This document shows positions 1 through 64,000 of a DNA stretch of 64,000 bases, one piece after another. Below the pieces are notes generated by a model. It saw only the letters and a program-made list of their open reading frames with translations. It was not told the origin of the DNA and made no database searches. The DNA lies in the NCBI RefSeq assembly GCF_046119375.1, contig NW_027362765.1, positions 120,528,001-120,592,000 on the forward strand, in the 5' to 3' direction. Position 1 is the first letter of the stretch. Each line of letters begins with the position of its first letter. Origin of the DNA: Phyllobates terribilis (Eukaryota). The position numbers and the translations under genes are program-made.

Positions 1-123
1 ATTATCTACACATCTTTCTGGAGAAGTATATACACACACATTCCAGTCTGCTGGATGGGCATTTACAGCTCTAGGCATCATCATCATCTTCATATCGGTC
101 ACTTGCTGCTGGTATAAATGTCT

Positions 124-3100
124 CTATGTGATGTCCTTCTGTCTGGGTGGGCGATGAATGTTTCTCACAACGCATTTTACCATCCATTCCACTCCTTCAT
201 TCACTCCACTCCTGCAAGAACAAAGAGGTGATCTCAGGATACTTATTAAAGCACAACTTTTTGGGGATCATAATCTCACCCAACATCACATCTTATACAA
301 TATTCACATCCAGCGCTGCATTTACAATCCTACTGGCTGTTGTAACAGAGCAAAGCAAAAAATGCTGCTCTGGATTTGACTGGAGCATAAAAATTATGCA
401 CTCAAAATTGGAAAACTGGTTAAAAGCAGAAATCAAAATATATACAGGTGCATCTCACTAAATTAGAATATCATAAAAAAAATAATTTATTTCAGTTCTT
501 CAATATAAAAAGTGAAACTCATGTATTATATAGAGTCATTACAAACAGAGTGAACTATTTCCAGTGTATATTTCTGTTAATGTTGAGGATTATGGCTTAC
601 AGCCAATGAAAACACAAAAGTCATTATCTCAGTAAATTAGAATACTTTATAACAACAGCTTGAAAAATGTTTTTAAAATCCGAAATGTTGGCCTACTGAA
701 ATGTATGTTCAGTAAATGCCCTCAATACTTGGTCGGGGATCCTTTTGCATCAATTACTGCATCAATGCGGCGTGGCATGGAGGCGATCAGCCTGTGGCAC
801 TGCTGAGGTGTTATGGAAGCCCAGGTTGCTTTGATAGCAGCCTTCAGCTCGTCTGCATTGTTGGGTCTGGTGTCTCATCTTCCTCTTGACAATACCCCAT
901 AGATTCTCTATAATAGATTCTCTATGGGGTTAAGGTCAGGCGAGTTTGCTGACCAATCAAGCACAGCGATACTGTTGTTTGTAAACCAGGTATTGGTACT
1001 TTTGGCAGTGTGGACAGGGGCCAAGTCCTGCTGGAGAATGACATTTCCATCTCCAAAAAGCTTGTCGGCAGAGGGAAGCATGAAGTGCTCTAAAATTTCC
1101 TGGTAGACGGCTGCGCTGACTTTGGTCTTGATAAAACACAGTGGACCTACACCAGCAGATGACATGGCTCCCCAAACCATCACTGATTGTGGAAACTTCA
1201 CACTAGACCTCAAGCAGCTTGGATTGTGGCCTCTCCACTCTTCCTCCAGACTCTGGGACCTTGTGGAGTGTGTCAATGACTGCCTTTTGGACATCTGTCA
1301 AGTCAGCAGTCTTCCCCATGATTGTGGAGCCTACTAAAACAGACTAAGGGACCTTTTTAAACGCTTAGGAAGCCTTTGCATGTGTTTTTGTTAATTATTT
1401 TAATTTACTGAGATAATGAATTTTGTGTTTTCATTGGCTGTAAGCCATAATCATCAACATTAACAGAAATAAACACATGTAATAGATCACTCTGTTTGTA
1501 ATGATTCTATATGAGTTTCACTTTTTGTATTGAAGAACTGAAATGAATTAACTTTTTGATGATATTCTAATTTAGTGAGATGCATGTTTTACAAAAAAAA
1601 CAGCTTTATACTTGACAAATGCTGTAAAATAATAAGACACGCAACCATCACTGTACCACTCTCCAAACCCTTACCCGGAGAGGGCAGAGCAGGCCTGGGT
1701 CAGGCAATCCCTCTTCCCAATCTTATTAATGCAGTCACTGAAGGCCGTCTTAATATCAGGAATGGAGAGACAACCCTAAATAGAAAGGAACAGTTTTATT
1801 TAATATCTGGTACCACCCTAATAGGAACCCCGATTGTCAGGGTATTTATTAAACTTTACACTAATTAACATCTAAGCTGCTCACACTAAAATGGCATCTT
1901 AGGTTAGGTTATAGCACCCACTAGTGGCAAGCATAAATAATTACACTTTAAAGGGCATCTGTCCAAAGGTTTTAGCTATGGAATATGAAAGTAGCATGAT
2001 GTAGGGGCAGAGACCCTGATTCCAGGGATGTATCTATTATTATTATGTATCTCTTACTGGACTGCTTGGTGCAGTTTTGATAGAATTCCTGTTTTCTCTG
2101 CTGTACATGTAGCAGTGCTATGACTGCTGAGCTCTGTATGATCACGCACACACTACTGATTGGCAGTTTCCTGTGTACACTGTGAGGAAGCTGCCAATCA
2201 GCGGTGGGGGCAGGGTTATACAGATTATCTGGACTGTCTTGCATGAGACATCTAGTCCTGTAGGGATAATCTCCTGCTGATAAAACACAGATTGTATTGA
2301 AACTACATCACACAGCCTAGTAAGTGACACGTTCCTGGAATTAGGGTCTTTGCCCCTACATCATGCTGCTCTCAGAATAAATTGCAAAAACCTGCTGGCA
2401 GATTCCCTTTGAATGCTAGTGTCAGGAGGATAACATAACATTTTGACCTTACTCACCATGGAGTTTTGATTTAGTTTTAAATGCCATCGTGGTTACCCAT
2501 AATATTGAGAGATCCAGAGTTACATTTACCAGCCCATGAGACCTATACATCAGTAGAACAGATGTCGCCCTCCCCCAGATTACCTCCACGTCTTGTTTAT
2601 TTGCCAAGACCAGGATGGGCACACCTTCCAGAGCTTCACTGCTGATCATCTTCTCTACAAAGAAAAAAAACAAAAAACACAAAACTGATCATTCTTAAAA
2701 ATCCATCAACACGTTATCACAGCAGATGGAACAGCCTTTATTTCCTATCCTAAAAAGCTCTACAGCACAGATATGGATAACATGATACATTCTGGACTAT
2801 GTAGCATCAGCAGGTCGTGACATTTTCAATGAATTTACCAAAAGTACGTTTGGACTCCGACAGGCGCGTCTCATCGGTGGAATCAATGACATATATGACT
2901 CCATGGGACTCTGCGTAATACTGAAGACAGGAAAAAAATTAGAAAACCACTAAAACAGTGTACATTGGGATAGTCGCTCCACTTGTAATTTAGCACTTTG
3001 CAAGGTCTGTAGTTACTATTCTGGTCTAGAGTTTAGTGTTGTGCGTCTCACCTTATCCCATAGAGACTGAAGCTCCTCCTGTCCACCGAGGTCCCAGAAC

Positions 3101-4048
3101 ATCAGCCGGACTTTACCCACGTCAATGGTGCCAACTATGGACGAGAAGACGTGTGTGTACAAGATAACAACACTGCATGCCTACAACAACACGTCACCCC
3201 TATATATTTACTCCACTCACTGTTCAGGCCCACGGTCGTTGTGATCTTGTTGAGGTTCATCCCCTTGTAGTTGCGGCAGAATCTGATTTTTGTCTGTTCT
3301 AAGAACGTCTGGAAGAAAAGATGTCAAACTGTGANNNNNNNNNNNNNNNNNNNNNNNNNNNNNNNNNNNNNNNNNNNNNNNNNNNNNNNNNNNNNNNNNN
3401 NNNNNNNNNNNNNNNNNNNNNNNNNNNNNNNNNNNNNNNNNNNNNNNNNNNNNNNNNNNNNNNNNNNNNNNNNNNNNNNNNNNATAATATACCAAGCAAG
3501 ATTTACCTACTGTCCCAGATAAGTGCTGTCACTAGTGATATACCCAAAGACACAGCAGGTGCTACATCCCACAATACACCTGCCGACCCAGGCAGCTGCC
3601 CATACCAAAACACTACAAAACAATTGCCATTACCACCTCAGATACAAACTTTCACCCAGAATTGGACTGCCCACCCCCATTATAGCATCTGGTACAACCA
3701 CTCTGAATACATCTACTAATCCAGCCCGACATATATGTGTAATATCTATCTATCTATATAGTTGACCTGGATACACCTCCCAATCCAGCCTAGTATTATC
3801 TACTGGATACACTAGTCAGATCTATTATATCCAATACCCAGCTGCCCCTCTCATATTAAGCACCTGCTGCCCCAGACTGGCACCGGCACTATGATGCCAA
3901 GTCTAGTATAGCACAAATCACACTACATAAAAGCAGCAGTCGTCCCATAACTCACCGTCTTGCCAGCATTGTCCAGCCCCAGGATCAGGATACAGTACTC
4001 GTCCTTCTGGAACATGTACTTATAAAGACCGGATAGGAGAGTATACAT
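124..4048 (-). CDS. ARFRP1: ADP-ribosylation factor-related protein 1, complete spliced CDS (201 aa)
   Basis: Seven coding exons with GT-AG sites and consistent phase: 3956-4048 (MYTLLSGLYKYMFQKDEYCILILGLDNAGKT), 3221-3308, 3052-3134 (WDLGGQ), 2839-2920, 2584-2654 (LANKQD), 1675-1775, 124-211 (EWMVKCVVRNIHRPPRQKDIT*). Total 606 nt = 201 aa plus stop. GTPase G1/G3/G4 motifs present. Confidence 0.97.
445..1584 (-). mobile_element. Defective Tc1 (DD34E) transposon, copy A, in the last ARFRP1 intron
   Basis: TA then caggtgcatctcactaaattagaatatc at the left end, matching inverted repeat ending near 1584. Minus-strand transposase remnant VMVWGAMS...QQDLAPVH...SPDLNPIE with 34-residue D-E spacing; internally deleted and frameshifted. 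Confidence 0.93.
1950..2413. mobile_element. TTAA-target (T2/Kolobok-like) MITE
   Basis: ttaaagggcatctgtcc at the left end and gattcccttt at the right end. Internal sequence is shared with similar elements near 10460-11705 and 15850-16015. Confidence 0.6.
3335..3483. other. Assembly gap (149 N) in an ARFRP1 intron
   Basis: Run of N between the 3221-3308 and 3956-4048 exons; no coding exon is missing. Confidence 0.99.
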
Positions 4049-4725
4049 GATTGTGACCTGTAGGGGGCAGTACACCAGGATAATTACCTACTTTAAAAAA
4101 AAAAGAAGCTAAGTAATCGCAAATGCTCAAATGTTACCCTAAGTACTGTAAAAGCATCCAGACATGTGTACAGCCACGGCCTCATTCATAGGCACAGATA
4201 TGGCCTCTACGACAAACTTTTTCATTGTGTACTGATCTGAAATGCACTCTCTATGTCCTTAGGTAGCACTCTGTCCTCCATGATTTATACTGCAGCTCAG
4301 CTCAATTAGTGCCCAGCTGTAATCAGTGACTGCAGCCTAGCTGCATTGTTTTTTGAAGCCTGAAATCGACTGTACTCAGAAGCTCAGACTGCTGCATGCC
4401 CCTTCCACCCACCCCATGCTGGACACTGCAGCTTTTTTGGCTGCAAAGAACCTCCTCCCAAATTCCCACTGGTCCCATATGGACCGAACCTAACACCTTC
4501 AGCACAGAGCAGCCCTCCCATTGGACCTCTGACCTGTACCAAGAAGACCATCTATTTTCGCAGACTTCCCAACTAAATATCACCAGCTGCCCCCTCCAAG
4601 AAGAGGGATTTTGGCTGCAGAAGCATAAAGCAGAGATATCCCCCCTCCCAGGAAAGCACAGTGCAATAATAGCCCCCCTCCAGCACCAGCCTTGCCCCTC
4701 AACTCTTACAACCCCCTAAACTCAC

Positions 4726-5190
4726 CTCCTCCCCATCCACCCCGCTGCTCAGGCCTCAAATCAGTTAACAACAACTTCCGCCGTCGTCCCGCACGGCATC
4801 ATGGGATACTAAACGCGTCTGTCAAAACGTGGCGGCCATCTTGTATGTGGCAAGCGAAACGCCAGAACCCCTTCTGCCATATTAAGATAAATTCGTTTCA
4901 TTTGATCGCGACGAAAACTTTTACAGGACAAAATCCCAAACTCGTTAGTGACTACAGAGAAAATAGCTACCTTTGGGGAAACGGCGACTGGTCTACCCCA
5001 AAATGGCGGCGGCGATGTCGGGGCAGAGCTCTAGAGCTGATGACGCCATCCAGCCGGTGTCATGGCGTCTTTATAGGAGGCTGGTAAGGTTTGCAATGGC
5101 TTAGGAGGACTGTATATATGTATTCATTGTGTAGAATATGCCGTTTCTGTCGTCAGGGCTTGGAGTAGAACTATAAGTCCCAGCATGTGC
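4726..5190. promoter_or_regulatory. Bidirectional CpG-rich promoter shared by ARFRP1 and ZGPAT
   Basis: CpG-rich. Minus-strand donor (ctcac 4721-4725) and plus-strand donor (ctg|gtaagg at 5083/5084) bound two divergent first exons. ETS-like acttccg near 4774, YY1-like ggcggccatctt 4831-4842 and caaaatggcggc 4999-5010, ZNF143/Staf-like aactataagtcccagcatg 5169-5187. Confidence 0.8.
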
Positions 5191-5604
5191 AGACAAGTGT
5201 AGTTACCTTGAGTCAATGTGTTGTAGAAGTTGCTTTGGAGGATTAACTATTGAATGTCCTTGGCCCTTCTGGTTTGAGGACCCTTAGGTCCGCAAATAAG
5301 ATGGTACCATAAGGCAGGGGTCGACAAAGTTGTTCAGAATCTAGGAGCCAGCCAAAAAATTTAGGAGCCAGAATTTTTTTTGTTGACAAACTGTACATAT
5401 AGACCCCCTCACACACGGCGTCTCCCCGGGGAGCACGGCCTTTGTATGTACTTACACAGGTAGCGGGAGATGAGAACGGGCCCCCGGCCACAGCGATCCT
5501 TCCCCCCAGGGCCGGCTCCAGGTTTTTCTGGGCCCCGGGCGAAAGAGTCTCAGTGGGCCCTTTTAATACATACACGATTCATGATGCACAGATACGGCGG
5601 AGAA

Positions 5605-5608
<4 letters not shown>

Positions 5609-5665
<57 letters not shown>
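5609..5665. repeat. (TA)n microsatellite
   Basis: About 28 TA units. Confidence 0.97.
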
Positions 5666-5668
<3 letters not shown>

Positions 5669-5699
5669 TACACATGGCCCAGCCTGCCCCCTCATCCTT

Positions 5700-5850
5700 C
5701 ACATACGCAGACATATGCGTGCGCGCACACACGGTACGCAGACATATGCGCGCGCACACACGGTACGCAGACATATGCGCGCGCGCACACACGGTACGCA
5801 GACATATGCGCGCGCACACACGGTACGCAGACATATGTACACATACAGAC
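5700..5850. repeat. About 30-bp minisatellite (acacggtacgcagacatatgcgcgcgcac)
   Basis: About 5 tandem copies. Confidence 0.85.
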
Positions 5851-6364
5851 ATACACATAGATAAAACAGACAAATATATATACACAGTCATATACACTGA
5901 CATTCACATACATGCACTCACACAGACCCATTACTAATATTTTTAATATGGGGATTGGGGAAGCCTCACTCACCTGTCCCCGGTCCAGTGCCCTGTCCAG
6001 CAGCTCCTCGGGTATGGGGCAGTGCAGGGCCCCCGGCGTGTCACAGACTTCATGGCCCTGGAACATCAGAGGGGCCCACTTGCGGTCGGGTCCGGGCCCC
6101 TCCCGCCCATCTGTGCAGGACCTCCGCTCCGACGGTGTTTGATTGCCGGCACTCCCCCAGACATGGCCGCGCGCTGTGCGGCTGTGTCTGCTAGTAATGA
6201 CGCGGCAGGAGCGACACACAAGCACAATTAAAGGTGCAGTGCCGTCGACCCTGCCGTGTCATTACTAGCAGACACAGCCGGACAGCGCGCGGCCATGTCT
6301 GGGGGAAGTGCCGGCAATCAAGCAGCGCCTGCGTCCCTGAACAGGTGCCGAGGAAGCGGCCAGG

Positions 6365-6565
6365 GCCCCGACAGTGAGTGGGCGGGTGGGTGTGTGGGCC
6401 CAGCCCCGACAGTGAGTGGGCGGGTGGGTGTGTGGGCCCGGCCCCGACAGTGTGTGGGCCCGGCCCCGACAGTGTGTGGGCCCGGCCCCGACAGTGTGTG
6501 GGCCCGGCCCCGACAGTGAGTGGGCGGGTGGGTGTGTGGGCCCGGGCCCCGACAGTGAGTGGGCG
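6365..6565. repeat. GC-rich minisatellite (gggcccggccccgacagtgtgt and variants)
   Basis: Tandem 22-36 bp units visible directly. Confidence 0.85.
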
Positions 6566-7098
6566 GCTGGGCCCCTCTGATTTTCCAGGGCCCCGGCACT
6601 TGCCCGGGTACGCCGGGTGCTGACGCCGGCCCTGCTTCCCCCGTAACCCAACTCTCCCTGTCCAGTCCCGGAGCATAAGGGGGGCGGAGCAAAGTGGAGA
6701 AGGCGGCCTAAGCGATACTGTCCCTGCTTCCTCCGATTGGATGACTCCGTGCAGGAGGTGGGATTGGATTGAGAGTATTTTTTTTTCTTCTCAACTCCTC
6801 AAGCACCAGGCAACATTTTCTAGGCGCCACTGGCGACCAGGCGCCTGGGTTTGTCGAGCCCTGCCATAAGGTTTCTTATAGGAATTTACCGCAGGGTGCC
6901 ATATTCATGATTGTGGAACTCAGGACCATAATGCACTGCTGCATAGTCGTCCTGAGGGGGCGCAGGGCGTCTTCTTTAACGTATGGTGGGCACTGGACGC
7001 GGCATTTGGTGCCTACTCGTAATATGGGATCTTCCTGGCTAATTTTGATGTTTTCATTTGCAGAATGCAGCTCTGTGATTCATCCGTTCCAGGAAAAC

Positions 7099-7763
7099 AT
7101 GGATGAAGAGAGTCTGGTGTCTGCTGTGCAGACCTACAGGGCCCAGCTGGAGCAAGTGACGCTCTCCCTCCATGAAGACGTGGACCCAGCGCATAAGGCG
7201 GACCTCCTCCAGCTACAGGGCGACTTACAGCAGCTCATAGAGCTAACCGAGTCCAGCCTGCTGTCTGTCCAGAAGGCCAACCTGCTATCAGCCCTCGGCG
7301 AACCACCACCCTCATCGTCTCAGGATGATGAGTATGAGGCCTTCAAAGAGGCGATCGGAGAGCTAAGTAACGAAGGGGAACCTCTGGAGACCACAGATCC
7401 TAATTCTGAGGAGGAGGAGGAGGAAGATGAAGAAGTCAGTGGAATGAAAGTAAAAGCCCCGTATTACAGCACATGGGGGACCCTAGAATATCACAATGCC
7501 ATGGTCGTGGGTTCAGAACACATGGAAAATGGAGGTGCTGGTGTACGTGTCCTGTATCTTTACCCCACACACAAGGCTATGAAACCTTGTCCCTACTTTC
7601 TGGATGGAAAATGCCGCTTCAATGAGAACTGCAGGTGAATGTGCAGCAAAGAGTATTTAAGGAGAAGAGAGACCTGTTCTCTTGTAAGTTATTAAAGTTA
7701 CTATTGGAGCCAGGTCCAACTGTGATGGAGCAGAATTCTTATGTTAGGAGGCCACAGACTGAG

Positions 7764-7806
<43 letters not shown>

Positions 7807-10800
7807 ATATGGTAAAGTTTATTATTTTCAATTGTCGATGTTTTAGTTTTGCTGGCTTTGGCAAGCAAAGGCTGGAGGATGTTGGGGTGCAGAGGAAATT
7901 CACTGTCGCCCTTTTCCTATTGTGCTCAGGTTTTCCCATGGACAGGTTGTGCCAGTCAGCGAGCTCCAAGTCTTTGAAGAACCAGATCTCAGTAATCTTC
8001 GGATTGATACTCCCTGCCTTGCCAAACATGAGGATGGCATCTGGTACCCAGCGCGAATTACAGGTAAAGGCTGATGTTGCCCCTATATGTGTCCTGTGGG
8101 TGGTCACACACTGACTGTTCACCCTGGTTCCTTTTTACAGATATAGATGACAACTTTTACACGGTCAAATTTGACTCCCTGCTGCTGAAAGATGCGGTTC
8201 TGGAGGCTGACGCCATTATTCCACCTCTGCGGGAGAGCGACAGCTCATCCTCCGATGAGGACGACCTGGATGGAGTGGAGGATTTCGGGTATGCTAAAGG
8301 TAAATGTAAACTTATCTCTTGCTGTAAATGGCTTCTCCAGTGTATTGTAAAGCGTAGCCATTGTATAAAAAGTTCTGCAACTTTCTAATATACTTTGGCC
8401 TTGATCCATCATGTTTGAGCCTTTTTTTTTCTGGAATAAAAATGGTTCTAATAGTAGCTTTTGTTTTTGCCTCATTGTAAGTTAACTTTTTTTCTTGATT
8501 GTCTTTTTTTTTTTTTGGGGGGGCCAACAATGTTTTCAACCAGATATTTTAGCCTAACTCATCGATAGCAAATTTTCAATCTCTCTCCAAATTTTGCGCA
8601 TTTGTACTTTAGTAACATAGTACAATACCTGGCTAATTTTATTTTTTTGTGCCATTGAAGATTAACGTGCGACTTTCTTAAAGAATTTGACTTCATGCTG
8701 TAAATTGATGCAAGAAAAAAGAGCATCTTTGATTTTGCGCAAAATTTATCAGCCTGCATGCCCTAATTTGAGGAATTTTCCACTTAGAAACTGCAAGTAC
8801 CACAACAAGACAAAAAGGAAAAATCACGCAAATGGTGAATTGTGGCCTTATTGTTCGCTGTCAGTGAATGGTACCATTCACAATTCTATCTTGTCTCTGC
8901 CCAATACTTCCTGCAGCTGATGGTTTGTTACAATTTTATCCAGACGAGAAAATTTTCTATTATCTAAACAACCTTGATTACAGACTAATGCGTTTTATCA
9001 GAGCTGATACATTGGAGCAAACAATTGCTGGCAATGAGTGCAGCTCACAGAGTACTGTCTAGCCTGGATAGTTGTAGGTTTTCAGCATTTGAATGTGAGC
9101 AAAATTGTTTCTATTCATGGTTCGAATCCGAGATCTTAAAAATAGGGAGGAAAGGAAGCACATTATAATTTTTATCATATGATGATTTAGCGTTGGTTGC
9201 ATAAATCTATGATACTGCTCTCTTGTATTTCTGTGCTTCTACAGATGTTTCATGGACATCTTTCTCTGTTTTGCAGTCCTCATGGACAATGGAGAAGTTG
9301 GGGTTACATCCTGCAGCTCTGAATTTGCTGGATGGGAGGCTCATACCCGTGGGATCGGGTCCAAGCTCATGGCTCGTATGGGATACGAGATAGGAAAAGG
9401 TGAGCGATTATTTGGTGACTCTGATAACATTCCAGATTATCTGCAAGGCTGATTAAGAGATCAAAGTAGTGATCTTATCGCCTGCCTCCGGAGGCTTACC
9501 GCTTACCGCTCACGTGCCTTCGGGGGCGTACCGCTCGCCTGCTTCCAGATTGCCTTGGGCGGTGCGCTTCTGAAATTTGGCACTTGAGAAAAGCAACATG
9601 GAAGAGAACAGGGAAAGTAAGTCGGGTTGGATTCAACTAACTTCAGAACTTGCAAGCGGCACGTGTTCCTTCCAAGGTATCTGGCCACTCTGAGACTGTA
9701 GGTGGCCGATAATCTTGGCAACAAGTTATTAACTTTAAAATGAAAAATCCCTTTTTAATAAAGGTAAATTGTAAAGTTCCTTGTGTTTACAAGCACTTTG
9801 CATTTTTTACCATTTAGGAACTCCAAACAACTACTTTTTAAAGAATATCTGTGTTTTTTAAGGCCCCCACTTGGGGTATACCTAAATTACCATATACAGT
9901 AATATTTTGCTAATACAGCATCCTAAAGACTGTTGGATTAGTCCAAATGATCAGACCCCTAAATACATAGCATAGACAGGTAAAGTTATTTTACTGCCTT
10001 CCTGGTGGCTCTTAATAGATGGTATTAATTCTCTGCTTGCATCCCCCTGTGCTCCAGTCTTACATGCTCATGTCAGTGTGCACACACTAGCTCTGTAGTG
10101 TCAGGACATCACTGCAACAATAGCATGTGTATGAGGACCCTCGCCATTATCTTCAAGGGCCACCTAGTCTTGAGCTATCTGGTAAATTACTATTAATCCA
10201 GCATGATACAATTTTTTTTTTTTTTTTTTTTTTTAACCTGGTTTCATTTTAATTAAAAAAAAAATGTTAACAATACAATTTGAATAAATAAATGAACACC
10301 CTCAACTCACTGTCTAAACACAATTGTAGGAAACTTTGTAGCCAAAGAAACCACATAAGATGGAGAACTGGTCGTCCAATGGATAGACGTCCATACAGGG
10401 TTGGACAAACCTTGTTAATGGATGAAAAAATAATTCCTCGACTGGGGAATTTGTACTCGTGTCACTTACTGGGCTGCTTGCTGAGGTTTTGATAACATCA
10501 GTTTTCTCAGCAGGAGATTATCACTAGAGGACTAGTAAACCTGCTGCTATGTAGTCCTCCATATTCATGAGCTCTGTATAACCCCCGCCCCCACCACTGA
10601 ATGGCAGCTTTCTGCCTATGCACAGTGACAGCTGCCAATGAGTAGTGTGTGTGTAAGAAGGAAGACTTGCCTAGGGACAGGTGCGGAGCTCTGGTGCCGG
10701 AACTGCCAGGGTCCTGTCCAGTGTTGCCAGGGGACCCGATTAAGAGTGCACGGGGGACTTCCTGGACAGTGCTGGGGGACAGAGGAGCGGGACGGAAGAG

Positions 10801-13376
10801 AGGAAGTCAGGTGTCTGGGTTCGCACGAAAGAGACAGTTGGTTGTGGAGAGCAGACCGGCAGTTGGGGAGAAACAGTCTGACCTGCCGACAACGAGAGAG
10901 AGACGTGCTGCCCTGTCCTCGGTGAAATAGAGACGTGCTGACCTGTCTGCGGTGACGGACGAACGGGTGACACAGCTTGCCGCAAAACAAGGGGCGTGCG
11001 GTCTGTACCGGGCCTACAGAAAGTGATCGTTCAGTTACCTGCATCACCACAGTTTTCCAGACATCTGACGGTGACCTACGGGTGAGGACGCACCCGGGAT
11101 TAGTGATCCTAACGCAGTTTGTTGCACGCCGGAGGAGCTTGCTACGGCTCTTAAAGGACTCGTGACCGCTGTCGTGTGGTCAAAAGGACTGGGGGCCCAG
11201 TGGGTGAGACCCGAGACCGCCCACTGCCGCCAGAAGACGGACACCCTCCGGAGTGAGTGTCTGAAGATGGACGTAGTTATCGCTAAAGGACAGATAAGTG
11301 CAAGCCTCCAGTAATCTACCTTCTCTTATTCAGCCTGAACTTTTGGGACTGCGCCGTATTGTTCATCCTTTCCGTGTTAAAGTTAAACCACAATCGTTTA
11401 TTGGCCGATTTTACTGTTTTATTGTTGTGTTACTTAAATTTACACTCCCTGCGTGGAGATACCAAACTTGAATTAAACCTTTGCCATACTCTCTGCGTGC
11501 TGTGTGCGGCATCTGAGCCTTTTAACATGTGCAGGGTTATACAGCGCTCCGCATTCAGAGAACTGGTAGACCTGCAGCAGATAATACAGGGATTTTTCTT
11601 AAAACTGCAGTAATCAGCCCATTAAGAGATACATCCGGGTCTTCTTCCCTACATCATGTTGCTCACAGATAAGATAGCAAAATCCTGGTGACAGATTCCC
11701 TTTAAGTCCTAATCATGAGAGTATACCCTGGAATATGTATAGCTCTGCCCCAGTCACCAAATATTTTATCTGCGTTGTTCAGGTCTTGGAAAGAATTCGG
11801 AGGGGCGAGTGGAGCCCGTTCAGGCCGTGGTCTTACCTAAAGGAAAATCTCTGGATCAATGCTTAGAATTTCAACAGCGGAAGCAGAAAGGAGGGCGTCC
11901 TGTCCCCAAAGCCAAGAAAAAGCGACAGGCCAAGCCGCCAAGAGTTGGGCAGAGCGGCAATGCTCACCGCAATATCTTTGACTTTTTAAATGAGAAACTG
12001 GAACACAATTCGTCTCTTAAGCAGACGGCAGAGACTGGCATGGAGAGGAAAGGCAAGGAATTGTACAATGCCAGTAAGGACAGCAAGCGGGCTCTGAACA
12101 TTGCACTAGCACAGACGACCGAGAAGATCCTGCAGAAGCAGAGGGAGATTGGGAGGATGGCTGAGGCTTTGGCACGTAATGTGGGAAGGTAAGCCAGAAT
12201 TACTTGGGCACATTGGTGTATATAGTATACATGAGGGCACAGCTGCAGGAACAGCCCAGCAGCCTTGCCTTATATGATCCTTAGCTGATAAGATTTGTGC
12301 AAAATTACAAAAATTTTCATCTGTTGGGTTTTCACACCAGTTTTGCCCAGCTGCGCCTAAATGGGAGCAGTTGGGGGAAAACGGGGTCACTACGGCACAA
12401 TTCGACTAAGTTATGACAAGCTGTGGTGTGCCTTACGCCAAAAAGCTTACTCCAGTAACTGACTGGAGTAAGATCTGTGGCAAGGTGCATGCCACTTGTC
12501 ATAGACTCTGGATTCTTGAAGAGGCGTGCGCCCCTTAGTGAATCGGGAGCGTCTGACTCTACACGTGCTCCCAGATCAAGGCCGGCCTCAACATCACCAT
12601 TCTTGATAAGTCGGTGCCAATGAATATTAGAAAGGTATAGGACCTGGTTCATTATTTGCACCTTATTTTTTGTCTAGTATTTGATTTTCACCTAATTCTT
12701 CTTTTAAGTTGTGCCTTTTTTTAACGTCTCCTTTTATTTACTCACTTGTTTGTTGTTTTTTTAATATTCACCATTATTCACTGAGTTTGGGGTTTCCAGA
12801 TATTTTCGGGTGATTCATTAATTGAGACTTTTTGAAAGATTCACGAAATTTGGCTCAAAAATATACTCCAGACCCCCCCCAGAGTGATTTTTTTTATTTT
12901 TTATTTGTACTTCAGTTATTTTGTGAACCGTGCATGTTTTTGCACTGAAAGTTCACAAAACAAGTCAAAGCTAAAAGTTTTGACTTGACGCAAAATTCAT
13001 CCATTTTGAAGAATTTTGCGCATGAAAAAAAAAAGAAAAATGACTTTAAAAGAACGCAAATGATAAATTGTAGCCATAGAATTTTTCATATGTCCTATTT
13101 GAGTCCATAAAATTGCTGCCTCCATCTAAAAAAAAAAAACAGCCGCAGCCGTCTGGTGAGACGCCAAGGCTCTGTGCACATGTATAAACCAGGCCTGGCT
13201 TTTATTTCACCTTTTCTTGCTTTTGATCCTCGCGCAGAGACAGCGTTGTGAGCGTACAGCTGGAATCTCGTCTCTCGAGCGCTCGCTCTGAGCTCACAGA
13301 CCTACAGCAGCAGGAGAGGAGTCTGCAGAGAGAGCAGAAGAAGGCGGACACACACAAGAAGATGACGCAGTTCTGA
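7099..13376 (+). CDS. ZGPAT: Zinc finger CCCH-type with G-patch domain protein, complete spliced CDS (498 aa)
   Basis: Exons 7099-7634 (MDEESL...CCCH finger CPYFLDGKCRFNENC), 7930-8063 (RFSHG...Tudor-like WYPARIT), 8141-8299, 9277-9399 (G-patch HTRGIGSKLMARMGY), 11783-12188, 13238-13376 (KADTHKKMTQF*). Total 1497 nt, phases consistent. Head-to-head with ARFRP1 as in other vertebrates. Confidence 0.96.
10212..10458 (-). mobile_element. Short poly(A)-tailed retroposed fragment (5'-truncated LINE end or processed mRNA end)
   Basis: T run of about 23 nt on plus; ATTAAA shortly upstream of the A tail on minus; interrupts a MITE. Confidence 0.55.
10652..11527. mobile_element. Solo LTR (876 bp) in ZGPAT intron 5
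   Basis: TG...CA termini (tgtaag / tttaaca) flanked by a 4-bp TSD tgtg (10648-10651 and 11528-11531); inserted in a TTAA-type MITE that ends at gattccctttaa near 11705. Confidence 0.8.
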
Positions 13377-13480
13377 GCCGGCGCGCCATGTACATACCTC
13401 TGTATAGATCAGCGAGATTGTATGACCTATGTATCATCATGTATATTCTCCCAATTTGTTTTTGTGACTTAAAAAAAAAA

Positions 13481-13490
13481 AATAAATAAA
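13481..13490 (+). terminator. Probable ZGPAT polyadenylation signal
   Basis: AATAAATAAA about 105 nt after the stop codon, followed by T-rich sequence. Confidence 0.6.
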
Positions 13491-15623
13491 AATAAATATA
13501 TATATTTTTTTTATTTTACACAATGTTCCATGAAATTTTTATTTCGGGCAGCCTGGTGCATCCACCTGGGTATGTCTTCTAACCCCCACCTCCCCTTTCC
13601 TTTCAATGTCATGATGTTCAAGTCAAGGGAGTGCCACACCACAAGCGGCTTCCTGTGAGTAGTCTGCATTCCCCGTAGTCTTCTTGTCCTCATTTTCACA
13701 TCATTCTGCTCTGTTCTGCTCTTCTTGCTCCTTCTGCTGCTTCTTCAGGTTCAGCTTGTGCAGTCTTGTCTTCTGGTGTTCGTGATATCTCCCGAATCTG
13801 ACGTTCGCCGCCTGCTCGCTTCAGTCTACTCCATCTTACTCCATCTTGCACTATTGCCTGCTGTTCTTCCTAGATCTTCATCTTAGGACGCAGTGGTCAA
13901 TGTTAGGTAAAAACCCAATGGCCAGAGATCCTCTGTAAAGGTAAGGAGGCAGTGAGAAGTGGAAGTGATGGGGAGCTAGAAGAGTGTGGTCCGAAATTGC
14001 TAAGTGTGATGATACCATGATGGTTACGTAATTCCAAGACCTCTTTCTGATATCAGGTTAGACATGGGCCATGTTCTTGGTAAGATAATCTGAGAAGTTC
14101 CTCATTATTCTGTGCCTTATGGGAATAACTTTTTACAACTTCCCTACATGACTGAATTCCAGGACCATCGTCCTATTGAGCCTTACAAGCCTTGATTCCC
14201 CTTTTCAGTAGCGTGATCACTTATTCAAAGGATAGGTGATTACTTGCAGATCATTGGGACACCAATCTGTCTCAAGAACTAGGCTCTAGTCTGCCAGATA
14301 TCACCCATCCTTTGGATTAATGATCAGAATAACACATCAGGCGTTTTCAGGTGTGAGATGGTCGCTTTGGTTCTCTTCCAACATTGAGTATTGGGACATT
14401 GGTGGGTGATCTTGCTTCTGACTTCGCACTGATGAAATCTTCCCATGCTTTTGTTGAGGCCGTCATAGGAAAGACCATTGTGTAAAGGATGAGCTTGAAG
14501 ATACTGGTGGTTCTGCAATCTTTCTCCTTGTATTTTACCTTTTTTTATTAGTGATTTGGAGAACTGATGAAAGTTTAGAAGAGTTATCACTGTTGATTGG
14601 AGGCCATAATGTAGAAGAAGGTGGATTTGGTATGACATGGCCATTGGAGAATCTAAGTATAAATTGGTGCCACCTCTATGAATGTTGTGTGGGTCCATTT
14701 ATCAGACATGCTGGATTCAAAAACCTCTTACGCAGTCAGTGCTTATGAGCACACGTTTTCTCACTGAGTTTTCGGAGCAGAAACTTTGAGCATGTGAAAG
14801 GTTTTGGATTTTTGAGAAAGATTTTGAATTTAAGCTCCATTTCTGTTCCAAGAACTCCTTGAAAATCTCCAAAGCCAGTGAGTGAAAACCAGAAATGACA
14901 ACCATTACAATGCGCATATGGGTGGTCGCCAGAGACTATGAATGACCTGTAAATCTGAATTTGTATATGCACCATCTCATACATATGACTACTATGCCTA
15001 TGCGTCAGCCCTACAATTCTTGCATTCTCATCATGAATGTAGGAAAGCTCTAAATAAAGTGTGAGGTAGGTCCCTCTGATCGGGGAGCGTGGTTGACGGC
15101 AGTAAAGAAACCTAAATGACGTATTCTGTATGACTGCAGATCTACGGCATTCAGGGTGTGTAGAGAGCTGAGTGACGAGAAGGAAGACTCCAGGGATTTG
15201 TATGATCACGTAGCACCGCTATTGCATGGAAATAACTGGCAAAAATGACCCGTGGCTGTAGTGATATGACAGCCCCAGCATGCTCTGTCACACTAAACTT
15301 GACCTTAGAGTCCTGGTGGTTAGTTCCCAGTTGATTGCACCCGATCTGATACAACCCACTCCCTTCAGCTGGTAAGATCTGTGCAAAACCACATGTGCTG
15401 CAAACCAGCGCACCTGCATCTGCACAGGAAGTGGTCTAACAGCACCGAGCGAGGACGCTGCAGCCTGTGCATCTACCCTGCGCCTACAGCTGACGGCACA
15501 CAAACTGGAAATGATTTTTGAAAAATCATCTCTTCCCCAATGGTATTTTACAAGTGACTGGAGTACGGCATTGCTTCAGCTTTTATTTTCTTTCCTTATA
15601 GGTACCAAGTCAAGGTTGCCATA

Positions 15624-18600
15624 ATGGCTCCACGTCTTGTCACCTCTGAGTCTGAAGGCCACATCCTTACTCCTGTCTTCTCTGCCATGGGGCTATTCCT
15701 GCTGCTCTGCGGCCTCTGCATGTTCTGCAAAAAGAGGTACGTGCAGATGAGACTTTAAAGGAAATCACAATGTGACAGCGGGATGTCACTGACCAATGAT
15801 GCCTGTCTCTGTGTAGCCCTAACCCTAATGTTAGCACCATGCTTTGCCCTATTAAAGGGAATCAGTCAGCAGGTTTTTGCTAGTAATCTGAGAACTGGAA
15901 TGGGCAGAGACCCTGATTCCAGCAATGTGTTACTTATTGGGCTGCTTGTTGCAGTTTCAATAAAATAAGTGTATGATCAGCAGGAGATTATCACTAGAGG
16001 ACTACGTACTCACAACATAAGGGCCGCGTGGTGCCTGTATGGGCAGCGGAGTAACTTGATGATTGTAAGTCCCAATGATTAATCTGTATATGGCTCTGCT
16101 AACCATGTGCCCTTTATAATACTAGCGACTTCTTATGCCTTTGGACCATCCTTGGTGCCGTGTATGACTACCTGTACACTCCATAAATATGAGGAGGCCT
16201 CTGGTTTCATAAGAAATTATATGACCTGTAAAGAGTTGTCACAACCTAAAAGAAATCAATAAAAATCTATTTTTATTAGAAAAAAGCACAAAACACAATA
16301 AAAATACCATGCTAGCTAGCAAATGGCAGAATGAGTATAGGAAAAATTCCACACAATAATAATGAATGAGGTTCACAGATCAAAAAGGAGACAGAGGAGT
16401 ACGTGGGTAGAAAAGGTGAAAAAAGTTGTTCTGTATATCCTTCCGTTATAAAGCATGGGCATATATACTGAGGATAGTCAGCGGCGACATATATACAATT
16501 ATATACAGTGCATTAAGAGTTCAATACCATATAATAATAATAATAATCTTTCTTTTTATATAGCGCTAACATATTCCTCAGCGCTTTACATACATTATCG
16601 TCGCTGTCCCCATTGGGGCTCACAATCTAGATTCCCTATCAGTATGTCTTTGGAGTGTGGGAGGAAACCGGAGAACCCGGAGGAAACCCAGGCAAACACA
16701 GGGAGAACATACAAACTCCTTGCAGATGTTGTCCTTGGTGGGATTTGAACCCAGCGCTGCAAAGCAACAGTGCTAACCACTGAGCCACCGTGCCTACCAA
16801 AAAAGGTATAAAAAGGTAAAAGAAATAAGTGGCATTGACAAAATCAATATTGATGTAGAAACATGTACATGTGCATCTCACTAAATTAGAATATCATCAA
16901 AAAGTTAATTTATTTCAGTTCTTCAATACAAAACGTGAAACTCGTATATTATATGGCGTCATTACAAACAGAGTGATCTATTTCATGTGTTTATTTCTGT
17001 TAATGTTGATGATTATGGCTTACAGCCAATGAAAACACAGAAGTCATTATCTCAGTAAATTAGAATACTTTATAACAACAGCTTGAAAAATGTTTTTAAA
17101 ATCTGAAATGTTGGCCTACTGAAATGTATGTTCAGTAAATGCCCTCAATACTTGGTCGGGGATCCTTTTGCATCAATTACTGCATCAATGCGGCGTGGCA
17201 TGGAGGCGATCAGCCTGTGGCACTGCTGAGGTGTTATGGAAGCCGAGGTTGCTTTGATAGCAGCCTTCAGCTCGTCTGCATTGCTGGGTCTGGTGTCTCT
17301 CATCTTCCTCTTGACAATACCCCATAGATTCTCTATAATAGATTCTCTATGGGGTTAAGGCCAGGCGAGTTTGCTGACCAATCAAGCACTGTGATACTGT
17401 TGTTTTTAAACCAGGTATTGGTACTTTTGGCAGTGTGGACAGGTGCCAAGTCCTGCTGGAGAATGAAATTTCCATCTCCAAAAAGCTTGTCGGCAGAGGG
17501 AAGCATGAAGTGCTCTAAAATTTCCTGGTAGACGGCTGCGCTGACTTTGGTCTTGATAAAACACAGTGGACCTACACCAGCAGATGACATGGCTCCCCAA
17601 ACCATCACTGATTGTGGAAACTTCACACTAGACCTCAAGCAGCTTGGATTGTGGCCTCTCCAGTCTTCCTCCAGACTCTGGGACCTTGATTTCCAAATGA
17701 AATGCAAAATGTACTTTGCATTTACTTAGTGTCAGTGACTGCCTTCTGGACATCTGTCAAGTCAGCAGTCTTCCCCATGATTGTGGAGCCTACTGAAACA
17801 GACTAAGGGACCTTTTTAAACACGTAGGAAGCCTTTGGAGGTGTTTTTTGTTAATTATTTTAATTTACTGATATAATGACTTTTGTGTTTTCATTGGTTG
17901 TAAGCCATAATCATCAACATTAACAAATAAATACTTGAAATAGATCACTCTGTTTGTAATGACTCTATGATATGGGTGTGACTTTTTGTATTGAAGAACT
18001 GAAATTAATTAACTTTTTGATGATATTCTAATTTGGTGAGATGCATGTTTTACTAAAAAATAGCTTTATACTTGACAAATGCTGTAAAATAATAAGACAC
18101 GCAACCATCACTGTACCACTCTCCAAACCCTTACCCGGAGAGGGCAGAGCAGGCCTGGGTCAGGCAATCCCTCTTCCCAATCTTATTAATGCAGTCACTG
18201 AAGGCCGTCTTAATATCAGGAATGGAGAGACAACCCTAAATAGAAAGGAGCAGTTTTATTTAATATCTGGTACCACCCTAATAGGAACCCCGATTGTCAG
18301 GGTATTTATTAAACTTGACACTAATTAACATCTAAGCTGCTCACACTAAAATGTATCCAGACAAATCCCTCACTATAATGTAGGCTCAAAACACAATAGA
18401 AAAGCAAATGTTATGTATATATGCCTGCACTGTTGTATCTGATTTATAACAGTATAAGCACAGGCAATCCACATGCTATATGACATATAGAAAAAAGTTG
18501 AAACACTTTACCCATGTCCCAGGGTGTACTGCATAATACAATAATAATTATTATTGTGTGGAATTTTTCCTATACTCATTATACCATTAGCTAGCTAGCT

Positions 18601-21600
18601 TGGCATTTTTATTGTGTTTTATGCGTTTTTCTAATAAAAATAGATTACTCTGTCGCCTCACTGGGGGACACAGGACCATGGGGTGTTATGCTGCTGTCCA
18701 CTAGGAGGCGACACTATGCATAATCTGAAAAAGATTAACCGTGGCTCCTCCTCTGCAGTATACACCCCTGGACGGCATCAGCCTTCTCCAGTTTTTGCTT
18801 AGTGTCGCATAGGAGGCACACCTAAAATTTTTACTCCGTTTTCACCGACTTGATTACAGATGAAGAAAAGTGGGTCTACTACGAGACTCCCGGCTTGGCT
18901 CCTTCCTCGGCCCCTTATTATGGGGTGCACGGTTGAAGTCGAGATGGCTATTCCCCATGTCGCTCCTTCCCCAGCCCCTCGGGTGCTGGTTCGACGTCGA
19001 GACCCCCCTCCTTCCCCAATTCCTTTTGGTTTCTGGGTTGAGGTCGAGGCGAGGATATAGCCCCCTGATGGTGACAACAGCACCTCCCTAATCCCCCCCT
19101 GGGGGTATTAGGTTGAAACGCCTCAGGTAGGGCCTGTACAGGCAGCAGCTCCCAGCAGCCAGCACACTACGGCTGAATCCAGGGACCCCAGCCTTGCGGG
19201 CTCCTGTCGGGGCCGGGGGGAGTGCAGGCAGAACACAGCAGAGGCACAGGCCTCCCTGCGCCCTGTTCCTGCGGCAGCACCAGCTCTACGGTGCTTCAGG
19301 GGTGCTCTTCACAGGGCCCCCCCCCCCCCTTCCGTTTATACCCCACCGCTATCCTACCTTTAAATCCGGGGGGGGGGCCCGGTTCAGATCCGGCCCCCTC
19401 CCGGACTTCCACGCCAGCCTGCAGTCCCTTTGGGCATCAGGCATCTAATTTAGGCCGCGGCTTCGGCCTAGCCGAAGCCGCCACCTCCTCTCCCCGGCCC
19501 GGCCCCCGGATGACAAATATGACACTCTACAGTGTCATAGAGGGGGCGGATCGAGACTGAAAGGGCGCGATTTCACACAGTTCTGCCGCCCTTTTCAGCT
19601 CTCCGCCCCCCTTCTTTCTTAACTTTACTCTGGCTGCCATTATCTGCTGCAGGATAAGGGAACACAAGCCAGTCTCCGGGGGGCTCAGGACTGTGGATCT
19701 TCGGTTCTGGACCTAGGGGCACACTGGTGGGATAAGATCACAGCTGGAGTTCTTCCTCGGCTGTGAGTCCATATTCCTTATAGGCTCCTCTGCATAGCCA
19801 CCCCTGTAGGGCCCTCTGCATAGCCACCCCAGTGCACTATGCCGGGCTCAAGGTCCAAGAGAACCAGACAGGACTGCTGTTATGCACTCTGTACAGCCTG
19901 CAGCAATACTCTCCCAAGTGGCAGCACGTACCCGCACTGCCAGGACTGCACCCAGACTACTGTGCCAGAGCCCCAAGAAGCCCCTGCCAATGCTTCGGTG
20001 TCTAATGCCACGCTGGAATGGGTCACTCAGATGTCGCAATCTATGACGCAGTCTATAGATAACCTAACCTCCACATTGCCTCAGGTTCTGCAGAGTCATG
20101 CCTCGGCTATGAACGCTACCCAGCAAAGGGAAGGCTCGACTCGGGGACATGATGACCCGGGCACATCCACGTCTAGGTCAGGACGCAAGCGGACCCACAG
20201 GTCACGTTCATCTGCGTCATCCCATAGCACACGGTCATCCCCTTCTAGGGAGAGACACCGTAGTTCCAGGTCATCTAGACCGTCCCCTGCCAGGGACAGA
20301 CAATGCAGTTCTCCGCAGCGATCCCCGACCAGAGAAGGCCTCCACCCTGGTTCACCCAGCAGGATACGCCTTAGCGATACACAGGATTCGGAAGGCATCT
20401 GTGATTCCGACTCAGACAAGGAAACTGAAGGGTCTCTGATCCCAATCCCCCCTAGCAATACAGCGCTAGTTGAGGACGTAATCTCGTCCATCCATCAGGT
20501 GCTGGACATTTCTGATCCGCCCCCGGAGGCACCACAACACAAGATTTCCTTTGAAGGAGTTCTGAAACCGCCTAAGGTCTTCCTTGACCACCCAGAGTTT
20601 AAGTCGATCCTTAAAAAGCAGTTCTCACAGCCTGAGAAGAAGTTTACCAATCGCAAATATCTGGAGGCGCGGTACCCCTTCCCACAGGAGACCACCAAGG
20701 AATGGACAGATCCACCAGAAGTGGATCCCCCAGTCTCTAGGCTAGCAGCACAGTCACTCCTTTCACTGCCAGATAGCTCAACCCTCAGGGACACAGCAGA
20801 CCGGCAGGTAGAACGCATGGCTCGTTCAATTTTCGAGGCCGCAGGGGCCTCCCTGGCTCCCGCGTTCGCTTCAGTTTGGGCTGCCAAGGCCATCCTGGCT
20901 TGGGCCCAAAATTTACCATCTGGCCTCCCAGTATCTGCTCCTAAGCTGTCTGACCAAGCGGTTGAATTAGCAGATGTAGCAGATTACATGCTTCATGCAG
21001 CTCTGGATTCTGCAAGGGGTGCAGCGGGGATAGCATCAAACGCCATCACGATTCGGTTTATCCTCTTGCTGTGGGAATGGAAAGCAGACGCAGCCTCAAA
21101 GAAGTCCCTCACGCACCTTCCTTACCTCAGTGGTCGACTTTTTGGTGAACAGTTGGACACTATAATATCCAACGCCACCGGGGGTAAGAATACCTCTCTC
21201 CCCCAACTGAAACCCAAACGCACTTACAAGAAGCGTAACCAAACTCTATTCCGATCCTTTCGGAACTCTTCGGGCTGGTCCGTCTCGCGGCCAGCACAAA
21301 ATAGCAACCGCCCCATACGCAGGGACAACTCGCGGTCGACGCAAAAGTCGGACCAGACCTGGCAATCAAAAGCAGGCCAGTCAAAGTTTAAAGGAGGAAA
21401 ATCTCAGACTTCCTCTTCATCATGACTCACGGACTCCGGAAGACACCCCACCTGTAGGCGGCCGACTTTTGCTCTTCAATCAAGTCTGGCTGCCTATTAC
21501 AGAAGACAGGTGGGTCAGGGAACTAGTGTCTTCGGGATACAAGATAGAGTTCACTTCCAACCCACCAAACAGACTCTTTCTTTCTGTTCCCCCAAAACTG

Positions 21601-24600
21601 CCAGCCAAGGCTTGTGCCTTCCGCCAAGCGGTCTGCTCGCTTATTCAAGCTGGAGACATAGTACCGGTCCCCGCGGCCGAGCGCTTCCGAGGGTTCTACT
21701 CCAATTTATTCGTAGTCCCCAAGAAAGGAGGCGGCGTATGGCCCATACTGGACCTAAAACAGCTCAACAAATATGTACGGGTACGTCACTTCCGCATGGA
21801 GTCCCTTTGGTCCATCATTGCGTCCATGGAAAAGGGAGAATTTCTCGCCTCCATAGACATACAAGACGCATACCTGCATATACCAATTGCACACACCCAT
21901 CAGAGATTTCTCAGGTTCGCAATCGACCAGGACCACTACCAGTTCGTGGCTCTCCCGTTCGGACTCGCCACTGCTCCCAGAGTGTTTACCAAAGTCATGG
22001 CAGCCACCATGGACGTCCTGCACTCCAGAGGCATAGTAGTCGTTCCATACCTGGACGATCTCCTTATCAAGGCTCCCACCTTCAAGGACTGCGAGCTCAG
22101 CGTCTCAATCACAATCGACATTCTGAGTCACCTGGGCTGGTTAGTCAACCTACAAAAGTCATCACCAACCCCGAGTCAGTCTCTGACCTTCCTGGGAATG
22201 CTATTCAACACCTTCAGGGGTCTAGTGCTCCTTCCCAAGGACAAGGCACTGCCTCTCCGTCTAGGAGTTCGCACTCTCCTCAGCAAACCCCTTCGATCTC
22301 TCTGGTTTGCCATGAGAGTCCTCGGCAGGATGGTGGCGGCAATAGAAGCGGTCCCATTTGCCCAGCTTCACCACAGGCCTCTCCAACTAGCCATCCTCAA
22401 GTCATGGGACAGGAACCCTTTTTCTCTCAACAGGAAGTTCCAGCTGACGTAGTCACCCAGGAGGTCCCTGCACTGGTGGCTCAAGCCAACCTCACTAACA
22501 AAGGGGAAACCCTTTCTCACGGGTCAATGAAAGGTTCTGACCACCGACGTGAGCCTGACGGGTTGGGGTGCGGTACACCTACACCACAGAGCACAGGGAA
22601 AGTGGTCCCCAGCGGAAGCGACCATGCCCATCAACATCTTGGAAATTTGTGCCATCCTCCTGGCATTTAGAGCCTTCCATCACTTACTGGCAGCCTCTCA
22701 CATCAGAGTACAGTCGGACAATGCCACAGCTGTGGCATATGTGAATCACCAAGGGGGGACCCGCAGCGCCCAGGCGATGCGAGAAGTGACACACATTCTC
22801 CACTGGGCGGAAGACACAGGTTCGGTTCTCTCTGCGGTCCACATTCCGGGTGTGGACAACTGGGAAGCAGACTTCCTCAGCCGGAAAGGAATGGACTCGG
22901 GAGAGTGGTCTCTCCATCCCGAAGTTTTTCGACAGATCTGCAATCGCTGGGGGACTCCGGACGTAGACCTAATGGCATCTCACTTCAATGCCAAGGTCTC
23001 CAACTTCATAGCCAGAACTCATGACCCGCGGGCGCTAGGAGCGGACGCCCTGGTTCAGGACTGGACCCAGTTCCAGCTCTTGTACATTTTTCCACCTCTC
23101 CCCCTGATATCCAGAGTGGTGAGGAAGATCAAGCAAGAGGGAGTTCCAACCATCCTAATCGCACCGGACTGGCCCAGACGTACATGGTATGCCGACATCG
23201 TACAGCTCACAGCAGACGTCCCCTGGCGTCTCCCCAACCGCCCGGATCTTCTGTCACAACCACCAGAACTCAGGGGCCCTCAATTTGACGGCTTGGCCAT
23301 TGAGACCTGGGTTCTAACCCAGTCAGGGTTCTCACCGGACGTCATTGGAACCATGATCAGGGCACGGAAGCCAACCTCTGCTAAGATTTATTACCGTACC
23401 TGGAAAGCCTTCTTTACCTGGTGCGAATCTCGTGGCCAGACCCCATTCCCTTGTTCCCTCCCCAGGGTCTGGAGGCCAGACTGTCCCTGGCCTCCCTTAA
23501 CAGCCAGGTGTCGGCTCTCTCAGTGCTTTTTCAGAGGTGCATTGCTAACAAGCCGCAAGTAAGGACATTTCTTCAGGGGGTTTCCCGATTGGTTCCCCCC
23601 TACAGACGACCACTAGAAACGTGGGACCTCAACCTGGTGCTGACAGCATTGCGGGAAACACCCTTTGAACCCCTTAGGGAAGTCCCACTCCGCCTTCTAT
23701 CCCAGAAAGTGGTTTTCCCGGTGGCAATCACCTCGCTACGCAGGGTGTCTGAACTGACAGCACTCTCCTGCAGACGGCCCTTCCTGGCTTTTTACCAGGA
23801 CAAGGTAGTTCTCCGTACGGTCCCATCCTTCCTTCCGAAGGTTGTGTCCAACTTCCAACTCAATGAGGAAATTTCACTGCCATCCCGCTGTCCGGTCCCG
23901 GTTCATACAGTGGTGAAGGCTCTGCATACGCTTGACCTTGTCAGGGCATTGCGTATCTATGTGTCTAGGACTGCGCCCTTCCGGAAGTCTGATTCTCTTT
24001 TTCTTCTTCTGGAAGGCGGCCGCAAGGGTCTGCCTGCTTCCAAAGCTACCCTTGCCAGGTGGATCAAATCCACCATACAAGAGGCCTACCGCCTCAAAAA
24101 TTCTCCTCTTCCAGCAGGCATTACGGCACACTCTATACGTGCGGTAGGGGCCTCCTGGGCCATTCGGCACCAGGCTTCGGCACAACAAGTGTGTAAGGCA
24201 GCCACCTGGACTAGCCTACACACGTTTACCAAACACTACAGGGTTCATACCCAGTCCTCAGCAGATGCGAGCCTGGGTAGACGTGTTCTGCAGGCGGCGG
24301 TACCCCAATTGTAGGGGCCCGTCTACACAATATTCGTCCATTGCTTCCCACCCAGGGACTGCTTTGGGACGTCCCATGGTCCTATGTCCCCAATGAGGCG
24401 ACAGAGTAAAGGAGATTTTTGTGTACTCACCGTAAAATCTCTTTCTCTTAGCCTCTAATTGGGGGACACAGCTCCCACCCTGTCGCCCGTTCCGGGCTGT
24501 TATGTTGAGTTCTCATATTGGTTTGTTTTTTTTTGAGCTCGTACATAGTTGCCTTCTTATAGGCATGGTTATGTTATCCATGTTACTTTCCTCCTAATGC

Positions 24601-27600
24601 TTTTGCACAAAACTGGAGAAGGCTGATGCTGTCCAGGGGTGTATACTGCAGAGGAGGACCCACGGTTAATCTTTTTCAGATTATGCATAGTGTCGCCTCC
24701 TAGTGGACAGCAGCATAACACCCCATGGTCCTGTGTCCCCCAATTAGAGGCTAAGGCTATGTGCACACGATGCAGAAATGCTCAGTATTTTTTCCTGAGC
24801 GTTTCTGCATCTCCCTGGCAGAAAAAAACGCATGTGGATTGTACATGCGTTTTCCTGCCAGGGACATGCGGAAATGGAGCAGTTACCCACTGACATTTCC
24901 GCATGCGGATTGACAAGCGCTTTCCAAGCGATTAGCATCACTTGGAAAGTGCTTGTGACAACTAGGTCACACTATATAAATCCATGCAAACAGCATGGAT
25001 TTATATAGTGTGACCCGAGAGAGTGGTAAAAATAAAGAAATAAATGTATACTTACCCTCCGATGGCCCCCGGTGTCCCGCTCACTCCGTTCTCCCTTGCT
25101 GGCAACAGTGAATTGAAAGACCTGCCGACGTCAGCGTCACGTGACCCGTCACATGACTCTGACGTCAGCGCAGGTCCTTCAACTCACTGGAAAGTGCCGG
25201 CAACCAAGCAGGAGCGGTGCGCGGGCCGACAGAAGGTAAGTATACATTTATTTTTTATTTTATTCTTTTTTTACAGATTTTTTTAATGGTACCCGGGTCC
25301 GGAGGAGACTCTCCTCTCCTCTACACCCGGGTACCATCCGCACATTAGAACGCTTGGATTACACATCTACATATACAGTGATGCGTAATCCATGCGGTCA
25401 ATGGCGGCGAAGACGCAGCACTTCCGCAAAATAATTGGTAGTGCTGCGTTTTTTTCCGCAATGATAATCTGCAGCGGAAATTTCCGCAGCATGTGCACAG
25501 CACATGCGGATTATCATTGGGGAACATTGCTGCCCTTCTACCATGCGTTTTTAATGCGTTTCCGCAGCTGCAAAAACGCTGCGGAAACGCATTAAAAACG
25601 CATCGTGTGCACACAGCCTAAGAGAAAGAGATTTTACTGTGAGTACACAAAAATCTCCTTTTTTATTGATTTTTTTGGGAAGTTGTGACTACTTAGTGTT
25701 TATGGGTCATATTCATTTTTGTGTTTAAATTGCATTACTAGTCCTGAAAATTCTTTTTTCTAAACTTTCACAAAGAAGTGTAGACAGATGGTGGTGCCAT
25801 CGATAAAGCTGGCCGCGCTGTTGTATTGACCGCAAATATCGCCCATTTATACCCACGTAAAAGCTGACGGGACCAGGAGATTATCTATAGCAGTGATGGC
25901 GAACCTTTTAGAGACCAAGTGCCCAAACTGCAACCCAAAACCCACTTATTTATCACATAGTGCGAACACGGCCATTTAACCTGAATACTGAGGTTTTAGT
26001 TTAGAAAAACAACTGATACAGGGAGCGGGGAGAGGGGGCAGATAGCAGCCACAAACAGGAGCAGGGGTATGAGAAAGCAGATATAAAGGATATGCTCCCC
26101 ATTCCATCCTGGTATATGCTCCCTCCATCCTGGTATATGCTCCCTCCATCCTGGTATATGCTCCCTCCATCCTGGTATATATGTTGTTCCCCCATCCTTC
26201 TATATATGATGCTCCCCATCCTTGTGTGCATGTTGCTCCCCCCTCCTTTGTGTGCATGTTGCTCCCCCCTCCTTTGTGTGCATGTTGCTCCCCCTCCTTT
26301 GTGTGCATGTTGCTCCCCCCTCCTTTGTGTGCATGTTGCTCCCCCCTCCTTTGTGTGCATGTTGCCCCCCCTCCTTTGTGTGCATGTTGCTCCCCCCCTC
26401 CTTGTGTGCATGTTGCTCCCCCCTCTCCTTGTGTGCATGTTGCTCCCCCCCTCCTTGTGTGCATGCTGCTCCCCCCTCTCCTTGTGTGCATGTTGCCCCC
26501 CCTCCTTGTGTGCATGTTGCTCCCCCCCTCCTTGTGTGCATGTTGCCCCCCCCTCCTTGTGTGCATGTTGTTCCCCCCCTCCTTGTGTCCATGATGCTCC
26601 CCCCCTCCTTGTGTGCATGTTGCTCCCCCCCTCCTTTGTGTGCATGTTGCTCCCCCCCTCCTTTGTGTGCATGTTGCTCCCCCCTCCTTGTGTGCATGTT
26701 GTTCCCCCCCTCCTTGTGTGCATGTTGCTCCCCCCCTCCTTTGTGTGCATGTTGCTCCCCCCCTCCTTGTCTGCATGTTGCTCCCCCCCTCCTTGTGTGC
26801 ATGTTGCTCCCCCCTCCTTGTGTGCATGTTGCTCCCCCCCCCTCCTTGTGTGCATGTTGCTCCCCCCCTCCTTGTGTGCATGTTGCTCCCCCCCTCCTTG
26901 TGTGCATGTTGCTCCCCCCTCCTTTGTGTGCATGTTGCTCCCCCCTCCTTTGTGTGCATGTTGCTCCCCCCTCCTTTGTGTGCATGTTGCTCCCCCCTCC
27001 TTTGTGTGCATGTTGCCCCCCTCCTTTGTGTGCATGTTGCTCCCCCCCCTCCTTGTGTGCATGTTGCTCCCCCCCCTCCTTGTGTGCATGTTGCTCCCCC
27101 CCTCCTTGTGTGCATGTTGCTCCCCCCCTCCTTGTGTGCATGTTGCTCCCCCCCTCCTTGTGTGCATGTTGCTCCCCCCCTCCTTGTGTGCATGTTGCTC
27201 CCCCCCTCCTTGTGTGCATGTTGCTCCCCCCCTCCTTGTGTGCATGTTGCTCCCCCCCTCCTTGTGTGCATGTTGCTCCCCCCTCCTTGTGTGCATATTG
27301 CTCCCCCCCTCCTTGTGTGCATGTTGCTCCCCCCCTCCTTGTGTGCATGTTGCTCCCCCCCTCCTTGTGTGCATGTTGCCCCCCCTCCTTGTGTGCATGT
27401 TGCTCCCCCCCTCCTTGTGTGCATGTTGCTCCCCCCCTCCTTGTGTGCATGTTGCTCCCCCCCTCCTTGTGTGCATGTTGCTCCCCCCCTCCTTGTGTGC
27501 ATGTTGCTCCCCCCCTCCTTGTGTGCATGTTGCTCCCCCCCCTCCTTGTGTGCATGTTGCTCCCCCCCTCCTTGTGTGCATGTTGCTCCCCCCTCCTTGT

Positions 27601-30600
27601 GTGCATATTGCTCCCCCCCTCCTTGTGTGCATGTTGCTCCCCCCCTCCTTGTGTGCATGTTGCTCCCCCCCTCCTTGTGTGCATGTTGCCCCCCCTCCTT
27701 GTGTGCATGTTGCTCCCCCCCTCCTTTGTGTGCATGTTGCTCCCCCCCTCCTTGTGTGCATGTTGCCCCCCCTCCTTTGTGTGCATGTTGCTCCCCCCCT
27801 CCTTTGTGTGCATGTTGCTCCCCCCCTCCTTGTGTGCATGTTGCTCCCCCCCTCCTTGTGTGCATGTTGCTCCCCCCCTCCTTGTGTGCATGTTGCTCCC
27901 CCCCTCCTTGTGTGCATGTTGCTCCCCCCCCTCCTTGTGTGCATGTTGCCCCCCCCTCCTTGTGTGCATGTTGCTCCCCCCCTCCTTGTGTGCATGTTGC
28001 TCCCCCCCCCCTCCTTGGACTTTGTGGGGCCCATTATACTGTAGGGAGGCCTGTGTGGGGCCCATTATACTGTAGGGAGGCCTGTGTGGGGCCCATTATA
28101 TTGTAGGGAGGCCTGTGTGGGGCCCATTATACTGTAGGGAGGCCTGTGTGGGGCCCATTATACTGTAGGGAGGCCTGTGTGGGGCCCATTATACTGTAGG
28201 GAGGCCTGTGTGGGGCCCATTATACTGTAGGGAGGCCTGTGTGGGGCCCATTATACTGTAGGGAGGCCTGTGTGGGGCCCATTATACTGTAGGGAGGCCT
28301 GTGTGGGGCCCATTATACTGTAGGGAGGCCTGTGTGGGGCCCATTTTACGGTAGGGAGGCCTGTGTGGGGCCCATTGTACTGTATACTGATTGGCCCGCG
28401 ACTTTGTCCAAGTTTTTAATTTTAGCCCACTGTGTGTTTGAGTTTGACACCCCTGCTTTATAGTGTATAGGGGCCTCTTACTGACAGGTGAGATTTAGAA
28501 GAAAGAAGGATCAGGCTTGTGAAATTGCAACCCTTGAGGTATCTGGCAGCATTTTACTCACCTTTTCTCATTGACCAGGTGCCAAATGTGCATGTTTACA
28601 GAGAAGGGAGGCTGGGAAAGTGAGATATATGAGCACCATAACAGTGCCAATGTACCACAACACACCTATTGGCAGAGTGGCTCTGCAGAAGACAATGGAC
28701 ACTTTTTTGGCAATGAGTTGGGTGGTTTTCTTGGCCTAATGTGGCTACCATGGGGATTTAGAGTTCATTCCCTTTAAAAGATGATTTCATTATTTTTTTT
28801 TTTGTCGTTTATTAGGAAGAAGAGGAGGATGAGGACTGCATGTTCCGGTGGAGTTGCTCTTGTTGATGTGGTAAATGATTTCTTACAGAGTATTTTCATT
28901 AACATATTGTAAAGAGTCCAAAGTCTGAGCCTCAGACAATAATTGTTCTAATTCTCATGTCTTTTTCCAATTCAAGGATAAAACCTATATTGATTTCCAT
29001 AGTAAATTATGGAGATGAGACGTTACTTATTTCCTCTGAAAAACCCTGAACTATGCTCCCCGCATTACTTCTAAGTGGAGGCCGGAAAGAGTTACATCCA
29101 TTGGTTATTGACCCGACGGCCAACACTGACTGTAGGGTATCTGGATGCCCCATTTCGACAATCCCTGTTTATTACCGGTCCCCTGACTAACAGCTCATTA
29201 CACGGTGTCCTGCTGTCAGGAGCCCCAGAGATCAGCTATGATCAGAGGAGGAATGTGTCTAAATTCTGTCGTCGTCGTCACCGCCCCCCCCCCCCTCCAC
29301 AGGAGAAATGAAAAATTGCTCCGTTCCCATTGACTTCAATGCGTTGGTCTATGTAATGCATGGGAGTGTGAGACGCTCTGTGTAGCTGTTTTCATAGATG
29401 AGGATCCTGAACAGGGACTCTGTCTGTATAAACTCCAAATTCGTTAATAGCCTATGGTGTCTATAACTTTTATTTTAGGGTAGTGAAATTTGTGAATTGA
29501 TCCTTTTTCTTTCTCTCTGTATCTTATAGACATTGCTCCGTCAGACTCAACTACGATCACTCAGCAAGTCTGATACCAAACTGCATGAAATCAAGAGGCC
29601 ACGGCCCGAAGACTTTCGTAAGTCACAGTCTTCCTCTGTAAAGAGCTCGGCTAACATTTTTTTATTTGATAGAAAACTCCGCTTAAGTTCTAGCATCAAG
29701 CAGTTAAACTCTTTTGGATAGTTACATATAGAATTAGTCTATGCAAACAGGAGAGTCGCTGTATAAATACATTACATTACTTATCCTGTATTATACCCCA
29801 GAGATGCACTTACTTCACTGCTGGTGGAGTCACTGTGTCCATACATTACATTACTTATCCTGTACTGATCCTGAGTTACATCCTGTATTATACTCCAGAG
29901 CTGCACTCACTATTCTGCTGGTGGAGTCACTGTGTACATACATTACATTACTTATCCTGTACTGATCCTGAGTTATATCTTGTATTATACTCCAGAGCTG
30001 CACTCACTATTCTGCTAGTGGAGTCACTGTGTACATACATTACTTATCCTGTACTGATCCTGTATTATACTCCAGAGCTGCACTCATTATTCTGCTGATG
30101 CAGTCACTGTGTACATACATTACATTACTTATACTGTACTGATCCTGAGTTACATCCTGTATTATACTCCAGAGCTGCACTCACTATTCTGCTGGTGGAG
30201 TCACTCTGTACATACATTACATTACTTATCCTGTACTGATCCTGAGTTATATCCTGTATTATACTCCAGAGCTGTACTCACTATTCTGCTGGTGATATCA
30301 CTGTGTACATACATTACATTACTTATCCTGTACTGATCCTGAGTTACATCCTGTATTATACTCCAGAGCTGCACTCACTATTCTGCTGGTGCAGTCACTG
30401 TGTACATACATACATTACATTACTTATCCTGTACTGATCCTGAGTTACATCCTGTATTATACTCCAGAGCTGCACTCACTATTCTGCTAGTGGAGTCACT
30501 GTGTACATACATTACTTATCCTGTACTGATCCTGTATTATACTCCAGAGCTGCACTCACTGTTCTGCTGGTGCAGTCACTGTGTACATACATTACATTTC

Positions 30601-33151
30601 TTATCCTGTACTGATCCTGAGTTACATCCTGTATTATACTCCAGAGCTGCACTCACTATTCTGCTGATGCAGTCACTGTGTACATACATTACATTACTTA
30701 TACTGTACTGATCCTGAGTTACATCCTGTATTATATTCCAGAGCAGCACTCACTATTCTACTGGTGGAGTCACTGTGTACATACATTACATTACTTATCC
30801 TGTACTGATCCTGAGTTACATCCTGTATTATACTCCAGAGCTGCACTCACTATTCTGCTGGTGGAGTCACTGTGTACATACATTACATTACTTATCCTGT
30901 ACTGATCCTGAGTTACATCCTGTATTATACTGCAGAGCTGCACTCACTATTCTGCTTGTTGTTATTAGAAGCAGACAGTACACTTTGTCAGACACACACC
31001 TTAACATTTAGCTAAGTTTCTGTAATACCTGGGAGGCAATTCGTTTCTTCCAGACGACTATACAGGGGCGGTATGAATATGACCTTTTTCAGAATGGAAA
31101 TCACCAGAGCTTGCACTATGCAGATACTGAACAAGCAGAACCTCTACCTAATTCTTTTTTTTTTTAATTCTGTGCTGCAGAACTAAGGCCAGTCAGTATG
31201 GATCCTCTTTACCACCCCCCAAAGTGGCCAATACCAAATGCCTCCTCCACTGAGGATGCAACCTACTCTAACCTAAACTACAACCCTAAGAACTCCCTGT
31301 ATGAATGTGTGGGGTCTCGGGTGGACATGGAGTCTTCCCTCAGCGAACCTCAATTCAATGTGGTCACGGCTGAGTACGCCTGTGTGCGAAAGGTGAAGAA
31401 GGCTGCAAACCAGAGGGCACCAGACACCAGGGAAGAGGAGAAGACCCAACCGCCGGCTTCAGCTGGAGAACCTTGTCTTCCAAGTCGTCCAGCTGATCTG
31501 ACTGTACGTGTTCTGGGTTATTACGTGGCAATATCCTCCATTGTTGTTCTTGCTTTTCAGTCATTTCCATTTTTGGAAATGTTATGTTGTAACTAAGATG
31601 TCCACAAGCTGGGCTCCCACCAAGAGTTGTAATTCACAACTCCAGGAAAGCTGGGTGGCAGCTCATCTGACATCGAGATTGGTCGCCAACCAGATTTCTC
31701 AGAGAAAGTAAAATCTATTCAGCCACGTCGGAGCAGCACAACCCTATACATGGCATACTGCGATTGTGGCAGGTGCAGCAACATCAGGGATTGTAAATGG
31801 ACCCTGATCGGTGCCCCAGTCCATATGTCAGGCATCTGGACTATAGGAAATTTGTATAGAATTTGCATTGTTAGGTGGATATCTTTAATCTGGCATCCGA
31901 TAGTACAGAAATGTTGATGATCCACAGCGTTTTCCAGCACGGCCTTGCATTCTCACAAAAGTCAGACACTGACGAAACAATATAATGCTCTATGACAGTC
32001 AGACAATCCTGATCTAGTGATAATCCCACACTTAAAAATCCATGCAGAATCTATTGTAATTGCCCGACATTTATAATACTGGTGTTTTTCAGACCCCATC
32101 AGGCCTGCTGACTGAGTGGTAATTCATACATTTATGTCATACCCATGGGCTAGATCATAAATGTACAGTAAAGGTGGACCCCCACCTATGAGATTTGCAT
32201 CTGTTACCCCCATCACGCTCTGCCTTGTGTTTAAAATTCCGATATAAATGAATGAGAATTCTGTCCTCCCCTCTAATCCCCACGGCAGCATCGAGAGAGA
32301 TTTAAATCCCATTGGTGGGATCCACCTGTACTGTACGTTTATACCATATCACTTGGATCTGCCATAGATATATGAGATGAGAATACCTATTTAAAGGGGT
32401 TCTCCAGTTTAAAAAAAAAAAACTAACAAAAAAACTCACCTGAGCTTTACTCACTCTGCCCAGGTCAGACGCCGATTCTCAACTGCTTCTTCCGGTCTGT
32501 AATTGTCTGCAGCGCTGATGGAACGCCGAGAGCGCTGCAGCCAAACAACGCTGAAGTTGTCAATTCAGGCGGAGACGTTGAGCTCCGTTAGATCAGGGGA
32601 AAGAAGGGCTACTCTTCATGTATAGAGGGGAGCTGCTTGTTGTCAATCAAGCCTTTGGACAACACCTATCTTCTTATGTGTACGGGCCGCATTCTGCAAC
32701 TTCTGCCCCTTTTAAGTGTTCTCTACAAGACCCATGCATTACAAAATACAAGACTTAAGATGTCCATACACATTAGTTTGTAGGTTTCATTTTAGTCATG
32801 TGCAGTGCCACATGTGTCCAGCAGATGGCAATCTCTCCATTACACTCTATAGAATCCATCTTCTAGTAACTTGTGACCGGCAGAAGGCGGGAAGCGAGAG
32901 GTGCTGCAACATTTTTGCAAATCCTAGCAAATTTTAATTTTTCTACTTCTGTCTTGCAGCTTGAAGACATGTACTCCAAAGTACAGAAGAAAAAGAAGGC
33001 GAGAGAAACGGAGAGCACCGAGGGGTTAATAAAGACATGTGACGAAGAGGTCGTTCACTCCGAGCTTCCCGTCAGTCAACCTGAAGAAAACTTGTACGAG
33101 AGCATAAGCGACATGAGCAGCCATCACACTAACTGCAGCACTGAGGTCTAG
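15624..33151 (+). CDS. LIME1: Lck-interacting transmembrane adaptor 1 (about 256 aa)
   Basis: Exons 15624-15736 (TM segment plus CMFC palmitoylation motif then KKR), 28816-28870, 29530-29617 (TLLRQTQLRSLSKSDTKLHE, cf. human [20 protein letters not shown]), 31181-31503 (LRPVSMD, ATYSNL, AEYACV), 32960-33151 (DMYSKV, ENLYESI). Total 771 nt, phases consistent. Syntenic position between ZGPAT and SLC2A4RG. Confidence 0.9.
16531..16794 (-). mobile_element. tRNA-derived SINE (V-SINE type)
   Basis: Reverse strand reads ggcacggtggctcagtggttagc (A box) ... gggttcaaatccc (B box), central ggtttcctccgggttctccggtttcctcccacactcc, and a (TTA)n-type tail. Confidence 0.85.
16868..18045 (-). mobile_element. 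Defective Tc1 (DD34E) transposon, copy B
   Basis: Same TIRs and transposase remnant as 445-1584; shares a 14-bp insertion in the NPIE region with copy A. Confidence 0.93.
18135..18235 (-). pseudogene. ARFRP1: Orphan duplicate of the penultimate ARFRP1 coding exon (exon 7) with both splice sites
   Basis: Appears identical to 1675-1775 (GCLSIPDIKTAFSDCINKIGKRDCLTQACSALSG) at offset 16460. Flanks 18046-18353 match 1585-1893 with a few substitutions. Confidence 0.95.
19839..21425 (+). CDS. DIRS gag-like ORF1 (528 aa), open
   Basis: N-terminal CxxC...CxxC, Ser/Arg-rich linker, and a region resembling the LAP2alpha-like domain typical of vertebrate DIRS gag (PPEVDPPVSRL...DRQVERMARSIFEAAG). Confidence 0.85.
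   Translation: MPGSRSKRTRQDCCYALCTACSNTLPSGSTYPHCQDCTQTTVPEPQEAPANASVSNATLEWVTQMSQSMTQSIDNLTSTLPQVLQSHASAMNATQQREGSTRGHDDPGTSTSRSGRKRTHRSRSSASSHSTRSSPSRERHRSSRSSRPSPARDRQCSSPQRSPTREGLHPGSPSRIRLSDTQDSEGICDSDSDKETEGSLIPIPPSNTALVEDVISSIHQVLDISDPPPEAPQHKISFEGVLKPPKVFLDHPEFKSILKKQFSQPEKKFTNRKYLEARYPFPQETTKEWTDPPEVDPPVSRLAAQSLLSLPDSSTLRDTADRQVERMARSIFEAAGASLAPAFASVWAAKAILAWAQNLPSGLPVSAPKLSDQAVELADVADYMLHAALDSARGAAGIASNAITIRFILLLWEWKADAASKKSLTHLPYLSGRLFGEQLDTIISNATGGKNTSLPQLKPKRTYKKRNQTLFRSFRNSSGWSVSRPAQNSNRPIRRDNSRSTQKSDQTWQSKAGQSKFKGGKSQTSSSS
21469..23290 (+). pseudogene. DIRS pol: reverse transcriptase, RNase H and methyltransferase-like domain, disrupted
   Basis: RT motifs (ILDLKQLNK, DIQDAY, LPFGL, YLDD), RNase H (DVSLTGWG, INILE, SDNATAV), MT-like segment (DVDLMAS...YIFPP). 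In-frame stops TAG 22450-22452 and TGA 22528-22530. Confidence 0.92.
23290..24314 (+). pseudogene. DIRS tyrosine recombinase (YR), N-terminal part frameshifted or deleted
   Basis: Catalytic residues present: LRRVSEL (R), HSIR (HxxR), FTKHY (Y). The N-terminal part (ARKPTSAKIYYRTWKAF) is in a different frame from 23421-24314. Confidence 0.9.
24755..25618. mobile_element. PIF/Harbinger-type MITE inserted in the DIRS right terminus
   Basis: TIRs ggctatgtgcacacgatgc / gcatcgtgtgcacacagcc; 3-bp TSD TAA (24752-24754 and 25619-25621). Removing it restores gaggctaagagaaag, the complement of the ICR. Confidence 0.9.
26090..28015. repeat. C-rich minisatellite, 25-27 bp unit (tccccccctccttgtgtgcatgttgc), preceded by a short 21-bp array
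   Basis: Roughly 70 tandem copies that vary mainly in C-run length. Confidence 0.97.
28025..28385. repeat. 31-bp minisatellite (ggggcccattatactgtagggaggcctgtgt)
   Basis: About 11-12 near-identical copies. Confidence 0.95.
29765..30960. repeat. About 97-bp tandem satellite in a LIME1 intron
   Basis: Unit tacattacattacttatcctgtactgatcctgagttacatcctgtattatactccagagctgcactcactattctgctggtggagtcactgtgtaca, about 12-13 copies with shortened variants. Confidence 0.95.
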
Positions 33152-34233
33152 GCGTAAAGGCAGGGGACGTGGTGTTTCCATTCTGCACCATTTTTCAGCA
33201 TCTGTGCTTGCTGTCAGTCACAAGAACACTCTAGGTTAAGTAAGAACCTTGAAAAGCTGGTCCATGCCTCATACATTTGAGCATGTTTCCAATTCTCATT
33301 CAGTGACAGCAAGCATAGATGGGACATACACTTTGTAACAGAAAGCCGCAGGACGTTTCAGCATATAATGATTGATCTATATTTACCGTGAACGTTATTT
33401 AAAGGAGAAGTTACTGCTGGGGCGGCAGTGCTAGTCACCCACTGAATCCCTTTTTAAAGTGGTGGCTCAATATTCTGTATCTTTAAATTTGGTGAAGGCA
33501 ATAGCATGAAATAAGGAAAGTTTCAGTTCACTGACCCCCATGCTAACATCTACTGACCCTTAACTCTAATATAGTCATCTATAATTTTAGGGTGGCGTTC
33601 CCGTTTAAATTGCAGGGGTCGCATTGTGACCCTAAATGTACTTTGCCCCCAATAGATAAGTTCCAAACAAATGCATCGGATTCTGACATTTAGCGTCTTG
33701 CTTGTCACGATCACAGTATCTTGCGGTTCGCAGTGCGATCCCATTCACTTGTAGTATGCAGCAAACAACGATGTTTGGCCAAGTGACCTGTGTTGGTGCC
33801 AAAATTGCTGTATAGTCCCAGCCTTAAAAGGAACCTGGCATCAAGACTGGCTCTTGTAAGAGGAAGATGGCATCTGAATCTGGTCGCTCATTAAAGGGGT
33901 TGTTTGGTTAAAACAAGTTATAACCCCAATCTGCAGGCTAGGTGATTACTTGCTGATCGTGGGGGTCCAACCGCTGGGGCCCTCACCAGTCGGCAGGACT
34001 TTTATCCCCATAAGTATGCCGTGGCAATGGGTGTGTGTGACGGGCTCCATTTATTCCCTCTGATGCTGCTGAGCTCTGCTTTTTCCGGCAGCCCTATAGG
34101 AAATGATTGGTGTGGTGGGCGGGCGGTCTGTCTTTACACTTCATCTCGTGCTGAGTAAGCTGGTCAAAAGGCAAGCTATTGTAACCGGACAACCTCTTTA
34201 AGTGTCCTTTCCCTCATGTTTGAGAGTTACATA

Positions 34234-35861
34234 TAGTACAGACCAAAAGTTTGGACACACCTTCTCATTTAAAGATTTTTCTGTATTTTCATGACTATGA
34301 AAATTGTACATTCACACTGAAGGCATCAAAACTATGAATTAACACATGTGGAATTATATACTTAACAAAAAAGTGTGAAACAACTGAAAATATGTCTTAT
34401 ATTTTAGGTTCTTCAAAGTAGCCACCTTTTGCTTTGATGACTGCTTTGCACACTCTTGGCATTCTCTTGATGAGCTTCAAGAGGTAGTCACCGGAAATGG
34501 TCTTCCAACAATCTTGAAGGAGTTCCCAGAGATGCTTAGCACTTGTTGGCCCTTTTGCCTTCACTCTGCGGTCCAGCTCACCCCAAACCATCTCGATTGG
34601 GTTCAGGTCTGGAGACTGTGGAGGCCAGGTCATCTGGCGTAGCACCCCATCACTCTCCTTCTTGGTCAAATAGCCCTTACTCAGCCTGAAGGTGTGTTTG
34701 GGGTCATTGTCCTGTTGAAAAATAAATGATGGTCCAGCTAAACGCAAACCGGATGGAATAGCATGCCGCTGCAAGATGCTGTGGTAGCCATGCTGGTTCA
34801 GTATGCCTTCAATTTTGAATAAATCCCCAACAGTGTCACCAGCAAAGCACCCCCACACCATCACACCTCCTCCTCCATGCTTCACGGTGGGAACCAGGCA
34901 TGTAGAGTCCATCCGTTCACCTTTTCTGCGTCGCACAAAGACACGGTGGTTGGAACCAAAGATCTCAAATTTGGACTCATCAGACCAAAGCACAGATTTC
35001 CACTGGTCTAGTGTCCATTCCTTGTGTTCTTTAGCCCAAACAAGTCTCTTCTGCTCGTTGCCTGTCCTTAGCAGTGGTTTCCTAGCAGCTATTTTACCAC
35101 GAAGGCCTGCTGCACAAAGTCTCCTCTTAACAGTTGTTGTAGAGATGTGTCTGCTGCTAGAACTCTGTGTGGCATTGACGTGGTCTCTAATCTGAGCTGC
35201 TGTTAACCTGCGATTTCTGAGGCTGGTGACTCGGATAAACTTATCCTCAGAAGCAGAGGTGACTCTTGTTCTTCCTTTCCTGGGGCGGTCCTCATGTGAG
35301 CCAGTTTCTTTGTAGCGCTTGATGGTTTTTGCAACTGCACTTGGTGACACTTTCATAGTTTTCCCAATTTTTCGCACTGACTGACCTTCATTTCTTAAAG
35401 TAATGATGGCCACTCGTTTTTCTTTACTTAGCTGCTTTTTTCTTGCCATAATACAAATTCTAACAGTCTATTCAGTAGGACTATCAGCTGTGTATCCACC
35501 AGACCTCTGCATAACACAACTGATGGTCCCAACCCCATTTATAAGGCAAGAAATCCCACTTATTAAACCTGACAGGGCACACCTGAGAAGTGAAAACCAT
35601 TTCCGGTGAGTACCTCTTGAAGCTCATCAAGAGAATGCCAAGAGTGTGCAAAGCAGTCATCAAAGCAAAAGGTGGCTACTTTGAAGAACCTAGAATATAA
35701 GACATATTTTCAGTTGTTTCACCCTTTTTTGTTAAGTATATAATTCCACATGTGTTAATTCATAGTTTTGATGCCTTCAGTGTGAATGTACAATTTTCAT
35801 AGTCATGAAAATACAGAAAAATCTTTAAATGAGAAGGTGTGTCCAAACTTGGTCTGTACTG
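34234..35861 (-). mobile_element. Full-length Tc1-family transposon, DD38E (Intruder-type)
   Basis: TA TSD (34232-34233, 35862-35863); inverted repeats of about 265 bp (about 34234-34501 and 35597-35861); single intact ORF. Confidence 0.95.
34397..35449 (-). CDS. Tc1 transposase, 350 aa, uninterrupted ORF, DD38E triad
   Basis: HTH region, [22 protein letters not shown]; 38 residues counted between the second D and the E. Confidence 0.93.
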   Translation of the reverse strand: MARKKQLSKEKRVAIITLRNEGQSVRKIGKTMKVSPSAVAKTIKRYKETGSHEDRPRKGRTRVTSASEDKFIRVTSLRNRRLTAAQIRDHVNATQSSSSRHISTTTVKRRLCAAGLRGKIAARKPLLRTGNEQKRLVWAKEHKEWTLDQWKSVLWSDESKFEIFGSNHRVFVRRRKGERMDSTCLVPTVKHGGGGVMVWGCFAGDTVGDLFKIEGILNQHGYHSILQRHAIPSGLRLAGPSFIFQQDNDPKHTFRLSKGYLTKKESDGVLRQMTWPPQSPDLNPIEMVWGELDRRVKAKGPTSAKHLWELLQDCWKTISGDYLLKLIKRMPRVCKAVIKAKGGYFEEPKI

Positions 35862-35874
35862 TACATTAGACAGC

Positions 35875-36080
35875 GCCCCGTAACCTTACAATAGACTGCA
35901 CCCCGTTACCTTACATTAGACCGCGCCCCGTTACCTTACATTAGCTTACCTTAGTCCGCGCCCCGTTACTTTACCTTAGTCTCTGCCCGTTACCTTACAA
36001 TAAACCGCGCCCCGTTACCTTACATTAGTCCCCTCCCTGTAACCATACATTAGTTTTCCTTGGTCTACGCCCCGTTCCTA
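35875..36080. repeat. About 25-bp degenerate minisatellite (ccgcgccccgttaccttacattaga)
   Basis: About 7-8 diverged copies immediately after the transposon. Confidence 0.8.
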
Positions 36081-37399
36081 ATGCTGACTGCAGGTTCGCT
36101 TCTGTTCACACAACGGCTTCCCATCATCTCCTCATACTCACTGGCTGCATTCTTATCACAACGTAAACACACAAAATAGCCGCTTGTGGCGAGGGCAAAT
36201 GCCACGTACAAGTCACCCTATGAAAATGATCTACACTTTTTAGAATTTTTAATACTTTTAGTTTCTTTCTGCCGTCATCCTTTATGATAACTGCAAAGAA
36301 AGCGAACGTAAAAGTATTCACATCCCATCTACTACGATGTGCAAGAGACAAGTCATCGACCACCGGAAAGCGAAGACACTGAGGCTGTCACTGAGATAAT
36401 TAGTTCTCCCTCAAATCCCAAAGTCCCCGTCAGTCCTGGAGTCCTGTTCTGTCATGGCGTGTCAGGTCCTGGCAAACAAAATGGCTGCCATTGTTGCTCC
36501 CAAAGTCCTTATTGGGGGTGTGTATAGGGGCTTACACCTGGTTATAGGAGGTGTGGGTGTGTTACCAGGGGTGTAACTATAGTGGGTTAACCCGGCCCTG
36601 GAGCCCCAAAAGGTCCCTTCAGCCCAGGAGACTCTGCAGGACTCAGAGTGACCATACAGTGGCAGCCATATTGATTTCAACGTGGCTGACTCCAGGATGA
36701 GGGCCATTTATTGGGATTTGTGAGGATGAATTCCCGTCCTGTTATATAAACTTTTACATGTCCGTTAATGTTTCGTTGCGCTGTTATGTTTTAATGGATT
36801 AAACGTTTTCTCCATAAACTTTTGAGGTGTTTTTTTTATTTGTAACCCGGGTGTTAACGTCTCATTATAAAGCCGCCCCCTCCCCTCCTCCTTTGTTGCT
36901 GCCATTTTCTAGAAACAGCAGAATAGGCAGAAAGTGGAGCTGTTGCCCCTAGCAACCAATAAGAATCAAGCTTTCATTTCTCCAGGGAGTGTGAGTGGGT
37001 GAGAGCTGTAAGCCGATTGGTTGCTCCATTTTGTTTCTGCATCATTGTTTTTTATTTATTTTTATTAAGTTCCGCCTTTTTTTGTAATAGTTTTTTTCAC
37101 TTCCTGAAAAAGAAATTTTCTAAATTCCAGAACTGCGTTGATCATATGCGGCCATGTCCCTGTCATGGAGGACTTGGTACATGAGGGCAGACAGGATGTC
37201 ACCCGGCTCTACCTAGAGTCCCGAGGATCAGATGGGACAGGGGACGTTGTGCAGCTGAGGACATGAGGCTGTGTGACGGCCGGTGGTGTCAGCCCGCTCA
37301 GCCCTGCAGGAACAGGTGACGGTGAGTTACAGGGGCCGCACAGCGACAACAAACACCAGAGTCCCGAGACTGCCAGCTGCACCACGCCCCCCTCCTACC

Positions 37400-37710
37400 A
37401 CGAAAGAGTTAAGAATTCTCCAGGGACACGACACGCCCCCATCCTCAGCACGTGACCCAGCCGGCGAACAACAACAAGAGCCAGCCAATGGGAGAGCAGG
37501 GTCTGGCCACGTGCCAGAGAGCAAGGGAGGGCGGGGTCTTGTTGATGTCTGGCGGCAGCCAATAGGAAGAGATTTGAGTTGGGAAGGCGGAGGAGGGCGT
37601 GTCCAGTGCTGAAGGCGGCAGTGTGGGCGGGGTCCCGGTGCGCGCTCTCCGTTGGTCGGTTCTCTCCCCTGCCCCTCCCCCTTTCTTCTCTGGAAGATGG
37701 CGGCTTTGAG
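37400..37710 (+). promoter_or_regulatory. CpG-island promoter of SLC2A4RG
   Basis: E-boxes cacgtg (37449, 37508), CCAAT (37485, 37559), GC boxes gggcgggg (37529, 37625), and YY1-like aagatggcggc overlapping the ATG at 37697. Confidence 0.75.
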
Positions 37711-40700
37711 CACCGGAGGTTTTGACAGAGCGGGCGGGAGCACCGGGGTTCCGCTCCGCCTTCACCAACCTGCAAATCCGGCCGCCCGTATCGAAGAAAC
37801 GTCGCAGAATCTAGGAGCCGGTGCAGAAAGAGCTGAGGTGCGAGGGGGAGGGGCGGACAGTACACCGCTACACGCCACACCCCCTCATAGTGTCCCCGAG
37901 GGCCACACACCCCCTCATAGTGTCCCCGAGGGCCACACACCCCCTCATAGTGTCCCCGAGGGCCACACACCCCCTCATAGTGTCACCGGTGGCCACACAC
38001 CCCCTCATAGTGTCACCGGGGGCCCCACACCCCCCTGCTCGTGGTGTCACCAGTGGCCCCACACCCCCCTGCTCGTGGTGTCACCGGTGGCCCCACACCC
38101 CCCTGCTCGCGGTGTCACCGGGGGCCCCACACCCCCCCTGCTCGCGGTGTCACCGGGGGCCCCACACCCCCCTGCTCGCGGTGTCACCGGGGGCCCCACA
38201 CCCCTCCTGCTCGCGGTGTCACCGGGGGCCCCACACCCCCCCTGCTCGCGGTGTCACCGGGGGCCCCACACCCCCCCTGCTCGCGGTGTCACCGGGGGCC
38301 CCACACCCTTCCTGCTCGCGGTGTCACCGGGGGCCCCACACCCCTCCTGCTCGCGGTGTCACCGGGGGCCCCACACCCCCACTGCTCGCGGTGTCACCGG
38401 GGGCCCCACACCCCCCCCTGCTCGCGGTGTCACCGGGGGCCCCACACCCCTCCTTGTAGTGACCCCGCGAATCACTGCAGATAACACCCTACATCCCCTC
38501 TTGCACCATCTGCACAGCAGAGTCCTCCCTACTCGTCACCTCCAGCATCCGTGTATTCGCCCAGTGGTGTTATCGGCAGGGCTGTGGAGTCGGTAAGCCA
38601 AACTTCCGACTCCATGACACCGACTCCCTCATACATGGCTCATGTTTAGTGATAAATTTACTGTAGCACAGATTCATCTCAGCTAAAAGTCTAGACCCTT
38701 AGATCAGGAATAGGACAGACATCTATAGGACATTTCATAACTTTCCCAAATTCTAATGAAAAAATATTCTCCACAAACTGCATTGAACTACTGTACCCAA
38801 TTTATTATATATTTTAGGAGTCGGACTTGGTCCATTTTATGCCGACTCTGACTCCACCAAAATGGACTCTGACTCCACAACTCCGACTCCACAGCCCTGG
38901 TTATCAGTCCTGCTGAGACCTGTAGTGCCACAAGAGATCACCGCCGACAACTTTGTCACCAGTTTCCTCAAATATAAAACAGCAAGACATGTCCTCAGAT
39001 GCTATATGAGACTGTGACCATTGCCGATCGTCTGACTCAAAAAGTCTCACATGGAACCTGGTGTTTTATATTTGGTGATCTCTTGTGGCACTACAGGTCT
39101 CAGCAGGACTGATAACATCACTTGGTGAATACAATGATGCTGGATGAGAGAGGACTCCGCTGTGCAGATGGTGCATGTGGTGATATTGTGTGTTAGGTAT
39201 CCCTTGTGATCGGTGGCTTTGCCTTGCTCTCATCTCACTCGTGCCCTGTGCCCTGGTACAACCAGTCTGCATGTTTCGTACTGAGGCCTGGGGTTAACCT
39301 CTGATTTCTGGGTTCTCTCGATTGTGAGCTCCTGGGCACAGATTCCGGTCCAGTTTTTCACATGTTACTGTCCACCTGCAGCCAGTACCAGATCCGTGAG
39401 CCACGTCCATGAGAAGAGCAGCTGCACCACATCCAGTATCCCAGCAGCACCATTCTACACTAATGGAGTCAACCCCACGGCTTCTTCACAGCCTCTGCTT
39501 GCAGTCTGTGAATGGGAATGCACATGTAAATATCCAGGTGCTGAAAGCACTGTACAGACTTTGTCTCTCACAGCTGAGAGTTTGTTAAAATTGTATCTGG
39601 TGCAGACGATCCTCTGTGAGCTAAACAGCCTGGACTCCAGACCATGTATCTCACCTGCCCTGATACATTGCCACAAACTCTCAGCTATCAGAAATACTAG
39701 GTCTATGGAGCTTCTCAGTCTCTAGACTTAAAGGAGTCCATTTCCCATTCACTGACAGCAAGCAGAAATGTGAAATGAAATTAATCACAGTGTATAAGAC
39801 AACTGTGGAGCTTTTTATTATGCAGTGATCTCATTTGATGGGCAAATTGAGTTATGCAACTTTCTCTTTAAAAGGGTGACCCGGGCGTACGGACGGGATC
39901 GTGCGATCATGTGACATCACCATGTTTATATTCAGGTTTTTAGAATCCACACTCGCCCCACCGCACGTTTCGTTTTAGTTCCTGCTCAATTTTTGAGTCC
40001 ATGATATACTATGGCTGTGTAGAGGGTCCTGTGTGTACCGTGTGTGGAGAGTCCTGTGTGTACTGTGTGTGGAGAGTCCTGTGTATTATTATTATTATTA
40101 TAGCGCCATTAAAGCGCACCTGTCAGCAGGATTGTGCTCCGTAAATTACATACACTGTCAGGTGGGCGACATTACACTGATTAAAATGATACCTTGGTTG
40201 ATGAAATCCGTCCTGTTGTTGTTGTGTAATCTTTACTTTCAGTTTGGAGATAATGATATGCTTGTGCTTCGGTGCGGCGTGGGGGAGGCGCTCTATATGG
40301 TGCTCTGCTTACATATTCATCTGTATGCTCTTATGGCAGGTCACTGTTCGTTCAGTGACCTGCCTCCTATTTTACCTAGCCCCGCACTACTAGATGCATT
40401 ATGTAAAATAGGAGGCAGGTCAGTGAACGATCAGTGACCTGCCATAAGAGCATACAGATGGATATGTAAGCAGCGAACGAGAGAGAGCGCCCCCCACAGG
40501 CCGCCCCGAAGCACAAGCATATCATTATCTCCAAACTGAAAGTAAAGATTACATAACAACCACAGGACTGATTTCATCATCCAAGGTATCATTTTAATCA
40601 GTGTAATGTCGCCCACCTGACAGTGTATGTAGTTTACTGAGCACAATCCTGCTGACAGGTGCACTTTAATTCTGTGGCGCTATACATGTGAAAGGGGTAT

Positions 40701-43700
40701 ACATAGCAAACAACAAGTACAATAATTTGAACAAAACCGAGTCACCGATTGTTACAGGAGGAGCGAGGACCCTGCCCGCGAGGGCTCACAGTCTACAAGG
40801 GATGGGTGAGGGTAGAGCTGGTCGTGCAGCGGTATGGTGGTTACTGCAGGTTGTAGGCTTGTCGGAAGAGGTGGGTCTTCAGGTTCCTTTTGAAGGTTTC
40901 CACGGTAGGCGAGGGTCTGATATGTTGGGGTCGAGAGTCCCAGAGTAGGGGGGGATGCACGGGAGAAATCTTGTATGTGATTGTGGGTAGAGGAGATAAG
41001 AGGGGAGTAGAGAAGGAGATCTTGTGAGGATCGGAGGTTGTGTGCAGGTAAGTACTGGGAGACTAGGTCACAGATGTATGGAGGAGACAGGTTGTGGATG
41101 GCTTTGTATGCCATGGTTAGGGTCTTGAACTGGAGTCTCTGCGTAATGGGGAGCCAGTGAAGGGATTGACAGAGGGGAGAGGCGGGGGACAGGTGGATTA
41201 GTCGGGCAGCAGAGTTTAGGATAGACTGGAGGGGTGCGAGAGTGTTGGAAGGGATGCCACAGAGCAGGAGGTTGCAGTAGTCAAGGCGGGAGATGATGAG
41301 GGCGTGCACTAGTGTTTTTGCAGATTCATGGTTGAGGAATGTGCGGATCCAGGAGATATTTTTGAGTTGGAGTCGGCAGGAAGTGTAAAGGGCTTGGATA
41401 TGTGGTTTGAAGGAGAGATTAGAGTCCAGGGTTACCCCAAGGCAGCGAGCTTGCGGGACTGGGGAGAGTGGGCAGCCATTGACTTTGATGGATAGGTTGG
41501 TTGGGGGGGATGAATGAGACGGTGGAAAGATGATGAATTCTCTTTTATCCATGTTAAGTTTTAGAACTCTAGCAGAGAAGAAGGATGAAATAGCGGACAG
41601 ACATTGTGGGATTCTGGTTAGTAAGGAGGTGATATCAGGTCCGGAGAGGTAGATCTGTGTGTCATCAGCATAGAGGTGATACTGACAGCCGTGACACTCT
41701 GAGCTGTCCTAGGCCAAAGGTGTAGATGGAGAAGAGCAGGGGGCCTAGAACTGAACCTTGGGGGACACCGACAGATAGGGGGCAAGATGAGGAGGTGGTG
41801 TGTGTTTGGGAGACGCTGAATGTCCGGTCTGTTAGGTATGAGGAGATCCAAGATAGGGCCAAGTCTTTGATGCCAAGAGATTACAGTGTCGGTAGTAAGA
41901 GGGAATGGTCCACTGTGTTAAAGGCAGATGACAAGTCCAGGAGGAGGAGGACAGAGTAGTGTCGCTTGGATTTGGCAGTTAGTAGGTCTTTTGTGACACA
42001 CTATACGGTGTGGAGGGTCCTGTATACAGTGTGTAGAGTGTGAATTTAGTGTACACACCTCCTACTCATCATAAACACTTGTGGCCACCAGAGGGCAGCA
42101 GAGCAGATGCGTAAATAAGATGGTTGACATTTTTTATTGTCTTCCCCATTTCCAGAGTTACGCTTCTCCATTCTTATATTACAATTTGACAGATACATTC
42201 CAGGGTCGATGCCCCCAAATTAAGTCAGCAGCACAGACCAGTGAATTACCTCTGTCTGATCTCATCTTCAGGTCTCTCTGTACTACAACAACGTCAGAAC
42301 GTCATTTCACTTTGGTAAGATGCAGGATGCGCCATCCGAGCAGTACCAGGACCGCTTCCACGGAGCCCTGCCATACCCAAGAGCAACAGCATCCGGGTCG
42401 CAGCCTGTGCAAAACCGAACCCAACCAACATTACCCTCCATTATTCCTGTCCCCAAACACAGGTGAGGGAAGGGTGCACCCTTGTATTGTCATTTTTGCA
42501 ATTTCCCATCTTAATCACTGGAATAATCTAGGTCTATTGCAGGGAAATGTTTACATTCCCTGATTCCCAACTCTGCTTTGTGGCAGTGAACAGAAATATT
42601 GTTTACTTGATACCAGTTGGTGAGAAGTTGGCTTGGACTCTTGATCTCATGTCTGTTTTCTCTCCAGGCTTGATGAGGCGATCGCAGCAGCCGCTCTGAC
42701 CAGCCTGTCATCGGGGCCTTTGGTGCTGCCAGCAGGAACAGGTATCTATATACATCTATAGCTTTTACACTGTAAAGGGGGAGTTTACCCATCAGTGCCC
42801 TGCCCTGGCATGGCATGACTACTGCCCGGCTGCTTCCAATCTTCCCTTCTGGTAATCTGTTTAGCCAGGGAACCCCTACAGCCAGTTACTGATCTGAATT
42901 GTATATGGCACAACACCACTGAGACCATTAATTGACTGCAGGCCCCGCGTGACCACTGCAGTCAATTACTGGCCTGACTTTTATATAGCACAAGACTGCT
43001 GAGACCTTTCATTGACTGCAGCGGTCACATGGGGACTGTAGCCAAGGTACACAGAAGACGGGAGGGGAGGTTTGGCAATAAAGCATTTAAGTGTACATTA
43101 TTTATTTAGTTTAGCTGTGCTGCCATCTGTGTGCAGTTTTTTCATTAAAAGGTTTGTCCAGGTTTTTCATGAAATTCTGCAGTCGCTCTATGTGACTGCT
43201 GATTTGTGACCTCACATTGCACGCTGTGAGGATTCTCCTGTGCTGGCGGTGAGACTGAGCAATCATGTGACTTCAAGCATGCAATATGCATTCCTCTGGC
43301 TACATTCCGACTAGACGTGCATGGCCTCACTCAATTCACTTGTATTGAGTGAGATCGCGTATGTCTAGTCAGAATGTGGCCCGGGAGTATGCATATCGCA
43401 TACTTGCGGACATATTACCGCTTGCTGTCGCCAACGGCATCGGAAAATCCTCACAGCGCGTGCTTTGAGGATTGAAAAGTCAGCAGTCACATTGAGTGTA
43501 CCGCAGACTTTTGGGAAAAACCTACACAACTTGAATTTACACGCAGTAACTGCTAATGGCCTGCAGATGGAGCTAGTCACACATTACTCACACTGTAGCT
43601 ATGCCACCTAAGTGATGATGTTAGGGTGCACAAACCTTTCATCTCTTCCTTTTACGTATCCCAATGAAGAACCCTAGAATTAGCTCATTTGAGGTGAATG

Positions 43701-46700
43701 ATAACAGGAAACAATAGACTATTTAGATGTTATTGTGGGAAAAAAGCCATTAACTTCATAGCAATAAGGCTTTAGGCTTGGTGTCCCTTTTAACCTGCAT
43801 CCATGACTTATTATAAGTTTTTGTACTGTTTTAACCCCTGCGTTCCTGATCCATTTACAGGATGTCACAGTGAACATTGCATGGAGAACGCCATCAATTC
43901 ATCAAGCTCAAGCAGTTCCAACAGCTGTGAACTGTATATGTCCATACCTTCCACGCCGTCCCCTCCGCTGCAGGCCGCACCCTCCTTGGCATGTGCCGAT
44001 GCCGGACTAGAGGACTCTGACACCACTCACTTTCTGTTTGGTGAACCTGTTCCCCGGAAGAGGAAGGTAACGGCACAAATATTTCTTTAATACCACCTCC
44101 ATTGATCGATATTGATGCCTTCACATAATAGACCAATCTTGAGATCTACATTCCGTTCCTACAGAACTCGGGGAGGCTAATGTTCCGCTGTCTCTGGAAG
44201 AATTGCGAGAAAGTTCTCAGCACATCTGCTGCAATACAAAAGCATATCCGTACCGAACATCTGGGGTGAGTGTGATAATGGGGTGCAGCTTTTATATTGA
44301 CATTGTCCGGCTGCTCGTCCTTAGAAGCCAGTCTGTCTCAGGCTTTCAGGTGAAGGCTTAAAGGGATTGTACGAGGTTTGGAATTATGACTTAACCATTA
44401 GATAGGGGCAGGGCTGTGGAGTCGGAGTCTGTGTCCATTTTGGTGGAGTCAGTATAAAATGGACTGATTCAGACTCCTAAAATAATAAATTGGGTACAGT
44501 AGTACAATGCAGGATGTACTGTAAATTCTTTCATAAGAATTTGGGAAAGTTATGAAATGTCCTTTAAATGTCTGTTCTGTTCCTGATTTAAGGATTTCGG
44601 CTTTTAGTTGAGATTAATTTGTGCTGCACTTTATGTACATGCTCAGTAGTGGGGCAGTGCTGTGGAGTCGGAGTCAGGGAAATTGAGGAGTCGGAGTCTG
44701 TGGTTTGGCTTACCGACTCCACAGCCCTTCCCGATCATTAAGGATCTGACCGCTGATTCCGGGACCCTTGTGTAAATGGATCGGTGGTCGATCATGTGCA
44801 CTTCTCCATTCATTCTCTGTAGGACCACTAGCGATAATCAAGTACAGATTTTGGCTGGTCTTCGGCACTCCCATTAAGAATGAATGGAGCAGAGGTGCAC
44901 ATGGTCGCTCACCGCTCCATTCACACAGGTTATTCAGAGCCTAAGTTCTCGGGATCTCTGGGGGTCCCGACGATTGGGAAGTTATCCCCTAGCCTATGGC
45001 TAGAGAATAACTACTAAAGTTGGTACAACCCCTTTATTGTCGATTTGATAACCCTACAACATCGAAACCATTCAAGGTTTTTACACAGATTGTTTATTAG
45101 CAATATCAGAAGTAACTTGTCATATACAGGGCCTTGCAAAATAATTCCCCTCCCAAGAACGCTGCAAGTTTATCTACATTACAAATGACACTCAAGTCAC
45201 AGATTTTCCTTAAATTACATTAACGACCCCCATCCACATTACAAGAACATGAATGGGACCCTCCAATCTTCAAATGAGTATGGGGTCTCTCAACTTTCAC
45301 CCACAGATGATGTAAAGGGAAAGAAAGATTGGGCATATTGAATTCAATCACTTAATCCCATTGTTCTTAAGGGAGATAAGCTGTAGTCAGAAGTCAAAGT
45401 CTCTGGCTGCAGCTTACACCTCTCTCCTTATTAGTTTAGTTGCAGAAAAAGGAGCTGAATACTTTTGCAACTCTCATGTAACACAGCCTTATCAGTCTGC
45501 TCACCTGTAGTTTATGTTCTACAGACCCCGTGCAGAACCAGAGCACAATGACGGTGAAGAAGACTTCTACTACACCGAGATGGACGTGAATGTGGACACA
45601 CTGACAGATGGACTATCCAGTCTGACTCCCACGTCTCCTACCACCACCGCGCCCCCTCCTCCCTTCCTTTGTGCTGGGTCCCTCGGAGCTGCCAACAACA
45701 TGGAGCTGCCGCTGGTATCTCCCCTCAGTTTGTCGGCCCCCAGCACCCTTTGCCACGTGCACTCCGACCACGCCTATCAAGTGAGTACACCTGTGCACAG
45801 CCTTAGGGCTTTTTCACACGTCAGTGTGTCCGGTACATGTGGTGACAGTTTCCAAACGTACTGGAGACGCTGACACATTTAGACCCATTCAAATGAATGG
45901 ATCTGTGCACATGTCAGTGTGTTTCCACGGACCGTGTGTCCGTGGGCAAAACATGCTGACATGTCCGTTTTTACCCACAGCACGGGCCGAAAAACGTTCC
46001 ACACTGATGACACACGGATGACTTCTGTGTGTCATCCGTGTGACACGTACTGGCGCCTGGGAATCAGCGGTAGTTAGCGCTGTTCCCAAGCGCCGGGTGC
46101 TGAAGCGATCACTCATCATTGTCCCCTGCTGGCGCTGCGATCAGCGCTAGCAAGGGACAATGTTTTATTCTGCTGCCGATGTCTTAAAAAGCTGTAAAAA
46201 TAAGAATAAAATAAACAAATCAATATACTCACCTGTCTTGAAGCGACCACCCATGCCGACGAGCCGGGGAGAATGACTCACTGCAGCGAGTGGGCCCCGG
46301 AGCTGCGCTGAGCTCATGAGCGGTGTCCTGTCACTCACTGAGCTCAGCGCAGCTCTGGGGCTCGCTTGCTGGAGCGAGTCATTCTCCCCGGCATGAGCGG
46401 TCAGATGGTTTACTGCGGGGAAAATCTTCAGACAGGTGAGTATTACGATTTTTTTTATTTTATTCTTATTTTTATACCAGGACACAGTGGGAGCAGAATA
46501 CTACTCTAAACAATGCCCCTTGCTCGCGCTGAATGCTGTTCAGCACCCGGCGCTTGGGAACAGCGCAAACTGTACCACTGATTCCCAAGCGCCGGTACGT
46601 GTGATCCTGATGCGACACACGGTTGCCACACAGGTGGACACAGATATCTCCGGTACTGGAAATATCCGGAAGGCTGAAAGAGGCCTTAGTGGCGATGGTC

Positions 46701-49700
46701 ATTCTGATCTGGGTTGATCTTCTCCTCTTAAAGGGAAATCACTGACAGCTGCCATAGGTAAATGACTTATCACACTATAGGAGCTTGCCACTTTCCAGCT
46801 ATGCTGCAGTCTTTCCCTATGTGCCCTCACTTCACAGTGTCAGACACAGGTTTTATGGCTTCTCCTCCTGTTCTGCCCACAGGCTCCTTCTCCTGTCAGC
46901 GTCTCCTTTACATCCAAGGTCAACTTCTCTTGGCAGTCTCCTCCGCCCCTGCTCATCAAAGCTCCCCCAGTAAGTATTGCCTTTACTTCAATAATTAAAG
47001 GGGTTTTCCAGCAATAGTCTAAATAAAACCTCCACGCAAAACTAACTCATCTCTTGCAGGGCTTGAGGGTAATGGAGCACCTAGGTCACCCTGCTCCTTC
47101 TGTACCTGCACTAGGTATAACTTTGTCTGGAATGACCCTTTAACCACTTAACAACGAACATTGTACGTTTACGACACTCATCAGAAGAAGATGAATGGAG
47201 CGGGCTCAGCTCCATTCCCAGCCGATGATGGCTGTGTTATTCAGTCATCATGTGCCTCAAACAGCTGCCAGTGGAGCGGTGCTCTGACTGCGGCTAATAA
47301 CTTGTTAAATGTCGCTGTCATTCTCAGACAGCGGCATTTATAGAGCGTGGCCCATGGGGTGTGCTGTTCTAACCACTCATCACCCACCCACTCCCTCATA
47401 ACATGATTCCGCTGCACTGCTGAATAGCCATGAGTTGGGGCCTGGCTGAAGACCACCGTGACGGTCAAGATGGTGCTCTTGTGAACACTAGCCTTTGGTT
47501 GGCATTCATAGGAAGCCATGATTTGTGTTATATACTGTGGTACCGCTGTATATACAGTGGATACGGAAAGTATCCCCTGTGATACGGAAAGTATTCCGAC
47601 CCCTTTAAATGTTTCACTCTTTGTTTCATTGCTGCCATTTGGTAAATTCTAAAAAGTAATTTTTTTTTCTCATTAAAGTACACTCTGCACCCCATCTTGA
47701 CTAAAAAAAAAACAGAAATGTAGAAATTTTTGCAAACTTATTAAAAAAGAAAAACTAAAATATCACATGGTCATAAGTATTCAGACCCTTTGCTCAGTAT
47801 TGAGTAGAAGCACCCTTTTCAGCTAGTACAGCCATGAGTCTTCTTGGTAATGATGCAAGTTTTTCACACCTGGATTTGGGGATCCGCTGCCATTCTTCCT
47901 TGCAGATCCTCTCCAGTTCCGTCAGGTTGGATGGTGAACGTTGGTGGACAGCCATTTTCAGGTCTCTCCAGAGATGCTCAATTGGGTTTAGGTCAGGGCT
48001 CTGCCTGGGCCAGTCAAGAATGGTCACAGAGTTGTTCTGAAGCTACTCCTTTGTTATTTTAGATATGTGCTTAGGGTCATTGGAAAGTAAACCTTCGGCC
48101 AAGTCTGAGGTTCAGAGCACTCTGGAGGAGGTTTTCATCCAGGATATCTCTGTACTTGGCCGCATTCATGTTTCCTTCAATTGCAACTTGTCAACCTGTC
48201 CCTGCAGCTGAAAAACACCCCCATAGCATGATGCTGCCACCACCATGTTTCACTGTTGGGATTGTATTGGGCAGGTGATGAGCAGTGCCTGGTTTTCTCC
48301 ACACATACCGCTTAGTCTTATCACCAAAAAGTTCTATCTTCGTCTCATCAGACCAGAGAATCTTATTTCTCATAGTCTGGGAGTCCTTCATGTGTTTTTG
48401 AGCAAATTCTATGCGGGCTTTCATATGGAGAGGCTTCCATCGGACCACTGCCATAAAGGCCCGACTGGTGGAGGGCTGCAGTGATAGTTGACTTTGTGGA
48501 ACTTTCTCCCATCTCCCTACTGCATCTCTGGAGCTTAGCCACAGTGATCTTAGGGTTCTTCTTTACCTCTCTCACCAAGGCTCTTCTCCCACGATTGCTC
48601 AGTTTGGCTTGATGGTCAGGCCTAGGAAGACTTCTGGTGGTCCCAAACTTCTTCCATTTAAGGATTATGGAGGCCACTGTTCTCTTAGGAACCTTGAGTA
48701 ATGCAAAAATTCTTTTATAACCTTGGCCAGATCTGTGCCTTGTCACAATTCTGTCTCTGAGCTCCTTGGGCAGTTCCTTTGAGCTCATGATTCTCATTTG
48801 GTCTGACATGCACTGTGAGCTGTGAGGTCTTATATAGACAGGTGTGTGCCTTTCCAAATCAAGTCCTATCAGTTTAATTAAACACAGCTGGACTCCAATG
48901 AGGAGTAAAACCATCTCAAGGAGGATCACAAGGAAATGGACAGCATGTGACTTAAATATGAGTGTCTGAGCAAAGGGTCTGAATACTTATGACCATGTGA
49001 TATTTTAGTTTTTCTTTTTTAATAAATTTGCAAAAATTTCTACATTTCTGTTTTTTTTCAGTCAAGATGGGGTGCAGAGTGTACTTTAATGAGAAAAAAA
49101 TGAACTTTTTAGAATTTACCAAATGGCTGCAATGAAGCAGAGTGAAAAATGTAAAGGGGTCTGAATACTTTCCGTACCCACTGTAATATAAATAATAATA
49201 ATAATATAATAATAATAAATCTAAACTCCAGAATTCCATTTTTTTTTTGTCCTCACAACTCAGCAAAAAATTCAATAAGAAGCAATGAAAGCGTCGTATC
49301 TACTCAAACACGGTATCAAAAAAAAAAATGTCAGGTCGCTTCGGAAAAAATCAAACTCTCACACAGTTACACAGACCTCATATTGAAAATGGCGACACAA
49401 GCAATTTTTTTTTCTCTTACAAATTAAAAAAAAATGTTTTTCACCACTTACCAAACTTCCATAGTTTTTTTTTTTATCGCCGCAACAGTACTGACCTGGA
49501 AAATCGTATTACATGGTCGTTGTTACTGCACAATGAACGCCATAAAAAGAAATGAAGAATCACTTTTTTTTTTTTTGCAATTTCACTTCTCTTGGAATTT
49601 TCATTCCTATTTTGCAGTACATTATATGATAAAAATTAATAACGTCATTCAAAAGAACAAGTTGTCCGGCAGAAAATCAGCCCTCACATGGAAAAATCAG

Positions 49701-50567
49701 AACGTTATGACTTGGAAAAAAGGGAGGGAAAAAAACAAAAAATGGTCCGGTCCTTAAAGGGCTAACTGCATGTATGTAAGCCTGCATGAACACAGAGGCC
49801 GAGAGACATTCATGGTGGAAATCAGTGTGACACTAGGTTTACCGCAGTAGGATGTGAAGAGACTAGAGATGGTGCGAGTCGATTCACAGGACCCGGTCCA
49901 GTGGCCACGTCATTAATCTGTGGCCATCAGACAGGAGCCGCCTCCTGCCTGCCAGTATCCGCTGCACAGCCCAGCGCGATGACATATGTGCGCAACGTTT
50001 CACTAGGTCGGACGATAAAAGATTCACAGGGCTACCGTCTGACAGCAATAGGCCACTGATTTGGTCACTGGTCTGCAAATCGATTGGATAATTTGTAGAA
50101 GAGACCTACTGGATCCCCCAGGGCTTATTTTTGCAATATTTGATTTCTTGCCTTTCGCTGTAGGTTCGTCCCACATTGAATATCAGTGAGAAAAGGCCGC
50201 AGATCCTGACCGCCCCACCGAATATAAAGCAAGTGCCCGGCACTCGGTGAGCAGCACAATCTCCTTCGTCTGTGTCTCTGTTATGTGCAGTTTGGTGTGC
50301 CTGTAACGGGGGCTAGTCGGTGGTGTGATGTGACCTGTCATGTGATTGCTGCAGCTGCTCAAGCAAAATCACGCTTTACGTGTCCGGCAAGTATCTTAAG
50401 GGCTTACCAGAGGTCCGCCTCTGATCCAGGCCACGTATTCTTCCCTCTTCCCCAGGAAGCCTCGTGGGGAAGCAAAGAAATGCCGAAAAGTGTACGGGAT
50501 GGAACGGAAAGACATGTGGTGCACTGCCTGCCGCTGGAAGAAGGCCTGTCAGAGATTCATAGACTGA
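37697..50567 (+). CDS. SLC2A4RG: SLC2A4 regulator (GLUT4 enhancer factor; ZNF395/ZNF704 family), about 416 aa
   Basis: Exons 37697-37837 (first exon least certain), 42272-42462, 42668-42741 ([14 protein letters not shown]), 43861-44066 ([13 protein letters not shown]), 44165-44265 (C2H2 [10 protein letters not shown]...KHIRTEH), 45525-45780 ([10 protein letters not shown]), 46883-46969, 50164-50246, 50456-50567 (C-clamp [30 protein letters not shown]). Total 1251 nt, phases consistent. Synteny favours SLC2A4RG over its paralogues. Confidence 0.9.
37875..38455. repeat. GC-rich 30-33 bp minisatellite in SLC2A4RG intron 1
   Basis: About 4 copies of ccccctcatagtgtccccgagggccacacac grading into about 13 copies of ccccctgctcgcggtgtcaccgggggccccaca. 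Confidence 0.93.
38577..38899. mobile_element. hAT MITE with (ggagtc)n subterminal repeats
   Basis: TIRs cagggctgtggagtcgg / ccgactccacagccctg; TSD gttatcgg / gttatcag (7 of 8). Confidence 0.85.
40086..41990 (-). mobile_element. 5'-truncated L2/CR1-clade LINE (RT C-terminal half and 3' tail), interrupted by a MITE
   Basis: [25 protein letters not shown]-type motif, LGVTLDS, LHWLPI; (TAA)n tail near 40086-40100. Confidence 0.88.
40113..40665. mobile_element. TTAA-target palindromic MITE (T2/Kolobok-like)
   Basis: TTAA on both sides (40109-40112, 40666-40669); ends agcgcacctgtcagcagg / cctgctgacaggtgcact; arms complementary over about 270 bp. Confidence 0.9.
44409..44729. mobile_element. Second copy of the (ggagtc)n hAT MITE, opposite orientation
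   Basis: cagggctgtggagtcgg ... ccgactccacagccct; internal sequence is the reverse complement of 38577-38899. Confidence 0.8.
45807..46685. mobile_element. Harbinger-type MITE
   Basis: ggctttttcacac / gctgaaagaggcc ends flanked by tta(g); internal inverted repeats. Confidence 0.5.
47555..49183 (-). mobile_element. Defective Tc1 transposon in an SLC2A4RG intron
   Basis: TA TSD; long TIRs (cagtggatacggaaagtat / atactttccgtacccactg); fragmented transposase [15 protein letters not shown]..., [23 protein letters not shown]. Confidence 0.92.
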
Positions 50568-52329
50568 GGGCTGCAGCCGCTAAACCTCAACTGCCCCTAG
50601 GGGGCGCAACTGAGCTTTTGAATTTTTCACCCCTCCCCTCTAAAAACTCAGTTTTATTCCCAGCCTTTTGTGCAAAGCTCCCGATGATTCAGGACTGTTG
50701 TTATACACCCAATATTTTTATACATTGACTGCATTTCTTTTGTATGGTCCGGAGCTTGCCCCCTTTTGGGCTGGACCCCGCCTAGATGGCCATGAGGAGG
50801 TTCTTCTCAGGTAACGCGCTGCCGGGTTTCTGAGATTCCTTTTGGTGGACTGTTCAGCGAGTGCGAGAAGACGAGCTTTATTTTTGATATTATGAAACGA
50901 GGAGTCGGGTTGTACGGGGCAGGGCTCAGAGAGGAAGGGAGGGATTGATGTGATTTTTAACTTTTTTTTTCGGTTTCCCCATTTTTGTAGGGTGGTCTTA
51001 AATTTTTGCTGCACTATGCTTTGCACTTTTTGGAGGCTCTGTGGACATGGAGGGGGCCATACAAGCTTATTCATTACTATCTTATTGCTCATACAACTGC
51101 AGGTAGGGGAGAAATACTAGGGTTTGGCTCGCTTGCAGATGGGTGAATTTAAAGGGGGTACTTAGCTAGACCCCCAAAGGCTACGCTTTTTATGATTACC
51201 ATGTCGTAAAATGTAATATCTGAAAAATCCCTTTTGATAGTTCTCCCGGTGAACTGTTCCCGCACAATGGCTGCCATGCGGTCTCTTAAGGAAGTTTTTA
51301 AACCCCTTTGCAACCCCCTAAAATTTTCAAGACAATCTCATTGATGCATCATATATCTCTCTTTTTAGTCAGTCCTTTCTTTCCTTGTTTGTCCCCGATG
51401 ATGAAATATGACAAGGATTACAAAGATATATATTTCTATCTGTCATCCAGCATGACTCTGAGAGAAGGATCTCCTTTTATACCAGAAGCGGCAGCACTGT
51501 AGTCCAGTCCAAATAGCTTGTGCTTGGTATTGCAGTTCCTCTCCATTTGCGTGAAAGCGGATGCGTTACAATACCTGACACAACCTGTAGGCGAATGTGG
51601 CGCTGTTTCTGAAATAACAGCAGGTCCTTCTTTACAATCCTGCACAGCCTTGAGGAGAAAAACAAAGATGGCAGCTATCTTCTTCCCCGTGCTAAACACC
51701 AAAGTCCTCCAGTGTAGCCACTGACTGCATACATGGCTTAGGAAGTGTATGGAGCTGTTCTCGGCCACGAGAAATATATTTTATCAATAGGACTTAATTT
51801 AACGTTTTTAATGTCTCCCCTATAATGCACATGTAAGGAAAGGAGGCTGTAATATTTCTCCCCTACCTTACAGGAGTAGTGTAATGTAGTGTAACAAATA
51901 TTATAGAACCCCCTCCATGACCAGTGCAATATAATAGTGTCATACATTTCACTGCCCCCTCCTGTACCATCTCAGGAACTGCAAGGGATGAGAAGTATTG
52001 TGCCAGGGCAGAAACGTACCTGGCTATCCCCAAGAATGCCTAGCACAAGGGACCAGGATTTTTTTTTTTTTTTAGAAGTAAGCACATCTGTAACGAGCAC
52101 ATGAGGCTATTGTCTCTCCTTAAAGCATAGAAGAAGAAGCTGGTAAAATCCAAGATTTCCTAAGAGGCACAATTTTGTGATTTAGGTTAATGAGATGCCA
52201 CTAGCGGGCGCTCGGGAGCTGAAAAATAAATCCGTATCATGAGCTCCCTCCACTGGTGCACAGCCAAAATGTTACTACATACAGTCTGGGCCGAAAGGTG
52301 TGAGACTGATACAAATTCTGGGTTTTTTT

Positions 52330-53255
52330 TTTTTTCTCCATAGTTTGTTGCTTCAGTGTTTTTTCATCTGTTAGTCAGATGGTTTTATGGATGCTGAAAT
52401 CCAATTATCAGCATTTCATAAGGTTTTACACCTTTTACTGACTTAATATTTACTGTGTTATCCCTTATTTTTCATGGCTTCTCCCTGGCAGCTGGCTATC
52501 TGCTTCTGGGCCAAATCATGACTGATGATCGCCGTTCTTATCTCATCAGTGCTCGGAGTTTATCACAATTTCTGTGATTTGTTTGTCCTCCTGTTCTTTG
52601 AGGATTAGCCACAGGTTCTCAATGGGATTGAGATCTGGAGAGTTTCCTGGCCATGGACCCAAATTGTCAATGCGTTGATCACCGATCCACTTAGTTATCA
52701 CTTTTGCCTTGTGACATGGTCTCCATCATATCGCAAAAAAGCATTGATCCTCACCAAATTGCTCCTGGATCATTGGGAGAAGTTGCTTTTGGAGGATGTT
52801 AGATCCGTGTTCTTGGGACAAATTGTGAGTGAGCCCCCTCCATGGATGAGGAGCCCCCACACATGAATGGTCTCAGGATGCTTTACTGCTGGCAGACACA
52901 GGACTCATGGTAGTGCGCACCTGTACTTCTCCGGACAATCATATCCTGAGTCTGAAGGGGGCTACATCAAGGAAAATAACTGCAGGAAGTACAGGAATTG
53001 GACTGCAGAGAACTGGGGTAAAGTAATATTCTCTAATCCCATTGAGAACCTGTGGTTGATCCTCAAAAAGTGGGAGGACAAACAAAACCACAGAAATTGT
53101 GATAAACCCCAATCACTGATGAGACAAGAACGGGCTGTCATCAGTCATGATTTGGCCCAGACACCGATATCTGGCTGTCAGGGTGAAGGGTAGAAGTCAG
53201 ATTTTATGAAAACCAAAATTTGTGTCAATCTCAAAAATTTTGCCCACATCTGTAT
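52330..53255. mobile_element. Heavily deleted and rearranged Tc1 remnant
   Basis: NPIENLW-coding segment occurs in both orientations (ccacaggttctcaatgggatt near 52610; aatcccattgagaacctgtgg near 53035). Confidence 0.55.
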
Positions 53256-53479
53256 TATATGTCTGTTATGGGAGGCAGAAGATTTGGCGCTCTGTATCAG
53301 AAAGCAGCTCTAACCCCTATAATCAAATATATCAATCATCACATAATTGTGACCCTGCTTCGATGTTAGAGAACACAACGATTGGTGCACTTTAATCCAC
53401 CGTGTGCAAGTGTTTGCGATGGCATTGCTCACGGTGACCGGTGGTTAGGCCATTGTCTCTGTAGCTTGAGAGTTGATAG

Positions 53480-53620
53480 CAGTGATCTGATTGGTTGGTG
53501 CGTGTAGAACCTTCACTTTTGGGTTCCACTTGTTATAATCATCGTAACGTAAGCATTGTCTGTTGCTATGGCAACTGACCATTGACGTTACTGGTTTGCT
53601 TCCATAGTAACCATTATCTG
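53480..53620. promoter_or_regulatory. RFX X-box-containing putative promoter or enhancer
   Basis: Near-palindromic X-box gttgctatggcaac (53562-53575), a second X-box-like gcttccatagtaac (53598-53611), tgacgt between them, and an inverted CCAAT (tgattgg) near 53488. Confidence 0.55.
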
Positions 53621-55923
53621 CTCAGCTCTAGGAGTCCCTATATACTGGGAAATGGAAGGATCGGGTGACGGTGCGTCTTATGTGTCGTGCCATTTGCATT
53701 TTTCAATAGGAAACCATTGTGGGGATTTTTACAGCTGCGCCACTACCGCACAATAAACCGCACATGCATTGTTTTTATTTTCCTAGAAGCGATAGTTGGT
53801 GCATATGTCCCCAGCCTGAGCGATGTCCCGGGGCGGCAGCAGACTTGATTTCAGGCATCTATGGAGGGAAAGATTTGTATCTTTCTTCTTACGGTTTCAG
53901 TAAGGTTACTATTTGAGGAAGATTTTTTTGCACTTGTAAAATTGGGCTAGGGCACAAGCACAGTAATGTATGCAGATCATGGTTAGATGTATTGATCTGG
54001 AAGGTGCAATACCCCCCCACTCAGCCATGTGGGGGGCAGTGTTACTCAACAATCCAAGGGAAGGCCGGGGTGGGCAGCCACACAATGCTTTAATCAATTT
54101 GCACTTGATCATGTGATTAGTTGAAATCTTTTCTTTTTCAGAGGAGAAGGGAACATTCTGAGTCTCCGCCATTACTTTTGCACAGTCTGGGGAAGAAGTT
54201 GTGTGTGTGGTGGTGGGGGGGGGGATTTTGGCATGTTTCTATATTGTGTACCCTGTGCTTTGTGTTTTAAAATTTAACCCCATTGCAGGAAGCTAGATTT
54301 TGGGGACACAGAAGAAAGGAGCAAGGTTGTTTTTGAAGATTGGTTGCAGCACCATAGAAATCTGGTATAATCATTGGGGTCTTTAATTTCCTCCTGGGTA
54401 ACATATTTGACAACTCTCTCATCCTTATCATCTGATTGCATTTTATCCCCAGACACTAATATACAATATGGTAGTTTCCATGCGGGAAATCCTGCAATTT
54501 CATTTAGTAGCAGTACCTGTTAACAATCAGTAGATGGCGATGTTGTCAATGCCATACATTGAGAATGTTGTGTACTAGGGAAGAGAAGCCCGTCATTTAC
54601 AACCTAGCAGGCCATTGACTTTATAGGATTGCCACCCAATCCGCAGGCACTGCCGTGGTTGCACAATCACTTTTTTTTTTTATAGCACATATAAGCTATA
54701 CGTAATGGTGTCAAATATGGCATGAATGTGGATATTTCTGCAACTGCACGTGATCCACCTATAATCTAATGTCGATATCTATCTGAATATTCTGCATCCG
54801 TTATGTCTAGAACTAATGGCAGCAATCATGGATTGCATGACTGGGGGTTCTGTCATTTCACCCTTCCTCCTTTCGTCATCACAATGCCAAAACCAGACTG
54901 ATGGGGGCAGTGTTGGATGCAAGATTCATAGGCGATGTACGGTGCCATCATGCCATGTGTGATGTGGGCCATTGTGCTAGAGCTGCCTGGCACTGTAACG
55001 GATATTTCACAGACGGGGTGGGGGGATATAGCACCATGCAGCGTCCGAGGCACATTCCAAAGTTACATGAAGCAAAAAGTAATGATATAAGCTTTATTTT
55101 ATAAAAAAATTCTTGCACTAAGTTTGGCCTGGAAAATAAACATGCCATAGATAGAGGTGGTGAAAGGGGGCCGGGCTGGTATATGCACTAGGGATGGTAT
55201 ATTGTAGCCTGCAGGAGGGGCACCACGCTACTTGTGCACAGGATGTAGTGTCTGTGCCCGCAGCAGAGATGTACGTCCTGGGGGAGGGAGTCCTTACTTG
55301 TGAAATGTAGGGAAAAGGTGTAGGCTGTGTAATTGTTTCTTCCATATGTGCGGCTGTGACTGTTTGACAGTATACACACAGCGCCACCTCATGGAGACTA
55401 ATGTGCCAAGCACAGAGCTAAACCTTTTGTCAGTTATCCTGGTAAAAAAAAAAAATAAAGATTTTTCTTTTTGTAATTTCTGGTTTATATTATTTCCTTC
55501 CAGATACATACAGTGGGGGCTAAAAGTCCTTAAAACCTCTTGTAAGGCGGAGTTCACACGTGCATTATTTGAGGTTTTCTGTTCCATCATAGGAGCAAAA
55601 AAAAAAACCTAAAAATGATCAGAGTACTGACACAAAACAGTGGTGCTGAATGGACCCCCTTGATTTGTGTTCATGGATGGGTCGACCACTATTTTTTTAA
55701 TTAAATGCATGTAATTGGGGCTAAAATCATTTTTGCAGTTGGTTTTCATTAAAATATGTTGCACTATTTGCTTTCTATGTTGCCATGTCTATTGCTCGCT
55801 GTAGAATGAGTTAGCCAAGAATCAGTCTGTGAGTTCTCTATGACAGTCTGACTGGGGAGCTTGTAACGTATCTGGCTGACTTACAAGTGCTTCTCACTAA
55901 ATTAGAATATCATCAAAAAGTTA

Positions 55924-57254
55924 CCGTATATACTTGAGCATAAGCCGACTCCTGGTATGCATGGCCCCCTCATCCCAATCCTGGTATGCATGGCCACCTC
56001 ATCCCCAGTCCTGGTATGCATGGCCCCCTCATCCCCAGTCCTGGTATGCATGGCCCCCTCATCCCCAGTCCTGGTACGCATGGCCCCCTCATCCCCAGTC
56101 CTGGTACGCATGGCCCCCTCATCCCCAGTCCTGGTACGCATGGCCCCCTCATCCCCAATCCTGGTACGCATGGCCCCCTCATCCCCAATCCTGGTACGCA
56201 TGGCCCCCTCATCCCCAATCCTGGTACGCATGGCCCCCTCATCCCCAATCCTGGTACGTATGGACCCCTCATCTCCAGTCCTGGTACGTATGGTCCCCTC
56301 ATCCGCAATGCTGGTATGCATAGCACCCCTCATCCCCAGTCCTGGTATGCATGGCCTCCTCATCCCCCAATTCTGGTATGCGTGGCCTCCTCATCCCCCA
56401 ATTCTGGTATGCGTGGCCTCCTCATCCCCCAATTCTGGTATGCGTGGCCTCCTCATCCCCCAATTCTGGTATGCGTGGCCTCCTCATCCCCCAATTCTGG
56501 TATGCGTGGCCTCCTCATCCCCCAATTCTGGTATGCGTGGCCTCCTCATCCCCCAATTCTGGTATGCGTGGCCTCCTCATCCCCCAATTCTGGTATGCGT
56601 GGCCTCCTCATCCCCCAATTCTGGTATGCGTGGCCTCCTCATCCCCCAATTCTGGTATGCGTGGCCTCCTCATCCCCCAATTCTGGTATGCGTGGCCTCC
56701 TCATCCCCCAATTCTGGTATGCGTGGCCTCCTCATCCCCCAATTCTGGTATGCGTGGCCTCCTCACTGCACACACAAAAAATAAACACTTATACCCACCT
56801 TCCTTCCTCCCTCACCTCTGCTCCAGCACTGCGTCCTGTTCTGCTGCAGCAACTCATGTCAGCATCTGAGCAGCGCATGGCGTCACTGCCATGCGCTCTC
56901 AGATGCTGATGTGATCTGCCAACATATTCACTCCTCTCCACGCCGGGACTATGTGCATGGGGAGGAGTGAATATGCATTCTCTTTAGTAGCGAGTAAAGA
57001 GAATGAATATTCATTCTTCTCCATGCCCATGGGAGTGTAGAAGAGGGAATATTCATTTCCCTATAGCAGCGAGCACACGTGGTAGCTGCAGCAGCCGGCT
57101 TACTGCGTGTGCCCCGCTCCTCCGTCGCCACAACCCCCCCCTCCCCCCATTATCCACCACCGGAATTTTTATATACTCGAGTATATACCTGAGGGGGGCT
57201 TTTTCAGCACAAAAAATGTGCTGAAAAGCTTGGCTTATACTTGAGTATATACGG
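55924..57254. mobile_element. Non-autonomous Tc2/pogo-like element nested in the Tc1 TIR
   Basis: TIRs ccgtatatacttgagcataagcc / ggcttatacttgagtatatacgg; TA TSD. Removing it restores aaaaagttaatttatttcag seen in copy B. Confidence 0.88.
55950..56765. repeat. Bipartite 30/31-bp minisatellite
   Basis: About 13 copies of cctggtaYgcatggccccctcatccccaRt, then about 13 near-identical copies of aattctggtatgcgtggcctcctcatccccc. Confidence 0.96.
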
Positions 57255-58849
57255 TAATTTATTTCAGTTCTTAAGTACAATAAAGTGAAACTCATATATT
57301 ACAAACAGAGTGATCTATTTCAAGTGTTTATTTCTGTTAATGTTGATGATTATGGCTTACAGCCAATGAAAACACAAAAGTCATTATATCAGTAAATTAA
57401 AATAATTAACAAAAAACATCTGCAAAGGCTTCCTACTTGTTTAAAAAGGTCCCTTAGTCTGTTTCAGTTGGCTCCACAATCATGGGGAAGACTGCTGACT
57501 TGACAGATGTCCAGAAGGCAGTCATTGACACACTCCACAAGGAGGGTAAGCTACAAAAGGTCATTGCTAAAGAAGCTGGCTGTTCACACAGTGCTGTATC
57601 CAAGCATATTAATGGAAAGTTGAGTGGAAGGAAAAAGTGTGTTAGAAAAAGGAGCACAAGCAACCGGGATAACCGCAGCCTGTAAAGGATTGTTAAGAAA
57701 AGGCCATTCAAAAATTTGGGGGAGATTCACAAGGAGTGGACTGCTGCTGGAGTCATTGCTTCAAGAGCCACCACACACAGACGTATCCAGGACATGGGCT
57801 ACAAGTGTCACATTCCTTGTGTAAAAGCCACTCATGACCAATAGACGCTAGAAGTGTCTTACCTGGGACAAGGAGAAAAAGACCTGGACTGTTGCTTAGT
57901 GGTCCAAGATGTTTTCAGATGAAAGTACATTCTTCATTTCATTTGGAAATCAAGGTCCCAGAGTCTGGAGGAAGAGTGGAGAGGCCACAATCCAAGCTGC
58001 TTGAGGTGTAGTGTGAAGTTTCCACAATCAGTGATGGTTTGGGGAGCCATGTCATCTGCTGGTGTAGGTCCACTGTGTTTTATCAAGACCAAAGTCAGCG
58101 CAGCCGTCTACCAGGAAATTTTAGAGCACTTCATGCTTCCCTCTGCCAACAAGCTTTTTGGAGATGGAAATGTCATTCTCCAGCAGGACTTGGCCCCTGT
58201 CCACACTGCCAAAAGTACCAATACCTGGTTTACAAACAACAGTATCACTGTGCTCGATTGGCAGAAAACTCGCCTGACCTTAACCCCATAGAGAATCTAT
58301 GGGGTATTGTCAAGAGGAAGATGAGAGACACCAGACCCAACAATGCAGACGAGCTGAAGGCTGCTATCAAAGCAACCTGGGCTTCCATAACACCTCAGCA
58401 GTGCCACAGGCTGATTTCCTCCATGCCACGCCGCATTGATGCAGTAATTGATGCAAAAGGAGCCCCGACCAAGTATTGAGGGCATTTACTGAACATACAT
58501 TTCAGTAGGCCAACATTTCAGATTTAAAAACATTTTTCAAGCTGTTGTTATAAAGTATTCTAATTTACTGAGATAATGACTTTTGTGTTTTCATTGACTG
58601 TAAGCCATAATCATCAACATTAACAGAAATAAACACTTGAAATAGATCACTCTGTAATGACTCTATATAATAGGAGTTTCACTTTTTGTATTGAAGAACT
58701 GAAATAAATTAACTTTTTGATGATATTCTAATTTAGTGATAAGCTCTTGTATGACCACAGACAACATCAAAGTTGAATGTACAGAAAAGCAAAACGGTGC
58801 TAAATTTTTAATGCAACTCAATTGCAAAGATGATTTTTAGCCCCAACTA

Positions 58850-60410
58850 CACTGCTCAAAAAAATAAAGGGAACACTCAAATAACACATCCTAGATCTGA
58901 GTGAATGAAATATTCTCGTTGAATACTTTGTTCTGTACAAAGTTGAATGTGCTGACAACAAAATCACACAAAAATCATCAATGGAAATCAAATTTATTAA
59001 CCAATGGAGGCCTGGATTTGGAGTCGCCCCCAAAATTAAAGTGGAAAAACACACTACAGGCTGATCCAACTTTGATGTAATGTCCTTAAAACAAGTAAAA
59101 ATGAGGCTCAGTGTTGTGTGTGGCCTCCACGTGCCTGTATGACCTCCCTACGCCTGGGCATGCTCCTGATGAGGTTGCGGATGGTCTCCTGTAGGATATC
59201 CTCCCAGACCTGAACTAAAGCATCTGCCAACTCCTGGACAGTCTGTGTTGCAACGTGACGGTGGATGGAGCGAGACATGATGTCCCAGATGTGCTCAATC
59301 GGATTCAGGTCTGGGGAACGGGTGAGCCAGTCCATAGCTTCAATGCCTTCATCTTGCAGGAACTGCTGACACACTCCAGCCACATGAGGTCTGGCATTGT
59401 CCTGCATTAGGAGGAACCCAGGGCCAACCGCACCAGCATATGGTCTCACAAGGGGTCTGAGGATCTCATCTCGGTACCTAATGGCAGTCAGGCTACCTCT
59501 GGCGAGCACATAGAGGGCTGTACGGCCCTCCAAAGAAATGTCACCCCACTTCATTACTGACCCACTGCCAAACCGGTCATGCTGAAGGATGTTGCAGGCA
59601 GCAGATCGTTCTCCATGGCGTCTACAGTCTCTGTCACGTCTGTCACATGTGCTCAGTGTGAACCTGCTTTCATCTGTGAAGAGCACAGGGTGCCAGTGGC
59701 GACTTTGCCAATCCTGGTGTTCTGTGGCAAATGCCAAGCATCCTGCACGGTGTTGGGCTGTGAGCACAACCCCCATCTGTGGACGTCGGGCCCTCATACC
59801 ACCCTCATGGAGTCAGTTTCTAACCCTTTGTGCACACACATGCACATTTGTGGCCTGCTGGAGGTCATTTTGCAGGGCTCTGGCAGTTCTCCTCCTGTTC
59901 CTCCTTCCACAAAGGAGGAGGTCGCGGTTCTGCTGCTGGGTTGTTGCCCTCCTACGGCCCCCTCCACGTCTCCTGGCCTGTCTCATGGTAGCGCCTCCAG
60001 CCTCTGGCCACTACGCTGACAGACACAGCAAACCTACTTGCCACAGCTCGCATTGATGTGCCATCCTGGATGAGCTGCACTACCTGAGCAACTTCTGTGG
60101 GTTGTCTGTCTCATGCTACCACGAGTGTGAAAGCACAACCAACATTTAAAAGTGACCAAAACATCAGCCAGAAAGCATTGGTACTGAGATGTGGTCTGTG
60201 GTCCCCACCTGCAGAACCACTCCTTTATTGAGGGTGTCTTGATAATTGCCAATAATTTCCATCTATTGTCTATTCCATTTGCACAACAGCATGTGAAATT
60301 GATTGTCAATCAGTGTTTCTTCTTAAGTGGACAGTTTGATTTCACAGAAGTTTGATTGACTTGGAGTTATATTCTGTTGTTTAAGTGTTCCCTTTATTTT
60401 TTGAGCAGTG
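58850..60410 (-). mobile_element. Defective full-length Tc1 (DD34E) of a third family
   Basis: TA|cactgctcaaaaaaataaagggaacact TIRs at both ends; ORF remnant 59108-59797 with [23 protein letters not shown] (34 spacing). Confidence 0.93.
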
Positions 60411-63335
60411 TATATGCATTTAATTAAAAAAATTCCCCCCAAAGGTGAACAACCCCTTTAAGGTTGGGTGCAGATTTCTTCACAAACACTGAACAAAAAA
60501 AAATGTACCTTTAATGGATCAGAGCAGCACACTCGACTAACCGTGGACAGGATGATGGTAACCAGACATTACTGTGTCAGCGGGGAATGTCAGGGACCAT
60601 TGGAGTCCGTCTTGTAACGGATCCCAGCACTTTGTTCTGCTTCTATATAAAATTAAGCAACTGAATTAGTGCAGATGCGGACGGGAGCCTTTTAATCGGA
60701 TCAAGCATGTGGTCCGTTACCTTGACCAGAGAAATGGCTCCGTCACAGAATCCAACAGATTTGTAGGGAAGAATAGGCCCCTTACCGAGACACCTGACCG
60801 ACCTCAGACGTGCGATACCAACCCTAGGATGAGTACATAACTGGGTTGTGGAAACACTGACCATGCTCAGATCGCTGGGTCTCCTGAGCTAATTACCTCA
60901 TGTGTCTTATGAATCAGATCAGGAGACCCAGCAGTCAGGCCAGTTATTGCAGTCGGAGCACAGTCCATGTTTCAAGGACGTGTGAAACCAGTCTGAGGCT
61001 GAGCTCTCACCTCTGTATTATACCGTCTATGCTCAGACTACAATACGTTCCCTGACCATGGGTCTAATGCCCAAACTAGCCACTTTGTATGTCTATGGGC
61101 CTATTAGTTCGGGTCAGCAGACCCACAGTTAGACTGGCTATTGCAGTCCGAGCATGGACCGTATAATATGGATGTGTGAATTCAGCCCGAGGCAGGTCTT
61201 ACAGCGACCTCCTGCCTGTATTCTCAGTAACAGTGTAGTCAGGTGGCTGTATAAATCAGATGGCGGTGCTCGGTCTGGCCACAGCTCTCGCGACCTGAGT
61301 TTGTGCAATGCGGTCCGATCTCGATCCTATTCATACAGTTGCCTGACTGCGCCCTAAGAGTCAAGAGGCAAAACTCCTCCAGTGGCTTTATCTTCTTGCG
61401 AACAACAGGACTGGGCAGTTGAAATCCAACATGTCCAATCCTTTAACAAGGCCCTGGCGTCTTCTACTCTTCTTCAGCTGTCCCTTATTCAGCTCTGTCT
61501 TTGGGAGAGTAAACTCATGCTCATGGTTAGAAATTGTCCATAACACCATTCAATGGCGATAAAATTAGAATAGACAATTGCATGATGACTGAACGCTTAT
61601 CTAAAAGGAAAATTCGCAGTGTATCCGCCCTGTGTACATACCAAGATAATCTGGTACGTCTCATTTTCCCAGAGGCCACTGGTGATATTACGACATTTGT
61701 CTCTATTAGTAACCTGTAATATCTGATACATTACTCTGTTTTTTTTATTACCTTTATTTTATAGTGTGTTCATATTTTTATGATTCCATTTTGGGTCTAT
61801 AAACCAAAACTTTTGAAAGTCATGATTCATGCTAAAATTCTAAATGCCAGCAGCCACCACTAGGGGGAGCTCATTGTGTATATACCAGTATATTTAAACA
61901 GCTCCTATGGAAAGCAGTACTACCTGTCTAAATCTAAGTTGAGTACTCCCCCCTAGTGGCAGTTGCAGACAGAATTTTATAATAATGGTACAGCTGTATG
62001 TTGGGAAGCAGAATTGTGGGTGCAGTTTGATCAAATATATGGGGAAAAGAATAAAACAATTTGTATACACAGGTTAAAATTTGTCCTGTTTATATCTCAG
62101 CAGAATCTATCTGCATACATATTAAAGGGAACCTGTCTTCAGAGGAGTAGTCTGTAGCCGGCCCCAGACTGCTTCTTCCTGCCCCAGTTGATACTTCTCT
62201 GCCTGTCGATCACTGGGATCTGGGCAGAGAGAATCCGATTGGCTGACGTCACCTGCAACACAGTGTCAGTGTCCTGTATGTTTTCATCGAAATGCCGCAG
62301 TGTTTGAGGAAAACATACCTGGCTACAATCTTGCTGCCATGCCCCGATTCATGACGTCAGTGGTTCAGGGAGCATGAAGCCGATGACTGGATCCATTCCA
62401 ATTATCAGAATGTATTAAACATATGGCGACGATGGAGCGGGAAGTAAACCAGACCGGAGGAGTCACCGAGGCACGATGGGTAATATGTCACTGATGGGTC
62501 CCAGAGCGCTCTCAGGTATACATGAAAATAACCTTCTCTAATCTTCTTCAAGTTACAGGAGTGCAGGGACAAGACCACCACAAAGAAGGAGACCGGACCC
62601 TCTGTGCCCACCCTCATGTAGGTGAAACTGCTCTGCTCCAGTGGAGGAGAACTGGGCTTTGTTTAGGCTCGTTTGCTATATGTGTAGATTTGTATAAAGC
62701 GGAAAAAAGTCTAAAATGATCCAAGATGCTTTTTGGGTCACGCTATTCATAGGTGAAACTTTACAATGGGGGATCCTGTTGCATCAGACATGAAGCCCTC
62801 CTTTCCCAGAGTGATGGTGAATGCTTATTGGACCTGAGGACTGGAGGTTGGCTAGAGAATAGCATCCCAGCCAACATCCACCCTTTTCCTTCCTAAATCA
62901 GCATTTTTGTCCATGGCTGCATCTGGTAGTGCAGCTCTGTGCCATTTAAGTGAATGCTGACACTGAGGGAATTGTTTCTAAACTTTTTTTTTCTTTTCTA
63001 ATCTTCTAGTACAAATTAAGGTTTTTGAACTTTGCACATAATGTACTTGGCTCGTCTTGGGCAATAAATCTCAGGGACCATTGAACAATTTATGCCAAAG
63101 TCTCGACCAATCATAATCACCGCTTAGGAACTGCACATCCCCCTGGACTGAGGTCAGCCGAACTTAGTGAGGCCTTATTATTGTACTAATAATATAAAAA
63201 GTTTAACCGGTGCTTAATGAAAAGCTCTACTTGCTTATATTATCATTTCAGCTTGCTGTCAGTGTATGGAAACATTCTGGTTTATATCCAAGTTTTGAAA
63301 CTCTGTTGTGTTCCTGTCCCACTTTGACATCTTAA

Positions 63336-64000
63336 AGCGCACCTGTCAGCAGGATTGTGCTTAGTAAACTACATAGCGTAATGGTGCTCACCTGACAGTG
63401 TGAGTAAAATGATACCTTTGTTGATGAAATCCGTCCAGTGGTTCTTTTATAATCTTTATTTTCAGTTCTGCCATAATGAGATGCTCTGGGAGGGGCTGTA
63501 GCTGGTGCGCTCATTAGGTATTCCTATTATTGGCCTCTGACAGGTCACTGTGGTTTCAGTGACTTGCCTACTGTTTTTATCACAGAAATTACTAAGGCAG
63601 TATTTAAGTCAAATGTACATCCCCCAAAATAGCCGCTGCGTATTAGCACCTTTTGGTTGCCGAGAGATGCTACTGTGCACGCGCGGGCGATATATTGCTT
63701 AAGGAAAAAGAATTTGGGTGCAGCAATATGGCACCCGCTCTTGCGCAGCAGCATTTCTCAGTTGCCAAGAGATGCTACTGCGCATGAGCGCCGCCATATT
63801 GCTGCACCCAAATTCTTTTTCCTTAGGCAATATGGCACGTGCGCAGTAGCATCTCTCGGCAACCGAACGGTGCTACTGCACATGCGTGGGCGGCAGCGGC
63901 CATTTTGGGGGATGTACATTTGACTTTATCACAGAAATTACTAAGGCAGTATTTAAAACAGTAGGCAGGTCACTGAAACCACAATGACCTGTCAGAGGCC
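63336..64000. mobile_element. TTAA-target palindromic MITE (same termini as 40113-40665), truncated by the window end
   Basis: ttaa|agcgcacctgtcagcaggattgtgct; inner arms about 63530-63700 and 63830-64000 are complementary. Confidence 0.85.

What the first reader, a model, noticed from the sequence alone, without database searches (positions are those of the whole stretch)
16868..18353. An ARFRP1 coding exon was copied 16.46 kb away together with its neighbouring Tc1 element
Seen: 16868-18353 is a copy of 445-1893, i.e. the Tc1 plus about 308 bp of one flank only, including the 101-bp exon with acceptor and donor intact. On the other side similarity stops at the TIR. Copies A and B share two changes absent from copy C: a 14-bp insertion (aatagattctctat) and ggggatcc vs ggggctcc. 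They carry different internal deletions and scattered substitutions, which argues against an assembly artefact. Inference: one-sided flank capture during Tc1 mobilisation or ectopic repair, leaving an exon antisense in LIME1 intron 1. Cut-and-paste Tc1 elements are not generally expected to carry flanking host exons.
Basis: partly seen in the sequence, partly recalled or inferred. Interest (0 to 1): 0.72.

Follow-up and report, generated by a model that had tools for sequence, protein, structure and literature searches.

The report
ARFRP1 exon copied beside a Tc1
In this frog genome a 308-base piece of the ARFRP1 gene, including one whole coding exon, was copied 16.5 kb away onto the end of a Tc1 transposon, most likely as a by-product of DNA break repair between two neighbouring Tc1 copies; it is real and tidy, but it is one apparently functionless case of a process already described.

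Summary
Window 445-1893 (A) and 16868-18353 (B) align end to end, and similarity stops at the Tc1 left end and 308 bp past its right end. The exon at A (1675-1775, minus strand) is the true penultimate ARFRP1 coding exon; the copy at 18135-18235 is identical and lies antisense in an intron of a LIME1-like gene.

The reading "copied together with its Tc1" is only half right. The two Tc1 bodies are no more alike than either is to the unrelated third copy C (about 97% left part, 93-95% right part), while the flank is 98.7% identical. Their internal deletions are not nested. A's deletion joint recurs in many contigs of the same species, so it marks a subfamily. Only the odd right tip and the flank are a true copy.

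Three related species carry the flank once, with no Tc1 beside it.

Best reading (about 0.57): B already held its own Tc1; a break at its right end was repaired by copying from A's Tc1 tip out into the ARFRP1 intron and exon, then joined at B's own TA. Main rival (about 0.27): end-bypass, or single-ended, transposition using a weak surrogate end. This is a new natural example of a known kind. This scan has not noted such a flank copy elsewhere in this genome.

The parts
445..1586 (-). Tc1-like element A, an internally deleted IR/DR-type copy in the last ARFRP1 intron. The left end is TA|CAGGTG. The right tip is non-canonical (GATGCA-TG-TTT-TA instead of GATGCACCTG/CATG-TA).
   Evidence: ORF 911-1297 (minus) matches Pfam DDE_3 and Sleeping Beauty transposase 5CR4 at 2e-15.
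1587..1893 (-). Parental ARFRP1 flank: intron, exon, intron. Three related species hold it once, with no Tc1 on its left.
   Evidence: table 8, records 16, 24 and 32..
1675..1775 (-). Genuine penultimate ARFRP1 coding exon (GCLSIPDIK...CSALS-G). It lies in correct order between the NKQD exon (~2580-2655) and the last exon (127-215).
   Evidence: Neighbouring exons match Pfam Arf.
16866..16867 (.). TA immediately left of element B.
16868..18047 (-). Tc1-like element B, with its own internal deletion. It keeps 29 nt that A lacks, then has the filler at 17718-17729. About 21 substitutions are private to it. Direct repeats sit at 16875-16893 and 17049-17067.
   Evidence: (table 3).
17718..17729 (+). 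Filler at B's deletion joint. Nine nt (GCATTTACT) are an inverted copy of 17134-17142 of the same element, which marks a repair scar.
   Evidence: 4 matches in the window, all in Tc1 copies; 0.5 expected.
18048..18353 (-). Copied ARFRP1 flank. It differs from A by 4 substitutions and 1 indel, three of them in the A-run at 18053-18061.
18135..18235 (-). Exon copy with 0/101 differences and intact AG and GT. It is antisense to the LIME1-like gene.
18351..18355 (.). Right junction ATG|TA. ATG equals the last 3 nt expected of B's own Tc1 end, and TA equals the expected target-site duplicate.
55884..58752 (+). Copy C of the same Tc1 family. It is longer, has an unrelated element with tandem repeats nested at about 55923-57250, and shares no flank. 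I used it as the comparison copy.
15625..15737 (+). First coding exon of the LIME1-like gene (short N-terminus, membrane span, C..C..CKKR, then GT). Later exons lie at about 31198 and 32873, so B lies in the intron between.
   Evidence: Pfam LIME1 gives E = 0.0018, below its cutoff.

Best explanation
B already carried its own copy of this very abundant Tc1 family, inserted at a TA. A break at the right end of that copy, most simply a transposase cut during excision, was repaired by homology-directed synthesis. The Tc1-side 3' end paired with the right inverted repeat of the Tc1 16.5 kb away in ARFRP1. It was extended through that element's odd tip and ran on for about 306 nt into the ARFRP1 intron, exon and intron. 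It was then joined to the other side of the break at ATG|TA. The 3 nt that a Sleeping-Beauty-type staggered cut leaves on the flank could have supplied the microhomology. Shown here: the Tc1 bodies are independent copies, only tip plus flank is a true copy, ARFRP1 is the parent, and the event is specific to this lineage. Inferred: the kind of break, the priming point within the last ~10 nt of the repeat, and the joining step. Replication-fork template switching primed from the same homology would leave the same product and is not separated here.
For: 1. Tc1 identity is star-like. A-B is 96.8% (left) and 93.4% (right), against A-C 97.1/94.4 and B-C 96.7/95.2; the flank is 98.7%.
2. Right-part Tc1 differences (19/309) exceed flank differences (4/308), Fisher p = 0.002. 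Against the non-exon flank p = 0.028.
3. The deletions are not nested.
4. A's joint (17688>17731 with TGGAGTGC between) has depth 274 against a single-copy depth of about 6. It also dominates the short loose ends at 17729, but only in the same species.
5. A-private changes are biased to the inverted repeats (17/523 against 2/606). Post-insertion decay would not do that; a different source element would.
6. At 17824 both the A and the B letters are common family variants.
7. B's deletion joint carries a templated inverted filler, so that element has a repair history.
8. The junction ATG|TA fits B's own end plus its target-site duplicate.
9. The 16.46-kb cis distance fits the cis bias of gap filling reported for animal TIR elements, frogs included (PMC8277862).
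10. Germline Tc1 breaks are repaired by homologous recombination (PMC13148408).
Against: No outgroup or second haplotype showing a Tc1 at B without the flank could be obtained. The last 30 nt of the copied flank resemble a Tc1 end more than chance predicts: 16/30 matches, a window fraction of 0.0014; beyond the first CAT, 13/27 and about 0.01. Repair does not predict that. IR/DR elements are reported to enforce synapsis before cleavage (PMC5224488), so a lone right-end cut is disfavoured and full excision with template switching has to be assumed. When the exon is left out, the whole-Tc1 versus flank contrast is not significant (p = 0.22). Only one outside copy (C) was available for the star-like test.
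Confidence: 0.57

Rival explanations
1. End-bypass, or single-ended, transposition. The Tc1 at ARFRP1 had a damaged right tip. Transposase paired the good left end with a surrogate end 306 nt downstream and moved Tc1 plus flank as one unit into a TA at B. The donor gap was then refilled from the sister chromatid, with part of the Tc1 body recopied from another family member. That recopying would explain why A and B bodies now differ.
For: The parental flank is directly linked to a Tc1 at the same junction, which is the hallmark of end bypass (PMC8277862). The right tip is non-canonical in both copies. The surrogate end reads CAT... with TTAGA in register, 16/30 matches to the left end, window fraction 0.0014. 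TA lies on both sides of B. Precise left-IR integrations at TA from single-ended substrates occur with Sleeping Beauty at about 0.5% (PMC5224488). Local hopping fits the 16.5-kb distance (established knowledge of Tc1/Sleeping Beauty).
Against: The simple form predicts that A and B are sister copies, and they are not. It also predicts the same or nested deletions, and they are not nested; A's is a multicopy subfamily marker. Rescue needs near-complete replacement of the donor body while keeping its odd tip. The surrogate end is followed by GC, not TA, at the donor. It matches the direct-repeat core only 9/18. The flank is present just twice, so the composite never moved again.
Confidence: 0.27
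2. Ordinary segmental duplication or non-homologous insertion whose left breakpoint fell on a Tc1 end by chance, followed by divergence.
For: Small dispersed duplications are common. TA after the right end has roughly a 1 in 12 chance.
Against: The left boundary coincides with the Tc1 terminus to within 2 nt. The Tc1 part is more diverged than the flank, and the deletions are not nested, so the two parts do not share one age. No homology lies beyond either end.
Confidence: 0.1
3. Assembly artefact: only one locus exists.
For: The segment holds a very high-copy repeat. The bridging contig is a collapsed A/B path and may come from the assembled sample.
Against: There are about 49 substitutions, different deletions, and B-private letters that are near absent from the family pile-up. 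A short-read contig crosses 18353/18354 with 185 unique nt on the right. Flank depth is about twice the unique depth.
Confidence: 0.03

Closest known systems
Gap-filling capture by TIR transposons in animals (Pack-TIRs; Tan et al. 2021, PMC8277862)
   Same: Small size (their median is 224 bp). The parent is close in cis (57% of theirs lie within 15 kb). Microhomology at a breakpoint. Frogs are rich in such events. Exonic and intronic sources. The mechanism is template switching during repair of a break in or at a resident element.
   Different: Here the captured piece lies outside the element, after its right inverted repeat, not between two repeats. The parental copy is itself attached to a family member. 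Their pipeline excluded that class on purpose.
End-bypass transduction of flanking DNA (P element; also 3' transduction by L1, SVA and Helitrons)
   Same: Element plus one-sided flank at the new site, with the parent linked to an element at the same junction.
   Different: The element bodies at parent and daughter are not sister copies, and the composite is single-copy.
Exchange of sequence between dispersed Tc1 copies through break repair in C. elegans (Fischer, Wienholds and Plasterk 2003; seen here only as a citation, content from my own knowledge)
   Same: A Tc1-end break repaired from a non-allelic Tc1 copy.
   Different: That work describes transfer of polymorphisms inside elements.
Single-ended integration of Sleeping Beauty, piggyBac and Hsmar1 substrates (PMC5224488)
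   Same: A precise left-IR junction at TA with a non-canonical other end.
   Different: Those are plasmid assays with one repeat removed. Here the right repeat is present and only its tip is odd.

Membership tests
Tc1/mariner, IR/DR (Sleeping Beauty-like) group | DDE transposase of the Tc1 type | tested here: met
   Pfam DDE_3 at 1.5e-08, above its cutoff. 5CR4 Sleeping Beauty transposase at 2.2e-15. The word search found 3571 relatives with E <= 1e-10; named ones among the listed best hits are Tc1-like transposases.
Tc1/mariner, IR/DR (Sleeping Beauty-like) group | TA target duplication and long inverted repeats, each with two direct repeats | tested here: met
   TA lies at the left ends of A and B and at both ends of C. 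The repeats are about 210 nt, with a 19-nt repeat at 16875 and 17049.
Pack-TIR (Tan et al. 2021) | Host sequence lies between the two terminal repeats of one element | tested here: not met
   The flank lies outside the right repeat.
Pack-TIR (Tan et al. 2021) | Parental copy is not linked to a TIR element | tested here: not met
   The parent abuts Tc1 A.
End-bypass transduction | Parental flank is directly joined to an element of the family | tested here: met
End-bypass transduction | Daughter element body is a copy of the parental element body | tested here: not met
   A-B is no closer than A-C or B-C, and the deletions are not nested.
End-bypass transduction | Surrogate end resembles a true end, and a new target duplication flanks the composite | tested here: inconclusive
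   16/30 matches (window fraction 0.0014; 0.01 beyond CAT). TA lies on both sides, but it is only 2 nt.
Repair (gap-filling / synthesis-dependent) capture | Resident element at the recipient site before the capture | not testable with these tools
   Contigs of the relatives barely cover B's unique flanks at 90% likeness, and no further read laying was allowed.
Repair (gap-filling / synthesis-dependent) capture | Cis proximity and microhomology at a breakpoint | tested here: met
   The distance is 16.46 kb. ATG is shared at the right join, and the left switch lies inside the homologous repeat.
ARFRP1 orthologue | Arf-family GTPase exons in order, with the ARFRP1-type C-terminal tail and ZGPAT/LIME1 neighbours | tested here: inconclusive
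   Four exons match Pfam Arf. G-box motifs were found. ZGPAT-like and LIME1-like genes lie next door. The name ARFRP1 rests on my recall of the vertebrate protein and of human 20q13.33 synteny.

The most novel reading that the evidence does not exclude
The copy may not be inert. Because it lies antisense in a LIME1-like intron, every LIME1 pre-mRNA would carry 101 nt perfectly complementary to ARFRP1 mRNA, next to a hairpin-prone Tc1. That could feed small-RNA or antisense regulation of an essential Golgi GTPase in lymphoid cells. Separately, run-off repair at Tc1 ends may be a frequent, overlooked route of exon scattering in poison-frog genomes, which hold on the order of 100,000 copies of this family.
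Probability: 0.05. Interest if true: 0.7.

Novelty: new member of a known kind. Interest (0 to 1): 0.36.

Why it matters
This is a clean natural footprint in which the donor, the recipient, both junctions and the polarity of copying can all be read. It belongs to a class that the main animal survey of transposon-mediated duplications left out by design: captures whose parent is linked to an element. If such run-off copies are common in transposon-swamped frog genomes, they would be a steady source of stray exons inside other genes. On its own, though, this is a single two-copy event with no sign of use or selection. Zero changes in 101 nt is unremarkable at the observed rate.

Tried and rejected
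- I looked for homology continuing beyond either end, or hidden behind later insertions. There is none. The only nearby repeats are an unrelated MITE-like element at 1947-2413 and an unrelated inverted pair at 16264-16363 / 18547-18646.
- I tried to recover an empty or Tc1-only B site in relatives through the read pile-up. Their contigs do not cover B's unique flanks at 90% likeness.
- I tried to fetch more family copies or the relatives' loci. Two metagenome pattern scans found nothing. The exact look-up of the antisense ORF is not on record. Its word search had no candidates. The Tc1 ORF word search returned only relatives at 80% identity or less, those named being mostly fish. So the frequencies of the 14-bp duplication and of B's deletion type remain indirect.
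- A PDB search with the exon found nothing.
- A single change point in A/B differences falls at about 569, inside the left repeat, not at the Tc1/flank border. It reflects fast-diverging inverted repeats across the whole family.
- RNA evidence for use of the exon copy was not obtained, because the one read-laying run went to DNA runs.

Full report
**Observation**

436-1263 matches 16859-17688 at 96.4%, and 1270-1893 matches 17729-18353 at 95.2%.

On the left, similarity starts at a Tc1 terminus: TA|CAGGTGCATCTCAC at 443-458 and TA|CATGTGCATCTCAC at 16866-16881. On the right it stops at 1893/18353. Nothing beyond either end is shared.

A third copy of the family (C) lies at 55884-58752 on the other strand. 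It has an unrelated element nested in one inverted repeat.

**What the pieces are**

The repeat is a Tc1-like element of the IR/DR type.
- Its ORF remnants match Pfam DDE_3 and the Sleeping Beauty transposase structure 5CR4 at 2e-15.
- It has inverted repeats of about 210 nt, each holding a 19-nt direct repeat twice.

All coding exons of an Arf-family GTPase lie on the minus strand between 127 and 4048. The start exon carries GLDNAGKT. Then come the WDLGGQ exon, the NKQD exon, the exon at 1675-1775, and a last exon ending ...VEWMVKCVVRNIHRPPRQKDIT.

I call the gene ARFRP1 from my recall of the vertebrate protein and from its neighbours, not from a database hit.
- A ZGPAT-like gene lies at about 7.1-12.2 kb on the plus strand.
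- A LIME1-like gene has its first coding exon at 15625-15737 and later exons at about 31.2 and 32.9 kb. Pfam LIME1 gives only E = 0.0018.

So A is the working exon. B lies about 14 kb upstream of the ARFRP1 start codon, in an intron of the LIME1-like gene and antisense to it.

**Evidence from other genomes (all runs are de Bruijn contigs)**

In a run of the same species, a 521-nt contig covers 18019-18538 and so crosses the B right junction. Its depth is 10.7, against 5.4-7.4 for B's unique flanks. That is what two copies of the flank would give. The contig carries A-type letters at the A/B differences, so it is a collapsed path. It proves the junction, not the B-specific letters.

In three related species the flank sits in contigs of 2072, 1963 and 935 nt. 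These match only 18099-18348 or 18055-18324 and continue for 500-1700 nt on the left with sequence unlike the Tc1.
- The relatives therefore have one copy, with no Tc1 beside the exon.
- Both the Tc1 at ARFRP1 and the copy at B arose in this lineage.
- Divergence between species over this stretch (about 3.6-7.8%) exceeds A/B flank divergence (1.3%).

Earlier notes of this scan call the genome the golden poison frog. I did not verify that.

**Was the Tc1 copied with the exon?**

Five results bear on it.

1. Over the Tc1, A and B are no closer to each other than to C. The flank is 98.7% identical.

| Part | A-B | A-C | B-C |
|---|---|---|---|
| Left part of Tc1 | 96.8% | 97.1% | 96.7% |
| Right part of Tc1 | 93.4% | 94.4% | 95.2% |

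2. Right-part Tc1 differences (19/309) exceed flank differences (4/308), p = 0.002. Against the non-exon flank p = 0.028. The contrast for the whole Tc1 against the non-exon flank is not significant (p = 0.22).

3. The internal deletions are not nested.
   - A is a clean CCTTG|TGGAGTG joint.
   - B keeps 29 nt that A lacks, then has a 12-nt filler.

4. A's joint is a subfamily marker.
   - A contig with exactly that joint has depth 274 in the same species.
   - A-type letters dominate the short loose ends at 17729 there, but not in the three relatives.
   - A was therefore inserted already deleted, and B cannot descend from it.

5. A's private changes sit almost entirely in the inverted repeats (17/523 against 2/606). 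That looks like a different source element, not decay in place. B's private changes are spread evenly, and the family pile-up confirms the seven shown there as private.

- The A at 17162 holds about 15% of family depth in this species.
- The bin with the 14-bp duplication shows no depth drop in this species, but falls by 40-60% in the relatives. This second point is indirect.

What A and B truly share is the odd right tip (GATGCA-TG-TTT-TA where the left ends predict GATGCACCTG/CATG-TA) and the host sequence that follows it.

**Mechanism**

The simplest account is as follows.
- B held its own Tc1.
- A break at that element's right end was repaired by pairing with the right repeat of the ARFRP1 Tc1.
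- Synthesis ran through that element's tip into the intron, exon and intron.
- The new strand was joined to the far side of the break at ATG|TA.

ATG is what B's own end should read, judged from its left end CATGTG. It is also the 3-nt overhang that a Sleeping-Beauty-type cut leaves on the flank; that rests on established knowledge of the family.

B's own deletion joint carries a 9-nt inverted copy of 17134-17142. So that element has been through error-prone repair before, or in the same event.

Three of the five flank differences cluster in the A-run right after the switch point. This may be repair-synthesis error, or simply run instability.

Published work supports the general picture.
- Gap filling at TIR elements in animals shows cis bias and microhomology, and frogs are rich in such events (PMC8277862).
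- Tc1 breaks in the C. elegans germline are repaired by recombination (PMC13148408).

**The rival**

End-bypass or single-ended transposition remains possible.
- The parent is linked to an element, and the tip is damaged.
- The 30 nt at the end of the copied flank match a Tc1 end at 16/30 positions, with CAT and TTAGA in register. Only 0.14% of window positions do as well. Beyond the CAT the figure is about 1%, and I tried several lengths.
- Single-ended integrations with a precise left end at TA are known for Sleeping Beauty at about 0.5% (PMC5224488).
- The same paper reports that IR/DR elements enforce synapsis before cutting. That counts against a lone right-end cut and pushes the repair model towards full excision with template switching.

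To survive the star-like identities and the deletion conflict, end bypass needs the donor's Tc1 body to have been recopied from another family member while its tip was kept. That is possible during donor-gap repair, but it is an extra assumption.

I put repair at about 0.57 and end bypass at about 0.27. Chance segmental duplication gets about 0.10 and artefact about 0.03.

**Known or new**

Transposon-linked small duplications by repair or end bypass are established: P element experiments, Pack-TIRs in 100 animal genomes, and 3' transduction by other elements. This case is not a Pack-TIR by definition, because the cargo lies outside the repeats and the parent is linked to an element. Tan et al. 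state that their pipeline would miss such cases. It is therefore a new natural member of a known kind, and unusually legible.

Nothing suggests function. The exon copy is identical to A, but zero changes in 101 nt is expected about half the time at B's rate. No RNA evidence was gathered.

**Limits**

- Only one outside copy of the family was available for comparison.
- The pile-up tables were truncated.
- All runs were contigs.
- The B left junction was not seen in reads.
- The B site in relatives was not recovered.
- Attempts to fetch more copies failed.

Noticed in passing
window 16264-16363 and 18547-18646: A 100-nt inverted repeat pair, 93% complementary, brackets a SINE-like element (about 16530-16800) and the whole B segment. 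It may be the ends of an older non-autonomous DNA element into which both inserted. A related species has a 90% match to one arm.
   Followed up: partly
window 1947-2413: A MITE-like element with roughly 80-nt inverted ends lies about 55 nt beyond the end of the A flank. Related pieces occur at 10458-10651, 11539-11705 and 15851-16004.
   Followed up: no
window 19839-24314: Long plus-strand ORFs: a 528-aa serine-rich protein, a reverse transcriptase (Pfam RVT_1 at 6e-17) and a tyrosine-recombinase-like ORF (Phage_integrase, weak). This is the layout of a DIRS-type retroelement, and it lies inside the same LIME1-like intron.
   Followed up: partly
window 25976-28106: About 2 kb of a short tandem repeat that is open in all six frames (GGATCTQ / HAHKEGG-type translations).
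   Followed up: no
window 55923-57250: An element with inverted ends (CCGTATATACTTGAG...) and two internal tandem arrays of roughly 30-nt units is nested in the inverted repeat of Tc1 copy C.
   Followed up: no
window 16584-18065: Summed contig depth over the Tc1 and the SINE is about 100,000 times single-copy depth in this species and in three relatives. One Tc1 position (17093 T) is near-fixed in this species, while the relatives read A almost throughout. This suggests a lineage-specific burst.
   Followed up: partly
window 3335-3483: A 149-N gap lies inside an ARFRP1 intron. I left it untouched.
   Followed up: no
I did not examine it.
   Followed up: no
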